DNA of 62,716 nucleotides, the filler included, from Stramenopiles sp. TOSAG23-6 (Eukaryota): the NCBI GenBank assembly GCA_900128565.1. It is 27 parts of 27 records of this genome, joined end to end, with 100 filler letters (N's around TTAATTAATTAA, not from the genome) between each part and the next. Parts side by side here need not be neighbours in the genome. Positions count along the whole stretch, not along the records: positions 23,369 to 25,599 come from LT638196.1; 26 more parts are not named here. The stretch is one strand, 5' to 3'. Within the stretch, counting starts at the first letter, position 1, and the number at the start of each line of letters is the position of its first letter. Below are positions 1 through 62,716 of the stretch, piece by piece. A program made the translations under genes and the position numbers. The notes under the pieces were generated by a model. The model ran no database searches. It saw nothing but the letters and a program-made list of their open reading frames with translations, and was not told where the DNA came from.

Positions 1-60
1 TTTTTCGTACGAAATTTTGTACCTAACGATTTTTTTTTGAAATATTTTTCCAAAAAACAT

Positions 61-1586
61 GAAAGAGCCATATTGCGTCAATCTAATGAGCCTCAGAAGA
101 GTAATGAATATACCAAGGATAATATTGATTTTGGAATCCATGGAATTAAAACACTCCAATTGTATGTATGTTTTCAGCATGAATTTTAAATTTAATATTT
201 TTCATACGAAATATTGTACCTAACGATTTTTCGAAAACAAAAAAAAATATTTTTTTTCTAAATACAGGCAGGATTGTGTCATGAACTTAAAAGTGAGGTT
301 CGAAACGCGTTTCATTTTGAAGAAGATATCAGTGATCCAGGTACTGAAAAAAATACTGAAACCGAAACAGTTTTACAATATTTGCAACTAGGAGAGGAAA
401 ATCTCACCTATACGACATGTATGTTTTATTTTTTTTTCAAATTCAAATATTTTTTTCGTACGAAATTTTGTACCTAACGTTTTTTTTTTGAAATATTTTT
501 TAAAAATACATCCAGACCAATTGTAACACATGATGAAATATCTGAGCAATTATGTACAAAATTTAAAAAAACTATGGAAGAACTGCAAAAAAAGATTAAA
601 ACTATCAGAATTGCTGAACATGTAGAATACTTTATAAGACTTTATCAGTATGTATGTTTTATTTTTTTTTCAAATTCGACGTTTTTTTTTCGTACGAAAT
701 TTTGTACCTAACAAATTTTCAAGATTTTTTTTCAAATATTTTTACAAAACACATGGATCTCACCTTTTCAAACCTGCAAAAATAGTTTTCTACGAATTTA
801 TTATATGGATGACATATGTACGTTTTATATGAATTTCTAATGTAACGTTTTTTTCATACGAAATTTCGTACCTAACGATTTTAATTTTTGAAATATTTTT
901 TCATCATCCATCTCCATAGCTTTTCAGCAAGTAAATTTTACAAAAAAAGAGGATACTCAGGAAGAGGAAAATACAAAACAAAAATGGAGAGAATGACAAT
1001 TCTTAGATTACAAGCCATAGGTTGCGATAGGAAAACAATAAAAGAGAGAATTAAAATGCTTAGAGTACAGCCAACCGATATTGAATTAAATTCCCATTCT
1101 AAAGAAAAAAATAACCCTAACCCTTCCCATTCTAAAGAAAAAAATATTTCTTATGTTGAAACAAAAGAAACCAAAGTAACAGAAGATGTAGAATGTACTA
1201 GTAATCTGAGAGAGAGAGATTCCAGTTACACACCACCACCTTCTTTCAACGAATATAACTTCCCTTGTTTATTTTCGAAACCTTCAACAACAGCCAGCAG
1301 CCTTGTAGAGAAAACAAAGAAATCCGGCCTTTTAGAGGAAACAAAGACATCCAAAAGAGAAGGAAACAATAAAAAAACAAAGAAATCCGGCCTTTTAGAG
1401 GAAACAAAGACACACAAAAGAGAAGGAAACAATAAAAAAAAGAAAAAAAAAGAAACAAGGAAGAAAAAGGGGGAAAAGAAGACAGAAAGGGAAAACAGTA
1501 TGAAAAAAAAAACAAGAGGAAAAATAGATGGGAAACAAAAACAGTATGAAAAAAGAAAGAAAGAAAGACAAATCCTTAGAATATAA
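61..1586 (+). CDS. Multi-exon hypothetical protein, 3' part, with Lys-rich C-terminus (exons 61-165, 268-418, 512-651, 755-817, 912-1586)
   Basis: Open frame after removing introns 166-267 (GT-AG), 419-511, 652-754 and 818-911 (all GT-AT); TAA at 1584-1586. Confidence 0.7.
419..511 (+). other. GT-AT intron (family member)
   Basis: ACA T|GTATGT...AAAATACAT|CC AGA keeps the frame open; the next AG (CCAG) gives a stop three codons later. Confidence 0.75.
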
Positions 1587-1611
1587 TTGAAATAAAAGAT
1601 TTTATTTCAGG

Positions 1612-2192
1612 TTAAGTTTTCATTATCTTCCGTCATAGCTAAAATTTGATTAAACCGACGCTCCCAATCTTGCGAATCTTTTTTCTCTTTTATCAATAGA
1701 TTTTCAATCATTGTGAAAAAATATTTCCAAAAAAAAAAAACTAAAATTTGTTAGGTACAAAATTTCGTACGAAAAAAAAATAAATTCGAAATTGAAATGA
1801 AAACGTACAACCCTATCTAATTCAGTCCGTAGCGTGTCAATCATTTTTGTATTTTCTATGTGTAAGATATTTTTGTGCTTATTCATTTGTTTAATCTCAC
1901 TTTCAAGAGTCATTATTTTCATCTCTTGTTCCATTTCTTTCTGTTTTGCTTCTACGTTTTTTTCTCTCTCCTCAAGAAATGATCTGTGAAAAAATATGTC
2001 AAATTTGAAATTTGTTAGTTTTTATGAATAGTTTTTTTTTTTATGAATAGTACAATTTTTTTTTTCTGTTTTTTTTTTTAACAAAAATAACAAAAAAAAA
2101 CACAATGCATTTGAAATTCTTATGAAAATGTACTCGTTTTTTTCAATTTTGGCACTTCATTTTGTAAAGATTTTAATAATCGAATATCAGAT
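1612..2192 (-). CDS. Multi-exon coiled-coil protein, 3' part
   Basis: E/K/Q-rich exons (MEQEMKIMTLESEIKQMNK...) separated by minus-strand family introns; ends approximate. Confidence 0.45.
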
Positions 2193-2244
2193 GTATTTTG
2201 GAAAAATATTTCAAAAAAAATCGTTAGGTACAAAATTTCGTACG

Positions 2245-2344
2245 NNNNNNNNNNNNNNNNNNNNNNNNNNNNNNNNNNNNNNNNNNNNTTAATTAATTAA
2301 NNNNNNNNNNNNNNNNNNNNNNNNNNNNNNNNNNNNNNNNNNNN
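2245..2344. other. Artificial contig spacer (N-run + TTAATTAATTAA + N-run, 100 nt); 26 such spacers in the window
   Basis: Identical stop-in-all-frames linker every ~2.3 kb; flanking contig lengths decrease monotonically (2244, 2243, 2239 ... 2206). Confidence 0.98.
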
Positions 2345-2580
2345 CTTATTGAATTAATATCAGAATTTAATATATCTTTTTCATCACTTATTGAATTAAT
2401 ATCAGAATTTAATATATCTTTTTCATCACTTATTGAATTAATATCAGAATTTAATATATCTTCTTCATCACTTATTGAATTAATATCAGAATTTAATATA
2501 TCTTTCATTTTCATATCCTCTTCATCACTTATTAAATTAATATCAGAATTTAATATATCTTTCATTTTCATATCTTTTTC
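2345..2580 (-). repeat. Coding 42-bp tandem repeat (ISDEKDILNSDINS)n
   Basis: Repeated CTTATTGAATTAATATCAGAATTTAATATATCTTTTTCATCA units. Confidence 0.9.
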
Positions 2581-4480
2581 ATCAATGATTTCAAGAGATT
2601 TCTGATCAATTTTATCAAATATATCATCATCCAATATATTATCACCATCATCATCATCAATCATACTACTAACAGCTCTTTCACTTGAGATTGTTTCAGG
2701 CTCAGATATAATAGATTCTTTTTCAATTTCATTAATGATCATCGTAGATTTCGTGTCGAGACTAAAACGAACGCCTTCTTTTCCTGTAGATGTAGTATTG
2801 ATATCGTTACATAAATTGATTGTATTCACTTCAATATTTGAAATAATATTATTTTGTGACTCTGCAGAATCCGAATTATGTTTCTGTTGTTTTGATACAA
2901 TCGAATTTGAAATAGCATTATTTTGTGACTCTGTAGAATCCGAATTATGTTTCTGTTGTTTTGATACAATCGAATTTGGTGTTTCAGGTGTCTTCATTAA
3001 TACACATTCTGATAACCATCCATGTATTTTGGAAAAAGTATTTCAAAAAAAAAAACTTAAATTTGTTAGGTACAAAATTTTTATAAAAAAATAGATTCGA
3101 TTTTTTTGTTAAAAAAATAAATAAAACATACATTGCATTGAGATGCTGCATTTAATACATGACGCCAAGGTTTACTTTTCCCTAATAAACTCTTATTTCC
3201 AACTATAATTAGGTGTCGTTTGGCCCTGGTAATTGCAACATTCATACGAGATGGCGAATCAATAAACCCAATGGAAGAGGATCGTACATGTAATTTGAAA
3301 AAATATTTCAAAAAAAAATTTTGAAAATTTGTTAGGTACAAAATTTTTATAAAAAAAAATTTAAATTTTTTTGTAAAAAAAAAAAAACACATACAGTACT
3401 AACTATAATTACTTCTTTTTCAGCTCCTTGAAATGTATTTTGGAAAAATATTTCAAAATTTTTTTTACCAAAAAAAAAAAATTTGTTAGGTACAAAATTT
3501 CGTATAAAAAAAATAAATTCGATTTTTTTTTTACCGGAAAAAAAAAAAAATAAAACATACATGCATCTACAGTTGACACATCGACATCAATCGCTTCACT
3601 ATTAGAAATATATGATAACAGAGTAGAAACAAGGCAAACTTGAGCTTTATATAAACAAATTACACCAATATTTTTTGCATGAACTCCAGAGGATAAAATC
3701 CAAGTGACCATTCGTTTCACTGTCTTAGCTTCAGCTCTATTACTAATACTATGATAGTTATCATATTGTTCACTAGCATCAAGTATTTTGGAAAAATATT
3801 TCAAAATTTACCAAAAAAAAAAAATTCGTTAGGTACAAAATTTTTATAAAAAAAAAATTCGATTTTTTTGTAAAAAAAAAAAAAATAAAAAAACATACAA
3901 CATGAAAGAAAGAAATAGGTGGCCAAGGAAGGACATGATGTCTATCTTGCAGTGTTATACCATCTTTTAATGTTCCATTGTAAAAAAGTTTATTTGAGAT
4001 AGCCGATATTTTGGGATGGCAACGATATTGGATATTTAATACTATAGGTTTAAATCCAGTGATTGCAAGACGTTCAAACATAGTTCGCTCAAGTAATTTA
4101 TTATTGCCACTTGGTACATTCGAAATTGAATTACTTTTTTTTGTACCAAATTTCGTACCTAAAGAATTTTGAATGGGTAGAGCGTCACCTTTTTTATTAT
4201 TTGGACGTTGAGCAAGTACTGGGGGAAGTTGTTTAGGGTCTCCGACAGCAACTAAACATTTGGCATATTTTGTGAATCATATTTTTTTGTTTTTTTTTTC
4301 ATTGAGAAAAAACATCGTTACGTACAAAATTTCGTACCAAAAAAAAAAAAAAAATGAACTTTATGATGAAAACGTACATGAAAACGAGAAATTGGAAGTA
4401 AAGCACATGGTTCTATCATTTGGGAGCACTCGTCTAATAAAATAATATCAAATGTTTGATTCTCGAGACATTGATGTTCG
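2345..4480 (-). CDS. ZGRF1: UPF1-like SF1 helicase, ZGRF1-like (partial, multi-exon)
   Basis: Spliced motifs VGDPKQLPP, LERTMFERL, QYRCHPKISAISNKLFYNG, IGVICLYKAQ, VSTVDAFQGAEKE, GFIDSPSRMNVAITRAKRHLIIVG. Confidence 0.8.
3288..3394 (-). other. GT-AT intron (VST|VRS)
   Basis: ACT|GTATGT...AATTACAT|GTA CGA restores IIVSTVRSSSIGF. Confidence 0.85.
3433..3560 (-). other. GT-AT intron splitting the helicase motif VDA-F-QG
   Basis: GCA T|GTATGT...AAAATACAT|TT CAA GGA; using the next AG deletes FQ and creates TGA. Confidence 0.9.
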
Positions 4481-4687
4481 CATGTATTGTGAAACAAAAA
4501 AACAAAAAATCAAAAAAAATCATTAGGTACAAAATTTCGTATGAAAAAACAATTTGAAATTGAAAAAAATCATTAGGTACAACATTTNNNNNNNNNNNNN
4601 NNNNNNNNNNNNNNNNNNNNNNNNNNNNNNNTTAATTAATTAANNNNNNNNNNNNNNNNNNNNNNNNNNNNNNNNNNNNNNNNNNNN

Positions 4688-6070
4688 TACTTTAGAGTAC
4701 ATGAAATCAATTCGTCATTGGTCAAAGATATATGGTACTTCTTCAGACATGATGCCGGAGAGTTTCGTCGAATGTTTAATTCGATTAGCAATACTAAAGT
4801 ACAAATACTTATACCCCGATGATATGTGTGGTAATAATATTATTGAAAGGATCAAGAAAGTATTGGATGACGATTTTACACCAAAAGCGTTTTGTTTTGA
4901 TTTAGATAGGTTCAGGGAACTTATATTTAGTGATCCTCATATACGAAATTTGATAACAAATGAAGCTATAGGTAATTTAAAACAAACCATTACCCTTGAC
5001 GAAATGATGGAAATGCTTACCGACTGTGGACTTTATAGTACGCAACATTCAAGAAATACTGTAACCAATACTGTAGTACTACCACTACTACAAGTTTCGT
5101 ATATATTCAATAATGTACAAAGTTCAAAACTAGGTAGAAAAGGTCGAAGGAAAGAGTCTCCAAATGATATTGAAGAAGATACATTAGAAATTGATTTCAA
5201 GGAGTTTGTCGAAGTAGTGATGGTACTTGCATTTTATATTAAACCAAATCCATACGAACATAGAGCGTTAAAAATCAAAGCGTTGATTAAAAGATTAAAA
5301 CGTAGTTGTACTCTAGCATCTTCAAAAACAGTTCCACGAAAACAATGCCGAACAATCATCAAGAAGAGTTTTAGTGAAGCAGTTGCATGTCAAGTTGCAA
5401 AATACAATATAAATGAGCAGCTTTTGCGAAATGCATTAATTTTAAATTGGTGGGTATGGCAAAAAAAATGGACCAAGTTATTTGAAAGTATTCATGCAAT
5501 CAAGAGCACCAAAAATGTTGCAGCAGCTAAAAAAGCAAGTAAAATGTTTATTAAAAATTCTTTTGTGAAGAAAAAATTGAGAGAAGTTCGACTTAGTGCT
5601 GAAGGTAAAATCCGAAATTTAAGAGTAATGCATCGAGCAGCCTTACTGATACAATGTGCTTATCGTGGAAGAGTTGCTAGAAAAATGCTTCGAATGAAAC
5701 GCATCAGAAAGAAAGCTGCAATAGGANNNNNNNNNNNNNNNNNNNNNNNNNNNNNNNNNNNNNNNNNNNNNNNNNNNNNNNNNNNNNNNNNNNNNNNNNN
5801 NNNNNNNNNNNNNNNNNNNNNNNNNNNNNNNNNNNNNNNNNNNNNNNNNNNNNNCTGTGACAGTAATTCAAGTTGCAGAGCGAGGACGACAAAGCACGCG
5901 TAACTATCTTGAAAAAACAACGAAATGAGAATTTGTCAGCAACAAAGATTCAAAACCTCCAGCGGACTCGTGTAGCCCGTCGTAAGACGAAACGAATACG
6001 TAAAGAGAAGAAGGCAGCTATAACAATTCAAACAGCTCAACGTGAGAAAATATCTCGGAAACGGATATAA
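4688..6070 (+). CDS. IQ-motif (calmodulin-binding) protein, partial, with an internal N gap
   Basis: AALLIQCAYRGRVAR, ATKIQNLQRTRVAR and AAITIQTAQR motifs. Confidence 0.7.
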
Positions 6071-6161
6071 TACGATCAAATTTATCGAAATTATAGTTTC
6101 ATCTTATTACACGGAAATAAAATTTAAAAATATAATTTCTTAAAATAAGTAAATCTACACT

Positions 6162-6926
6162 TTATAAGCTCAGTTCAAGAGCAAGTGGAACATGATCACT
6201 GAATCCCCATTTGTTCTTCCATCTAAAACAATTCTTAATTCGTTTTGCGATGCCTTTACTTAATACGAAATAANNNNNNNNNNNNNNNNNNNNNNNNNNN
6301 NNNNNNNNNNNNNNNNNNNCCAATAGGTATAGCCTTCTGCTCGAGCTAGTTGGTCTTCTGCACTTTCATCCACATGTATTTTGAAAAATATATTTTTTTT
6401 TGAAGAATATTTCCGTTAGGTACAAAATTTCGTACGAAACAAAATTCGAAATTTAAAAAAATTAAAACATACATTTTCCGTCTGATGCAATGACCACCAT
6501 GCATCTGTCCACCGTAAACATGTCGATTCATCGTCAATCGGTCCAGGACGATTCAGAAGTATAGTTCGTTTTGATCTTGCTTCCTCAGAGATNNNNNNNN
6601 NNNNNNNNNNNNNNNNNNNNNNNNNNNNNNNNNNNNNNNNNNNATCCTTCACATCAGAATCTGCATGTGCGACGTTCAAATCACCTGTCCAGATGACTGA
6701 TTTACCAGATGCTTCTAATGAAACCAAATACTTTTTGAAGTCGACGTCCCACTCATTTGCACGATAATCAAGTCTTTCTAATTTCATACCACTGTTGGGT
6801 ACATAAGAGTTGACAAGGAAAAAGTCTTTGAATTCTAAAGTAATTACACGACCTTCTTTATCGTGTTTTGCAATATTGATTCCTCGCGTGACTTTGTAAT
6901 CACCAAAACAACGAAAAAAGTTATTA
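6162..6926 (-). CDS. AP endonuclease / exonuclease III (APE1 family), 3' part
   Basis: GRVITLEF, YVPNSG, VIWTGDLNVAH, YTYW and SDHVPL motifs; GT-AT intron 6374-6472. Confidence 0.9.
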
Positions 6927-7077
6927 NNNNNNNNNNNNNNNNNNNNNNNNNNNNNNNNNNNNNNNNNNNNTTAATTAATTAANNNNNNNNNNNNNNNNNN
7001 NNNNNNNNNNNNNNNNNNNNNNNNNNGAAATTTTGTACCTAACGAATTTTTTTTTGAAATATTTTTCCAAAATACAT

Positions 7078-8289
7078 TTTCTCAGAAACAATTTGAAGGT
7101 ACAGAAGGTCATCGTCGTTTTTTGTTACAGAGAAAGATAGATGCAATAACCTCAGGCGATGTACGATTTAAAATGACATCTGATTTTGTAGATGATGATA
7201 CTAAGGGTAGAGTTTTTGATGATTTATTAGCACCAACTGCAGAAAATCAAGCAGAACTTGACTCTCGTGCTGAAATCGCAAAAGACGCAATTGAGAGAGA
7301 AGATTCGGAGATTCGTCCCTGGTGAAACAAACAATTCAATATGTGAAAATAAAGAATTGAAGAAACAAAATGATTCAAAGAAATCAAGAAAAGATTTGTC
7401 AATTACGGACCGAAGTACGAAATGTGGTAAAACATCTGAATCCGAACGAATTTCAATATTTGCGTCTGCCAAGGCACAGTATAGTAACAAAAAAACACCA
7501 CAACATACATCAAACTTTGATACTACCTCAGCTGAAAGTGAAGGTGAAAATGTTTCGAATATACTTTCTTCAAATGTTGTATCGCTTCCATCCGAAAGAA
7601 CAAATGAAGCAAATGAAAATGTACCATCTATTCAAGTTGACACAGGATTTGGAACTGTATCGTCATCATGGGTAGGTTTATTTCCAGCGGACAAGCGAGG
7701 CCTTCAAGTTAGAGGTAATAAAAAAGAAGAGGATTGGAAGGTTGGTGAAGAGTCTCAGGGTAAAGAGCTTGCAGAATGGGAAGAAGAAGATGCAAATACA
7801 TTTAGTTTTGGATTCAATTTTGGTTCAGATTCAACAGTTCATGAACCAAAACCAACGCAAGAGCAAAACGAATTTGCATTTGGATTTTCCAATCCAACTC
7901 AAGATAGTACTGAATGTTTTCCAAATGAGAATGATGACTCTAGTAATGAAAGTGATAGTAGCAGTAGTAGTGAAAGTGACTCTAGTGACGACGATGATGA
8001 TAAAATACAAAAGAAACAGCCCGAGAAACATAAGAGTACAATGAAAGTAGTACCATTAGCAACAAGTACAATTAGTAGTGTAAACACTACGTCATTTGCG
8101 TCAAGTTTCTGGTCTGGTGGAGCTCTGAACGAAACAAGCAAACCCCAAAATGTTGCTATTACTGCAGGTAGCACGATCGCCACGGACTCTGCTGAAGCAA
8201 AACGAGAAAAACGACGGAAACTAACAAGAGACTTTCGTAGAAAATCGCGCCAAGCAGCAAAATATCGTGGCCGGAAAAGATACGGCTAA
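7078..8289 (+). CDS. Nucleolar protein NOL8-like C-terminal region, with an apparent frameshift near 7290
   Basis: QFEGxxG...GDxRFKMxxxF motif, acidic/Ser tract and basic C-terminus, recalled as resembling NOL8. Confidence 0.45.
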
Positions 8290-8333
8290 GTTTTGTACAC
8301 AAAATATTTTTATCTCTGAATTTTATAAAGTAA

Positions 8334-9262
8334 TTATATCTCTGCTATTTGGGCATATGCTTCGAATTCTTTACGGTCTATCATACCATTACCATCTTCA
8401 TCAAAATCATCAAAATCTGCTTCGTCGCCGAAACCAGAGTCTAGAAATTCTTTTTTTGTCAAATAATTATCACCATCTCCATCAGCCTCGCTATACATAT
8501 TATCATATTTTCGACCAACAGCCAACATTGATTGCACAATATCATTTGCTTTGGTCCGGGAAACTTGAAAACTTTCAACTAAATATTGGTGATGTTTTTC
8601 TTTCTCTATTTTGTTTCTCTTCATATCTCGATCATTCTTATTATATTTATAAAGATCTTTTGAGTTAGTAGATCCATATGGTGAAATATCACCAAGCATT
8701 GATTGTCCATTTTCACTTATAATACCTTTTAATTCTGTAGCTAAGCCATACGCTCCACCGCCATGATGAATTTCAGCATGTGATGATGTTACTGCAGCTT
8801 GTAAGTGTGGCAATCTTTGAAATACACGTGCCAAAATTCCACCTGTTGCCGGTCCACGTGCAATTCCATCAGATGTTATATGTTTTTTAAGTGATGTCAT
8901 TACATCAACAGTTATACCACCAGGACCAACCAATGAAGACTTATATTTTTTAAATTCTAATTCAAATGCATGTTTTGTTTGATATGCTTGCATTTGCTTT
9001 GTTTTGATGATAGGATCAATCATATGAAATGCAATAGGTGGTTTTCTGATATCTAAATCTCCAATCCGGATTAATGACATTCCTAGTCTTGCACCTGAAC
9101 GTTCAATTGGGCCAGCTTTCCCATTCAATGGTATAAATGCACCTATAATAGCACCTTTATGACCAAGTCCAGGGCGAAGGACAACTCCGAGATTATTCAG
9201 ACCAGCTGCAACGTTGTTATTTGAGTCACTGCCTTGCATTTTGACAATTATTGTTGTTCCTG
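8334..9262 (-). CDS. EF-hand protein, 3' part
   Basis: DGDGDNYLTKKEF and DEDGNGMIDRKEF EF-hand loops. Confidence 0.8.
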
Positions 9263-9438
9263 NNNNNNNNNNNNNNNNNNNNNNNNNNNNNNNNNNNNNN
9301 NNNNNNTTAATTAATTAANNNNNNNNNNNNNNNNNNNNNNNNNNNNNNNNNNNNNNNNNNNNTTGTTAGGTACGGAATTTTTTTACGAAAAAAAAACAAA
9401 CAAAAAAAAATTAAATTAGACATTCATATACAACGTAC

Positions 9439-10443
9439 ATTTCCTCCCATGGAATGGCCAATAAAATGAAGTGGTTTTGTTTCACACCATCCCGGATAAT
9501 CACCGACTTCAATAGAACCAAATCGACTATGTTTGCATCGTTTGGATTTCTCCTCTCCATAATCTACTTGACCTCCTTTGAGTTGATAAAAAAGTTCACA
9601 CGCTCGATCATGATCAGATGACAACGGACCCAAACGTGATACAAAAACTCGCCGATCTAATAATTCTGCACCTGCCCAATAACTCGGCATCCATTGAGAA
9701 TGTCCACGACCCCAACCACAAATACCATGAACAAGAACAAAGGGACAATTATTTTCATTGGCCACGAAATCCGCGACATTTGCAAGACGTTCTTGGGAAA
9801 ATGAACTTTGCATGGTTTGTATTCGAATATTTGGATCTATTGCTGGCGTTGTCACAGCAGGACTAGAATGTACATTACTCGGTGGAGTATTCTGGGCATT
9901 CAATACCTGACCTGCAGCAACATCCCCTTGTAGAGTTGTGCCAGACGTTGCTAGGCTATGAACATTTCGTATACCTGATATTGTTGCTGCAATGGTAGCC
10001 TGTGTTGCAGTGGCAGCGACAGTAAATGGTACAAAAATATCGGTAGGCTGAGGACGGCGAAGTTTTAGAAAGGCCTTTTCTGTTAGGACAATGAGCCAAA
10101 TTGAAAGAGTTCTTAAAGACATCCAGCAAAAAGTAAAATGAAAAGCGATGCTTTCATGCAACAGAGGCCAAACAATATTTCGAAAAGGCCATAACCAGAT
10201 ACGAAAGCACAAAAAGTCGATACAAAACAGTATCTGTCGAGTAAAGAACCAAATGATGCGAAGCAAAATCCTCAAACTTGTTCCCTGTGTCAGCTCCCAT
10301 AATTCGCCATAAGGGTCGAGATTTAGTTTAGGGAAACGTTCACCACTCCTACTACTGCATTCATCTTGCTCTGGTTGTGAGTTTTTATCAAAAGATACAC
10401 GTCTCCTTCTCTTGACATCGTGCGCTGCATTTTTTNAANACAT
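9439..10443 (-). CDS. Triacylglycerol lipase (alpha/beta hydrolase), first exon
   Basis: FVLVHGICGWG, GPLSSDHDRACELFYQLKGGQVDYG, LHFIGHSMGG; ends at a GTACGT family donor. Confidence 0.88.
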
Positions 10444-10744
10444 CTCAAANAANTTNATCAAATTTTGGGTATGGTCTATACTGGCAAAGATAACGCAGAA
10501 TCTATGGTTGTTATCCAATTCCAATGATCTCTCTCAAGTCTTGTTGCCAAGGTTATAGAACCTTGTTGTTGCCTTCCAAAGGACCATTTGCGGTTTTTTT
10601 GACCAGTCAAAAAACACGAAATACGTACTTATATAATTGTGATCGTTGTTTTTTCTTCGTTTGACTTGACACATGCACAGTGGAGAGACGAATTCGGAAT
10701 TCCTCCTCCTGTGTAGATCCGAGAGTAAGGTAGTACGTAACAAC

Positions 10745-11597
10745 ATGACTGAGAATGATTCAGCAACTGTGCTTCCCAAATTGAGTGTTACACTCATTAC
10801 AGGATTTCTGGGATCTGGAAAGACCACGCTTCTTAATCGTATTCTTTCGGAAAATCATGGTAAAAAGTTTGCTGTGGTTGAAAACGAATTTGGCGAAGTT
10901 GGTATTGATGATGTTCTCGTAAAGCAAAAAATTCAACTTGAAGGGACTGATGAAAACAACATTTGTATGGAAATGAATAATGGCTGTATATGCTGTACAG
11001 TACGTGCGGATATGGCAAAGACATTAAATTCTTTGCTTGACCTGCATCGAAGTGGAAAAACATTGGACGGAATCATCATCGAGACAACAGGTATGGCTGA
11101 CCCTGGTCCAGTTGTCCAAACGCTTTTTGTCGATGAAGGTATCAGTGATGGAATATACTTAGATGGTGTATTAACTGTAGTCGATGTCAAACATATAAAA
11201 AAACATCTTGATGAAAAGACTGGTGGTGAGGCAGTGAACCAGGTGGCATATGCTGATCGACTTCTATTGAACAAAATCGACCTTGTGACAAAAGAAGAAG
11301 CCGATAGCGTCGAGGACCGAATCACCAAAATTAATGGTACAGCTCGTGTCATTCGTTGTACGCATGCGAAGGTAGATATGGATGTGTTGTTGGGAATTCG
11401 AGCTTTTGAATTAAATCGTATCACCTCGATGGACCCAGCCTTCTTAAATGTCGATGATCACGATGAAACTTGCACTGAGGAAGACTGTGACCATGATCAC
11501 CATGACCATAATCATACACACGGTCATAAGCATGATCATAAGCATGAAAAAGATGGTCACGATCATAAACATGAAAAAGATGGTCACGATCATAAAC
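10745..11597 (+). CDS. COG0523/CobW (ZNG1-like) zinc-chaperone GTPase with His-rich region, partial
   Basis: ITGFLGSGKTT, VVENEFGEVGID, GCICCTVR, IETTGMADP, LLNKIDL, His-rich tract. Confidence 0.95.
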
Positions 11598-11773
11598 NNN
11601 NNNNNNNNNNNNNNNNNNNNNNNNNNNNNNNNNNNNNNNNNTTAATTAATTAANNNNNNNNNNNNNNNNNNNNNNNNNNNNNNNNNNNNNNNNNNNNTTG
11701 TTAGGTACGGAATTTTTTTACGAAAAAAAAACAAACAAAAAAAAATTAAATTAGACATTCATATACAACGTAC

Positions 11774-12778
11774 ATTTCCTCCCATGGAATGGCCAATAAA
11801 ATGAAGTGGTTTTGTTTCACACCATCCCGGATAATCACCGACTTCAATAGAACCAAATCGACTATGTTTGCATCGTTTGGATTTCTCCTCTCCATAATCT
11901 ACTTGACCTCCTTTGAGTTGATAAAAAAGTTCACACGCTCGATCATGATCAGATGACAACGGACCCAAACGTGATACAAAAACTCGCCGATCTAATAATT
12001 CTGCACCTGCCCAATAACTCGGCATCCATTGAGAATGTCCACGACCCCAACCACAAATACCATGAACAAGAACAAAGGGACAATTATTTTCATTGGCCAC
12101 GAAATCCGCGACATTTGCAAGACGTTCTTGGGAAAATGAACTTTGCATGGTTTGTATTCGAATATTTGGATCTATTGCTGGCGTTGTCACAGCAGGACTA
12201 GAATGTACATTACTCGGTGGAGTATTCTGGGCATTCAATACCTGACCTGCAGCAACATCCCCTTGTAGAGTTGTGCCAGACGTTGCTAGGCTATGAACAT
12301 TTCGTATACCTGATATTGTTGCTGCAATGGTAGCCTGTGTTGCAGTGGCAGCGACAGTAAATGGTACAAAAATATCGGTAGGCTGAGGACGGCGAAGTTT
12401 TAGAAAGGCCTTTTCTGTTAGGACAATGAGCCAAATTGAAAGAGTTCTTAAAGACATCCAGCAAAAAGTAAAATGAAAAGCGATGCTTTCATGCAACAGA
12501 GGCCAAACAATATTTCGAAAAGGCCATAACCAGATACGAAAGCACAAAAAGTCGATACAAAACAGTATCTGTCGAGTAAAGAACCAAATGATGCGAAGCA
12601 AAATCCTCAAACTTGTTCCCTGTGTCAGCTCCCATAATTCGCCATAAGGGTCGAGATTTAGTTTAGGGAAACGTTCACCACTCCTACTACTGCATTCATC
12701 TTGCTCTGGTTGTGAGTTTTTATCAAAAGATACACGTCTCCTTCTCTTGACATCGTGCGCTGCATTTTTTNAANACAT
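11774..12778 (-). CDS. Lipase, redundant copy 2
   Basis: Identical to 9439-10443. Confidence 0.85.
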
Positions 12779-13079
12779 CTCAAANAANTTNATCAAATTT
12801 TGGGTATGGTCTATACTGGCAAAGATAACGCAGAATCTATGGTTGTTATCCAATTCCAATGATCTCTCTCAAGTCTTGTTGCCAAGGTTATAGAACCTTG
12901 TTGTTGCCTTCCAAAGGACCATTTGCGGTTTTTTTGACCAGTCAAAAAACACGAAATACGTACTTATATAATTGTGATCGTTGTTTTTTCTTCGTTTGAC
13001 TTGACACATGCACAGTGGAGAGACGAATTCGGAATTCCTCCTCCTGTGTAGATCCGAGAGTAAGGTAGTACGTAACAAC

Positions 13080-13932
13080 ATGACTGAGAATGATTCAGCA
13101 ACTGTGCTTCCCAAATTGAGTGTTACACTCATTACAGGATTTCTGGGATCTGGAAAGACCACGCTTCTTAATCGTATTCTTTCGGAAAATCATGGTAAAA
13201 AGTTTGCTGTGGTTGAAAACGAATTTGGCGAAGTTGGTATTGATGATGTTCTCGTAAAGCAAAAAATTCAACTTGAAGGGACTGATGAAAACAACATTTG
13301 TATGGAAATGAATAATGGCTGTATATGCTGTACAGTACGTGCGGATATGGCAAAGACATTAAATTCTTTGCTTGACCTGCATCGAAGTGGAAAAACATTG
13401 GACGGAATCATCATCGAGACAACAGGTATGGCTGACCCTGGTCCAGTTGTCCAAACGCTTTTTGTCGATGAAGGTATCAGTGATGGAATATACTTAGATG
13501 GTGTATTAACTGTAGTCGATGTCAAACATATAAAAAAACATCTTGATGAAAAGACTGGTGGTGAGGCAGTGAACCAGGTGGCATATGCTGATCGACTTCT
13601 ATTGAACAAAATCGACCTTGTGACAAAAGAAGAAGCCGATAGCGTCGAGGACCGAATCACCAAAATTAATGGTACAGCTCGTGTCATTCGTTGTACGCAT
13701 GCGAAGGTAGATATGGATGTGTTGTTGGGAATTCGAGCTTTTGAATTAAATCGTATCACCTCGATGGACCCAGCCTTCTTAAATGTCGATGATCACGATG
13801 AAACTTGCACTGAGGAAGACTGTGACCATGATCACCATGACCATAATCATACACACGGTCATAAGCATGATCATAAGCATGAAAAAGATGGTCACGATCA
13901 TAAACATGAAAAAGATGGTCACGATCATAAAC
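13080..13932 (+). CDS. CobW/COG0523 GTPase, redundant copy 2
   Basis: Identical to 10745-11597. Confidence 0.9.
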
Positions 13933-14108
13933 NNNNNNNNNNNNNNNNNNNNNNNNNNNNNNNNNNNNNNNNNNNNTTAATTAATTAANNNNNNNNNNNN
14001 NNNNNNNNNNNNNNNNNNNNNNNNNNNNNNNNTTGTTAGGTACGGAATTTTTTTACGAAAAAAAAACAAACAAAAAAAAATTAAATTAGACATTCATATA
14101 CAACGTAC

Positions 14109-15113
14109 ATTTCCTCCCATGGAATGGCCAATAAAATGAAGTGGTTTTGTTTCACACCATCCCGGATAATCACCGACTTCAATAGAACCAAATCGACTAT
14201 GTTTGCATCGTTTGGATTTCTCCTCTCCATAATCTACTTGACCTCCTTTGAGTTGATAAAAAAGTTCACACGCTCGATCATGATCAGATGACAACGGACC
14301 CAAACGTGATACAAAAACTCGCCGATCTAATAATTCTGCACCTGCCCAATAACTCGGCATCCATTGAGAATGTCCACGACCCCAACCACAAATACCATGA
14401 ACAAGAACAAAGGGACAATTATTTTCATTGGCCACGAAATCCGCGACATTTGCAAGACGTTCTTGGGAAAATGAACTTTGCATGGTTTGTATTCGAATAT
14501 TTGGATCTATTGCTGGCGTTGTCACAGCAGGACTAGAATGTACATTACTCGGTGGAGTATTCTGGGCATTCAATACCTGACCTGCAGCAACATCCCCTTG
14601 TAGAGTTGTGCCAGACGTTGCTAGGCTATGAACATTTCGTATACCTGATATTGTTGCTGCAATGGTAGCCTGTGTTGCAGTGGCAGCGACAGTAAATGGT
14701 ACAAAAATATCGGTAGGCTGAGGACGGCGAAGTTTTAGAAAGGCCTTTTCTGTTAGGACAATGAGCCAAATTGAAAGAGTTCTTAAAGACATCCAGCAAA
14801 AAGTAAAATGAAAAGCGATGCTTTCATGCAACAGAGGCCAAACAATATTTCGAAAAGGCCATAACCAGATACGAAAGCACAAAAAGTCGATACAAAACAG
14901 TATCTGTCGAGTAAAGAACCAAATGATGCGAAGCAAAATCCTCAAACTTGTTCCCTGTGTCAGCTCCCATAATTCGCCATAAGGGTCGAGATTTAGTTTA
15001 GGGAAACGTTCACCACTCCTACTACTGCATTCATCTTGCTCTGGTTGTGAGTTTTTATCAAAAGATACACGTCTCCTTCTCTTGACATCGTGCGCTGCAT
15101 TTTTTNAANACAT
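14109..15113 (-). CDS. Lipase, redundant copy 3
   Basis: Identical to 9439-10443. Confidence 0.85.
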
Positions 15114-15414
15114 CTCAAANAANTTAATCAAATTTTGGGTATGGTCTATACTGGCAAAGATAACGCAGAATCTATGGTTGTTATCCAATTCCAATGATCT
15201 CTCTCAAGTCTTGTTGCCAAGGTTATAGAACCTTGTTGTTGCCTTCCAAAGGACCATTTGCGGTTTTTTTGACCAGTCAAAAAACACGAAATACGTACTT
15301 ATATAATTGTGATCGTTGTTTTTTCTTCGTTTGACTTGACACATGCACAGTGGAGAGACGAATTCGGAATTCCTCCTCCTGTGTAGATCCGAGAGTAAGG
15401 TAGTACGTAACAAC

Positions 15415-16267
15415 ATGACTGAGAATGATTCAGCAACTGTGCTTCCCAAATTGAGTGTTACACTCATTACAGGATTTCTGGGATCTGGAAAGACCACGCT
15501 TCTTAATCGTATTCTTTCGGAAAATCATGGTAAAAAGTTTGCTGTGGTTGAAAACGAATTTGGCGAAGTTGGTATTGATGATGTTCTCGTAAAGCAAAAA
15601 ATTCAACTTGAAGGGACTGATGAAAACAACATTTGTATGGAAATGAATAATGGCTGTATATGCTGTACAGTACGTGCGGATATGGCAAAGACATTAAATT
15701 CTTTGCTTGACCTGCATCGAAGTGGAAAAACATTGGACGGAATCATCATCGAGACAACAGGTATGGCTGACCCTGGTCCAGTTGTCCAAACGCTTTTTGT
15801 CGATGAAGGTATCAGTGATGGAATATACTTAGATGGTGTATTAACTGTAGTCGATGTCAAACATATAAAAAAACATCTTGATGAAAAGACTGGTGGTGAG
15901 GCAGTGAACCAGGTGGCATATGCTGATCGACTTCTATTGAACAAAATCGACCTTGTGACAAAAGAAGAAGCCGATAGCGTCGAGGACCGAATCACCAAAA
16001 TTAATGGTACAGCTCGTGTCATTCGTTGTACGCATGCGAAGGTAGATATGGATGTGTTGTTGGGAATTCGAGCTTTTGAATTAAATCGTATCACCTCGAT
16101 GGACCCAGCCTTCTTAAATGTCGATGATCACGATGAAACTTGCACTGAGGAAGACTGTGACCATGATCACCATGACCATAATCATACACACGGTCATAAG
16201 CATGATCATAAGCATGAAAAAGATGGTCACGATCATAAACATGAAAAAGATGGTCACGATCATAAAC
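15415..16267 (+). CDS. CobW/COG0523 GTPase, redundant copy 3
   Basis: Identical to 10745-11597. Confidence 0.9.
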
Positions 16268-16443
16268 NNNNNNNNNNNNNNNNNNNNNNNNNNNNNNNNN
16301 NNNNNNNNNNNTTAATTAATTAANNNNNNNNNNNNNNNNNNNNNNNNNNNNNNNNNNNNNNNNNNNNTTGTTAGGTACGGAATTTTTTTACGAAAAAAAA
16401 ACAAACAAAAAAAAATTAAATTAGACATTCATATACAACGTAC

Positions 16444-17448
16444 ATTTCCTCCCATGGAATGGCCAATAAAATGAAGTGGTTTTGTTTCACACCATCCCGG
16501 ATAATCACCGACTTCAATAGAACCAAATCGACTATGTTTGCATCGTTTGGATTTCTCCTCTCCATAATCTACTTGACCTCCTTTGAGTTGATAAAAAAGT
16601 TCACACGCTCGATCATGATCAGATGACAACGGACCCAAACGTGATACAAAAACTCGCCGATCTAATAATTCTGCACCTGCCCAATAACTCGGCATCCATT
16701 GAGAATGTCCACGACCCCAACCACAAATACCATGAACAAGAACAAAGGGACAATTATTTTCATTGGCCACGAAATCCGCGACATTTGCAAGACGTTCTTG
16801 GGAAAATGAACTTTGCATGGTTTGTATTCGAATATTTGGATCTATTGCTGGCGTTGTCACAGCAGGACTAGAATGTACATTACTCGGTGGAGTATTCTGG
16901 GCATTCAATACCTGACCTGCAGCAACATCCCCTTGTAGAGTTGTGCCAGACGTTGCTAGGCTATGAACATTTCGTATACCTGATATTGTTGCTGCAATGG
17001 TAGCCTGTGTTGCAGTGGCAGCGACAGTAAATGGTACAAAAATATCGGTAGGCTGAGGACGGCGAAGTTTTAGAAAGGCCTTTTCTGTTAGGACAATGAG
17101 CCAAATTGAAAGAGTTCTTAAAGACATCCAGCAAAAAGTAAAATGAAAAGCGATGCTTTCATGCAACAGAGGCCAAACAATATTTCGAAAAGGCCATAAC
17201 CAGATACGAAAGCACAAAAAGTCGATACAAAACAGTATCTGTCGAGTAAAGAACCAAATGATGCGAAGCAAAATCCTCAAACTTGTTCCCTGTGTCAGCT
17301 CCCATAATTCGCCATAAGGGTCGAGATTTAGTTTAGGGAAACGTTCACCACTCCTACTACTGCATTCATCTTGCTCTGGTTGTGAGTTTTTATCAAAAGA
17401 TACACGTCTCCTTCTCTTGACATCGTGCGCTGCATTTTTTNAANACAT
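16444..17448 (-). CDS. Lipase, redundant copy 4
   Basis: Identical to 9439-10443. Confidence 0.85.
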
Positions 17449-17749
17449 CTCAAANAANTTAATCAAATTTTGGGTATGGTCTATACTGGCAAAGATAACG
17501 CAGAATCTATGGTTGTTATCCAATTCCAATGATCTCTCTCAAGTCTTGTTGCCAAGGTTATAGAACCTTGTTGTTGCCTTCCAAAGGACCATTTGCGGTT
17601 TTTTTGACCAGTCAAAAAACACGAAATACGTACTTATATAATTGTGATCGTTGTTTTTTCTTCGTTTGACTTGACACATGCACAGTGGAGAGACGAATTC
17701 GGAATTCCTCCTCCTGTGTAGATCCGAGAGTAAGGTAGTACGTAACAAC

Positions 17750-18602
17750 ATGACTGAGAATGATTCAGCAACTGTGCTTCCCAAATTGAGTGTTACACTC
17801 ATTACAGGATTTCTGGGATCTGGAAAGACCACGCTTCTTAATCGTATTCTTTCGGAAAATCATGGTAAAAAGTTTGCTGTGGTTGAAAACGAATTTGGCG
17901 AAGTTGGTATTGATGATGTTCTCGTAAAGCAAAAAATTCAACTTGAAGGGACTGATGAAAACAACATTTGTATGGAAATGAATAATGGCTGTATATGCTG
18001 TACAGTACGTGCGGATATGGCAAAGACATTAAATTCTTTGCTTGACCTGCATCGAAGTGGAAAAACATTGGACGGAATCATCATCGAGACAACAGGTATG
18101 GCTGACCCTGGTCCAGTTGTCCAAACGCTTTTTGTCGATGAAGGTATCAGTGATGGAATATACTTAGATGGTGTATTAACTGTAGTCGATGTCAAACATA
18201 TAAAAAAACATCTTGATGAAAAGACTGGTGGTGAGGCAGTGAACCAGGTGGCATATGCTGATCGACTTCTATTGAACAAAATCGACCTTGTGACAAAAGA
18301 AGAAGCCGATAGCGTCGAGGACCGAATCACCAAAATTAATGGTACAGCTCGTGTCATTCGTTGTACGCATGCGAAGGTAGATATGGATGTGTTGTTGGGA
18401 ATTCGAGCTTTTGAATTAAATCGTATCACCTCGATGGACCCAGCCTTCTTAAATGTCGATGATCACGATGAAACTTGCACTGAGGAAGACTGTGACCATG
18501 ATCACCATGACCATAATCATACACACGGTCATAAGCATGATCATAAGCATGAAAAAGATGGTCACGATCATAAACATGAAAAAGATGGTCACGATCATAA
18601 AC
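17750..18602 (+). CDS. CobW/COG0523 GTPase, redundant copy 4
   Basis: Identical to 10745-11597. Confidence 0.9.
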
Positions 18603-18702
18603 NNNNNNNNNNNNNNNNNNNNNNNNNNNNNNNNNNNNNNNNNNNNTTAATTAATTAANNNNNNNNNNNNNNNNNNNNNNNNNNNNNNNNNNNNNNNNNN
18701 NN

Positions 18703-19673
18703 GAAGGTCCAGTTGAGGGGTGTATTGGTTTTCATTGCGATGGTGGGCATGTAGGTTTTTTTTTTTTTTTTTCATAGAAAATTTTGTGCCTACACAAAAA
18801 ATATTTTTTTTTTTTCATAGAAAATTTTGTAACTACCAATTTTTTTGACTATTAATTTTTCCAAATTTCATATATTTTTTCAAAATACATGCTACCCAGA
18901 CTGTTCAAATATGTTTAAATGATGAATCTGAATATGTTGGAGGTAGGTTAGTGTTTTACACTAAAGGTAAGTTACCTCTATATATTATGAATTTTAATTT
19001 TTTGTAAAAAAAAAAAAATTTATAACCCTAACCCTAACAAAAAAAATAAATTAATTTTCGAAATATTTTTGACACGAAATGAAAGTTAAATATACCAAGA
19101 CGTCCAGAAGGAACACTTACTAGACACGACAAAGATATTCTTCATGCAGTGACTAGACTCTACAAAGGTGTGCGTTACAGTCTTTTTGTTGTGGATTTTG
19201 ATAATGGATTGGGTGAGAAAGGTGTATGTATTATTTTTTTTTCAATTTTTTTTTTCGTACGAAATTTCGTACCTAACAAATTTTACGAAAAAAAAAAAAA
19301 AAGTTAACAACACATGTGCTTTCATTGTCTGATTTAGAATTTAGTCGAATTTTGAAAACTATTGATGTAGGGTTAGGGTTAGGGTTAGGTCAAAGTAATA
19401 GTCGTACAACTACTGATGAGATAACCATTATTCAAATGTTAGATAAAATAAGAAAAGAATTTGGAATTGATTTAGATGTTGGTTTTACTTTTTTTTAAAT
19501 TCGAATTTTTTTTTCATACGAAATTTTGTACCTAACAATTTTTTTTTTTTTTTTTGAAATATTTTCTAAAAATACATTTAGCTGCAGCAGGGAAAATGCG
19601 ATGGGAAGAAAGTCATCCAAGGATATTTGAAGGATGTATAAAACCAACTCAGCCTCCACGATGGGATTTTTAA
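18703..19673 (+). CDS. 2OG-Fe(II) oxygenase (prolyl-hydroxylase-like), multi-exon, partial
   Basis: IGFHCD, LNDESEYVGGRLVF, ILHAVTRLYKGVRYSL; joined by GT-AT introns including 18967-19080; 3' end approximate. Confidence 0.8.
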
Positions 19674-19943
19674 AAAAATATACGACTTTTCAACATAATT
19701 TAAATAAAGGAATTTCTTTTGACAGGATGGTGACTTTCAATTAAATCAATGTTACTACAATATTTTGGTTTATACATATTCATTGTAATCATATTCATTT
19801 TTTTTTCTTTTTATATTTTTACTAATAATTTTTTTAAAAGTTAACGGTTGCAAACGGTCACACAATTTTTTGGGTAATATCTTGGCTTGTTACACGTGAC
19901 CTGCGTAATGGAATAGCCCCGCCTGACTATTACTTGATTAAAT

Positions 19944-20546
19944 ATGTCATCATGTCCTAATTCAAAATGTAAATGTGAGAAGTGTACGTGTGGAGATGCA
20001 TGTACGTGCGGAATATCAATGGAAGTTGTATGTGATCCATGTATAGCTTTCAAGAAATCCCTGACTAATTCATCAACAAAGTCTAATGGTCTGACGACTC
20101 AAGAAATCCCCACTTTGTTACATCGCGTCTTGCTTGCCATAGATGAAGGCAATTCTGTAGATTTCGCGCAATGTTTCGCAAAAAATGGAATATGCGATGT
20201 GCTTCTCATAGGATCTCGAACTACGGGCTCTAAAGCTTTAGAAATTCTTGGTAGTAAGTTATCCTCCAGGTTCAAAGGAATGAGACACTGGGAAGGAAAC
20301 GTGTGTGTTCAAATGCATACAACAGATAAAGGTGATCAGCATTTTATTAATCGTTCATATTGGAAAGCACTTTCAGGAAATACAATTGTGTCGACTGGAA
20401 TACATGTCGATCGCTTGGTAAAAGACAATACAGGAAATTTTGTCATAGCTCACAGAGTGATTGGACACACGTATTCAAACTGCAAGGTCGTTGATCCTGG
20501 CTCCATGTCAACTATGTTGAGTACTGTTATGTCCACAGCTTTGTAA
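19944..20546 (+). CDS. SnoaL/NTF2-like protein with N-terminal metallothionein-like Cys-rich segment
   Basis: MSSCPNSKCKCEKCTCGDACTCG..CDPC followed by LLAIDEG..FAQCFAKNG..MRHWEGN..GIHVDRLVK..FVIAHR; intronless. Confidence 0.75.
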   Translation: MSSCPNSKCKCEKCTCGDACTCGISMEVVCDPCIAFKKSLTNSSTKSNGLTTQEIPTLLHRVLLAIDEGNSVDFAQCFAKNGICDVLLIGSRTTGSKALEILGSKLSSRFKGMRHWEGNVCVQMHTTDKGDQHFINRSYWKALSGNTIVSTGIHVDRLVKDNTGNFVIAHRVIGHTYSNCKVVDPGSMSTMLSTVMSTAL

Positions 20547-20697
20547 TATTAGTATATAAAAGTGAATAAAGTAAATATGCATATTTTATATATAATAGTA
20601 ATAATAATGATCAACTCTCAAGTAAATCTGTACTTTTGTACTTTTTACATTCAGGATTGAAATTATATCATACTCTTTCATTTGTTTCGAGTTATGT

Positions 20698-20936
20698 TCA
20701 TAGTTTCACTGGGACATCATCACCACTTTCTTCATTTCCAGGTTTACCTGAATTCACTGCTTGTGTTGATGTATCATTATTGAGACCTGGAATATCTCCG
20801 GATGGTGATTTTCCTTTTGGCTCTTTATCATTTACATTTGGCACAACTGCTGTTGTACCATTGGTTGCTTCGGGTTTATCTCCAGATGGTGATTTTCCTT
20901 TTGGCTCTTTATAATTTTCATTTGGCACAACTGCTA
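20698..20936 (-). CDS. Repeat-containing C-terminal fragment (KEPKGKSPSGD x2)
   Basis: Open frame running from the contig end, with internal repeat. Confidence 0.45.
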
Positions 20937-21043
20937 NNNNNNNNNNNNNNNNNNNNNNNNNNNNNNNNNNNNNNNNNNNNTTAATTAATTAANNNNNNNN
21001 NNNNNNNNNNNNNNNNNNNNNNNNNNNNNNNNNNNNACATATT

Positions 21044-21086
<43 letters not shown>

Positions 21087-21116
21087 AAAAAAATTTTTTT
21101 TTTATAAAAAAAATTT

Positions 21117-21152
<36 letters not shown>

Positions 21153-21229
21153 CATACGAAATTTTTTTCCTAACAATTTTTTTTTTTTTTTGAAATATTT
21201 TTCCTCTGTATTTCGATTTTTTTTTGATG

Positions 21230-21435
21230 TTTCTCATTAGGGTTAGGGTTAGGGTTATTTTGACTTTTTTTATTTTCTTTCCAATACGAAATACAAATAT
21301 TCATCATTGTATATGATGGAAAAAAAACTAACATCCCATCAGGTACTATTCTTGAAAAATTTACAATAGTATTTCCCAATTCATTGAGATATTTTGGATC
21401 TTTTCTATGTTTATAATCACATTTTAATTGATTAT
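21230..21435 (-). CDS. RTEL1/XPD-family helicase exon
   Basis: YLNELGNTIVNFSRIVPDGMLVFFPSYTMM. Confidence 0.8.
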
Positions 21436-21570
21436 TTATTGTGAAAAAATATTTTAAATTTTTTTTTTTTGTTAGGTACAAAATTTCATACTTATAAAAA
21501 AAATTTAAATTTTTTTTTTTTTTTTTTTTTTTTTGTTAGGTATACAATTTCGTATAAAAAAAAACCTACT

Positions 21571-21880
21571 TCATCCAAGACAATCAATTGAAAGTTTTGT
21601 TTTTTTAAATATTTTCTATCTTTGACAGACACTTCCGATTGAGTGGCGAATAAACCATACGAACAAATAACAACATCAGCATATATTTTGGAAAAATATT
21701 TCAAATTTTTTTTTGAAAATTTGTTAGGTACAAAATTTCGTACGAAAAAAAAAATTCGATTTTTTTGTTTAAAAAAAAAAATAAAACATACATGGCATAA
21801 TTGCCTACGTCTTTCGGAGCGTTCATTGATACTTCCATGTAATAAAATGACACGTAATGATGGACATATTGTACCGAAAC
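21571..21880 (-). CDS. SNF2-family ATPase (SMARCAD1/Fun30-like), two exons
   Basis: CPSLRVILLHGSINERSERR and DVVICSYGLF..DRKYLKKQNFQLIVLDE (Walker B). Confidence 0.7.
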
Positions 21881-22054
21881 ATATTTAAAAAATTAAAAAA
21901 AAATCATTAGGTACAAAATTATCTAAAAAAAAAAAAAAAAAAAAAAAATGTTTTAGTTTATGGAAAAACTTTTTATATGAAAAAAAAGTTGAAAAAAAAA
22001 AAAATTTTGAAAAAAATTTCTATATGAAAAAAAAATTTGAAAAAAAAAACGTAC

Positions 22055-23147
22055 ATTTTCATCATTTGCCATTGAAAGAGCCCTTTGGAAGCAACCTAAT
22101 GACATATCATATTGAGCTGCATAAAAACAACATAGACCTAAATTATTCCAAATTTCTGCGTTATTTCTGTATTGTGAAGATATAAATTTAAAAAAAAAAA
22201 AAAAATCATTAGGAATAAATTTTCGTACCAAAAAAAAAAAAAAAAAAAAAAAAAAATTAGGTATAAAAAAAATGTACACATTCATTTGTACCAAACGTCT
22301 ATAGTAAAAAAGTGCAACTTCAGGTTGATCTGAATAAAAATGATTGGTTGCAAGACATGAAATAGATTCAATACATGCAGCATAAATTGTGAAAAAATAT
22401 TGGAGAAAAAGTCTAAAAAAAATTGTTAGGTACAGAATTTCGTACGAAATTGTTTTTTTTTGAAATGTATCATGGAAACAAACATCAACGCGTAGAATTT
22501 GTTTGTATAAAATTGTTGATTGTTCAGTATTTTGCAACATATCTAAAATTCGAGCTTTTGCACGCAGAATTGAAACATTTCCTGGATATTTGTTTAAATA
22601 GTCGGTATATATTTTTAATGCAGAATTTGGTTGGTCCATTTTCAGAAATATATTTTTGGAAAATATTTCAAAATTTTTTTTAAAAAAAATGTTAGGTACA
22701 AAATTTCGTACAAAAAAAAAATTTCAAAAATTTCAAAATTTTTTTTTAAATTGTTAGGTACAACATTTCGTACGAAACCAAAAAAAAAATTATGAATGAC
22801 AAACACATACAAACTTTGGCCAAATCTAATATAATTATTGTCATATTTTGTTGTTTTTGTGCGCTCATAAATTGTTTCTCGGCATCTCTGTACAAACCTA
22901 ATCTATAATAACATTTTCCTAGTCGGTGTTTCCAAAACCAATCTGTTTACTTTGAAAAAATATTTCAAAAAAAATTTTCCGTAAAAAAAAAAATTGTTAG
23001 GTACAAAATTTCGTATGAAAAAAAAAAAGTCGATTTTTTTTTTTCGGTTAAAAAAAAAATAAATAAAACATACGCATATTTATTGACTTCAGTTGCAGCA
23101 GCAGCGAGTTCAAGTGCTTTTTTAGGATTATTATCATGGTAGAGTAA
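22055..23147 (-). CDS. TTC8: BBSome subunit BBS8/TTC8 (TPR), internal exons
   Basis: DWFWKHRLGKCYYRLGL, LAKVFLKMDQP, NHFYSDQPEVALFYYRRLVQM, NNLGLCCFYAAQYDMSL; introns 22945-23073, 22648-22810, 22382-22483, 22167-22277. Confidence 0.93.
22945..23073 (-). other. GT-AC intron
   Basis: TAT GC|GTATGT...AAAGTAAAC|A GAT TGG gives Y-A-D-W; the AG two nt further on is out of frame. Confidence 0.75.
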
Positions 23148-23380
23148 ATGTATTGTAAAAATAAAATTTTTGAAAAAAGAAAAAAGTCGTTAGATAAAAA
23201 AAAACTTTTACAAAAAAAAAAAAAAAAAAAATTTTTGTTTAGGGAAAAAATTTCGTACGAAAAAAAAANNNNNNNNNNNNNNNNNNNNNNNNNNNNNNNN
23301 NNNNNNNNNNNNTTAATTAATTAANNNNNNNNNNNNNNNNNNNNNNNNNNNNNNNNNNNNNNNNNNNNTCAACGGAATTC

Positions 23381-23416
<36 letters not shown>

Positions 23417-23504
23417 CCTTTTTTTTTTTTTTTTTTTTTTTAATGTTGAAAATTTTATACCTAACGACTTTTTTACAAAAAAAAAACTATTTTTTACCAT
23501 ACAT

Positions 23505-23620
23505 GGATGCCATTAGCTTGGTCCGAAGCAAATAATGGTGAAGGTCTTCAGACGGGACCTTGGCTTCGAATGTTTCAAAATGCACGAAAATGGTGTGAAA
23601 ATATCAATGCAACTTCTTGA
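23505..23620 (+). CDS. PFAS: FGAM synthase (PurL/PFAS) last exon
   Basis: GPWLRMFQNARKW then stop, matching the PurL C-terminal motif; preceded by an intron ending in TACAT. Confidence 0.75.
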
Positions 23621-23983
23621 AGCTCTTGACAATACCACTCACGTAGCAAATTTGTATACAAAACAAAAAAAAACAAAAAAAAACAAAAAAAAATTAAGTA
23701 ATTTCAAATTTTGATACGTATTTTTTATAATAAAACAAATTTGTTTTTTTAGTCAATACTGTGTCAAAGCTCAAACACTTTAATAATTTAGTACGTTTGC
23801 CTTGGAATTGAGCCAAAATTTTATTTTTGACAAGTCCAGATTTTTCACGCAAAAACAGGTTTGTCAACAGATTTTTGATGATCTTTTCGATTTTTTTTTT
23901 TCAAAATTTGAGATACGACGACGAGACGAGTGACGTATCTTCTTCTTTGTTTTGGATACTATTTTTTGTTCATTTTTCTTACA

Positions 23984-25518
23984 ATGCCAAAGAGAAAACA
24001 CCCTTCTAATGAAAAAGACACAGAAACAAAAACACCGGCAGAGTTTTTTGCCGAGAATCAGCAAATTGCTGGATTTGACAATGATGGAAAAAGTATGTAT
24101 ACGACACTTCGAGAGCTTATTGAAAATGCACTCGACGCGAGTGAATCCATTTCTCAGTTACCACAGATACAAATTTCAATTCAAGAAATTGAAGCGAGTA
24201 GTCTTAGTCTACTTCATGGTTTAGAGCCTCATCTTCGTGGTGATAAAACGTTGTATGAAGATACAAGAAAAAATCAAAAGAAAAAAAGAAAGAAAAATAT
24301 CGTGTCAAGTAGTAAGTCTTCACAGAAATTGGGACAACAACAACAACAACAAGGAAAAGTTAAAACGCTGGGCGCAAATTTATACAAGATTACAGTGTGT
24401 GATAATGGATGCGGCATGCAACACGAAAAAATACCAAATTTACTTGGGCGTGTGTTGAGTGGTTCAAAATATGGTGTACGACAAACACGTGGTAAATTTG
24501 GTTTAGGTGCAAAAATGGCACTAATTTGGAGCATGAAGAGTACAGGCTTACCTATCACTGTATTTTCTGCTCAATGTAAAGGTGAAAAAAACAATACGCC
24601 TGATTTTGTATCATTTGTAAAATTAGAAATTGATTTACAGAAAAATTGTCCAATTATTCATAATCATGATAAGTTGTCATTTCCATTGCCTTCCAATATT
24701 TGTGTTGGTAGCAATAATGTACCTTCAAAGCCGATATTTTTAAACGGTAGAGGAACAGAAATTACTATGATTATTCGAGGAAATTGGCGAACGTATCAAG
24801 GACGTATTAAATCGTACTTGCAACAATTGGCAGTGATTACACCTTATGCTGATATTAGTTTACGATATATTTCAAATAAAAAATCTTCTGGAGGTATAAA
24901 AAATCTAGTCATGGGTAAAGGAATTACTACTATAGTAAATACTACTAAACACACGAATGTAAAAGGTGAAGTTCCTAATACAGAAAACACTGCAGCTAAA
25001 CCGAATCTAGCTGTAAAAAGTAAAGTACATAGTGATGTAAATAGTAAAGTAAGCAACCTCCCTACAATTCCTTTACAGTTAACATTCAAACGTATGTTTT
25101 ATTTTTTTTAATTTTGATTTTTTTTTCGTACGAAATTTTGTACCTAACGAATTTTTTTTGAAATATTTTTCCAAAATACATGACGGTCTAAAAGAATGCC
25201 TTTACCACCAAGAGATTCATTACCCCATCCTTCTGCAATTGACAATATTTCTCTCAAACATTTATTGAGGGAATGTTCTTCGTCAATGACATTAGAAACA
25301 ATATTTTCTACAAAGCTTTGTTGTATATCAAAACAATTAGCAAATCGAATCACTAATGAATTAGGAGAGAGATTTATAAATATGAAAAAATGTAATGAAA
25401 TGTCATCTGCAGATATTCAATATATTGTTCAACTACTTCACGCCGCAAGGTCAATTCCACAACCAAATCCAGATTGTCTCTCTCCAGCAAATGCATACAA
25501 TTTGAGACTGGGAATCAT
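23984..25518 (+). CDS. TOP6B: DNA topoisomerase VI subunit B (exons 23984-25091, 25182-25518; partial)
   Basis: PAEFFAENQQIAGFDN, RELIENALDA, DNGCGM, GSKYGVRQTRGKFGLGAKMAL, QLAVITPYA, LSPANAYNLRLGI. Confidence 0.95.
25092..25181 (+). other. GT-AT intron (90 nt)
   Basis: TTC AAA C|GTATGT...CCAAAATACAT|GA CGG TCT gives FKRRSKRMP; the AT-AC shift gives TGA and the next AG is out of frame. Confidence 0.9.
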
Positions 25519-25699
25519 GTACGTTTTATTTTTTTTTTAATTTTGAATTTATTTTTTTATAAAAATTTTGTACCTAACGATTTTTTTTTAAATATTTTTN
25601 NNNNNNNNNNNNNNNNNNNNNNNNNNNNNNNNNNNNNNNNNNNTTAATTAATTAANNNNNNNNNNNNNNNNNNNNNNNNNNNNNNNNNNNNNNNNNNNN

Positions 25700-27929
25700 T
25701 TTTTTTTTTTTTTTTGAAACTAAAAAAAAAAATTTTGAAATATTTTTCCAAAATACATACGTCGTGTTGAAGACTGGATATGAATCGACGTTGGAGATTG
25801 TTAAATGTCCTCTCGATGGAACATGCCTTGGTGGTGGAAAAAATAATACATCTTGGAATAATTGTGCTACTGGACGGAAAGGCATTTTGTGTGTATTGTG
25901 TGATGATACAAAAGGATATTATGTATGTTTTATTTTTTTTTTTTTTCTTTACCAAAAAAAAAAAAAATCGAATTTTTTTTTTTTATAAAAATTTTGTACC
26001 TAACAAATTTTTTAGAATTTTTTTTTGAAATATTTTCCAAAATACATAAATCTGGTATGAAATGTGAACAGAGAGATTGTGCGGAAACTTCTCCTGCTGC
26101 TGGTATTTTATTAATATTATTTTTGTTATTATTGTGGTGTATGTTATCGTGCTATTGTATGTCAAAACCAGCTCCACAATGGACAGATGCGGATGATCTT
26201 GCTGCAATGGAAGATGATGAAAAAAGTAGATCTTTGGGATATCTGGAACATGCAGGAGGAGCCTTAATGGAACAATCTGCATATGCTGAGTCTACACTTC
26301 AAAGCGATGGAAATAGTGCAGCAGTTGTGCGTAAAGCTACACTTGATGCCGTATCATCTGTGAAGAGCACGGCAAAGAGTGCAGCTGCACAAGCCAAAGA
26401 GTCCAAAGACGCTTTAAAGAAGTTATTATCAAATCAATGGCTTATTGCCTTGACGGATATCCGTAGTATATTGAAGCTTTTAGTATCTTATTTTCAAATT
26501 CTAACTCAACTTGATGTCACAGTAAATGCGCCATTTCCGTTGAAATTTAAAAACTTTTATCGCGGATTTAGTGCAATTAATATCGATTTGACGGGTATTA
26601 TTGGACCAGTTGATTTGTGTAATTTAAGTACAAGTTTTTCGAATGGTTTTTATATTCATCTTTGTATTTTGCCAATACTATCGATTCTTGTGTTTATCAT
26701 CTGGCTGTTATTAGGGTATACATGTATGTTTTTTTTTTTTNTCACCAAAATTTTTTTTTTTTTTTTATTTCAAATTTTTTTAAAATTTTAAAAAAATTTT
26801 TTTTTTTTTAAAAATTTTTAAAAAAAAAAAAATTTTTTTAAAATTTTAAAAAAATTTGAAATAAAAAAAAAAAAAAAATTTTGGTGAAAAAAAAAAAAAA
26901 CATACATGTATACCCTAATAACAGCCAGATGATAAACACAAGAATCGATAGTATTGGCAAAATACAAAGATGAATATAAAAACCATTCGAAAAACTTGTA
27001 CTTAAATTACACAAATCAACTGGTCCAATAATACCCGTCAAATCGATATTAATTGCACTAAATCCGCGATAAAAGTTTTTAAATTTCAACGGAAATGGCG
27101 CATTTACTGTGACATCAAGTTGAGTTAGAATTTGAAAATAAGATACTAAAAGCTTCAATATACTACGGATATCCGTCAAGGCAATAAGCCATTGATTTGA
27201 TAATAACTTCTTTAAAGCGTCTTTGGACTCTTTGGCTTGTGCAGCTGCACTCTTTGCCGTGCTCTTCACAGATGATACGGCATCAAGTGTAGCTTTACGC
27301 ACAACTGCTGCACTATTTCCATCGCTTTGAAGTGTAGACTCAGCATATGCAGATTGTTCCATTAAGGCTCCTCCTGCATGTTCCAGATATCCCAAAGATC
27401 TACTTTTTTCATCATCTTCCATTGCAGCAAGATCATCCGCATCTGTCCATTGTGGAGCTGGTTTTGACATACAATAGCACGATAACATACACCACAATAA
27501 TAACAAAAATAATATTAATAAAATACCAGCAGCAGGAGAAGTTTCCGCACAATCTCTCTGTTCACATTTCATACCAGATTTATGTATTTTGGAAAATATT
27601 TCAAAAAAAAATTCTAAAAAATTTGTTAGGTACAAAATTTTTATAAAAAAAAAAAATTCGATTTTTTTTTTTTTTGGTAAAGAAAAAAAAAAAAAATAAA
27701 ACATACATAATATCCTTTTGTATCATCACACAATACACACAAAATGCCTTTCCGTCCAGTAGCACAATTATTCCAAGATGTATTATTTTTTCCACCACCA
27801 AGGCATGTTCCATCGAGAGGACATTTAACAATCTCCAACGTCGATTCATATCCAGTCTTCAACACGACGTATGTATTTTGGAAAAATATTTCAAAATTTT
27901 TTTTTTTAGTTTCAAAAAAAAAAAAAAAA
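25700..27929. repeat. Whole-contig inverted duplication (palindrome centred near 26815), likely amplification/assembly chimera
   Basis: The right half is the reverse complement of the left half, with mirrored ORFs. Confidence 0.9.
25759..26723 (+). CDS. Cys-rich multi-pass membrane protein fragment
   Basis: CATGRKGILCVLC, hydrophobic segments, LKLLVSYFQI; family intron near 25923-26047. Confidence 0.65.
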
Positions 27930-28029
27930 NNNNNNNNNNNNNNNNNNNNNNNNNNNNNNNNNNNNNNNNNNNNTTAATTAATTAANNNNNNNNNNNNNNN
28001 NNNNNNNNNNNNNNNNNNNNNNNNNNNNN

Positions 28030-28222
28030 GATGAAGCTCGAGAATTTGAGAATAATCTGAGCCCAAAATCGTGTATGCTGTATTGTTCGTTACCGGTGCA
28101 GCATAAGGAATAAAACCTTTCATTTCCATACCATTCGACTTGCCCTCATCACGAGACATTGCTACCGCGACTGAGCCGCCAGGGCCCTGACTCATGTCAG
28201 GTTCAACCTTGGCTGTATTCAT
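28030..28222 (-). CDS. N-terminus of a protein, possibly AIM24-like
   Basis: ATG-initiated frame running off the contig, YTILGSDYSQILELH; family call is weak. Confidence 0.4.
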
Positions 28223-28560
28223 TGAGTACGCTTCTGAGGTTTATTGAAAAAAGAATTGTCGAAATACCAAATGAGATGAGTGGTTAAAATTCGAAAAGTC
28301 AACACAAATATCATAAATGACAGTAAGTCAAGGCAAGCAAGTGACACGAAATCCGTAAATTTCATGCCCGGAGAAATTGGGGATATTACACCGTGGACCG
28401 TTACGAAAAAAAGAGGAAAAAAAAGGAATCATAGAATAAAAACTGATCAGTACCTGCCCCAAGGTTATCAGTTGGCTTTTCTGCATATAAAGGACACCAC
28501 GGAATCTTTTTACACATAATCACGGTGTACTGGAAAACTGGAAAGAATAATTATTATATA

Positions 28561-30259
28561 ATGAGTTGTTGTATTGACCTCTGTTTCGGTTGTACTTGTG
28601 AAGGTTTAGCTTGTTGTGGTGCAGTATGCTGTACCTGTTTGTCATCAAGAAAGCAACACCGACGAGATGATGAAGCGCATACATTCTGTTCGCGATTCTG
28701 TATCTGGTGTCAGTTTGCCTTTTATTGCATCATGGCTGGTGTAACAATGGTTTTAATCTTTATTATTGGAATGGCGCCGGAGTCCCTCGGTTTAGGTACG
28801 GCAAAGACAGGTGAAAATAATTGTATCCAACAGCCGGGATGTGACGTCATAGTTCTTTCTATGTGTAATCCAAATATCTATAATTGTCCTGTAGACGATG
28901 ATGATAATCCAGACACAGAAAAACCATTCAATCCGTTTTTTGAAAAATCACTTTCAATACAAGGAGATGTAGTAAAAACTTGTCGAATATTTGAAAGATG
29001 TATGTTTTATTTTTTTTTTTAACAAAAAAATCGATTTTTTTTTCGTACGCAATTTTGTACCTAACGAATTTTAAGTTTTTTTTTTTGAAATATTTTTCAA
29101 AAATACATACGGTTCACATTGGACAATTCCTGCTTCCTCAGATACATCAATGGAATCTACATTACGAAAAACAAAACCAGAGTTATTTCGAGATCGCACT
29201 TGCTCAGATGCATCTTCAGAAGCAGATTGTGATATTCTTATTGGATGTAATTGTACGTTTTATGATGATTTTTTTTTACCAATTTTTTTTTCATACGAAA
29301 TTTTGTACCTAACAAAACATTTTTACAAAAAAAAATATTTTTTCAAAATACATGGAGTGGTTCCTGTGGGGGGATGATAACAAAATGTAATGATATCACA
29401 GATACAGGAAGCAATGCTGGAGTGACTGCGCTTATTGTTATATTACTTATAGTTTTCATCGTATTTGTAGGGGTTGCTTTTATGCGTCATCGTGTAATTT
29501 TTCAAAATTGATTTTTTTTTTACCAATTTCAAATTCATTTTTTTTCCTTATCAATTCTGTAACTAACAAATTTCGAATGTAAAATATTTTCTTCAATCCA
29601 TACACTTTATCTATATGATGAAAAGATGAAAAAACTTGCGGATGAGAAGAAGGACCATAATAAAGAAAAAGAAGAAGAAGAAGAAGAAGAGGAACCAAAT
29701 TATTGCTTGGAATGTCCACCATTATGGTGTGTAAGATGCATGCCTACTAAAGTACGTAGCTCTTGTTGTGATGGTTGTTGTGATTGTGATGATGAAGAAG
29801 ATGGAAACGTTAAAGCGACTGCCAAAGTTAGCCCCTTATCGCCAGAGGAAACAAAAGGTCCGCCTGAAAGAGGTGCCCAAATGTCAGACCCAAGAATGGG
29901 TGAAGTTGGTACAAATAAAATAAATCGACCTAATTTACAAATTTCTCCTGATTCTGGTCGTGGTGGTCTTGATGGACTAGGTGATGTTGGATTGATGCAA
30001 TTATCGGGTGCAGTGCCTAGTTTTGCTACTAATGATATCAATCGTTCAAGTAGCATGGCAGATTTTCGACAAAAACAAATTGAACAAGAACAAAAAAATC
30101 AACTCTTACAAATGGAAATAACTCAACTTCGAATGGAGCAATCTCTAAATAATAATGCAAATATTCAGAAATCAGCGAGTATGAACAATATAAATCAAAT
30201 GGGTAGTCAAATGGGTATTCAGAGATCAGCAAGTTTGAATCCAAATATGAATTCAGGAA
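28561..30259 (+). CDS. Cys-rich membrane protein, multi-exon, partial
   Basis: Frame is continuous across GT-AT introns (ER-Y-GS, CN-W-SG); hydrophobic segments. Confidence 0.7.
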
Positions 30260-30424
30260 NNNNNNNNNNNNNNNNNNNNNNNNNNNNNNNNNNNNNNNNN
30301 NNNTTAATTAATTAANNNNNNNNNNNNNNNNNNNNNNNNNNNNNNNNNNNNNNNNNNNNTTTTTTTTAATTATCAAAATTAATAATAATTAGTCAAATAG
30401 CGTCTTGTTTTCATCTGATTGATT

Positions 30425-32492
30425 TCAACCTGCAAGACCTCCCAGGAGACCTACTACACCAGAGCCGATAGATCCTCCAACAGAGAAGATACCTTCAAAG
30501 AGACCGAATACACCAGAGCCCATACTTTGCAGGACAGATGCTATATCAGAGCTCACAGAAGATAATCCTGAAACACCCCCCGAAAGTTCATTCCAGAAGT
30601 CACCAATGCCAGTGCCATCAATATCCAAACCCTTAATACCCTCAAAGTTAGTCAATTCTGCATCTTGAGTTCCATAAGTGACAGAAGTGACAGTTTTCAG
30701 AAGATCTTGATCAGAACCAGCGTCACTTGAAATTGGTATACCTAGCAAAACTCCACCATCGGTAGGAGTATCTGCTGCATATGTGTCTCCAACATCAGAA
30801 GCAGAAATTCCTGCAGGTGTGTTATTACCATAGCCATACCCATACCAAGGGCCATAACCATATCCATAACCATAACCATAGTAACCATAACACCAGTTTA
30901 GAATAAAACAACTTCCAAAGTCATCCCAATACACTCCGTCGTTTTGATTGAAATGTACTCCACAATTGATAATTTTTTTCTGTTCTTCTTCATTTGGTTC
31001 TTCCTTTTTCAACTCTGTATAACGTTCTTCACCGAGTTCTTTGAATAAACATTTTTTTATTTCTTCTTTTGTTTCTGGGATTTTTTTATCTGTTTCATCT
31101 TGTGTTGATTGTTTTTGTAGTTTTTGTAATTGTACTCTTTTGAATCTAATGTTTTCTTTTTCATGTTTTTGTGCTTCATTTTTTTTCTTACGTACATTTA
31201 AATGGTATTTAACAAATTCTCTTTGCCGTTTATGTACATCTTCCAAATATTTTACTTTGGTTTTGATTAATTTCGTGAGAGCTTCTTCTTGCTGTTGATG
31301 GAAATCATTGAGACTCTTTTTTGCTTCTTGTTGCTCCTTTCGGAGATTTTGGAGATCCTCTCGTTTACCAATACCAATTCCTCTATGATTTTGAGTATTT
31401 TGAGTACTTTTTGTTTTATGATTTGCTATCTGTTCATCATGGCGATCTTTTTGCTTTTGTTTTTCTTCTTCATGCTCTTGTTTTTGTTTTTCTTTTATCT
31501 TTTTTAAAAACGTATTGTACATTTGAACTTCAATGACCTGCTTCCGTTTTTGTAAAAGAAGTACAAATGTTTGAAATGTACTTTCACCCATATGGAGTAA
31601 CTTCTCTGTAATTTTTTTTAGCATTTCTTGTGTCTGTTGCTTTGACATATTTTTGTCATGTGATGGAAATATTGGTTCATGAAATCTCATCAGCCAATCA
31701 GGAATTGTATTACCATCTGCATCATATAACTTTGTGTCTTGATGTTGATGTATTTTAGAAAAATATTTAAAAAAAAAAAAAAAATTGTTAGGTACAACAT
31801 TTCGTATGAAAAAAATATTTAAAAAAAAAAAAAATTGTTAGGTACAAAATTTCGTATGAAAAAAATATTTAAAAAAAAAATCGATGAAAATAATATACAT
31901 TTGCTCCTTCGCCCATAAAAACACTTTCTCTTTCTTTTGCGACAATTTCTTCTTCACCACCATTAGTATAACGATTTATTTTCTTTTCAAGACGATTATT
32001 CCAGTCATATTGACTCTCTGTTATATATTGACTTATCATTTCATTTAGTTCATATTGTTTCGCATTTGTACCAGATAATTCCTTAAAGTACTCTTGTGAA
32101 ATTAGTACTTTGAACCTGTGCTCCGATTGAGCTAAATATAATTCATTTTCAGATAAGGTGCTACCCGGTTCACTAAGAACACACACTTTAAATTGTTTGA
32201 ATCGTAACAATTTGCATCGCCCTGTACAGATTTTGTCGGGTGAATCGTCGCTTTTCCACCACTCTTGCAAATAGCAATCATTAATAATTGGTTCTGGGTC
32301 AAAATTTATTAAATCATCTGAAAATAACCATGGTTTTTCAGATTCTAAATTTGAAGCTGGATCATTTGAATCTCCAAAAAGCGCACTTACTTGTTGAACA
32401 CAAAAGCTTTCATGAATAACTCGACATAAATCTTCACACCAAGTCTGGGGACAGAAAAAGTCTTTATCCTTTGGATCACAAGTGATGGCTCC
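30425..32492 (-). CDS. Hypothetical protein with coiled-coil, YG-rich and Gly/Ser-rich C-terminus (two exons, partial)
   Basis: Long open frames flanked by family introns. Confidence 0.6.
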
Positions 32493-32735
32493 ATGTATTT
32501 TGGAAAAATATTTCAAAAAAAAAAAAAATATCGTTAGGTACAAAATTTCGTACGAAAAAAAAAAATCGATTTTTTTGTTAAAAAAAAANNNNNNNNNNNN
32601 NNNNNNNNNNNNNNNNNNNNNNNNNNNNNNNNTTAATTAATTAANNNNNNNNNNNNNNNNNNNNNNNNNNNNNNNNNNNNNNNNNNNNGAAAAAATAAAT
32701 TCGATTTTTTTGTAAAAAAAAAAATACAATGTACA

Positions 32736-33847
32736 TGCTAATCTTGTGTGGAAAGTAACGGCCTAAAATATGTTCAGCTTGAATAGAATTAGTCGCAGAT
32801 GATGAAGGAAATGTATTGTGAAAAATACGTTTATTATTTTAAATTTGTTAGGTACAGAATTTGATACGATTTAATTTTTTTTTTTTTTTTTTTTTAAATT
32901 TGTGTAAGATTTAAAAAAAAAAAAAAACAGAAATTCAAACATCATTATGAAAATGTACAATCATGATGATTATCTTCTGTGGATGTGGATTGCGTTACTT
33001 GGTGATATTGTGACACATGATTTGTGGAAAAATATTTCAAAATTTGTTATAAAAAAAAATTGTTAGGTACAACACATTTTGTATAAAAAAACCCCCAAAT
33101 ACATTCGAAATTGAAATTGAAATGAAAACGTACAAATTGGTTAAAACAAAATTTAACAATCCAGTATTTATTAGGAAAGTAAATGCATTTTGAATCTTCA
33201 TCATTGTAATGTTCTGAACTATTTTGGTTCATATTTTGGAGAGGCATTGTATGGAGAGTAAGTGTATCAAAACTTTGTAAACACTCAGATTCTTTAATGG
33301 TTGTAAACAACAATGGAAGTTTTGGTAGATTTGTGTCTTTTTTTAAACATTCTTCATCTTTACTTGTGCAACTATTAGGTTTATCTTGAATATCTTTTGA
33401 ATACGCTGCGGATGTTGCAGGACATACTGTTGTGGAATGATGATGATTGGTATTTAAAGTATCTTTGATTAACCAACCTAAATGAGTGTTGCATCGTGTA
33501 CAAAAGATTTTTTGTGTATGAATAGCTTCTGGTTGAACATCATCGGATACAGTTGACACGGGTTGTTTTGCTATTTTCAAATGTTGACCACGTGTAAATA
33601 ATGCCACTCTACTATCGTTTTCTATATTATTTTGTAAAGTATCGAGACTAAAAGTATCACTTCCAACGTTTACTGTATCGTCGTGTAGTAGTGATGAATG
33701 ATGATGATACTCGTGCGATGTGATTTCTGCACCACACATTCTACAGAACAACTTTGTTGATGAGTGTTCTGAACCATGCTCTGCTACTACAGTCCAACTG
33801 TAACATGTAATGATGAAAACGAAATGTAACAATACTCTTGTAATCAT
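32736..33847 (-). CDS. Secreted CULT/Yippee-like zinc domain fused to MRH/PRKCSH (OS-9-like) domain
   Basis: Signal peptide; LFCRMCG..FCTRCNTHLGW; CIYFPNKYWIVKFCFNQF|VSQYH across a GT-AT intron. Confidence 0.7.
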
Positions 33848-34111
33848 GTTAATGTTTCATTTGAACAATGTTTTTTTCTATTCTTTTTTAGTCTTTGTGT
33901 TTGTGTTTTTTTTGACTACTATAGCAAAAAGCACAAAAAGCGTTCAAAAATTTTTCATGGAACAAACATGATATTGTTGAGTGGATTGATATAATTATTT
34001 TTTGCGCGTGCCGCCAAGTTGTCAACGCGCGCAAGCTCTACAGTACTAGTTAGTTAGTTTATCTTTAATGACTGTAGCTACAGCAGATTCATTTAACACA
34101 AGACGAACAAT

Positions 34112-34916
34112 ATGAAGGATTATCGAGGAATTAATGCAAAGGGCGGAAGGAACGGAAGGAATCATCCTCTTTGGCGATATATTCGTAAAATATGTACATC
34201 CACCTCGTCCACATCTTTAAAACTTGTCAGAAAATTGATACAAACTAGAGGTAGGACTATATTCCAACTGTTTATACTAACTTCATTCGTCGCTCTTTTT
34301 TATTATATGACGAGTACGGGAAAGCGCTGTCCACGTATCAATCCAGGTATCAATACAAATCTTAGACTTAGAGACAACGACTACTCTAAGATCAACCAGA
34401 ACGACGACATGACCTCGTTGTTTTCCATTGAATCCAGCCGTGTTGTTGCTGTTATACCTACTTGCAATCGCTTTAACTCGACAATGGGAAATTCTTTAAA
34501 CGATGCAATTGAAAGTGTACTTGCTCAGACACGTCCTGTTGAAGAAATTGTTGTCGCAATTGATAGTGGTCCTCAATGTGTGTCCACAATTGAAAATAAG
34601 TGGGGTAGTACTGTGACCATTGTGAAACTACCGCCATGTATTTATGATACTATCGATAAAATTGATAAAATTGATAAAATTGATAAAATACAAGAATCAA
34701 AAAAAACAAAAAAAACAATAAAACAATCAAAACATCGTTGTGGATTAGCTGGTCGTGCACGACAATACGGGATGGAACATGCGAAAACTCATACGTTTTC
34801 ATTTCAATTTTGAATTTATTTTTTTTTTTCGTACGAAATTTTGTACCTAACAATTTTTTTAATTTTTTTTTTTGAAATATTTTTTCATACTTTAGAACAA
34901 GTCACTCATTGGGCTT
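34112..34916 (+). CDS. Glycosyltransferase family 2-like membrane protein, partial
   Basis: TM segment, then VVAVIPTCNR..AIESVLAQT..EIVVAID..GRARQYGM. Confidence 0.8.
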
Positions 34917-35074
34917 NNNNNNNNNNNNNNNNNNNNNNNNNNNNNNNNNNNNNNNNNNNNTTAATTAATTAANNNNNNNNNNNNNNNNNNNNNNNNNNNN
35001 NNNNNNNNNNNNNNNNGAAATTTTGTACCTAACAAATTTTAGTTTTTTTTTTTAAATATTTTTCCAAAATACAC

Positions 35075-37183
35075 GAACTCTTCGACTTGTCGAATCGTCA
35101 CAAAATCTTATTCGCCTTGTGGGTTTATCTGCAACTCTTCCGAATTATTTAGATGTAGCATATTTCTTACGAGTTGACCCAACACCTGGTAAGGGTTTAT
35201 TTTACGCTGATGATTCGTTTCGGCCTGTGCCTTTATCATCACAATATATGTATGTTTTATTTTTTTTTTAATTCGAGTTTTTTTTGTTTTGGTTTTTTAT
35301 AAAAATTTTGTACCTAACAATTTTTTTTTGATTTTTTTTGAAATATTTTTCCAAAATAAATATTTTTCCAAAATATATTGGTGTAACTGAAAAACATCCT
35401 ATGAAAAAAAGAAAAATGATGAATGATGTTGCATATGAAAAAGTAATAGAAGCTTTGTTACTTGGACATCAAGTTTTGTTGTTTGTTCATTCACGGAAAG
35501 ATACAGCAAATACAGCAAGAGCTATTCGAGATTCTGCACAAAAAAATGATTCATTACATTTATTCTCTGGGCAGAATTCATGTACGTTTTCATCATGAAT
35601 TTTTTTTTTCATAGTACATTTCGTACCTAACGATTTTTTTCATGCTTTGGTTTTTTTTCACAATACATGTATAGGTAACTATAGTCAACTCTCGTCACGA
35701 GTGAATAAATCTAGAGATGGTATTCTCAGAGAATTATTTGGTTTTGGTATTGGATGTCATCATGCAGGAATGCTCAGAAATGACCGGAATCTTGTAGAAA
35801 AGTTATTTGATAAAGGTGCTATAAAATTGCTTTGTTGTACCGCGACACTTGCGTGGGGTGTAAATTTACCAGCTCATACTGTTATCATAAAAGGAACGCA
35901 AATATATAATGCTGAAAAAGGTGGATTTAGTGATTTGGATGTCCTCGACGTTCAACAAATATTTGGTCGCGCGGGTCGTCCACAGTATGTATGTTTTATT
36001 TTTTTTCAAATTCGAAGTTTTTTTTTCATACGAAATTTTGTACCTAACAAATTTAAGTTTTTTTTTTTGAAATATTACCTCTGGAGAGGGTATTATAATA
36101 ACATCTCATGATAAATTGAATCATTACTTGCGTTTAATGACGCATCAAATTCCCATTGAAAGTACTTTTGTGAAAGCGCTTCCGGATCATTTAAATGCTG
36201 AAATTGTTGCCGGTTCAGTAACATCTTTGAAGGAGGCTGTTTCATGGTTAAGCTATACGTATTTATATGTAAGAATGCTCAGAAATCCAATGGTGTATGG
36301 TATTGGGTATGAAGAGAAAAACATCGACCCAATGTTAGAAAAACAGCGAAAACTATTAGTAGAAACTGCGGCAAAAAAGCTAGATTTGTGTAGAATGATT
36401 CGATACGATCAAAAAAGTGGCAGTTTAAATGTAACAAATCTTGGGCGCGTGGCTTCTCATTTTTATATCAGCCATGAAACTATTGAAATATTTAATGAAT
36501 CTATTCACTCTTATATGACTGATTCTGAAATGTTGAGTGCAATTAGTCATGCATCTGAATTTAATCAATTAAAACTTCGAGATGAAGAAATTTCAGAACT
36601 TGAATTAATTTCTAGGATGGTGCCAGTAAAGATAAAAGGTGGTATAGAGAATCCCACTGGAAAAGCGAATCTTCTCCTTCAATCCTATATATCAGGGAAG
36701 CGACCTGTGGCATTTACTTTATGTTCGGATGCAAATTATGTGGCAAAGAATGCTGGTAGAATAGCTCGGGGATTGTTTGAAATTTGTTTGAAGAACAACT
36801 GGTCTCGTGTTGCTGCGAGAATGTTGGAACTATGTAAGTGTATAGATAAACAAATATGGTGGCACCAGACAACATTGCGTCAGTTTCATATTCTTCGATC
36901 TAAATATGAAGTGTTAGCAAAAATAGAAGAGAAAAATCTCACAGTTGAACAAATTTTAAATTCGGATATGTCGACACACGAAATCGGTACAATAGTCCGT
37001 GATAATAAAATGGGTGTTCAAATAAAAAAATAAGCAGAACAAATGCCATGCTTGAAGTTAGATTATACTATTCAACCAATCACACGTGGGATTTTGCGTG
37101 TGAAATTAACCATTGAAGGAACATTTAAATGGAACGACAAAATTCATGGTACATCAGAACCTTGGCACATTTGGGTGGAAGAT
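35075..37183 (+). CDS. ASCC3: Ski2-like helicase ASCC3/Slh1 (Brr2 family), internal exons; in-frame TAA at 37031
   Basis: [59 protein letters not shown], Sec63 domain. Confidence 0.9.
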
Positions 37184-37344
37184 GTATGTTTTTATTTTTT
37201 TTTTAACAAAAAAATCGAATTTATTTTTCGTACGAAATTTTGTANNNNNNNNNNNNNNNNNNNNNNNNNNNNNNNNNNNNNNNNNNNNTTAATTAATTAA
37301 NNNNNNNNNNNNNNNNNNNNNNNNNNNNNNNNNNNNNNNNNNNN

Positions 37345-37401
37345 TCTTTCAAGCTTCTTTCAAGCTTCTTTCAAGCTTCTTTCAAGCTTCTTTCAAGCTT
37401 C
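37345..37401 (+). repeat. 11-bp tandem repeat (TTCAAGCTTCT)n
   Basis: About five direct copies. Confidence 0.9.
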
Positions 37402-37733
37402 GTATACTTTTTGGTCAAAAAATTTTAAGTTTTTAGGTATGAAATTTCGTATACTTTTTGATAAGTAAGAAAATTCGTATACTTTTTGTTAGGTATAAAA
37501 TTTCGTATACAATTGTTCAAGGAACAAACCTGCTCAAATTTATCAGAGGCTTCGCGGTTGCCGGTCCAATTTTTACCGGTCCATCGCCATCAGAATTTAA
37601 TGCGCTGATGTACTTGTAGAACTTGCACTGTACTGTAGAACTTTTGCAATCACAAAGCATATTCATAATTGACAAATACTATCCCATTATACGTTCAGAT
37701 TCATAGTGTATTGTTGAACCTGTCATTGAGGAC

Positions 37734-39204
37734 ATGCCTTTGTTCTCTGAGAATGTAGAGAAACCAGTGTCGTCTACAGAGAAACCAGTGTCGTCTACAT
37801 CGAATCACATAGGCGGCCAATCTCAGAATATTTCGTTTTTGGATGATGTCTTTGGCGACGATACACTGTGGTATAGTGATCCAGAGGACTATGTCCCTGA
37901 AACTAGTCATGGGATATCATCCGATGATGAGTTTTTAGATAATATGGATTTTAACCTTCCTTCTTGTTCAGATTCAGCAGAAGAAGACGAGGCATCCGTT
38001 GGTTATGTCGACCCAGCGTTATACACTGATGGTTGTGAGTTTCCTAGTGCTAGTACTAGAGAAGGCGCGTCCAATTCTTTAGATTTCGATGACATTTTAT
38101 CATCTACAAAAGAGTATACTGATACTCGTGGCAGGAAACAAAACTCGATTTGGAGACAAAAAGTATTCGATGGCTCTGCGCAAAATGGTTCATCGACTGG
38201 TATTGCAAAGCGAACAAGGGCACACCATAATGTCCAAGGGAAATGGGAAGATTTCGACGAAGCTCTTGAAGAGGCGGATGTGGATGCATGGGTACCTGAT
38301 TCTAATGATTTAGATGAAGCTGATCTGACATATAGGAATTTTTGTGATAATTTTGTCAATAACAAAAATGTTGATTCATCATCTACAGAAAAAAACGTTG
38401 AGAATTCTGAAAATATTGTGTCTCCTTTAGATCTTGATGGTGATGACTTAGATGGAGATTACATTCCTGAAGAATCGAATGGTGTTTTAAAGAATGCTTT
38501 ATCGGGTGGAGGAAATTTATATGATCATTTTCAACATTATAATATTCATGTATCTTTTATTTTTTTCAATTTCGAATTTATTTTTTTTTTGGTTTTCGTA
38601 CGAAATTTCGTACCTAACAAATTTTACAAAAAAAATATATTTTTCACAATACATGTATCCAAAAGAGAGTTGGAAGATTTGTTACAGGAACCTAATGATG
38701 ATTATGCGAAATGGGCAGGTGTGTCAAATACTACACGAAATTCTATAACAAATGAAAAGAGTGAAAAGAGTGAAAAGAATGAAAATAATAAATTAGTATC
38801 AAGGCATTCAAAATCTCGAAGGAGTACACGAAATAAATCACAAGAATTTTGTACTACAAAAACAAAAAATACAACAAAAACATCTACAAAATGTGAAAAA
38901 ATATGTAGTGTAGATGTAGGTACGGATTTTCATATAAAAAATGTTGATGAGGATACTACGACTGAAAGTACAGTAGGTGTAAATAAATGTTCATATTGTA
39001 ACGGTACAGAAAATACAAATAATACAAATAATACAAATAATACAAATAATACAAACAATACAAATAATACAAACAATACAAAAAATGATTTTATTTGTAA
39101 AAATTGTCGTTTATGGCATCGAACTACTGAAAAACGAAGGCCAGTTTTTCTTGACCGTCAGCAATATATAAGACTTCAAAACCAACTTCGAAGACATTTA
39201 CAAT
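37734..39204 (+). CDS. GON4L-like acidic nuclear protein, 5' part
   Basis: IAKRTRAH and RLQNQLRRHLQ motifs, recalled as resembling GON4L; family intron near 38549-38654. Confidence 0.5.
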
Positions 39205-39753
39205 GTATGTTTTATTTTTTTTTCAATTTTTTGTCTAAATTTTTTTTTCAATTTCGAATTTATTTTTTTTTCAATTTTTTGTCTAAATTTTTTTTTTCAT
39301 ACGAAATTTTGTACCTAACAAATTTTTTAGATTTTTTTTTTTAAATAATTTTTTTTCATACGAAATTTTGTACCTAACAAATTTTTCAAAATTTTTTTTG
39401 AAATATTTTTCCAAAATACATTCAAAATGAACAATGAATCAGCAAAAGTTGCTTTATATCACTCATATAATGCAAAATTAGCATCTGAGAAAGCAAATCG
39501 TTGTGTACAATTAGCATTATCATCTGTCGTCCAAGCCATTGAATATACAACAGTAAACCCTAACCCTAACNNNNNNNNNNNNNNNNNNNNNNNNNNNNNN
39601 NNNNNNNNNNNNNNTTAATTAATTAANNNNNNNNNNNNNNNNNNNNNNNNNNNNNNNNNNNNNNNNNNNNTGGAAAAATATTTGAAAAAAAANTCGTTAG
39701 GTACGAAATTTCGTACGAAAAAAAATTCGAATTTGAAAAAAAATAAAACATAC

Positions 39754-62716: not shown

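What the first reader, a model, noticed from the sequence alone, without database searches (positions are those of the whole stretch)
22055..23147. One gene (BBS8) uses AT, AC and AG acceptors: the last intron base appears free
Four consecutive introns end in AC (22945-23073), AT (22648-22810), AT (22382-22483) and AG (22167-22277). The truncated ASCC3 intron ending at 35074 also appears to end CAC. AG-ended members also occur at 166-267 and in SGPL1. Inference: only the penultimate A is required, and AG copies may be later T-to-G changes.
Basis: partly seen in the sequence, partly recalled or inferred. Interest (0 to 1): 0.8.

Follow-up and report, generated by a model that had tools for sequence, protein, structure and literature searches.

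The report
Introns ending in AT, not AG
In this marine protist, genes are interrupted by many copies of one small repeated intron that is removed from RNA at a GT...AT boundary (sometimes AC, AG or TT) rather than the near-universal GT...AG.

Summary
They end in AC, AT, AT and AG, and a fifth, cut-off intron ends in AT. Protein homologues align across all four junctions without a gap. RNA-library contigs from two studies carry the AC and one AT junction in spliced form.

The window is a chain of about 2.2 kb contigs from an AT-rich marine stramenopile; the closest public CDS label contains 'MAST3'. Nearly every intron is a copy of one roughly 100-nt family (83 profile hits). It has a yeast-like GTATGT/GTACGT start, an invariant CCTAAC box and a conserved 3' block ending ACAT.

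AT is the family default, found at 40 of 52 ends; the rest are AG 3, AC 2, TT 6 and TA 1. However, the last base is mostly T rather than free, and the penultimate A is not invariant.

The last two exon bases tend to repeat the last two intron bases. This fits a transposon whose target-site duplication supplies the 3' splice site.

The closest parallels are Fritillaria and Micromonas introners. I found no published GT-AT-dominant case. One public gene model is visibly broken by forced GT-AG splicing.

The parts
23148..23268 (-). 3' part of a BBS8 intron cut off by the contig end. It ends ACAT at 23148.
   Evidence: Sequence. X5 record 28 leaves the genome at 23149 with a 13-letter loose end (table 7). 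The junction is ambiguous by 2 nt.
23074..23147 (-). BBS8/TTC8 exon A
   Evidence: tblastn to TTC8 homologues. Covered by RNA contig X5 record 28.
22945..23073 (-). BBS8 intron 1, GTATGT...AAAC (a GT-AC intron). Family copy.
   Evidence: X5 record 28 joins 22944|23074 with 0 differences. Homologues show a 43-codon gap. nhmmer hit at 4.5e-15. An AG 5 nt upstream and an AG 2 nt downstream are not used.
22811..22944 (-). BBS8 exon B
   Evidence: 68-73% identical to TTC8 proteins. Also.
22648..22810 (-). BBS8 intron 2, GTATGT...ATAT (a GT-AT intron). It carries two copies of the core motif.
   Evidence: X2 record 11 joins 22647|22811. Homologues need exactly one residue at the split codon. DNA contig X1 record 7 reads through 22420-22703 unspliced.
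22484..22647 (-). BBS8 exon C
22382..22483 (-). BBS8 intron 3, GTTTGT...TTAT (a GT-AT intron). A TAG 13 nt after the putative branch A is bypassed.
   Evidence: 34-codon gap in all four homologue alignments. Frame test passes. AG position. No RNA cover.
22278..22381 (-). BBS8 exon D
22167..22277 (-). BBS8 intron 4, GTACAT...ACAG (a GT-AG intron). It is the most diverged family copy.
   Evidence: 37-codon gap. 13 of 50 block mismatches and only 8.5 bits. DNA contig X4 record 22 reads through 22083-22176.
22055..22166 (-). BBS8 exon E, followed by a GTACGT donor at 22054.
25092..25181 (+). Reference copy of the family (0 mismatches in the three blocks) inside a topoisomerase VI-B gene. GT-AT; the exon end (AC) differs from the intron end (AT).
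   Evidence: With this intron removed, 64 homologue HSPs span the junction and 61 of them have no gap within 8 residues.
35017..35074 (+). 3' part of an intron in an ASCC3/SLH1-like helicase gene, ending ACAC.
   Evidence: The exon that follows aligns to ASCC3/BRR2 from its first full codon. The donor lies off the contig, so the junction is not verified.
35250..35378 (+). ASCC3-like intron, GT-AT, with a duplicated 3' block. The second AT is the one used.
   Evidence: hBrr2 chain 6qdv_B: the exon before ends at residue 286 and the exon after starts at 288, leaving one residue for the split codon.
35582..35668 (+). ASCC3-like intron, GTACGT...ACAT.
   Evidence: Frame test passes. Family hit. 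It falls in a variable loop, so homology does not fix the exact position.
35989..36073 (+). ASCC3-like intron. This family copy lacks its normal 3' end and is spliced at an internal ...GAAAT (a GT-AT intron with A at position -3).
   Evidence: ASCC3 chain 8alz_B: the exon before maps to 363-462. The exon after has residue 4 at 466, so its residue 1 is at 463. The same contiguity holds in BRR2 4f91_B.
166..267 (+). Family copy ending ACAG.
39819..39921 (-). Family copy ending ACAG, in a gene with a weak match to sphingosine-1-phosphate lyase.
   Evidence: PDB 3mc6_A at E = 0.0017.
51562..51660 (-). Family copy, GTGCGT...ACTT (TT end). Both the exon and the intron end in CTT.
   Evidence: DUF4116 in the downstream exon. 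The 25-residue repeat stays in register across the junction (my count).
3781..3898 (-). Family copy, GTATGT...ACTT (TT end), in a UPF1-like (AAA_12) helicase gene. An in-frame AT lies 3 nt further on, so the junction is not settled.
1706..1808 (-). Family copy, GTACGT...GATT (TT end). The exon also ends in TT.

Best explanation
The BBS8 introns are ordinary members of one very abundant introner-like family, each about 90-130 nt long. Every copy has four parts:
- a yeast-like 5' splice site (GTATGT or GTACGT);
- a U-rich body;
- an invariant CCTAAC box inside the 21-mer GTACGAAATTTTGTACCTAAC, which is the likely branch site;
- a conserved A/T block that ends ACAT, a median of 44 nt further on.

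**Shown.**
- The elements are present in DNA and absent from RNA-library contigs at exactly these borders.
- The family's default 3' end is AT. AG, AC and TT are variants.

**Inferred.**
- Removal is by the major (U2-type) spliceosome of this stramenopile. That spliceosome must accept U (less often G or C) at the last intron position. It must also choose the site by context or position rather than by an AG.
- The family spread as a small DNA transposon making a 2-bp target-site duplication, usually AT. The intron is then the element (GTAT...ATAC) plus the downstream duplicate, so the 3' splice dinucleotide is a copy of the last two exon bases.
- AG ends are later T-to-G changes.
For: **Family.**
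- 61 motif hits against 0.01 expected.
- 83 profile hits in 62.7 kb.
- In the alignment of 30 copies, T-CCTAA within the 21-mer core is invariant.

**Borders.**
- Two RNA junctions plus one loose end.
- Gap-free homologue alignment at 7 junctions, of which 5 are AT, 1 AC and 1 AG.
- Frame test passes in 30 of 37 introns, p = 3e-9.

**AT as default.**
- 40 of 52 unique family 3' ends.
- 27 of 35 full introns.

**RNA-level removal.**
- X2 record 11 has intron 2 removed but still carries 30 nt of intron 1.
- DNA contigs X1 record 7 and X4 record 22 are unspliced.

**Linear signals rather than structure.** RNAalifold finds 0 pairs. A single copy folds no better than shuffles, z = +1.04.

**Duplication.**
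- The exon's last two bases equal the intron's last two in 23 of 35 introns, against 17.5 in shuffles (p = 0.0017).
- All three TT-ended introns follow TT-ended exons.

**AG as derived.**

**Precedent.** A 3' site supplied by a target-site duplication is described for Micromonas IE1 and Fritillaria (PMC11282704, passages).
Against: - Only the BBS8 contig could be laid on RNA data. The data are assembled contigs, not reads. They show presence but not efficiency, and RNA libraries can contain DNA.
- No whole genome is held. There is therefore no genome-wide logo and no look at snRNAs, U2AF, Prp8 or minor-spliceosome parts.
- The inverted terminal repeat is only 4 nt (GTAT/ATAC). By eye, it shows no compensating changes in the GTAC or CCAT variants.
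- The duplication signal is statistical and rests largely on AT-rich ends.
- Site choice is unexplained. Between 1 and 9 internal ATs lie between the CCTAAC box and the used site and are bypassed.
- In BBS8 intron 1, an AG 5 nt upstream and an AG 2 nt downstream are not used.
- Simple rules such as 'first AT' or 'first YAT after the U-run' fail on copies 818, 45251 and 45734.
- The contigs come from an amplified, fragmented assembly with chimeras.
Confidence: 0.7

Rival explanations
1. These are minor-spliceosome (U12-type) introns of a transformed and expanded kind, as in Physarum. In that class the 3' terminal dinucleotide is naturally loose.
For: [quoted passage not shown] The invariant box matches the U12 branch consensus quoted about as well as it matches the yeast U2 one; that comparison is my own, by eye.
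Against: The 5' sites are GTATGT or GTACGT in 27 of 35 introns, not [AG]TATCC. The box lies 26-88 nt (median 44) from the 3' end, far beyond the 10-12 nt seen for U12-type introns. No U12-class snRNA was found in the window, though 62 kb is too little sequence for that to mean much.
Confidence: 0.1
2. The spliceosome is conventional but imprecise at the 3' end. Many sites are used, and only in-frame products survive mRNA surveillance. The AT and AC junctions would then be survivors, not the preferred sites.
For: Logan contigs drop rare variants and cannot give proportions. AGs lie within 5 nt of the used AC site in BBS8 intron 1.
Against: Most copies contain no AG at all downstream of the box: 26 of 37 have none, and 9 of the other 11 have theirs only within 13 nt of the box. 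AT at the homologous position is kept in 40 of 52 copies. Genes carry several such introns per kb, so low per-intron yield would leave almost no product; that last point is inference.
Confidence: 0.1
3. Excision does not use the spliceosome. It is guided by pairing of the intron ends, as proposed for euglenid non-conventional introns and Amoebophrya hairpin introners.
For: The ends are short inverted repeats (GTAT/ATAC, then U-run/A-run) flanked by direct repeats. This layout is like that described for Amoebophrya (PMC7789003, passages).
Against: There is no consensus structure (0 pairs). A copy folds no better than shuffles. Variants at the ends do not compensate (by eye). The copy at 35989-36073 lacks the 3' arm yet is still removed in frame. 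The strong canonical 5' site and branch-like box are conserved.
Confidence: 0.04
4. The finding is an artefact. The candidates are sequencing or assembly errors in an amplified single-cell assembly, intron-free alleles read as DNA in the RNA libraries, or a shifted register in which the introns are really AT...AC.
For: The assembly has chimeras and duplicates. In 23 of 35 introns, the AT/AT repeat lets the borders slide by 2 nt to read AT...AC.
Against: The same end bases recur in dozens of independent copies. The AC is read identically in an independent RNA contig. The slid register fails where it can be tested: X5 record 28 has 0 differences at GT..AC, and at 25092-25181 it would create a stop codon (my check) and break the homologue alignment. 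X2 record 11 retains part of the neighbouring intron, so it comes from a transcript or genome that does carry the family.
Confidence: 0.03

Closest known systems
MITE-derived non-canonical introns of the tunicate Fritillaria borealis (Henriet et al. 2019, as summarised in PMC11282704, passages; U2AF follow-up PMC13326754, abstract)
   Same: Both are repeated, transposon-like introns removed despite non-AG ends (AC and AT). In both, the 3' site is formed from a short repeat of the preceding exon bases, and the introns are numerous.
   Different: Fritillaria introns mostly start with AG (AG-AC, AG-AT) and are diverse. Here every examined copy starts with a strong GT site, a single family dominates, and the host is a stramenopile protist. 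Whether U2AF is duplicated here, as in Fritillaria, could not be checked.
Introner elements of Micromonas pusilla and Aureococcus anophagefferens (as described in PMC11282704 and PMC7789003, passages; Huff et al. 2016 recalled, not read)
   Same: Both are short non-autonomous elements present as whole introns in many genes. The 5' site is carried by the element and the 3' site is co-opted from the target-site duplication.
   Different: Those families splice at canonical GT/GC-AG, because the duplicated target supplies an AG. Here the duplicated bases are usually AT, so the intron ends in AT.
Non-canonical introner elements of Amoebophrya (PMC7789003, abstract and passages)
   Same: Both occur in marine protists. 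In both, more than half of introns are non-canonical, with direct repeats at the borders and a repeated family structure.
   Different: Amoebophrya shows no consistent terminal dinucleotides, has 8-20 nt inverted repeats forming hairpins, and has no detectable U1 snRNA. Here the 5' site and branch-like box are canonical and strongly conserved, and no hairpin is predicted.
U12-type introns with non-canonical ends, for example Physarum (10.1101/2020.10.12.336362, passages)
   Same: GT-AT borders occur, and the internal boxes are highly conserved.
   Different: The 5' consensus and the box-to-3'-end distance do not fit.
Saccharomyces-type U2 introns (recalled textbook knowledge)
   Same: Both have a GTATGT 5' site, a near-invariant TACTAAC-like box, and a 3' site tens of nt downstream without an adjacent long pyrimidine tract.
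   Different: Yeast uses the first suitable YAG. Here the used site is usually CAT, and nearby AGs are passed over.

Membership tests
Introner (transposon-derived intron family) | Many near-identical copies in one genome | tested here: met
   61 motif hits against 0.01 expected. 83 profile hits in 62.7 kb.
Introner (transposon-derived intron family) | Each copy coincides with a whole intron, so element ends are splice sites | tested here: met
   RNA junctions. Seven gap-free homology junctions. Frame test 30 of 37.
Introner (transposon-derived intron family) | Target-site duplication at the borders | tested here: inconclusive
   A 2-nt repeat is present in 23 of 35 introns against 17.5 expected, p = 0.0017. 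TT/TT co-occurs in 3 of 3 cases. No empty site was available for comparison.
Introner (transposon-derived intron family) | Terminal inverted repeats | tested here: inconclusive
   Only GTAT/ATAC followed by a U-run/A-run. No compensating changes in variants (by eye).
Introner (transposon-derived intron family) | Evidence of mobility (presence/absence between strains or species, or an autonomous partner) | not testable with these tools
   No genome is held. The motif is absent from metagenome contigs.
Canonical U2-type GT-AG intron | GT at the 5' end with a U1/U6-compatible extended site | tested here: met
   35 of 35 start with GT, partly by construction. GTATGT occurs 18 times and GTACGT 9 times.
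Canonical U2-type GT-AG intron | Branch-site box upstream of the 3' end | tested here: inconclusive
   CCTAA is invariant in 30 of 30 copies and lies 26-88 nt from the 3' end. No lariat data exist.
Canonical U2-type GT-AG intron | AG at the 3' end | tested here: not met
   AG at only 3 of 52 family ends, against AT at 40 of 52. The AT and AC junctions are seen in RNA.
U12-type intron | 5' site [AG]TATCCTT | tested here: not met
   GTATGT or GTACGT in 27 of 35 introns.
U12-type intron | Branch box about 10-20 nt from the 3' end | tested here: not met
   Minimum 26, median 44 nt.
U12-type intron | Minor snRNAs and proteins present in the genome | not testable with these tools
   No genome is held. 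Rfam finds nothing in the window.
Fritillaria-type non-canonical introns | Non-GT 5' ends (mostly AG) | tested here: not met
   All start with GT.
Structure-guided non-conventional introns (euglenid or Amoebophrya type) | Stable pairing of the two intron ends | tested here: not met
   0 consensus pairs. z = +1.04 against shuffles.

The most novel reading that the evidence does not exclude
In this MAST-3-like marine stramenopile, the major spliceosome has shifted its default 3' splice site from AG to AU while keeping a fully canonical 5' site and branch box; AG, AC and even UU are tolerated. The shift co-evolved with a massively amplified introner whose 3' splice dinucleotide is simply the 2-bp target-site duplication. 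GT-AT would then be the predominant intron class genome-wide. That would be the first lineage known with that rule. It would also mean that existing gene catalogues for the lineage are systematically corrupted, including low gene counts and reported pseudogenes.
Probability: 0.5. Interest if true: 0.9.

Novelty: new variant of a known kind. Interest (0 to 1): 0.8.

Why it matters
**A natural test of 3' splice-site recognition.** The AG at the 3' splice site is among the most conserved signals in eukaryotic gene expression. Here the 5' site and branch box stay canonical while the 3' dinucleotide is mostly AT. This isolates 3' site recognition (U2AF and the second-step factors) as the variable. 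It is also a case independent of the tunicate Fritillaria.

**A view of how introners become introns.** The data catch an introner family at high copy number. The splice dinucleotide appears to be a copy of the target site. This bears directly on how transposons turn into introns.

**A practical effect on annotation.**
- Gene finders that insist on GT-AG will mis-model this organism.
- The one public CDS I could compare (P0014) drops homologous coding segments.
- It also shifts frame to reach the next AG, and it reads into an intron.
- The three papers on MAST genomes that I searched for 'intron', 'splice' and 'canonical' describe no unusual splicing; only one search has any 'intron' hit (2 occurrences).
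- One of them reports unusually few predicted genes and apparent pseudogenisation in MAST-3 assemblies (passages). Unrecognised introns could partly explain that. This is speculation and was not tested.

Tried and rejected
- **Whole-genome logo.** No genome is held.
- **Introns 3 and 4 of BBS8.** They had no RNA contig across them, which is no evidence either way.
- **Rfam on the window.** No hits.
- **Earlier findings of this scan.** Nothing for this genome or sequence. The only word hits concern Ostreococcus and are irrelevant.
- **Exact 21-mer in metagenome contigs.** 0 loci.
- **RNA structure.** None found.
- **Pairing of the 5' end with the 3' end as the site-defining rule.** Rejected, because the GTAC and CCAT variants do not compensate, and because the 3'-truncated copy at 35989-36073 is still removed.
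- **Simple scanning rules.** Three were tried, and each fails on some copies:
  - first AT after the box;
  - first YAT after the U-run;
  - a fixed distance from the box.
- **AT...AC register.** Rejected (see rival explanations).
- **SGPL1 identity.**
  - Pfam finds nothing.
  - PDB gives only a weak hit to sphingosine-1-phosphate lyase at E = 0.0017.
  - The 21-residue exon gives nothing.
- **Helicase junction at 3781.** Pfam AAA_12 coordinates leave a variable loop, so TT against an in-frame AT 3 nt further on is unresolved.
- **Acceptors at 45567, 41451, 55469, 21213 and 34895.** These could not be fixed.
- **Literature searches for a GT-AT-dominant organism or for MAST introners**. No such report was found.
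Full report
**What the window is.** The 62,716 bases are not one locus. They are 31 pieces, mostly about 2.2 kb each, joined by N44-TTAATTAATTAA-N44 spacers. Overall GC is 20-39%. BBS8 lies on the piece 21037-23268, on the minus strand. No whole genome is held for the window. The stretch is found in small DNA runs of an unnamed organism. Parts of it also occur in seawater metagenomic and metatranscriptomic runs. A topoisomerase VI-B exon is identical, apart from omitted segments, to a public CDS whose source label contains 'MAST3' (P0014). I therefore treat the organism as a MAST-3-like marine stramenopile. I make no claim about the record's origin.

On the minus strand the four introns read as follows:
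- 23073-22945: GTATGT...AAAC
- 22810-22648: GTATGT...ATAT
- 22483-22382: GTTTGT...TTAT
- 22277-22167: GTACAT...ACAG

A fifth intron, cut by the contig end, ends ACAT at 23148.

Exon B retrieved proteins named tetratricopeptide repeat protein 8 at 58-73% identity. tblastn of four of these against the contig runs colinearly through all five exons. The only interruptions are the introns: 43, 34 and 37 codons, plus exactly one residue at the split codon of intron 2.

**RNA evidence.**
- Contigs of four runs were laid on the contig.
- In an rRNA-depleted metatranscriptome, X5 record 28 (151 nt) matches 22885-22944 and then 23074-23149 with no differences. Intron 1 is therefore absent, with borders GT..AC; sliding by one base would give CG..AA.
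- The same record then leaves the genome at 23149 with 13 unmatched letters. This is expected if the upstream intron, ending ACAT at 23148, is also spliced. The 2-nt overrun fits an upstream exon ending in AT.
- In a polyA metatranscriptome from another study, X2 record 11 (288 nt) matches 22550-22647 and then 22811-22974. Intron 2 is therefore absent, with borders GT..AT; sliding by one base would give TG..TA.
- X2 record 11 runs 30 nt into unspliced intron 1. Its only differences in that piece are at 22863 and 22866. It thus confirms the AC bases independently, and it looks like a partly processed transcript.
- DNA contigs X1 record 7 (22420-22703) and X4 record 22 (22083-22176) read through the borders unspliced.
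- Limits: these are assembled contigs, the RNA libraries may contain DNA, the joint table was truncated, and introns 3 and 4 were not covered.

**All these introns are one family.**
- The 21-mer GTACGAAATTTTGTACCTAAC occurs 61 times at 3 or fewer mismatches, against 0.01 expected. It always lies inside AT-rich gaps between open frames.
- A profile built from 19 copies finds 83 hits.
- In an alignment of 30 copies, G1, T2, T6, T7 and the T-CCTAA of the box are invariant, and an A/T block near the 3' end is at least 90% conserved.
- The copy at 25092-25181 matches all three consensus blocks perfectly.

**The default acceptor is AT.**
- Of 52 unique 3' ends reached by the profile, 40 end in AT, 6 in TT, 3 in AG, 2 in AC and 1 in TA. 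Five of the non-AT ends (21213, 34895, 41451, 45567 and 55469) are uncertain.
- Position -3 is C in 41, position -2 is A in 45, and position -1 is T in 46.
- Two further AG ends (22167 and 43639) are too diverged for the profile to reach.
- Among 35 non-duplicate introns with both borders placed, the ends are AT 27, AG 4, TT 3 and AC 1.

**Are the consensus-aligned borders right?**
- In 30 of 37 introns, the joined open frame at the predicted acceptor beats both neighbouring registers (p = 3e-9). The 7 failures include the RNA-verified intron 1, so the test is conservative.
- Exact positions are supported by homology at three more junctions outside BBS8.
- Topoisomerase VI-B, intron 25092-25181:
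  - 80 of 119 homologues hit a 90-residue junction window.
  - 64 HSPs span the junction, and 61 of them have no gap within 8 residues.
  - The exon ends AC and the intron ends AT, so the AT...AC register is excluded.
- The ASCC3/SLH1-like gene:
  - 35250-35378 leaves exactly one residue for the split codon relative to hBrr2.
  - 35989-36073 is contiguous in both ASCC3 (8alz_B residues 462 and 463) and BRR2.
  - The copy at 35989-36073 lacks the normal 3' end and is cut at an internal ...GAAAT. An AT is therefore used even outside the usual terminal context.

- AG ends do look secondary. The 4 AG copies carry 7-13 mismatches in 50 block positions (mean 8.75), against a mean of 5.07 for 27 AT copies (p = 0.043). 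All 10 copies with 2 or fewer mismatches end in AT.
- The last base is not free, and the A at -2 is not invariant.
- The introns at 1706, 3781 and 51562 end in TT and pass the frame test.
- At 51562, the DUF4116 repeat (Pfam) keeps its 25-residue period across the junction (my count). At 3781, an in-frame AT 3 nt downstream remains possible.

**A duplication at the borders.**
- The two bases before the intron equal its last two bases in 23 of 35 cases, against 17.5 in 20,000 shuffles (p = 0.0017).
- Exon ends are AT in 22 and TT in 6. All three TT-ended introns follow TT-ended exons, with CTT/CTT at 51562. None of the four AG ends matches.
- Without the duplicate, the element reads GTAT...ATAC, a 4-nt inverted repeat.
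- This is the layout described for Micromonas IE1 (5' site in the element, 3' AG co-opted from a 3-nt duplication). It is also the layout described for Fritillaria, where an exonic TAC forms AC/AT 3' sites (PMC11282704, passages).
- I rate this as likely but not proven. The repeat is short and AT-rich, and no empty site is available.

**How it is removed.**
- No conserved RNA structure exists.
- What is conserved is linear: the 5' site, the CCTAAC box and the 3' A/T block. That pattern suggests the spliceosome, most simply the major one.
- The minor-type alternative has some appeal, since GT-AT is a known U12 variant. However, the 5' site and the 26-88 nt distance from box to end do not fit.
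- Site choice is not explained. Between 1 and 9 internal ATs are passed over. AGs 10-13 nt after the box are ignored in 8 introns. In the RNA-verified intron 1, an AG 5 nt upstream and another 2 nt downstream are not used.
- The spacing from the A/T block to the cut is nearly constant. That may reflect either a positional mechanism or simply the family's youth.
- In Fritillaria, divergent U2AF paralogues recognise non-canonical 3' ends (PMC13326754, abstract). A similar change here is a testable guess.

**Is it in print?**
- Full-text searches found the Amoebophrya, Fritillaria and Physarum cases, but no organism with GT-AT as the main class. The search terms covered GT-AT and GT-AC introns, introners with non-canonical sites, single-cell genomes with non-canonical splicing, and MAST with introns or splicing.
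- I searched three MAST genome papers for 'intron', 'splice' and 'canonical'. The counts were:
  - 2 hits for 'intron', none for 'splice' or 'canonical';
  - no hits for any of the three words;
  - no 'intron'; one 'splice', in a reference title; and two 'canonical', both about proton pumps.
- Introner surveys curate against unfamiliar splice sites and depend on existing annotations (PMC12130899, passages). They would therefore miss this case.

**A practical consequence.** The public CDS P0014 omits three in-frame segments. At least one of them is homologous coding sequence. The CDS then skips 146 nt to change frame, and uses GT at 25092 with the next AG at 25194. It ends by reading into the intron at 25519. 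This is the single model I examined.

Noticed in passing
window 1-62716: The window is a chain of 31 short contigs joined by N44-TTAATTAATTAA-N44 spacers, in roughly descending length. Neighbouring genes are therefore not syntenic.
   Followed up: yes
window 9363-18602: Four consecutive contigs of 2,235 bases are 99.96-100% identical to each other. They carry a lipase-like ORF and a CobW-like GTPase ORF, and no family introns apart from weak hits at the contig edge.
   Followed up: partly
window 25700-27929: This whole contig is its own reverse complement at 99.9% over 2,230 bases. That looks like an amplification chimera or hairpin artefact. Its intron 25923-26047 is therefore counted only once.
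   Followed up: partly
window 28030-30259 and 58204-60410: These two contigs are 100% identical over 2,207 bases. Their introns were counted only once.
   Followed up: yes
window 21885-22054: After BBS8 exon E, a family-like intron leads into exons of a different gene in an incompatible phase; I guess it is SNF2-like, but this was not tested. The last ~120 residues of BBS8 are missing. The contig may be an assembly join through the repeated intron.
   Followed up: partly
window 23984-25537, against protein P0014: The public CDS for this gene is mis-modelled. It has three spurious in-frame deletions and a 146-nt frame-shifting skip. It forces a GT-AG intron at 25092-25194 and reads into the intron at 25519.
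   Followed up: yes
window 19026, 19373, 21237, 39558, 42667, 43995, 55938: Short TTAGGG/CCCTAA runs of 2-3 units lie inside contigs, some next to or within coding sequence or introns. They could be interstitial telomere-like repeats or amplification chimeras.
   Followed up: no
window 22648-22810, 31748-31898, 39205-39421, 35250-35378, 41343-41510: Several introns carry two tandem copies of the core motif or of the 3' block. In each case the last copy supplies the acceptor.
   Followed up: partly
window 55375-55469: This family copy appears to start ATATGT rather than GTATGT and ends ...ATTT. No border choice could be settled without RNA data.
   Followed up: partly
window 19938-20543: This ORF has a Cys-rich, metallothionein-like N-terminus followed by a SnoaL_4 domain (Pfam E = 5e-7).
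   Followed up: no
window 652-754, 1706-1808, 3022-3131, 22382-22483, 25923-26047, 29000-29108, 35989-36073, 45734-45831: A subfamily carries an AG (TAG or AAG) 10-13 nt after the CCTAAC box that is evidently not used as the acceptor.
   Followed up: partly

What the first reader, a model, noticed from the sequence alone, without database searches (positions are those of the whole stretch)
25120..25181. Extended conserved branch module: palindrome TTTCGTACGAAA + TTTTG + TACCTAAC, then a 3' hairpin
Seen: the ~25-nt core stays nearly invariant while the poly-T spacers vary. TACCTAAC has one more C than the U2 branch consensus TACTAAC and differs from U12 TCCTTAAC. Downstream, TTTTGAAATATTTTTCCAAAA is a quasi-palindrome ending just before TACAT. 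Inference: strong branch definition plus structure could replace AG recognition. This predicts a U2 snRNA variant with GUAGGUA or a dedicated binding protein.
Basis: inference. Interest (0 to 1): 0.72.

Follow-up and report, generated by a model that had tools for sequence, protein, structure and literature searches.

The report
Transposon-derived branch box in AT-ending introns
The motif is the inner core of a mobile ~100-base intron family in a marine protist: only its last nine bases are held constant and appear to serve as an ordinary branch site, the same motif sits at both ends of a small DNA transposon, and the organism also cuts out an intron that lacks both the motif and the usual AG end.

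Summary
The module is real: 78 exact TACCTAAC against about 1 expected. It lies in a 90-nt GT..AT intron of a TOP6B gene (25092-25181), one of a genome-wide ~100-nt family that this scan has already reported many times on other DNA of this genome. Only GTACCTAAC is near-invariant (95-99% per base in 176 of 188 introns); the palindrome is exact in 55 of 176. Neither hairpin has convincing support. The genome's U2 is canonical, no GUAGGUA variant was found, and the extra C weakens U2 pairing. The module is not needed for AG-less splicing: one RNA contig joins a Rab7 intron that ends in AT and has no module. Two results I did not find in the earlier notes: the U1 5' end differs at three positions, each matching the family donor; and a 448-bp element with a TA target duplication carries the module inverted at both ends. 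Best reading: a DNA-transposon motif whose CTAAC was co-opted as a branch point, in a host whose major spliceosome has relaxed the AG check. No lariat and no family-intron splice was seen in RNA here.

The parts
23984..25091 (+). TOP6B (topoisomerase VI subunit B) exon upstream of the intron
   Evidence: 41-48% identity to eukaryotic TOP6B proteins; HATPase_c domain
25092..25181 (+). 90-nt family intron, GT...AT
   Evidence: Best of 795 open-frame cut pairs against 96 TOP6B segments, score 76.2, tied with three slid registers that give the same protein; only this one starts with GT; five in-frame GT-AG alternatives score 53.5-63.2. No RNA cover tested here.
25092..25100 (+). Donor box GTATGTTTT, complementary to this genome's altered U1 5' end
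25124..25135 (+). 12-nt palindrome: variable part of the element body, first half of a GTAC-N8-GTAC dyad
   Evidence: exact in 55 of 176 copies; dyad spacing 8 enriched
25140..25148 (+). Near-invariant 9-mer GTACCTAAC; its CTAAC is the inferred branch core, predicted branch A at 25147, 34 nt from the 3' end
   Evidence: 95-99% per position; branch A inferred from motif, not mapped
25156..25176 (+).
   Evidence: -1.6 kcal/mol, z = -0.53; no excess pairing at 7 of 8 pairs
25160..25181 (+). Fixed-length 22-nt 3' box ending in CAT; last two bases look like a 2-bp target-site duplication across the family
   Evidence: acceptor profile; exon-end/intron-end match test
25182..25518 (+). TOP6B next exon
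   Evidence: reading frame and homology
25519..25599 (+). Next family intron, cut by the contig end; carries a variant without the CGTACG palindrome but with exact GTACCTAAC
37400..37510 (-). Tandem module-like copies with no donor or 3' box, upstream of a gene on the other strand

Best explanation
The module is the inherited core of a ~100-nt introner family and comes from a DNA-transposon motif (GTAC-N8-GTACCTAA). The element inserts with a 2-bp duplication, mostly at AT; it brings a GT donor, and the duplicated two bases become the intron's last two. In the transcript an unchanged U2 pairs with the CTAAC end of the motif as with any branch site (inferred). The palindrome and T runs upstream drift, and no hairpin is needed. 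The lack of AG is a property of the host's major spliceosome, not of the module: the 3' cut is most likely set by distance from the branch (33 nt or more) plus a fixed-length 3' box (inferred). The snRNA that differs is U1, whose 5' end fits the family donor including the duplicated AT. Shown: conservation profile, canonical U2, altered U1 gene, 2-bp match, shared motif in a TA-flanked element, one module-less GT..AT splice in RNA. Inferred: branch A position, U1 function, transposase binding, direction of descent.
For: Conservation split between 9-mer and palindrome, also among 33 copies with identical donor and 3' box: palindrome centre intact in 14, TGTACCTAAC in 30. U2 canonical. Last two exon bases equal last two intron bases in 18 of 59 non-AT cases vs 2.1 expected, at positions -1 and -2 only. 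A 448-bp non-coding element (L148:1126-1573) has terminal inverted repeats, TA on both sides against an empty copy of the site nearby, and the module inverted near both ends plus a third half-site; a second copy at L142 is 79% alike over 474 nt. RNA contig of run X3 joins L124:6291 to 6456 with no mismatch and no slide, removing a 164-nt GT..AT Rab7 intron without the module. Five module-less introns have ordinary CTNAY sites 33-36 nt from the end; two end in CAT, three in AG (four placed by reading frame only). U1 gene differs from the Rfam consensus at nt 2, 5 and 9; family donors carry the matching bases in 181, 179 and 164 of 188 and pair better with it in 179 of 188. Removal at the predicted ends opens a frame in 149 of 176 vs 35-40 when shifted by 1 or 2 nt.
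Against: GTAC is as conserved as CTAAC even in drifted copies, which transposition alone does not explain, and U2 pairing does not either (-2.8 kcal/mol with the extra C vs -5.0 without). The TA-flanked element has other termini (GG..CC, TA) than the introns (GT..AC, mostly AT), only two copies were seen, its downstream flank is not like the introns', and no transposase was identified. 41 of 59 non-AT exon ends do not match the intron end, and 29 of them end in AT, so AT is favoured beyond duplication. Two palindrome pairs exceed independence (127 vs 110; 112 vs 80) and 47 of 176 modules fold at z below -2. The RNA join rests on one contig of depth 5 in one of four runs; the module-bearing introns of that stretch had no exon cover. 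The U1 scores below Rfam's cut-off (54.1 vs 69.5 bits), its expression is not shown, and 4 of 5 module-less donors pair better with consensus U1.
Confidence: 0.58

Rival explanations
1. Extended branch recognition by a protein: a divergent SF1/BBP-type or other RNA-binding factor reads the whole 9-mer GUACCUAAC in the pre-mRNA, which is why GTAC is kept copy by copy. This can be true together with a transposon origin.
For: GTAC kept in 688 of 704 cells and at 96-100% in drifted copies. U2 gains nothing from it (two-bulge helix -0.2 vs core only -0.5 kcal/mol). No SF1 helix-hairpin domain was found; an SF1-like KH domain sits in an unusual four-KH protein (L138).
Against: Module-less introns use ordinary branch motifs, one of them spliced at AT. 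Family copies with one C or other variants exist among the 14 with two or more mismatches. GTACCTAA is also kept in non-intron DNA in both orientations. The KH alignment stops before the QUA2 region. The SF1 search had no positive control.
Confidence: 0.25
2. The motif is a host DNA-binding site (promoter, chromatin or telomere-related factor) that both the introns and the 448-bp element carry along.
For: GTAC-N8-GTAC occurs 25 times outside intron-like context vs 2-12 for other spacings; 12 of 21 inspected variant copies lack donor and 3' box; several lie 40-250 bp from a start codon, and two symmetrical copies lie between divergent genes at L166.
Against: Some 'outside' copies are diverged introns or coding chance; intergenic DNA is short, so nearness to a start is weak; only 3 fully symmetrical sites exist genome-wide, two of them fold-back artefacts at contig ends; five one-mismatch sites read were intronic.
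Confidence: 0.1
3. One reading: a U2 variant with GUAGGUA plus two hairpins define the branch so strongly that AG recognition is replaced.
For: 9-mer invariance; some folding signal (47 of 176 at z below -2); the assembly is incomplete, so a second U2 could be missing.
Against: Canonical U2 only; hairpins weak and without covariation; 72 of 176 3' ends have no predicted structure; module-less AT intron spliced; AG-ending copies keep the module equally.
Confidence: 0.04

Closest known systems
Introners of the Chrysochromulina type (PMC9860276, passages seen by term search; one supplement term search, family tables not read)
   Same: Repeated intron family that carries its 5' splice site and takes its 3' splice site from a target-site duplication; locus-specific end match by the paper's own criterion.
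   Different: Duplication is 2 bp, not 4; the recruited end is mostly AT, not AG; an internal motif is shared with a TA-flanked element; the host U1 differs.
Non-canonical U2-type introns of Fritillaria borealis (PMC13326754: abstract, section 4, first part of section 26; review PMC11282704 passages)
   Same: Most introns escape GT-AG; AT is a common 3' end; U2 branch-pairing region, U6 ACAGAGA box and U5 loop 1 unchanged.
   Different: There the donors are non-GT and the U1 5' end is strictly preserved, with divergent U2AF paralogues; here donors are GT, U1 differs at three positions, and module-less introns at old positions also end in CAT.
Entamoeba and Mastigamoeba U1 matched to atypical donors (10.1101/2022.06.08.495308: abstract and section 12)
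   Same: U1 5' end changed to full complementarity with the dominant donor; constrained branch-to-end distance.
   Different: Those branches lie about 8 nt from the 3' site; here 33-48 nt, ends are mostly AT, and the matched donor belongs to a mobile family and includes its insertion-site bases.
MITEs with TA target duplication (Tc1/mariner-like; superfamily assignment recalled, not tested)
   Same: The 448-bp element has terminal inverted repeats, TA duplication, no coding frame and repeated subterminal motifs.
   Different: Only two copies seen; no autonomous partner found; the introns have other termini.

Membership tests
U2-type spliceosomal intron | GT donor complementary to U1 | tested here: met
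   GT in 179 of 188; pairs the genome's own U1
U2-type spliceosomal intron | Branch core able to pair canonical U2 | tested here: met
   CTAAC in 861 of 880 cells; U2 canonical; pairing is weak, -2.8 kcal/mol
U2-type spliceosomal intron | AG acceptor | tested here: not met
   AG in 12 of 188, AT in 147; this intron ends in AT
U2-type spliceosomal intron | Removed from RNA through a lariat at the branch A | tested here: inconclusive
   No family intron covered in four RNA runs; a module-less GT..AT intron was joined; lariats not testable on contigs
Introner | Many similar introns at unrelated loci | tested here: met
   188 in 695 kb, control 0-1
Introner | Locus-specific target-site duplication | tested here: met
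   18 of 59 vs 2.1 expected, 2 bp
Introner | Terminal inverted repeats of 6 nt or more | tested here: inconclusive
   Only about 4 nt of end symmetry in the profiles
Introner | Presence/absence between strains, or a mobilising transposase | not tested
   No relative genome held; no transposase search was run
U12-type intron | U12 branch and donor consensus | tested here: not met
U12-type intron | U12 snRNA in the genome | tested here: inconclusive
   No match, but no positive control rang
MITE (448-bp element at L148) | Terminal inverted repeats, target duplication, no coding frame | tested here: met
   TA on both sides against an empty site; longest open frame 55 aa
MITE (448-bp element at L148) | High copy number | tested here: inconclusive
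   Two copies in the DNA held; none in metagenome contigs
Fritillaria-type non-canonical splicing | Unchanged U1 5' end | tested here: not met
   Three changes in the only U1 found
Fritillaria-type non-canonical splicing | Duplicated divergent U2AF subunits | tested here: inconclusive
   One U2AF65-like gene; no U2AF35 seen among 15 CCCH hits, 7 of 14 loci read

The most novel reading that the evidence does not exclude
A DNA-transposon binding motif was exapted as a branch site, the resulting introner filled the genome, and the host's major spliceosome was then rebuilt around it: U1 was recoded at three positions to fit the element's donor and its AT insertion site (or a second, introner-dedicated U1 arose beside a canonical one that the assembly lacks), and the AG check was dropped so far that old, module-less introns switched to CAT.
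Probability: 0.3. Interest if true: 0.87.

Novelty: new variant of a known kind. Interest (0 to 1): 0.6.

Why it matters
It separates what the mobile element supplies (donor, branch core, duplicated end) from what the host changed (U1, acceptor rule). If it holds, it gives a natural case in which the spliceosome adapted to a transposon family, with testable pairs: U1 nt 2, 5, 9 against donor +7, +4, -1, and an old intron that splices at AT with no special module. It also means AG-based gene prediction fails in this lineage for family and non-family introns alike.

Tried and rejected
U2 variant: not found. U12: no match, uninformative. No Rfam family in the window. Hairpin from the palindrome, hairpin from GTACGA/TTGTAC and 3' hairpin: weak, no convincing covariation. 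Fixed ruler from branch to end: distances 33-48 nt with peaks at 35 and 44, so a minimum and not a fixed length. First boundary test was confounded by an organism-specific insert upstream and favoured longer deletions; it was redone on the local motif. First seed set was too small through a pattern error and was redone. Inverted pair on C129 is a fold-back, not a transposon; the stretch fetched was not analysed further. Symmetrical sites on C627 and C1135 are fold-backs. A consensus U1 5' end at L113 lies in coding sequence. No near-identical spliced proteins in the protein collection for TOP6B or the sulfhydrylase exon (best 48% and 88%). Module pattern absent from viral contigs; two metagenome contigs hold it, both intron-like. 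Paper searches listed no description of this family, its U1 or its module; the library lacks most subscription journals, and the introner family tables in the supplement of PMC9860276 were not read and may bear on novelty.

Full report
Setting. The window is a string of about 2.2-kb contigs joined by N spacers, with duplicates. The genome G000 has 21 Mb in 6236 contigs. Its EF2 is closest, among named records, to a gene model labelled MAST (81%); other named stramenopile proteins follow at 59-66%. Earlier notes of this scan already describe the AT-ending intron family and doubt the hairpin; I tested those points again.

Observation. The motifs are at the stated places and far above chance. They lie in a 90-nt intron of a TOP6B gene. 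Of 795 cut pairs that leave an open frame, the best score against 96 homologue segments (96 of 120 had the segment) is shared by four slid registers that give one protein; only 25092-25181 starts with GT, and it ends in AT. Five in-frame GT-AG alternatives exist and score lower (53.5-63.2 vs 76.2).

What is conserved. To avoid circularity I found introns from donor and 3' end only: 188 in 695 kb, against 1, 0 and 0 in shuffles. 143 have exact GTACCTAAC, 31 one mismatch, 2 two; 12 were dropped before position counts. In 176 copies each base of the 9-mer is kept at 95-99%, the palindrome's C and G at 54-71%. The exact 25-mer occurs in 36 and the exact palindrome in 55. In the 65 copies whose ends are 84% identical to consensus the 9-mer stays at 92-100% and the palindrome centre is at 64%. 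Among 33 copies with the same donor and 3' box, the palindrome centre is intact in 14 and TGTACCTAAC in 30. So the constrained unit is 9 nt, not 25.

Structure. The predicted stem in 25120-25181 pairs GTACGA with TTGTAC and is no better than shuffles (z = -0.99); the 3' stem is -1.6 kcal/mol. Pairing in that stem equals independence at all 7 pairs, and in the 3' stem at 7 of 8. Against this reading: two pairs inside the palindrome exceed independence (127 vs 110, 112 vs 80), which I put down to intact copies and one A/T-only variant, and 47 of 176 modules fold at z below -2, median -1.2.

snRNAs. U5, U2, U1 and U4 lie head to tail on one contig, with an identical duplicate. U2 matches the Rfam consensus through its branch-pairing region; U6 ACAGAGA and U5 loop 1 are canonical. 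No GUAGGUA variant was found. The extra C weakens U2 pairing (-2.8 vs -5.0 kcal/mol), so U2 reads the CTAAC core and does not explain GTAC. U1 is the one that differs: nt 2, 5 and 9 depart from consensus, and family donors carry the matching bases at +7, +4 and -1 in 181, 179 and 164 of 188, the consensus-matching bases in 2, 4 and 8. Mean pairing is -9.6 kcal/mol with the genome's U1 and -2.7 with consensus. Four of five module-less donors pair better with consensus U1 and one equally, so either U1 was refitted to the family or a canonical U1 is missing from the assembly. The U1 scores under Rfam's cut-off and its expression is untested.

The module is not what replaces AG. Five introns without the module were read in EF2, RPS9 and three Rab genes. 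All have an ordinary CTNAY site 33-36 nt from the end (the RPS9 slice there is off by one, giving 35); three end in AG and two in CAT. For Rab7, one 159-nt contig of polyA run X3 joins L124:6291 to 6456 with 75 and 84 matching letters, no mismatch and no slide, removing a 164-nt GT..AT intron. The other three runs did not cover the joint, and the module-bearing introns of that stretch had no exon cover. That this Rab7 position is ancient is recalled, not tested. AG-ending family copies keep the 9-mer as often as the rest (9 of 12 vs 134 of 176), and 53 of 176 have an AG between branch and end that the predicted cut skips. The predicted ends open a frame in 149 of 176, shifted ends in 35-40.

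Origin. The last two exon bases equal the last two intron bases in 18 of 59 non-AT cases, 2.1 expected, at exactly two positions: a 2-bp target duplication by the criterion in PMC9860276 (passages). The module also occurs outside introns. The clearest case is a 448-bp non-coding element at L148:1126-1573 with inverted ends, TA on both sides against an empty copy of the site, the module inverted near both ends and a third half-site inside; a second copy at L142 is 79% alike. Its first 43 nt resemble intron 5' parts more than 100 of 100 shuffles; its downstream flank does not. Its termini differ from the introns', so the motif is shared but a common transposase is not shown.

Mechanism, committed. 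Insertion with a 2-bp duplication at mostly AT sites (shown statistically); donor read by the variant U1 (inferred from complementarity); branch at CTAAC by canonical U2 (inferred); 3' cut set by a minimum distance and the fixed 22-nt box, with no AG check (inferred; AG-less cut shown once in RNA, in a module-less intron). GTAC constancy is the open point: DNA-level motif of the mobile element (favoured, 0.58 for the whole account) or a protein reading nine bases of RNA (0.25). One U2AF65-like gene was found; U2AF35 was not seen among 15 CCCH hits, 7 of 14 loci read; SF1-HH gave no hit; an SF1-like KH sits in a four-KH protein. In an incomplete assembly these absences are inconclusive.

Known systems. 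It works like a Chrysochromulina-type introner spliced by a U2 spliceosome with a relaxed acceptor, as in Fritillaria (PMC13326754: abstract, section 4, first part of section 26), but with a changed U1 as in Entamoeba (10.1101/2022.06.08.495308: abstract, section 12). PMC11282704 was seen in passages. Nine paper searches listed no account of this family; supplements were not read beyond one term search.

Verdict. Observation partly confirmed; U2 variant and hairpins not supported; new variant of a known kind; interest 0.6.

Noticed in passing
L004:9-645 (G000:C1146), duplicate L002: U5, U2, U1 and U4 genes lie head to tail within 640 bp with gaps of 2, 23 and 5 bases; looks like one polycistronic snRNA unit.
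   Followed up: partly
window 19022-19040, 19367-19389, 21240-21258, about 43985-44013: Telomere-like (CCCTAA)n or (TTAGGG)n tracts inside genes; in the intron near 19030 the tract supplies the only CCTAAC, in place of the module.
   Followed up: no
L115:5262-5287: A near-complete module just after the stop codon of RPS9, with no donor or 3' box.
   Followed up: partly
L166:1350-1420 (G000:C1219): Two symmetrical copies of the motif between divergent genes.
   Followed up: partly
window 4110-4175 (+): A module-like stretch antisense inside the open frame of a helicase gene; may be an element kept as coding sequence.
   Followed up: no
L138:667-2484 (+): 605-aa protein with an SF1/BBP-like KH domain followed by three FUBP-like KH domains.
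   Followed up: partly
L045:1108-3069 (-): U2AF65-like protein whose two RRMs both resemble RRM1.
   Followed up: partly
L124:3703-3790: Family intron sequence is deeply covered in three RNA runs (summed depth 400-800 vs about 5 on exons); this sums all copies and may be pre-mRNA or DNA, so it does not show a stable intron RNA.
   Followed up: no
L029, L115, L124 vs the 188-intron set: Genes with strong codon bias (EF2, RPS9, Rab7) had only module-less introns in the parts read; all family introns scored below zero on an EF2-based codon index.
   Followed up: partly
window 9363-18602, 25700-27929, 28030-30259 vs 58204-60410: Four identical contigs, one fold-back contig and one duplicated contig; counts need de-duplication.
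   Followed up: yes
window 22691-22777, 31787-31861, 39295-39378, 43378-43468: Introns with two modules in tandem.
   Followed up: no

What the first reader, a model, noticed from the sequence alone, without database searches (positions are those of the whole stretch)
25092..25181. Cleanest proof case: TOP6B intron can only be GT-AT
There is almost no junction ambiguity here. The AT-AC register creates TGA and the next AG is out of frame. Only C|GTATGT...TACAT|GA (or its 1-nt TA-TG shift) restores TFKRRSKRMPLPP..HPSAID, which matches plant-type TOP6B as I recall it. This excludes a U12 AT-AC reading.
Basis: partly seen in the sequence, partly recalled or inferred. Interest (0 to 1): 0.8.

Follow-up and report, generated by a model that had tools for sequence, protein, structure and literature searches.

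The report
GT-AT introns with rewired U1 RNA
This intron is one of thousands of copies of a small mobile intron in a marine protist that end in AT instead of the near-universal AG, and the only U1 splicing RNA gene found in the organism has three changes that make it fit exactly these introns' starts, which suggests the splicing machine was re-tuned to an invading element.

Summary
The 90-nt intron at 25092-25181 is real, and GT-AT is its most likely form. Other evidence fixes the register.
(1) It belongs to a genome-wide family: 3,432 matches end AATACAT, 144 end AATACAG.
(2) New here: the only U1 snRNA found begins AAACGUACAUG. All three changes from the Rfam consensus complement the family donor CAU|GUAYGUUU. 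U2, U5, U6 and Prp8 cores are ordinary; U12 and U6atac were not found.
(3) One RNA contig joins a GT..AT intron of another gene with no slide possible.
Flanks co-vary like a 2-bp target duplication, so an introner probably took AT as its acceptor. A minority of canonical GT-AG introns coexists, so a second, unassembled U1 is possible. This scan noted the GT-AT family many times on other pieces of this genome; my look-ups found no note on its U1.

The parts
23984..25091 (+). TOP6B exon 1 (GHKL ATPase motifs intact)
   Evidence: Open frame; HATPase_c; TOP6B homologues E 5e-72; motifs ELIENALDA, DNGCG, GKFGLG
25092..25181 (+). 90-nt GT-AT intron, a young copy of the genome-wide family
   Evidence: nearest copy 98% identical over 89 nt
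25089..25099 (+). 5' splice site AAC|GTATGTTT; +1 to +8 pair without a break to the variant U1 (one G-U)
   Evidence: 9 of 11 positions, -7.2 kcal/mol; alternative donor 25096 gives 7 of 11, -3.6
25128..25143 (.). Internal palindrome conserved in the family, just upstream of and overlapping the branch motif
   Evidence: 11-nt arms, 91%; the whole intron has no unusual fold, z 0.06
25140..25148 (+). Branch-point motif GTACCTAAC; putative branch A at 25147 (inferred from the CTAAC core)
   Evidence: branch A not shown by lariat data
25173..25181 (+). 3' end AAAATAC|AT: element end ATAC plus the acceptor dinucleotide AT
25182..25518 (+). TOP6B exon 2
   Evidence: Aligns to homologues through CLSPANAYNLRLGI
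25519..25599 (+). Second family intron of TOP6B, cut by the contig end; its donor CAT|GTACGTTT is the exact complement of U1 nt 1-11
   Evidence: 11 of 11 Watson-Crick pairs, -12.8 kcal/mol

Best explanation
The intron is cut GT(25092) to AT(25181) by the major (U2-type) spliceosome. It is one copy of a ~90-100-nt non-autonomous element, GTAY...ATAC, that carries its own donor and branch point. The element inserted thousands of times, mostly at (C)AT(G), duplicating two bases; the downstream copy of those two bases serves as acceptor. The host U1 snRNA 5' end changed at three positions (U2>A, U5>G, C9>A) and now pairs fully with CAU|GUAYGUUU. The acceptor is probably set by distance from the strong branch motif (34-46 nt in 80% of copies) and docks with A(-2) kept and U in place of G at -1. 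AG is still accepted. SHOWN: family, end counts, flank co-variation, U1 gene sequence and complementarity, one unambiguous GT..AT RNA joint in another gene. INFERRED: the TOP6B junction, branch A, expression and use of this U1, DNA transposition, the order of events, and how the acceptor is chosen.
For: Protein: 90-nt removal is best of 426 open registers. Family ends in 120 unbiased copies: AT 105, TT 8, AG 2, AC 2, GT 2, AA 1; assembly-wide 3,432 AATACAT vs 144 AATACAG. Frames stay open for 50 codons each side in 80 of 127 copies when cut at the family end, 29 of 127 at the first AG, 9 and 10 of 127 for +1 and -1 controls. U1: Rfam E 1e-11, full length, two identical copies in U5-U2-U1-U4 clusters, on a contig that carries a family intron. 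It pairs a mean 10.2 of 11 positions against 7.3 for the Rfam consensus, better in 120 of 120, and 5.9 in the AT-start register. Exon -1 is T in 91% and G in 2%; that position was not part of my donor filter. RNA: joint 5024-5119 on L103 skips 94 nt GT..AT with no slide possible, and the same run joins a GT..AG intron of that gene. A 14-nt loose end matches exon 2 of a family GT-AT intron. Duplication: exon end TT goes with intron end TT in 6 of 12 vs 2 of 129 (p 2e-6), AC with AC in 5 of 16 vs 3 of 125 (p 5e-4).
Against: No RNA covers the TOP6B junction. The unambiguous RNA joint is one contig at depth 2.7 in a metatranscriptome laid at 90% likeness, flagged 'between: not known', in an intron that is not a recognisable family copy. 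The family read has only 14-16 nt on its short side. U1 scores under Rfam's gathering cut-off (54.1 vs 69.5) and its expression is untested. The donor filter was built on the family consensus, so the fit at +1 to +7 is partly selected. Canonical AG|GTAAGT..AG introns exist in the same organism (HSP60, FKBP). At TOP6B the flanks are AC/AT, not a duplication; only 14 of 53 copies with a non-AT exon end repeat it, and 36 end in AT anyway. No autonomous element with these ends was found. Yeast uses a UAU acceptor poorly (PMC12707134, section 6), and Prp8 shows no change that would explain tolerance.
Confidence: 0.78

Rival explanations
1. Two-U1 system: the variant U1 serves only the invading GT-AT class, and an ordinary U1, missing from this incomplete assembly, serves the older GT-AG introns. 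The TOP6B intron is still GT-AT.
For: Canonical CAG|GTAAGT donors persist, also on contigs and in a gene with family introns. Both snRNA-cluster contigs begin at the same base, as a collapsed array would. U1C and U2AF35 were also not found, so the assembly has gaps (38/40, 74/77, 123/126). Physarum has both standard and modified U1 (bioRxiv 2022.06.08.495308, section 22).
Against: Rfam and DNA searches find only the variant, twice. The canonical 5' 12-mer is no commoner than its control (58 vs 68); 23 of the 58 sites scanned by Rfam and 50 of 58 screened by motif gave no U1. Canonical donors are not enriched (230 vs control 572) and can still form about 7-9 pairs with the variant (counted by hand).
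Confidence: 0.3
2. The family spreads through RNA (reverse splicing) into CAT|G sites chosen by the rewired spliceosome. AT is the element's own end, and the flank repeat is a preferred context, not a transposase footprint.
For: Inverted ends are only 4-8 bp. AC/AT, TC/AT and GC/AT copies are common. At TOP6B the exon cannot have been AT without a stop. No transposase with matching ends was found. Family-like sequence is abundant in three of four RNA runs.
Against: TT/TT, AC/AC, GT/GT and AA/AA pairs (14 copies) need a locus-specific copy of the target. They are commoner among young copies (10 of 22) than old (4 of 31), p 0.012.
Confidence: 0.2
3. This particular intron is cut in another register (AT-GA, TG-AC, or GT25096-AG25194).
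For: AT-GA and TG-AC give the identical protein; the GT-AG form is in frame.
Against: U1 pairs in register only at 25092. Donor 25096 lacks +3A and +5G and removes three residues whose spacing is kept in 119 of 120 homologues. RNA joints elsewhere start at GT.
Confidence: 0.08
4. The copy is not efficiently spliced, or TOP6B is a pseudogene; the insertion simply breaks it.
For: No TOP6B RNA tested; many intron-containing contigs in the RNA runs; the gene is cut by the contig end.
Against: Both exons are open with intact motifs. Thousands of copies sit in conserved genes (MCM, USP, helicases) with frames restored by the cut.
Confidence: 0.05
5. Minor (U12) spliceosome, AT-AC or U12-type GT-AT.
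For: The branch motif ACCTAAC resembles the U12 branch motif (recalled). U12-type GT-AT introns exist in mammals (PMC1557818, passages). In AT/AT copies the junction can be read as AT-AC.
Against: The donor is GTAYGT and matches U1 and U6 ACAGA, not the recalled U12 donor. U12 and U6atac were not found (incomplete assembly). Of 5 copies where the registers differ in frame, 4 favour GT and 1 is marginal. The L103 family read excludes a left slide.
Confidence: 0.03

Closest known systems
Non-canonical introns of Fritillaria borealis and F. pellucida (PMC13326754; abstract, section 21, section 26 part 1 read)
   Same: 3' AT is a major acceptor (34% and 44% there); YAY stands before the donor and at the intron end; transposon origin is discussed; the minor spliceosome is lost.
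   Different: Their main classes are AG/AC and AG/AT with many other ends, U1 5' ends are not changed, and U2AF is duplicated. Here donors stay GT, one acceptor (AT) dominates, U1 is changed, and one U2AF65 and no U2AF35 were found.
Co-evolved U1 of Entamoeba and Mastigamoeba (bioRxiv 2022.06.08.495308; abstract, sections 12, 14, 16, 22 read)
   Same: U1 5' end changed to give full pairing with an atypical donor, including an A for +7U.
   Different: Those changes face intron positions; the sections read report no change facing the exon and no non-AG acceptor. Here C9>A faces the last exon base and coincides with an AT acceptor and an introner burst. The same paper found standard U1 in 69 yeasts and in Mamiellales despite +4Y donors.
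Introners that carry the donor and co-opt the acceptor from the target duplication (Chrysochromulina; PMC9860276, passages)
   Same: Repeated short introns, donor carried, acceptor from the duplication, marine protist.
   Different: There the duplication is 4 bp; here it is 2 bp and supplies AT. PMC12130899 (passages) lists only AG and AC as 3' sites in its curation.
Engineered U1 suppressors of 3' splice-site mutations in fission yeast (Reich et al. 1992, Cell 69:1159; title seen in the references of PMC9508853, content recalled)
   Same: A U1 change complementary to a changed acceptor dinucleotide.
   Different: Laboratory mutants in one species. Here the change is natural, and whether U1 touches the acceptor is untested.
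ISL2EU (PHIS) DNA transposons (PMC4482050, passages)
   Same: 2-bp AT target duplication in a palindromic target.
   Different: Their target is A|AT|T; here it is (C)AT(G) and relaxed. The two DDE_Tnp_4 elements found lack the family's ends.

Membership tests
U2-type spliceosomal intron | GT donor that pairs with the organism's U1 and has +5G for U6 ACAGA | tested here: met
U2-type spliceosomal intron | Branch motif with a core that pairs with U2 GUAGUA | tested here: met
   CTAAC core in the family; U2 canonical; pairing beyond the core is imperfect; branch A not mapped
U2-type spliceosomal intron | Terminal YAG | tested here: not met
   YAT here; 105 of 120 AT, 2 of 120 AG. So it works like a U2 intron but is not a canonical GT-AG one
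U2-type spliceosomal intron | Exact removal from mRNA | tested here: inconclusive
   Shown for one GT..AT intron elsewhere and suggested for one family copy; not tested at TOP6B
U2-type spliceosomal intron | Lariat intermediate | not testable with these tools
   Needs lariat reads
U12-type intron | RTATCCTT-type donor (motif recalled) | tested here: not met
   Donor matrix GTAYGTTTT
U12-type intron | Minor snRNAs in the genome | tested here: inconclusive
   U12 and U6atac not found in an incomplete assembly; U11 and U4atac not searched genome-wide
Introner | Many sequence-similar introns at unrelated sites | tested here: met
Introner (DNA-transposon type, MITE) | Locus-specific target duplication | tested here: met
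   Family level: TT/TT p 2e-6, AC/AC p 5e-4. Not met at this copy (AC/AT)
Introner (DNA-transposon type, MITE) | Terminal inverted repeat of 6 nt or more | tested here: inconclusive
   GTAT/ATAC perfect over 4 bp, about 8 bp with a bulge (by eye); one search lists no terminal pair at minimum length 10
Introner (DNA-transposon type, MITE) | Autonomous partner with the same ends | tested here: inconclusive
   Only DDE_Tnp_4 searched; 2 distinct elements, neither with family ends
U1 snRNA (RF00003), for the gene at G000:C1146:349-508 | Four-way junction, 70K loop, Sm site, stem-loop 4 | tested here: met
   Full-length alignment E 9.9e-12, 54.1 bits, under the gathering score 69.5
U1 snRNA (RF00003), for the gene at G000:C1146:349-508 | Canonical 5' end AUACUUACCUG | tested here: not met
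   AAACGUACAUG, three changes
Plant-type TOP6B | GHKL domain followed by the transducer region | tested here: met
   C-terminal part lies beyond the contig end

The most novel reading that the evidence does not exclude
The organism has changed its splicing code at both ends through one base: U1 C9>A reads the exon-end AU and also the intron-end AU, so that U1 rather than U2AF35 (possibly lost) marks the acceptor. This would be a natural, genome-wide form of the fission-yeast U1 suppressor, driven by a transposon's target site, and would make YAT the default acceptor.
Probability: 0.2. Interest if true: 0.93.

Novelty: new variant of a known kind. Interest (0 to 1): 0.8.

Why it matters
The terminal AG is explained structurally by pairing with G(+1) and the branch A (bioRxiv 212811, section 4), so a genome with thousands of GT-AT introns and an unchanged Prp8 alpha-finger tests how strict that rule is. 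A U1 changed opposite the last exon base links an introner burst to a change in core splicing RNA, and makes a long-standing question testable: does the spliceosome adapt to invading introns, or does an altered spliceosome let them in? It also means GT-AG gene finders will mis-annotate this lineage.

Tried and rejected
RNA on the TOP6B contig was not obtained; the single read-laying went to G000:C178, a locus chosen for likely high expression. The four runs held only 6-11% of the words of the TOP6B-containing stretch, which shows nothing about TOP6B. Relatives: metagenome scans for the U2-U1 cluster and for the family core gave 0 hits. The 31 viral hits are chance matches without family structure. 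Prp8 suppressor-type change: 36 of 1,222 near-invariant columns differ, within the range of 47 homologues (0-48; four at 36 or more), and LTNAQRSGL is intact. U2AF35: not found by PF00642 (15 hits of 23 candidates), nor by two recalled-motif patterns (4 and 21 hits, none U2AF35); U1C was not found either, so this is weak. Euglenid-type end pairing rejected: fold z 0.06. Helitron-type A^T insertion rejected because of TT/TT, GT/GT and AA/AA pairs. Contamination of the HSP60 contig rejected by codon usage, r 0.989. A first broad acceptor filter mis-called old copies and was replaced; 141 of 332 branch motifs passed the final filter, the rest being cut by contig ends, nested, N-bearing or too diverged. 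The Prp8 tree (quick method, no true root) did not fix the lineage.

Full report
SETTING. The window is a string of ~2.3-kb contigs from a 21-Mb, 6,236-contig eukaryote assembly. The runs that hold it are seawater metatranscriptomes. Named Prp8 top hits include oomycetes and Tribonema; a quick tree did not fix the lineage. A deep-branching stramenopile is my inference only.

THE OBSERVATION. The coordinates and letters are as stated. The unspliced frame stops within the intron. I scored every donor 25070-25124 against every acceptor 25150-25214 that keeps the frame open (426 registers) with an HMM of 120 TOP6B homologues. Removing 90 nt is best (91.8 bits), and 119 of 120 homologues have RR three residues before MP. 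But four registers tie: GT-AT, TA-TG (same mRNA), AT-GA and TG-AC (different mRNA, same protein). An in-frame GT-AG exists from a weak donor at 25096 (80.4 bits), and the first in-frame AG from 25092 removes 11 residues (76.8 bits). So the protein excludes the left slide and disfavours AG, but does not by itself prove GT-AT.

THE FAMILY. The intron is one of a large family: T|GTAYGTTTT ... TTGTACCTAAC ... AATACAT|G. Assembly-wide exact patterns give 2,614 copies after AT, 177 after C, 3,432 ending AATACAT and 144 ending AATACAG, each with control 0 (duplicated contigs inflate all counts). Of 332 distinct branch motifs in the DNA I held, 141 gave a clean donor and end; 21 of these had been picked for C at -1 and were left out of frequencies. 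In the other 120 the last two bases are AT 105, TT 8, AG 2, AC 2, GT 2, AA 1; the end filter did not constrain them. Cutting at the family end keeps 50 codons open on each side in 80 of 127 copies, against 29 at the first AG and 9-10 for one-base controls.

ORIGIN. The two bases before the donor co-vary with the two at the end: TT/TT 6 of 12 (p 2e-6), AC/AC 5 of 16 (p 5e-4), GT/GT 2, AA/AA 1. That is the locus-specific match that PMC9860276 (passages) uses to call a target duplication. Among AT/AT copies, -3 is C in 37 of 82 and +1 is G in 42 of 82 (background 16% and 20%), a palindromic CATG target. Against a pure duplication: of 53 copies with a non-AT exon end only 14 repeat it and 36 end in AT, more so among old copies (25 of 31) than young (11 of 22; p 0.035). 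TOP6B is such a case (AC/AT), and its exon cannot have been AT without a stop. So either AC became AT inside the intron or the element brought AT. No autonomous partner was found in the one transposase family searched.

THE SPLICEOSOME. U5, U2, U1 and U4 lie head to tail in two copies; U6 is separate. U2 GUAGUA, U5 loop 1 and U6 ACAGAGA are standard. U1 is full length (E 9.9e-12; 54.1 bits, under the 69.5 cut-off) but begins AAACGUACAUG where the Rfam consensus has AUACUUACCUG. Each change faces a family feature: A2 faces +7U, G5 faces +4C/U, A9 faces exon -1U. The second TOP6B donor pairs 11 of 11. Over 120 copies the variant pairs a mean 10.2 positions against 7.3 for the consensus, and 5.9 in the AT-start register. 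My donor filter favoured the intron positions, but not -1 to -3, where T is 91% at -1. At 25092 the pairing is 9 of 11 with +1 to +8 unbroken; the competing donor 25096 gives 7 of 11 and half the energy. The cluster contig carries a family intron. No second U1 was found. U12 and U6atac were not found. Prp8's alpha-finger, including the glutamine that reads the -3 base in yeast (PMC12707134, abstract; position matched by recalled numbering), is unchanged. U2AF65 is present. U2AF35 and U1C were not found, which an incomplete assembly can explain.

RNA. On G000:C178 one poly(A) contig (depth 2.7, 66 nt on the short side) joins across a 94-nt GT..AT intron of cathepsin L with no slide possible; the same run joins the next, GT..AG, intron. 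The product reads WTFATTGSIEGA. This intron is not a recognisable family copy, so AT acceptors are not confined to young elements. A second read ends at a family donor and continues with 14 bases of exon 2, which fits GT-AT and excludes a left slide; it is too short to count as a bridge. These are thin data: two records, likeness set at 90%. Three of the four runs also held hundreds of short records matching the family intron; they may be retained introns, excised introns or DNA.

A SECOND CLASS. HSP60 has three long AG|GTAAGT..AG introns with snoRNA-like content, and its contig has the same codon usage (r 0.989). FKBP and other genes have short canonical introns, some on contigs with family copies. 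The canonical donor 9-mer is not enriched (230 vs 572), so this class is small. Either the variant U1 serves both or a second U1 is missing.

MECHANISM. Most likely the major spliceosome binds the donor through the re-matched U1, uses the CTAAC branch, and takes the YAT 34-46 nt downstream. A(-2), which pairs with the branch A in the yeast structure (bioRxiv 212811, section 4), is kept in 92% of ends; G(-1), which pairs with G(+1), is replaced by U. How that is tolerated is not explained; yeast uses UAU poorly (PMC12707134, section 6). The boldest reading is that U1 A9-U10 also reads the acceptor, as engineered in fission yeast (Reich et al. 1992; title seen, content recalled). Nothing here tests it.

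NOVELTY. AT acceptors at scale are known from Fritillaria, with unchanged U1 5' ends (PMC13326754, sections 21 and 26 part 1). Single GT-AT introns are known in mammals (PMC1557818, passages). U1 co-evolution is known from Entamoeba (bioRxiv 2022.06.08.495308). I found no paper on a GT-AT-dominated protist or on a natural U1 change facing the exon end. The library lacks most subscription papers, and I read no supplements; intron tables there could bear on this. Earlier notes of this scan describe the family and the duplication on other pieces of this genome; look-ups for its U1 found none. Verdict: a new variant of known kinds, interest 0.8, carried by the U1 match more than by this one junction.

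Noticed in passing
L014/L012 9-645 (G000:C1146, C6122): U5, U2, U1 and U4 genes lie head to tail with 2-23 nt spacers, in two copies, as if made as one transcript.
   Followed up: partly
L014/L012 about 650-760: A further conserved segment follows U4, with a hairpin whose loop differs between the copies, an Sm-like site and a B-box-like motif; no credible Rfam match. Possibly an unknown small RNA.
   Followed up: partly
L030 1582-1780 (+): Two family introns back to back with no exon between them; only removal of both keeps the frame. A zero-length exon or recursive splice site.
   Followed up: partly
L124 about 2000-4510 (-), G000:C437: HSP60 keeps three long canonical introns; one holds a SNORD96-like match (E 1.7e-5) and another a duplicated C/D-box-like unit.
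   Followed up: partly
L223 (- strand 2400-2445), G000:C2432: A Harbinger-like element (DDE transposase with a convergent second ORF) has the family's palindrome and branch motif between its two genes, without the family ends.
   Followed up: no
loci and window: 6 of 120 copies start ATAYGT rather than GTAYGT, so AT-AT type introns may also be spliced.
   Followed up: no
window 19938-20546 (+): Intronless gene fusing a metallothionein-like Cys-rich N-terminus to a SnoaL-like domain.
   Followed up: no
window 9363-18602 and 25700-27929: One contig is repeated four times and another is a fold-back of itself; probably amplification or assembly artefacts.
   Followed up: no
L103 8281-8372: Family-intron sequence draws hundreds of short records in three of four RNA runs, far above the exons.
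   Followed up: no
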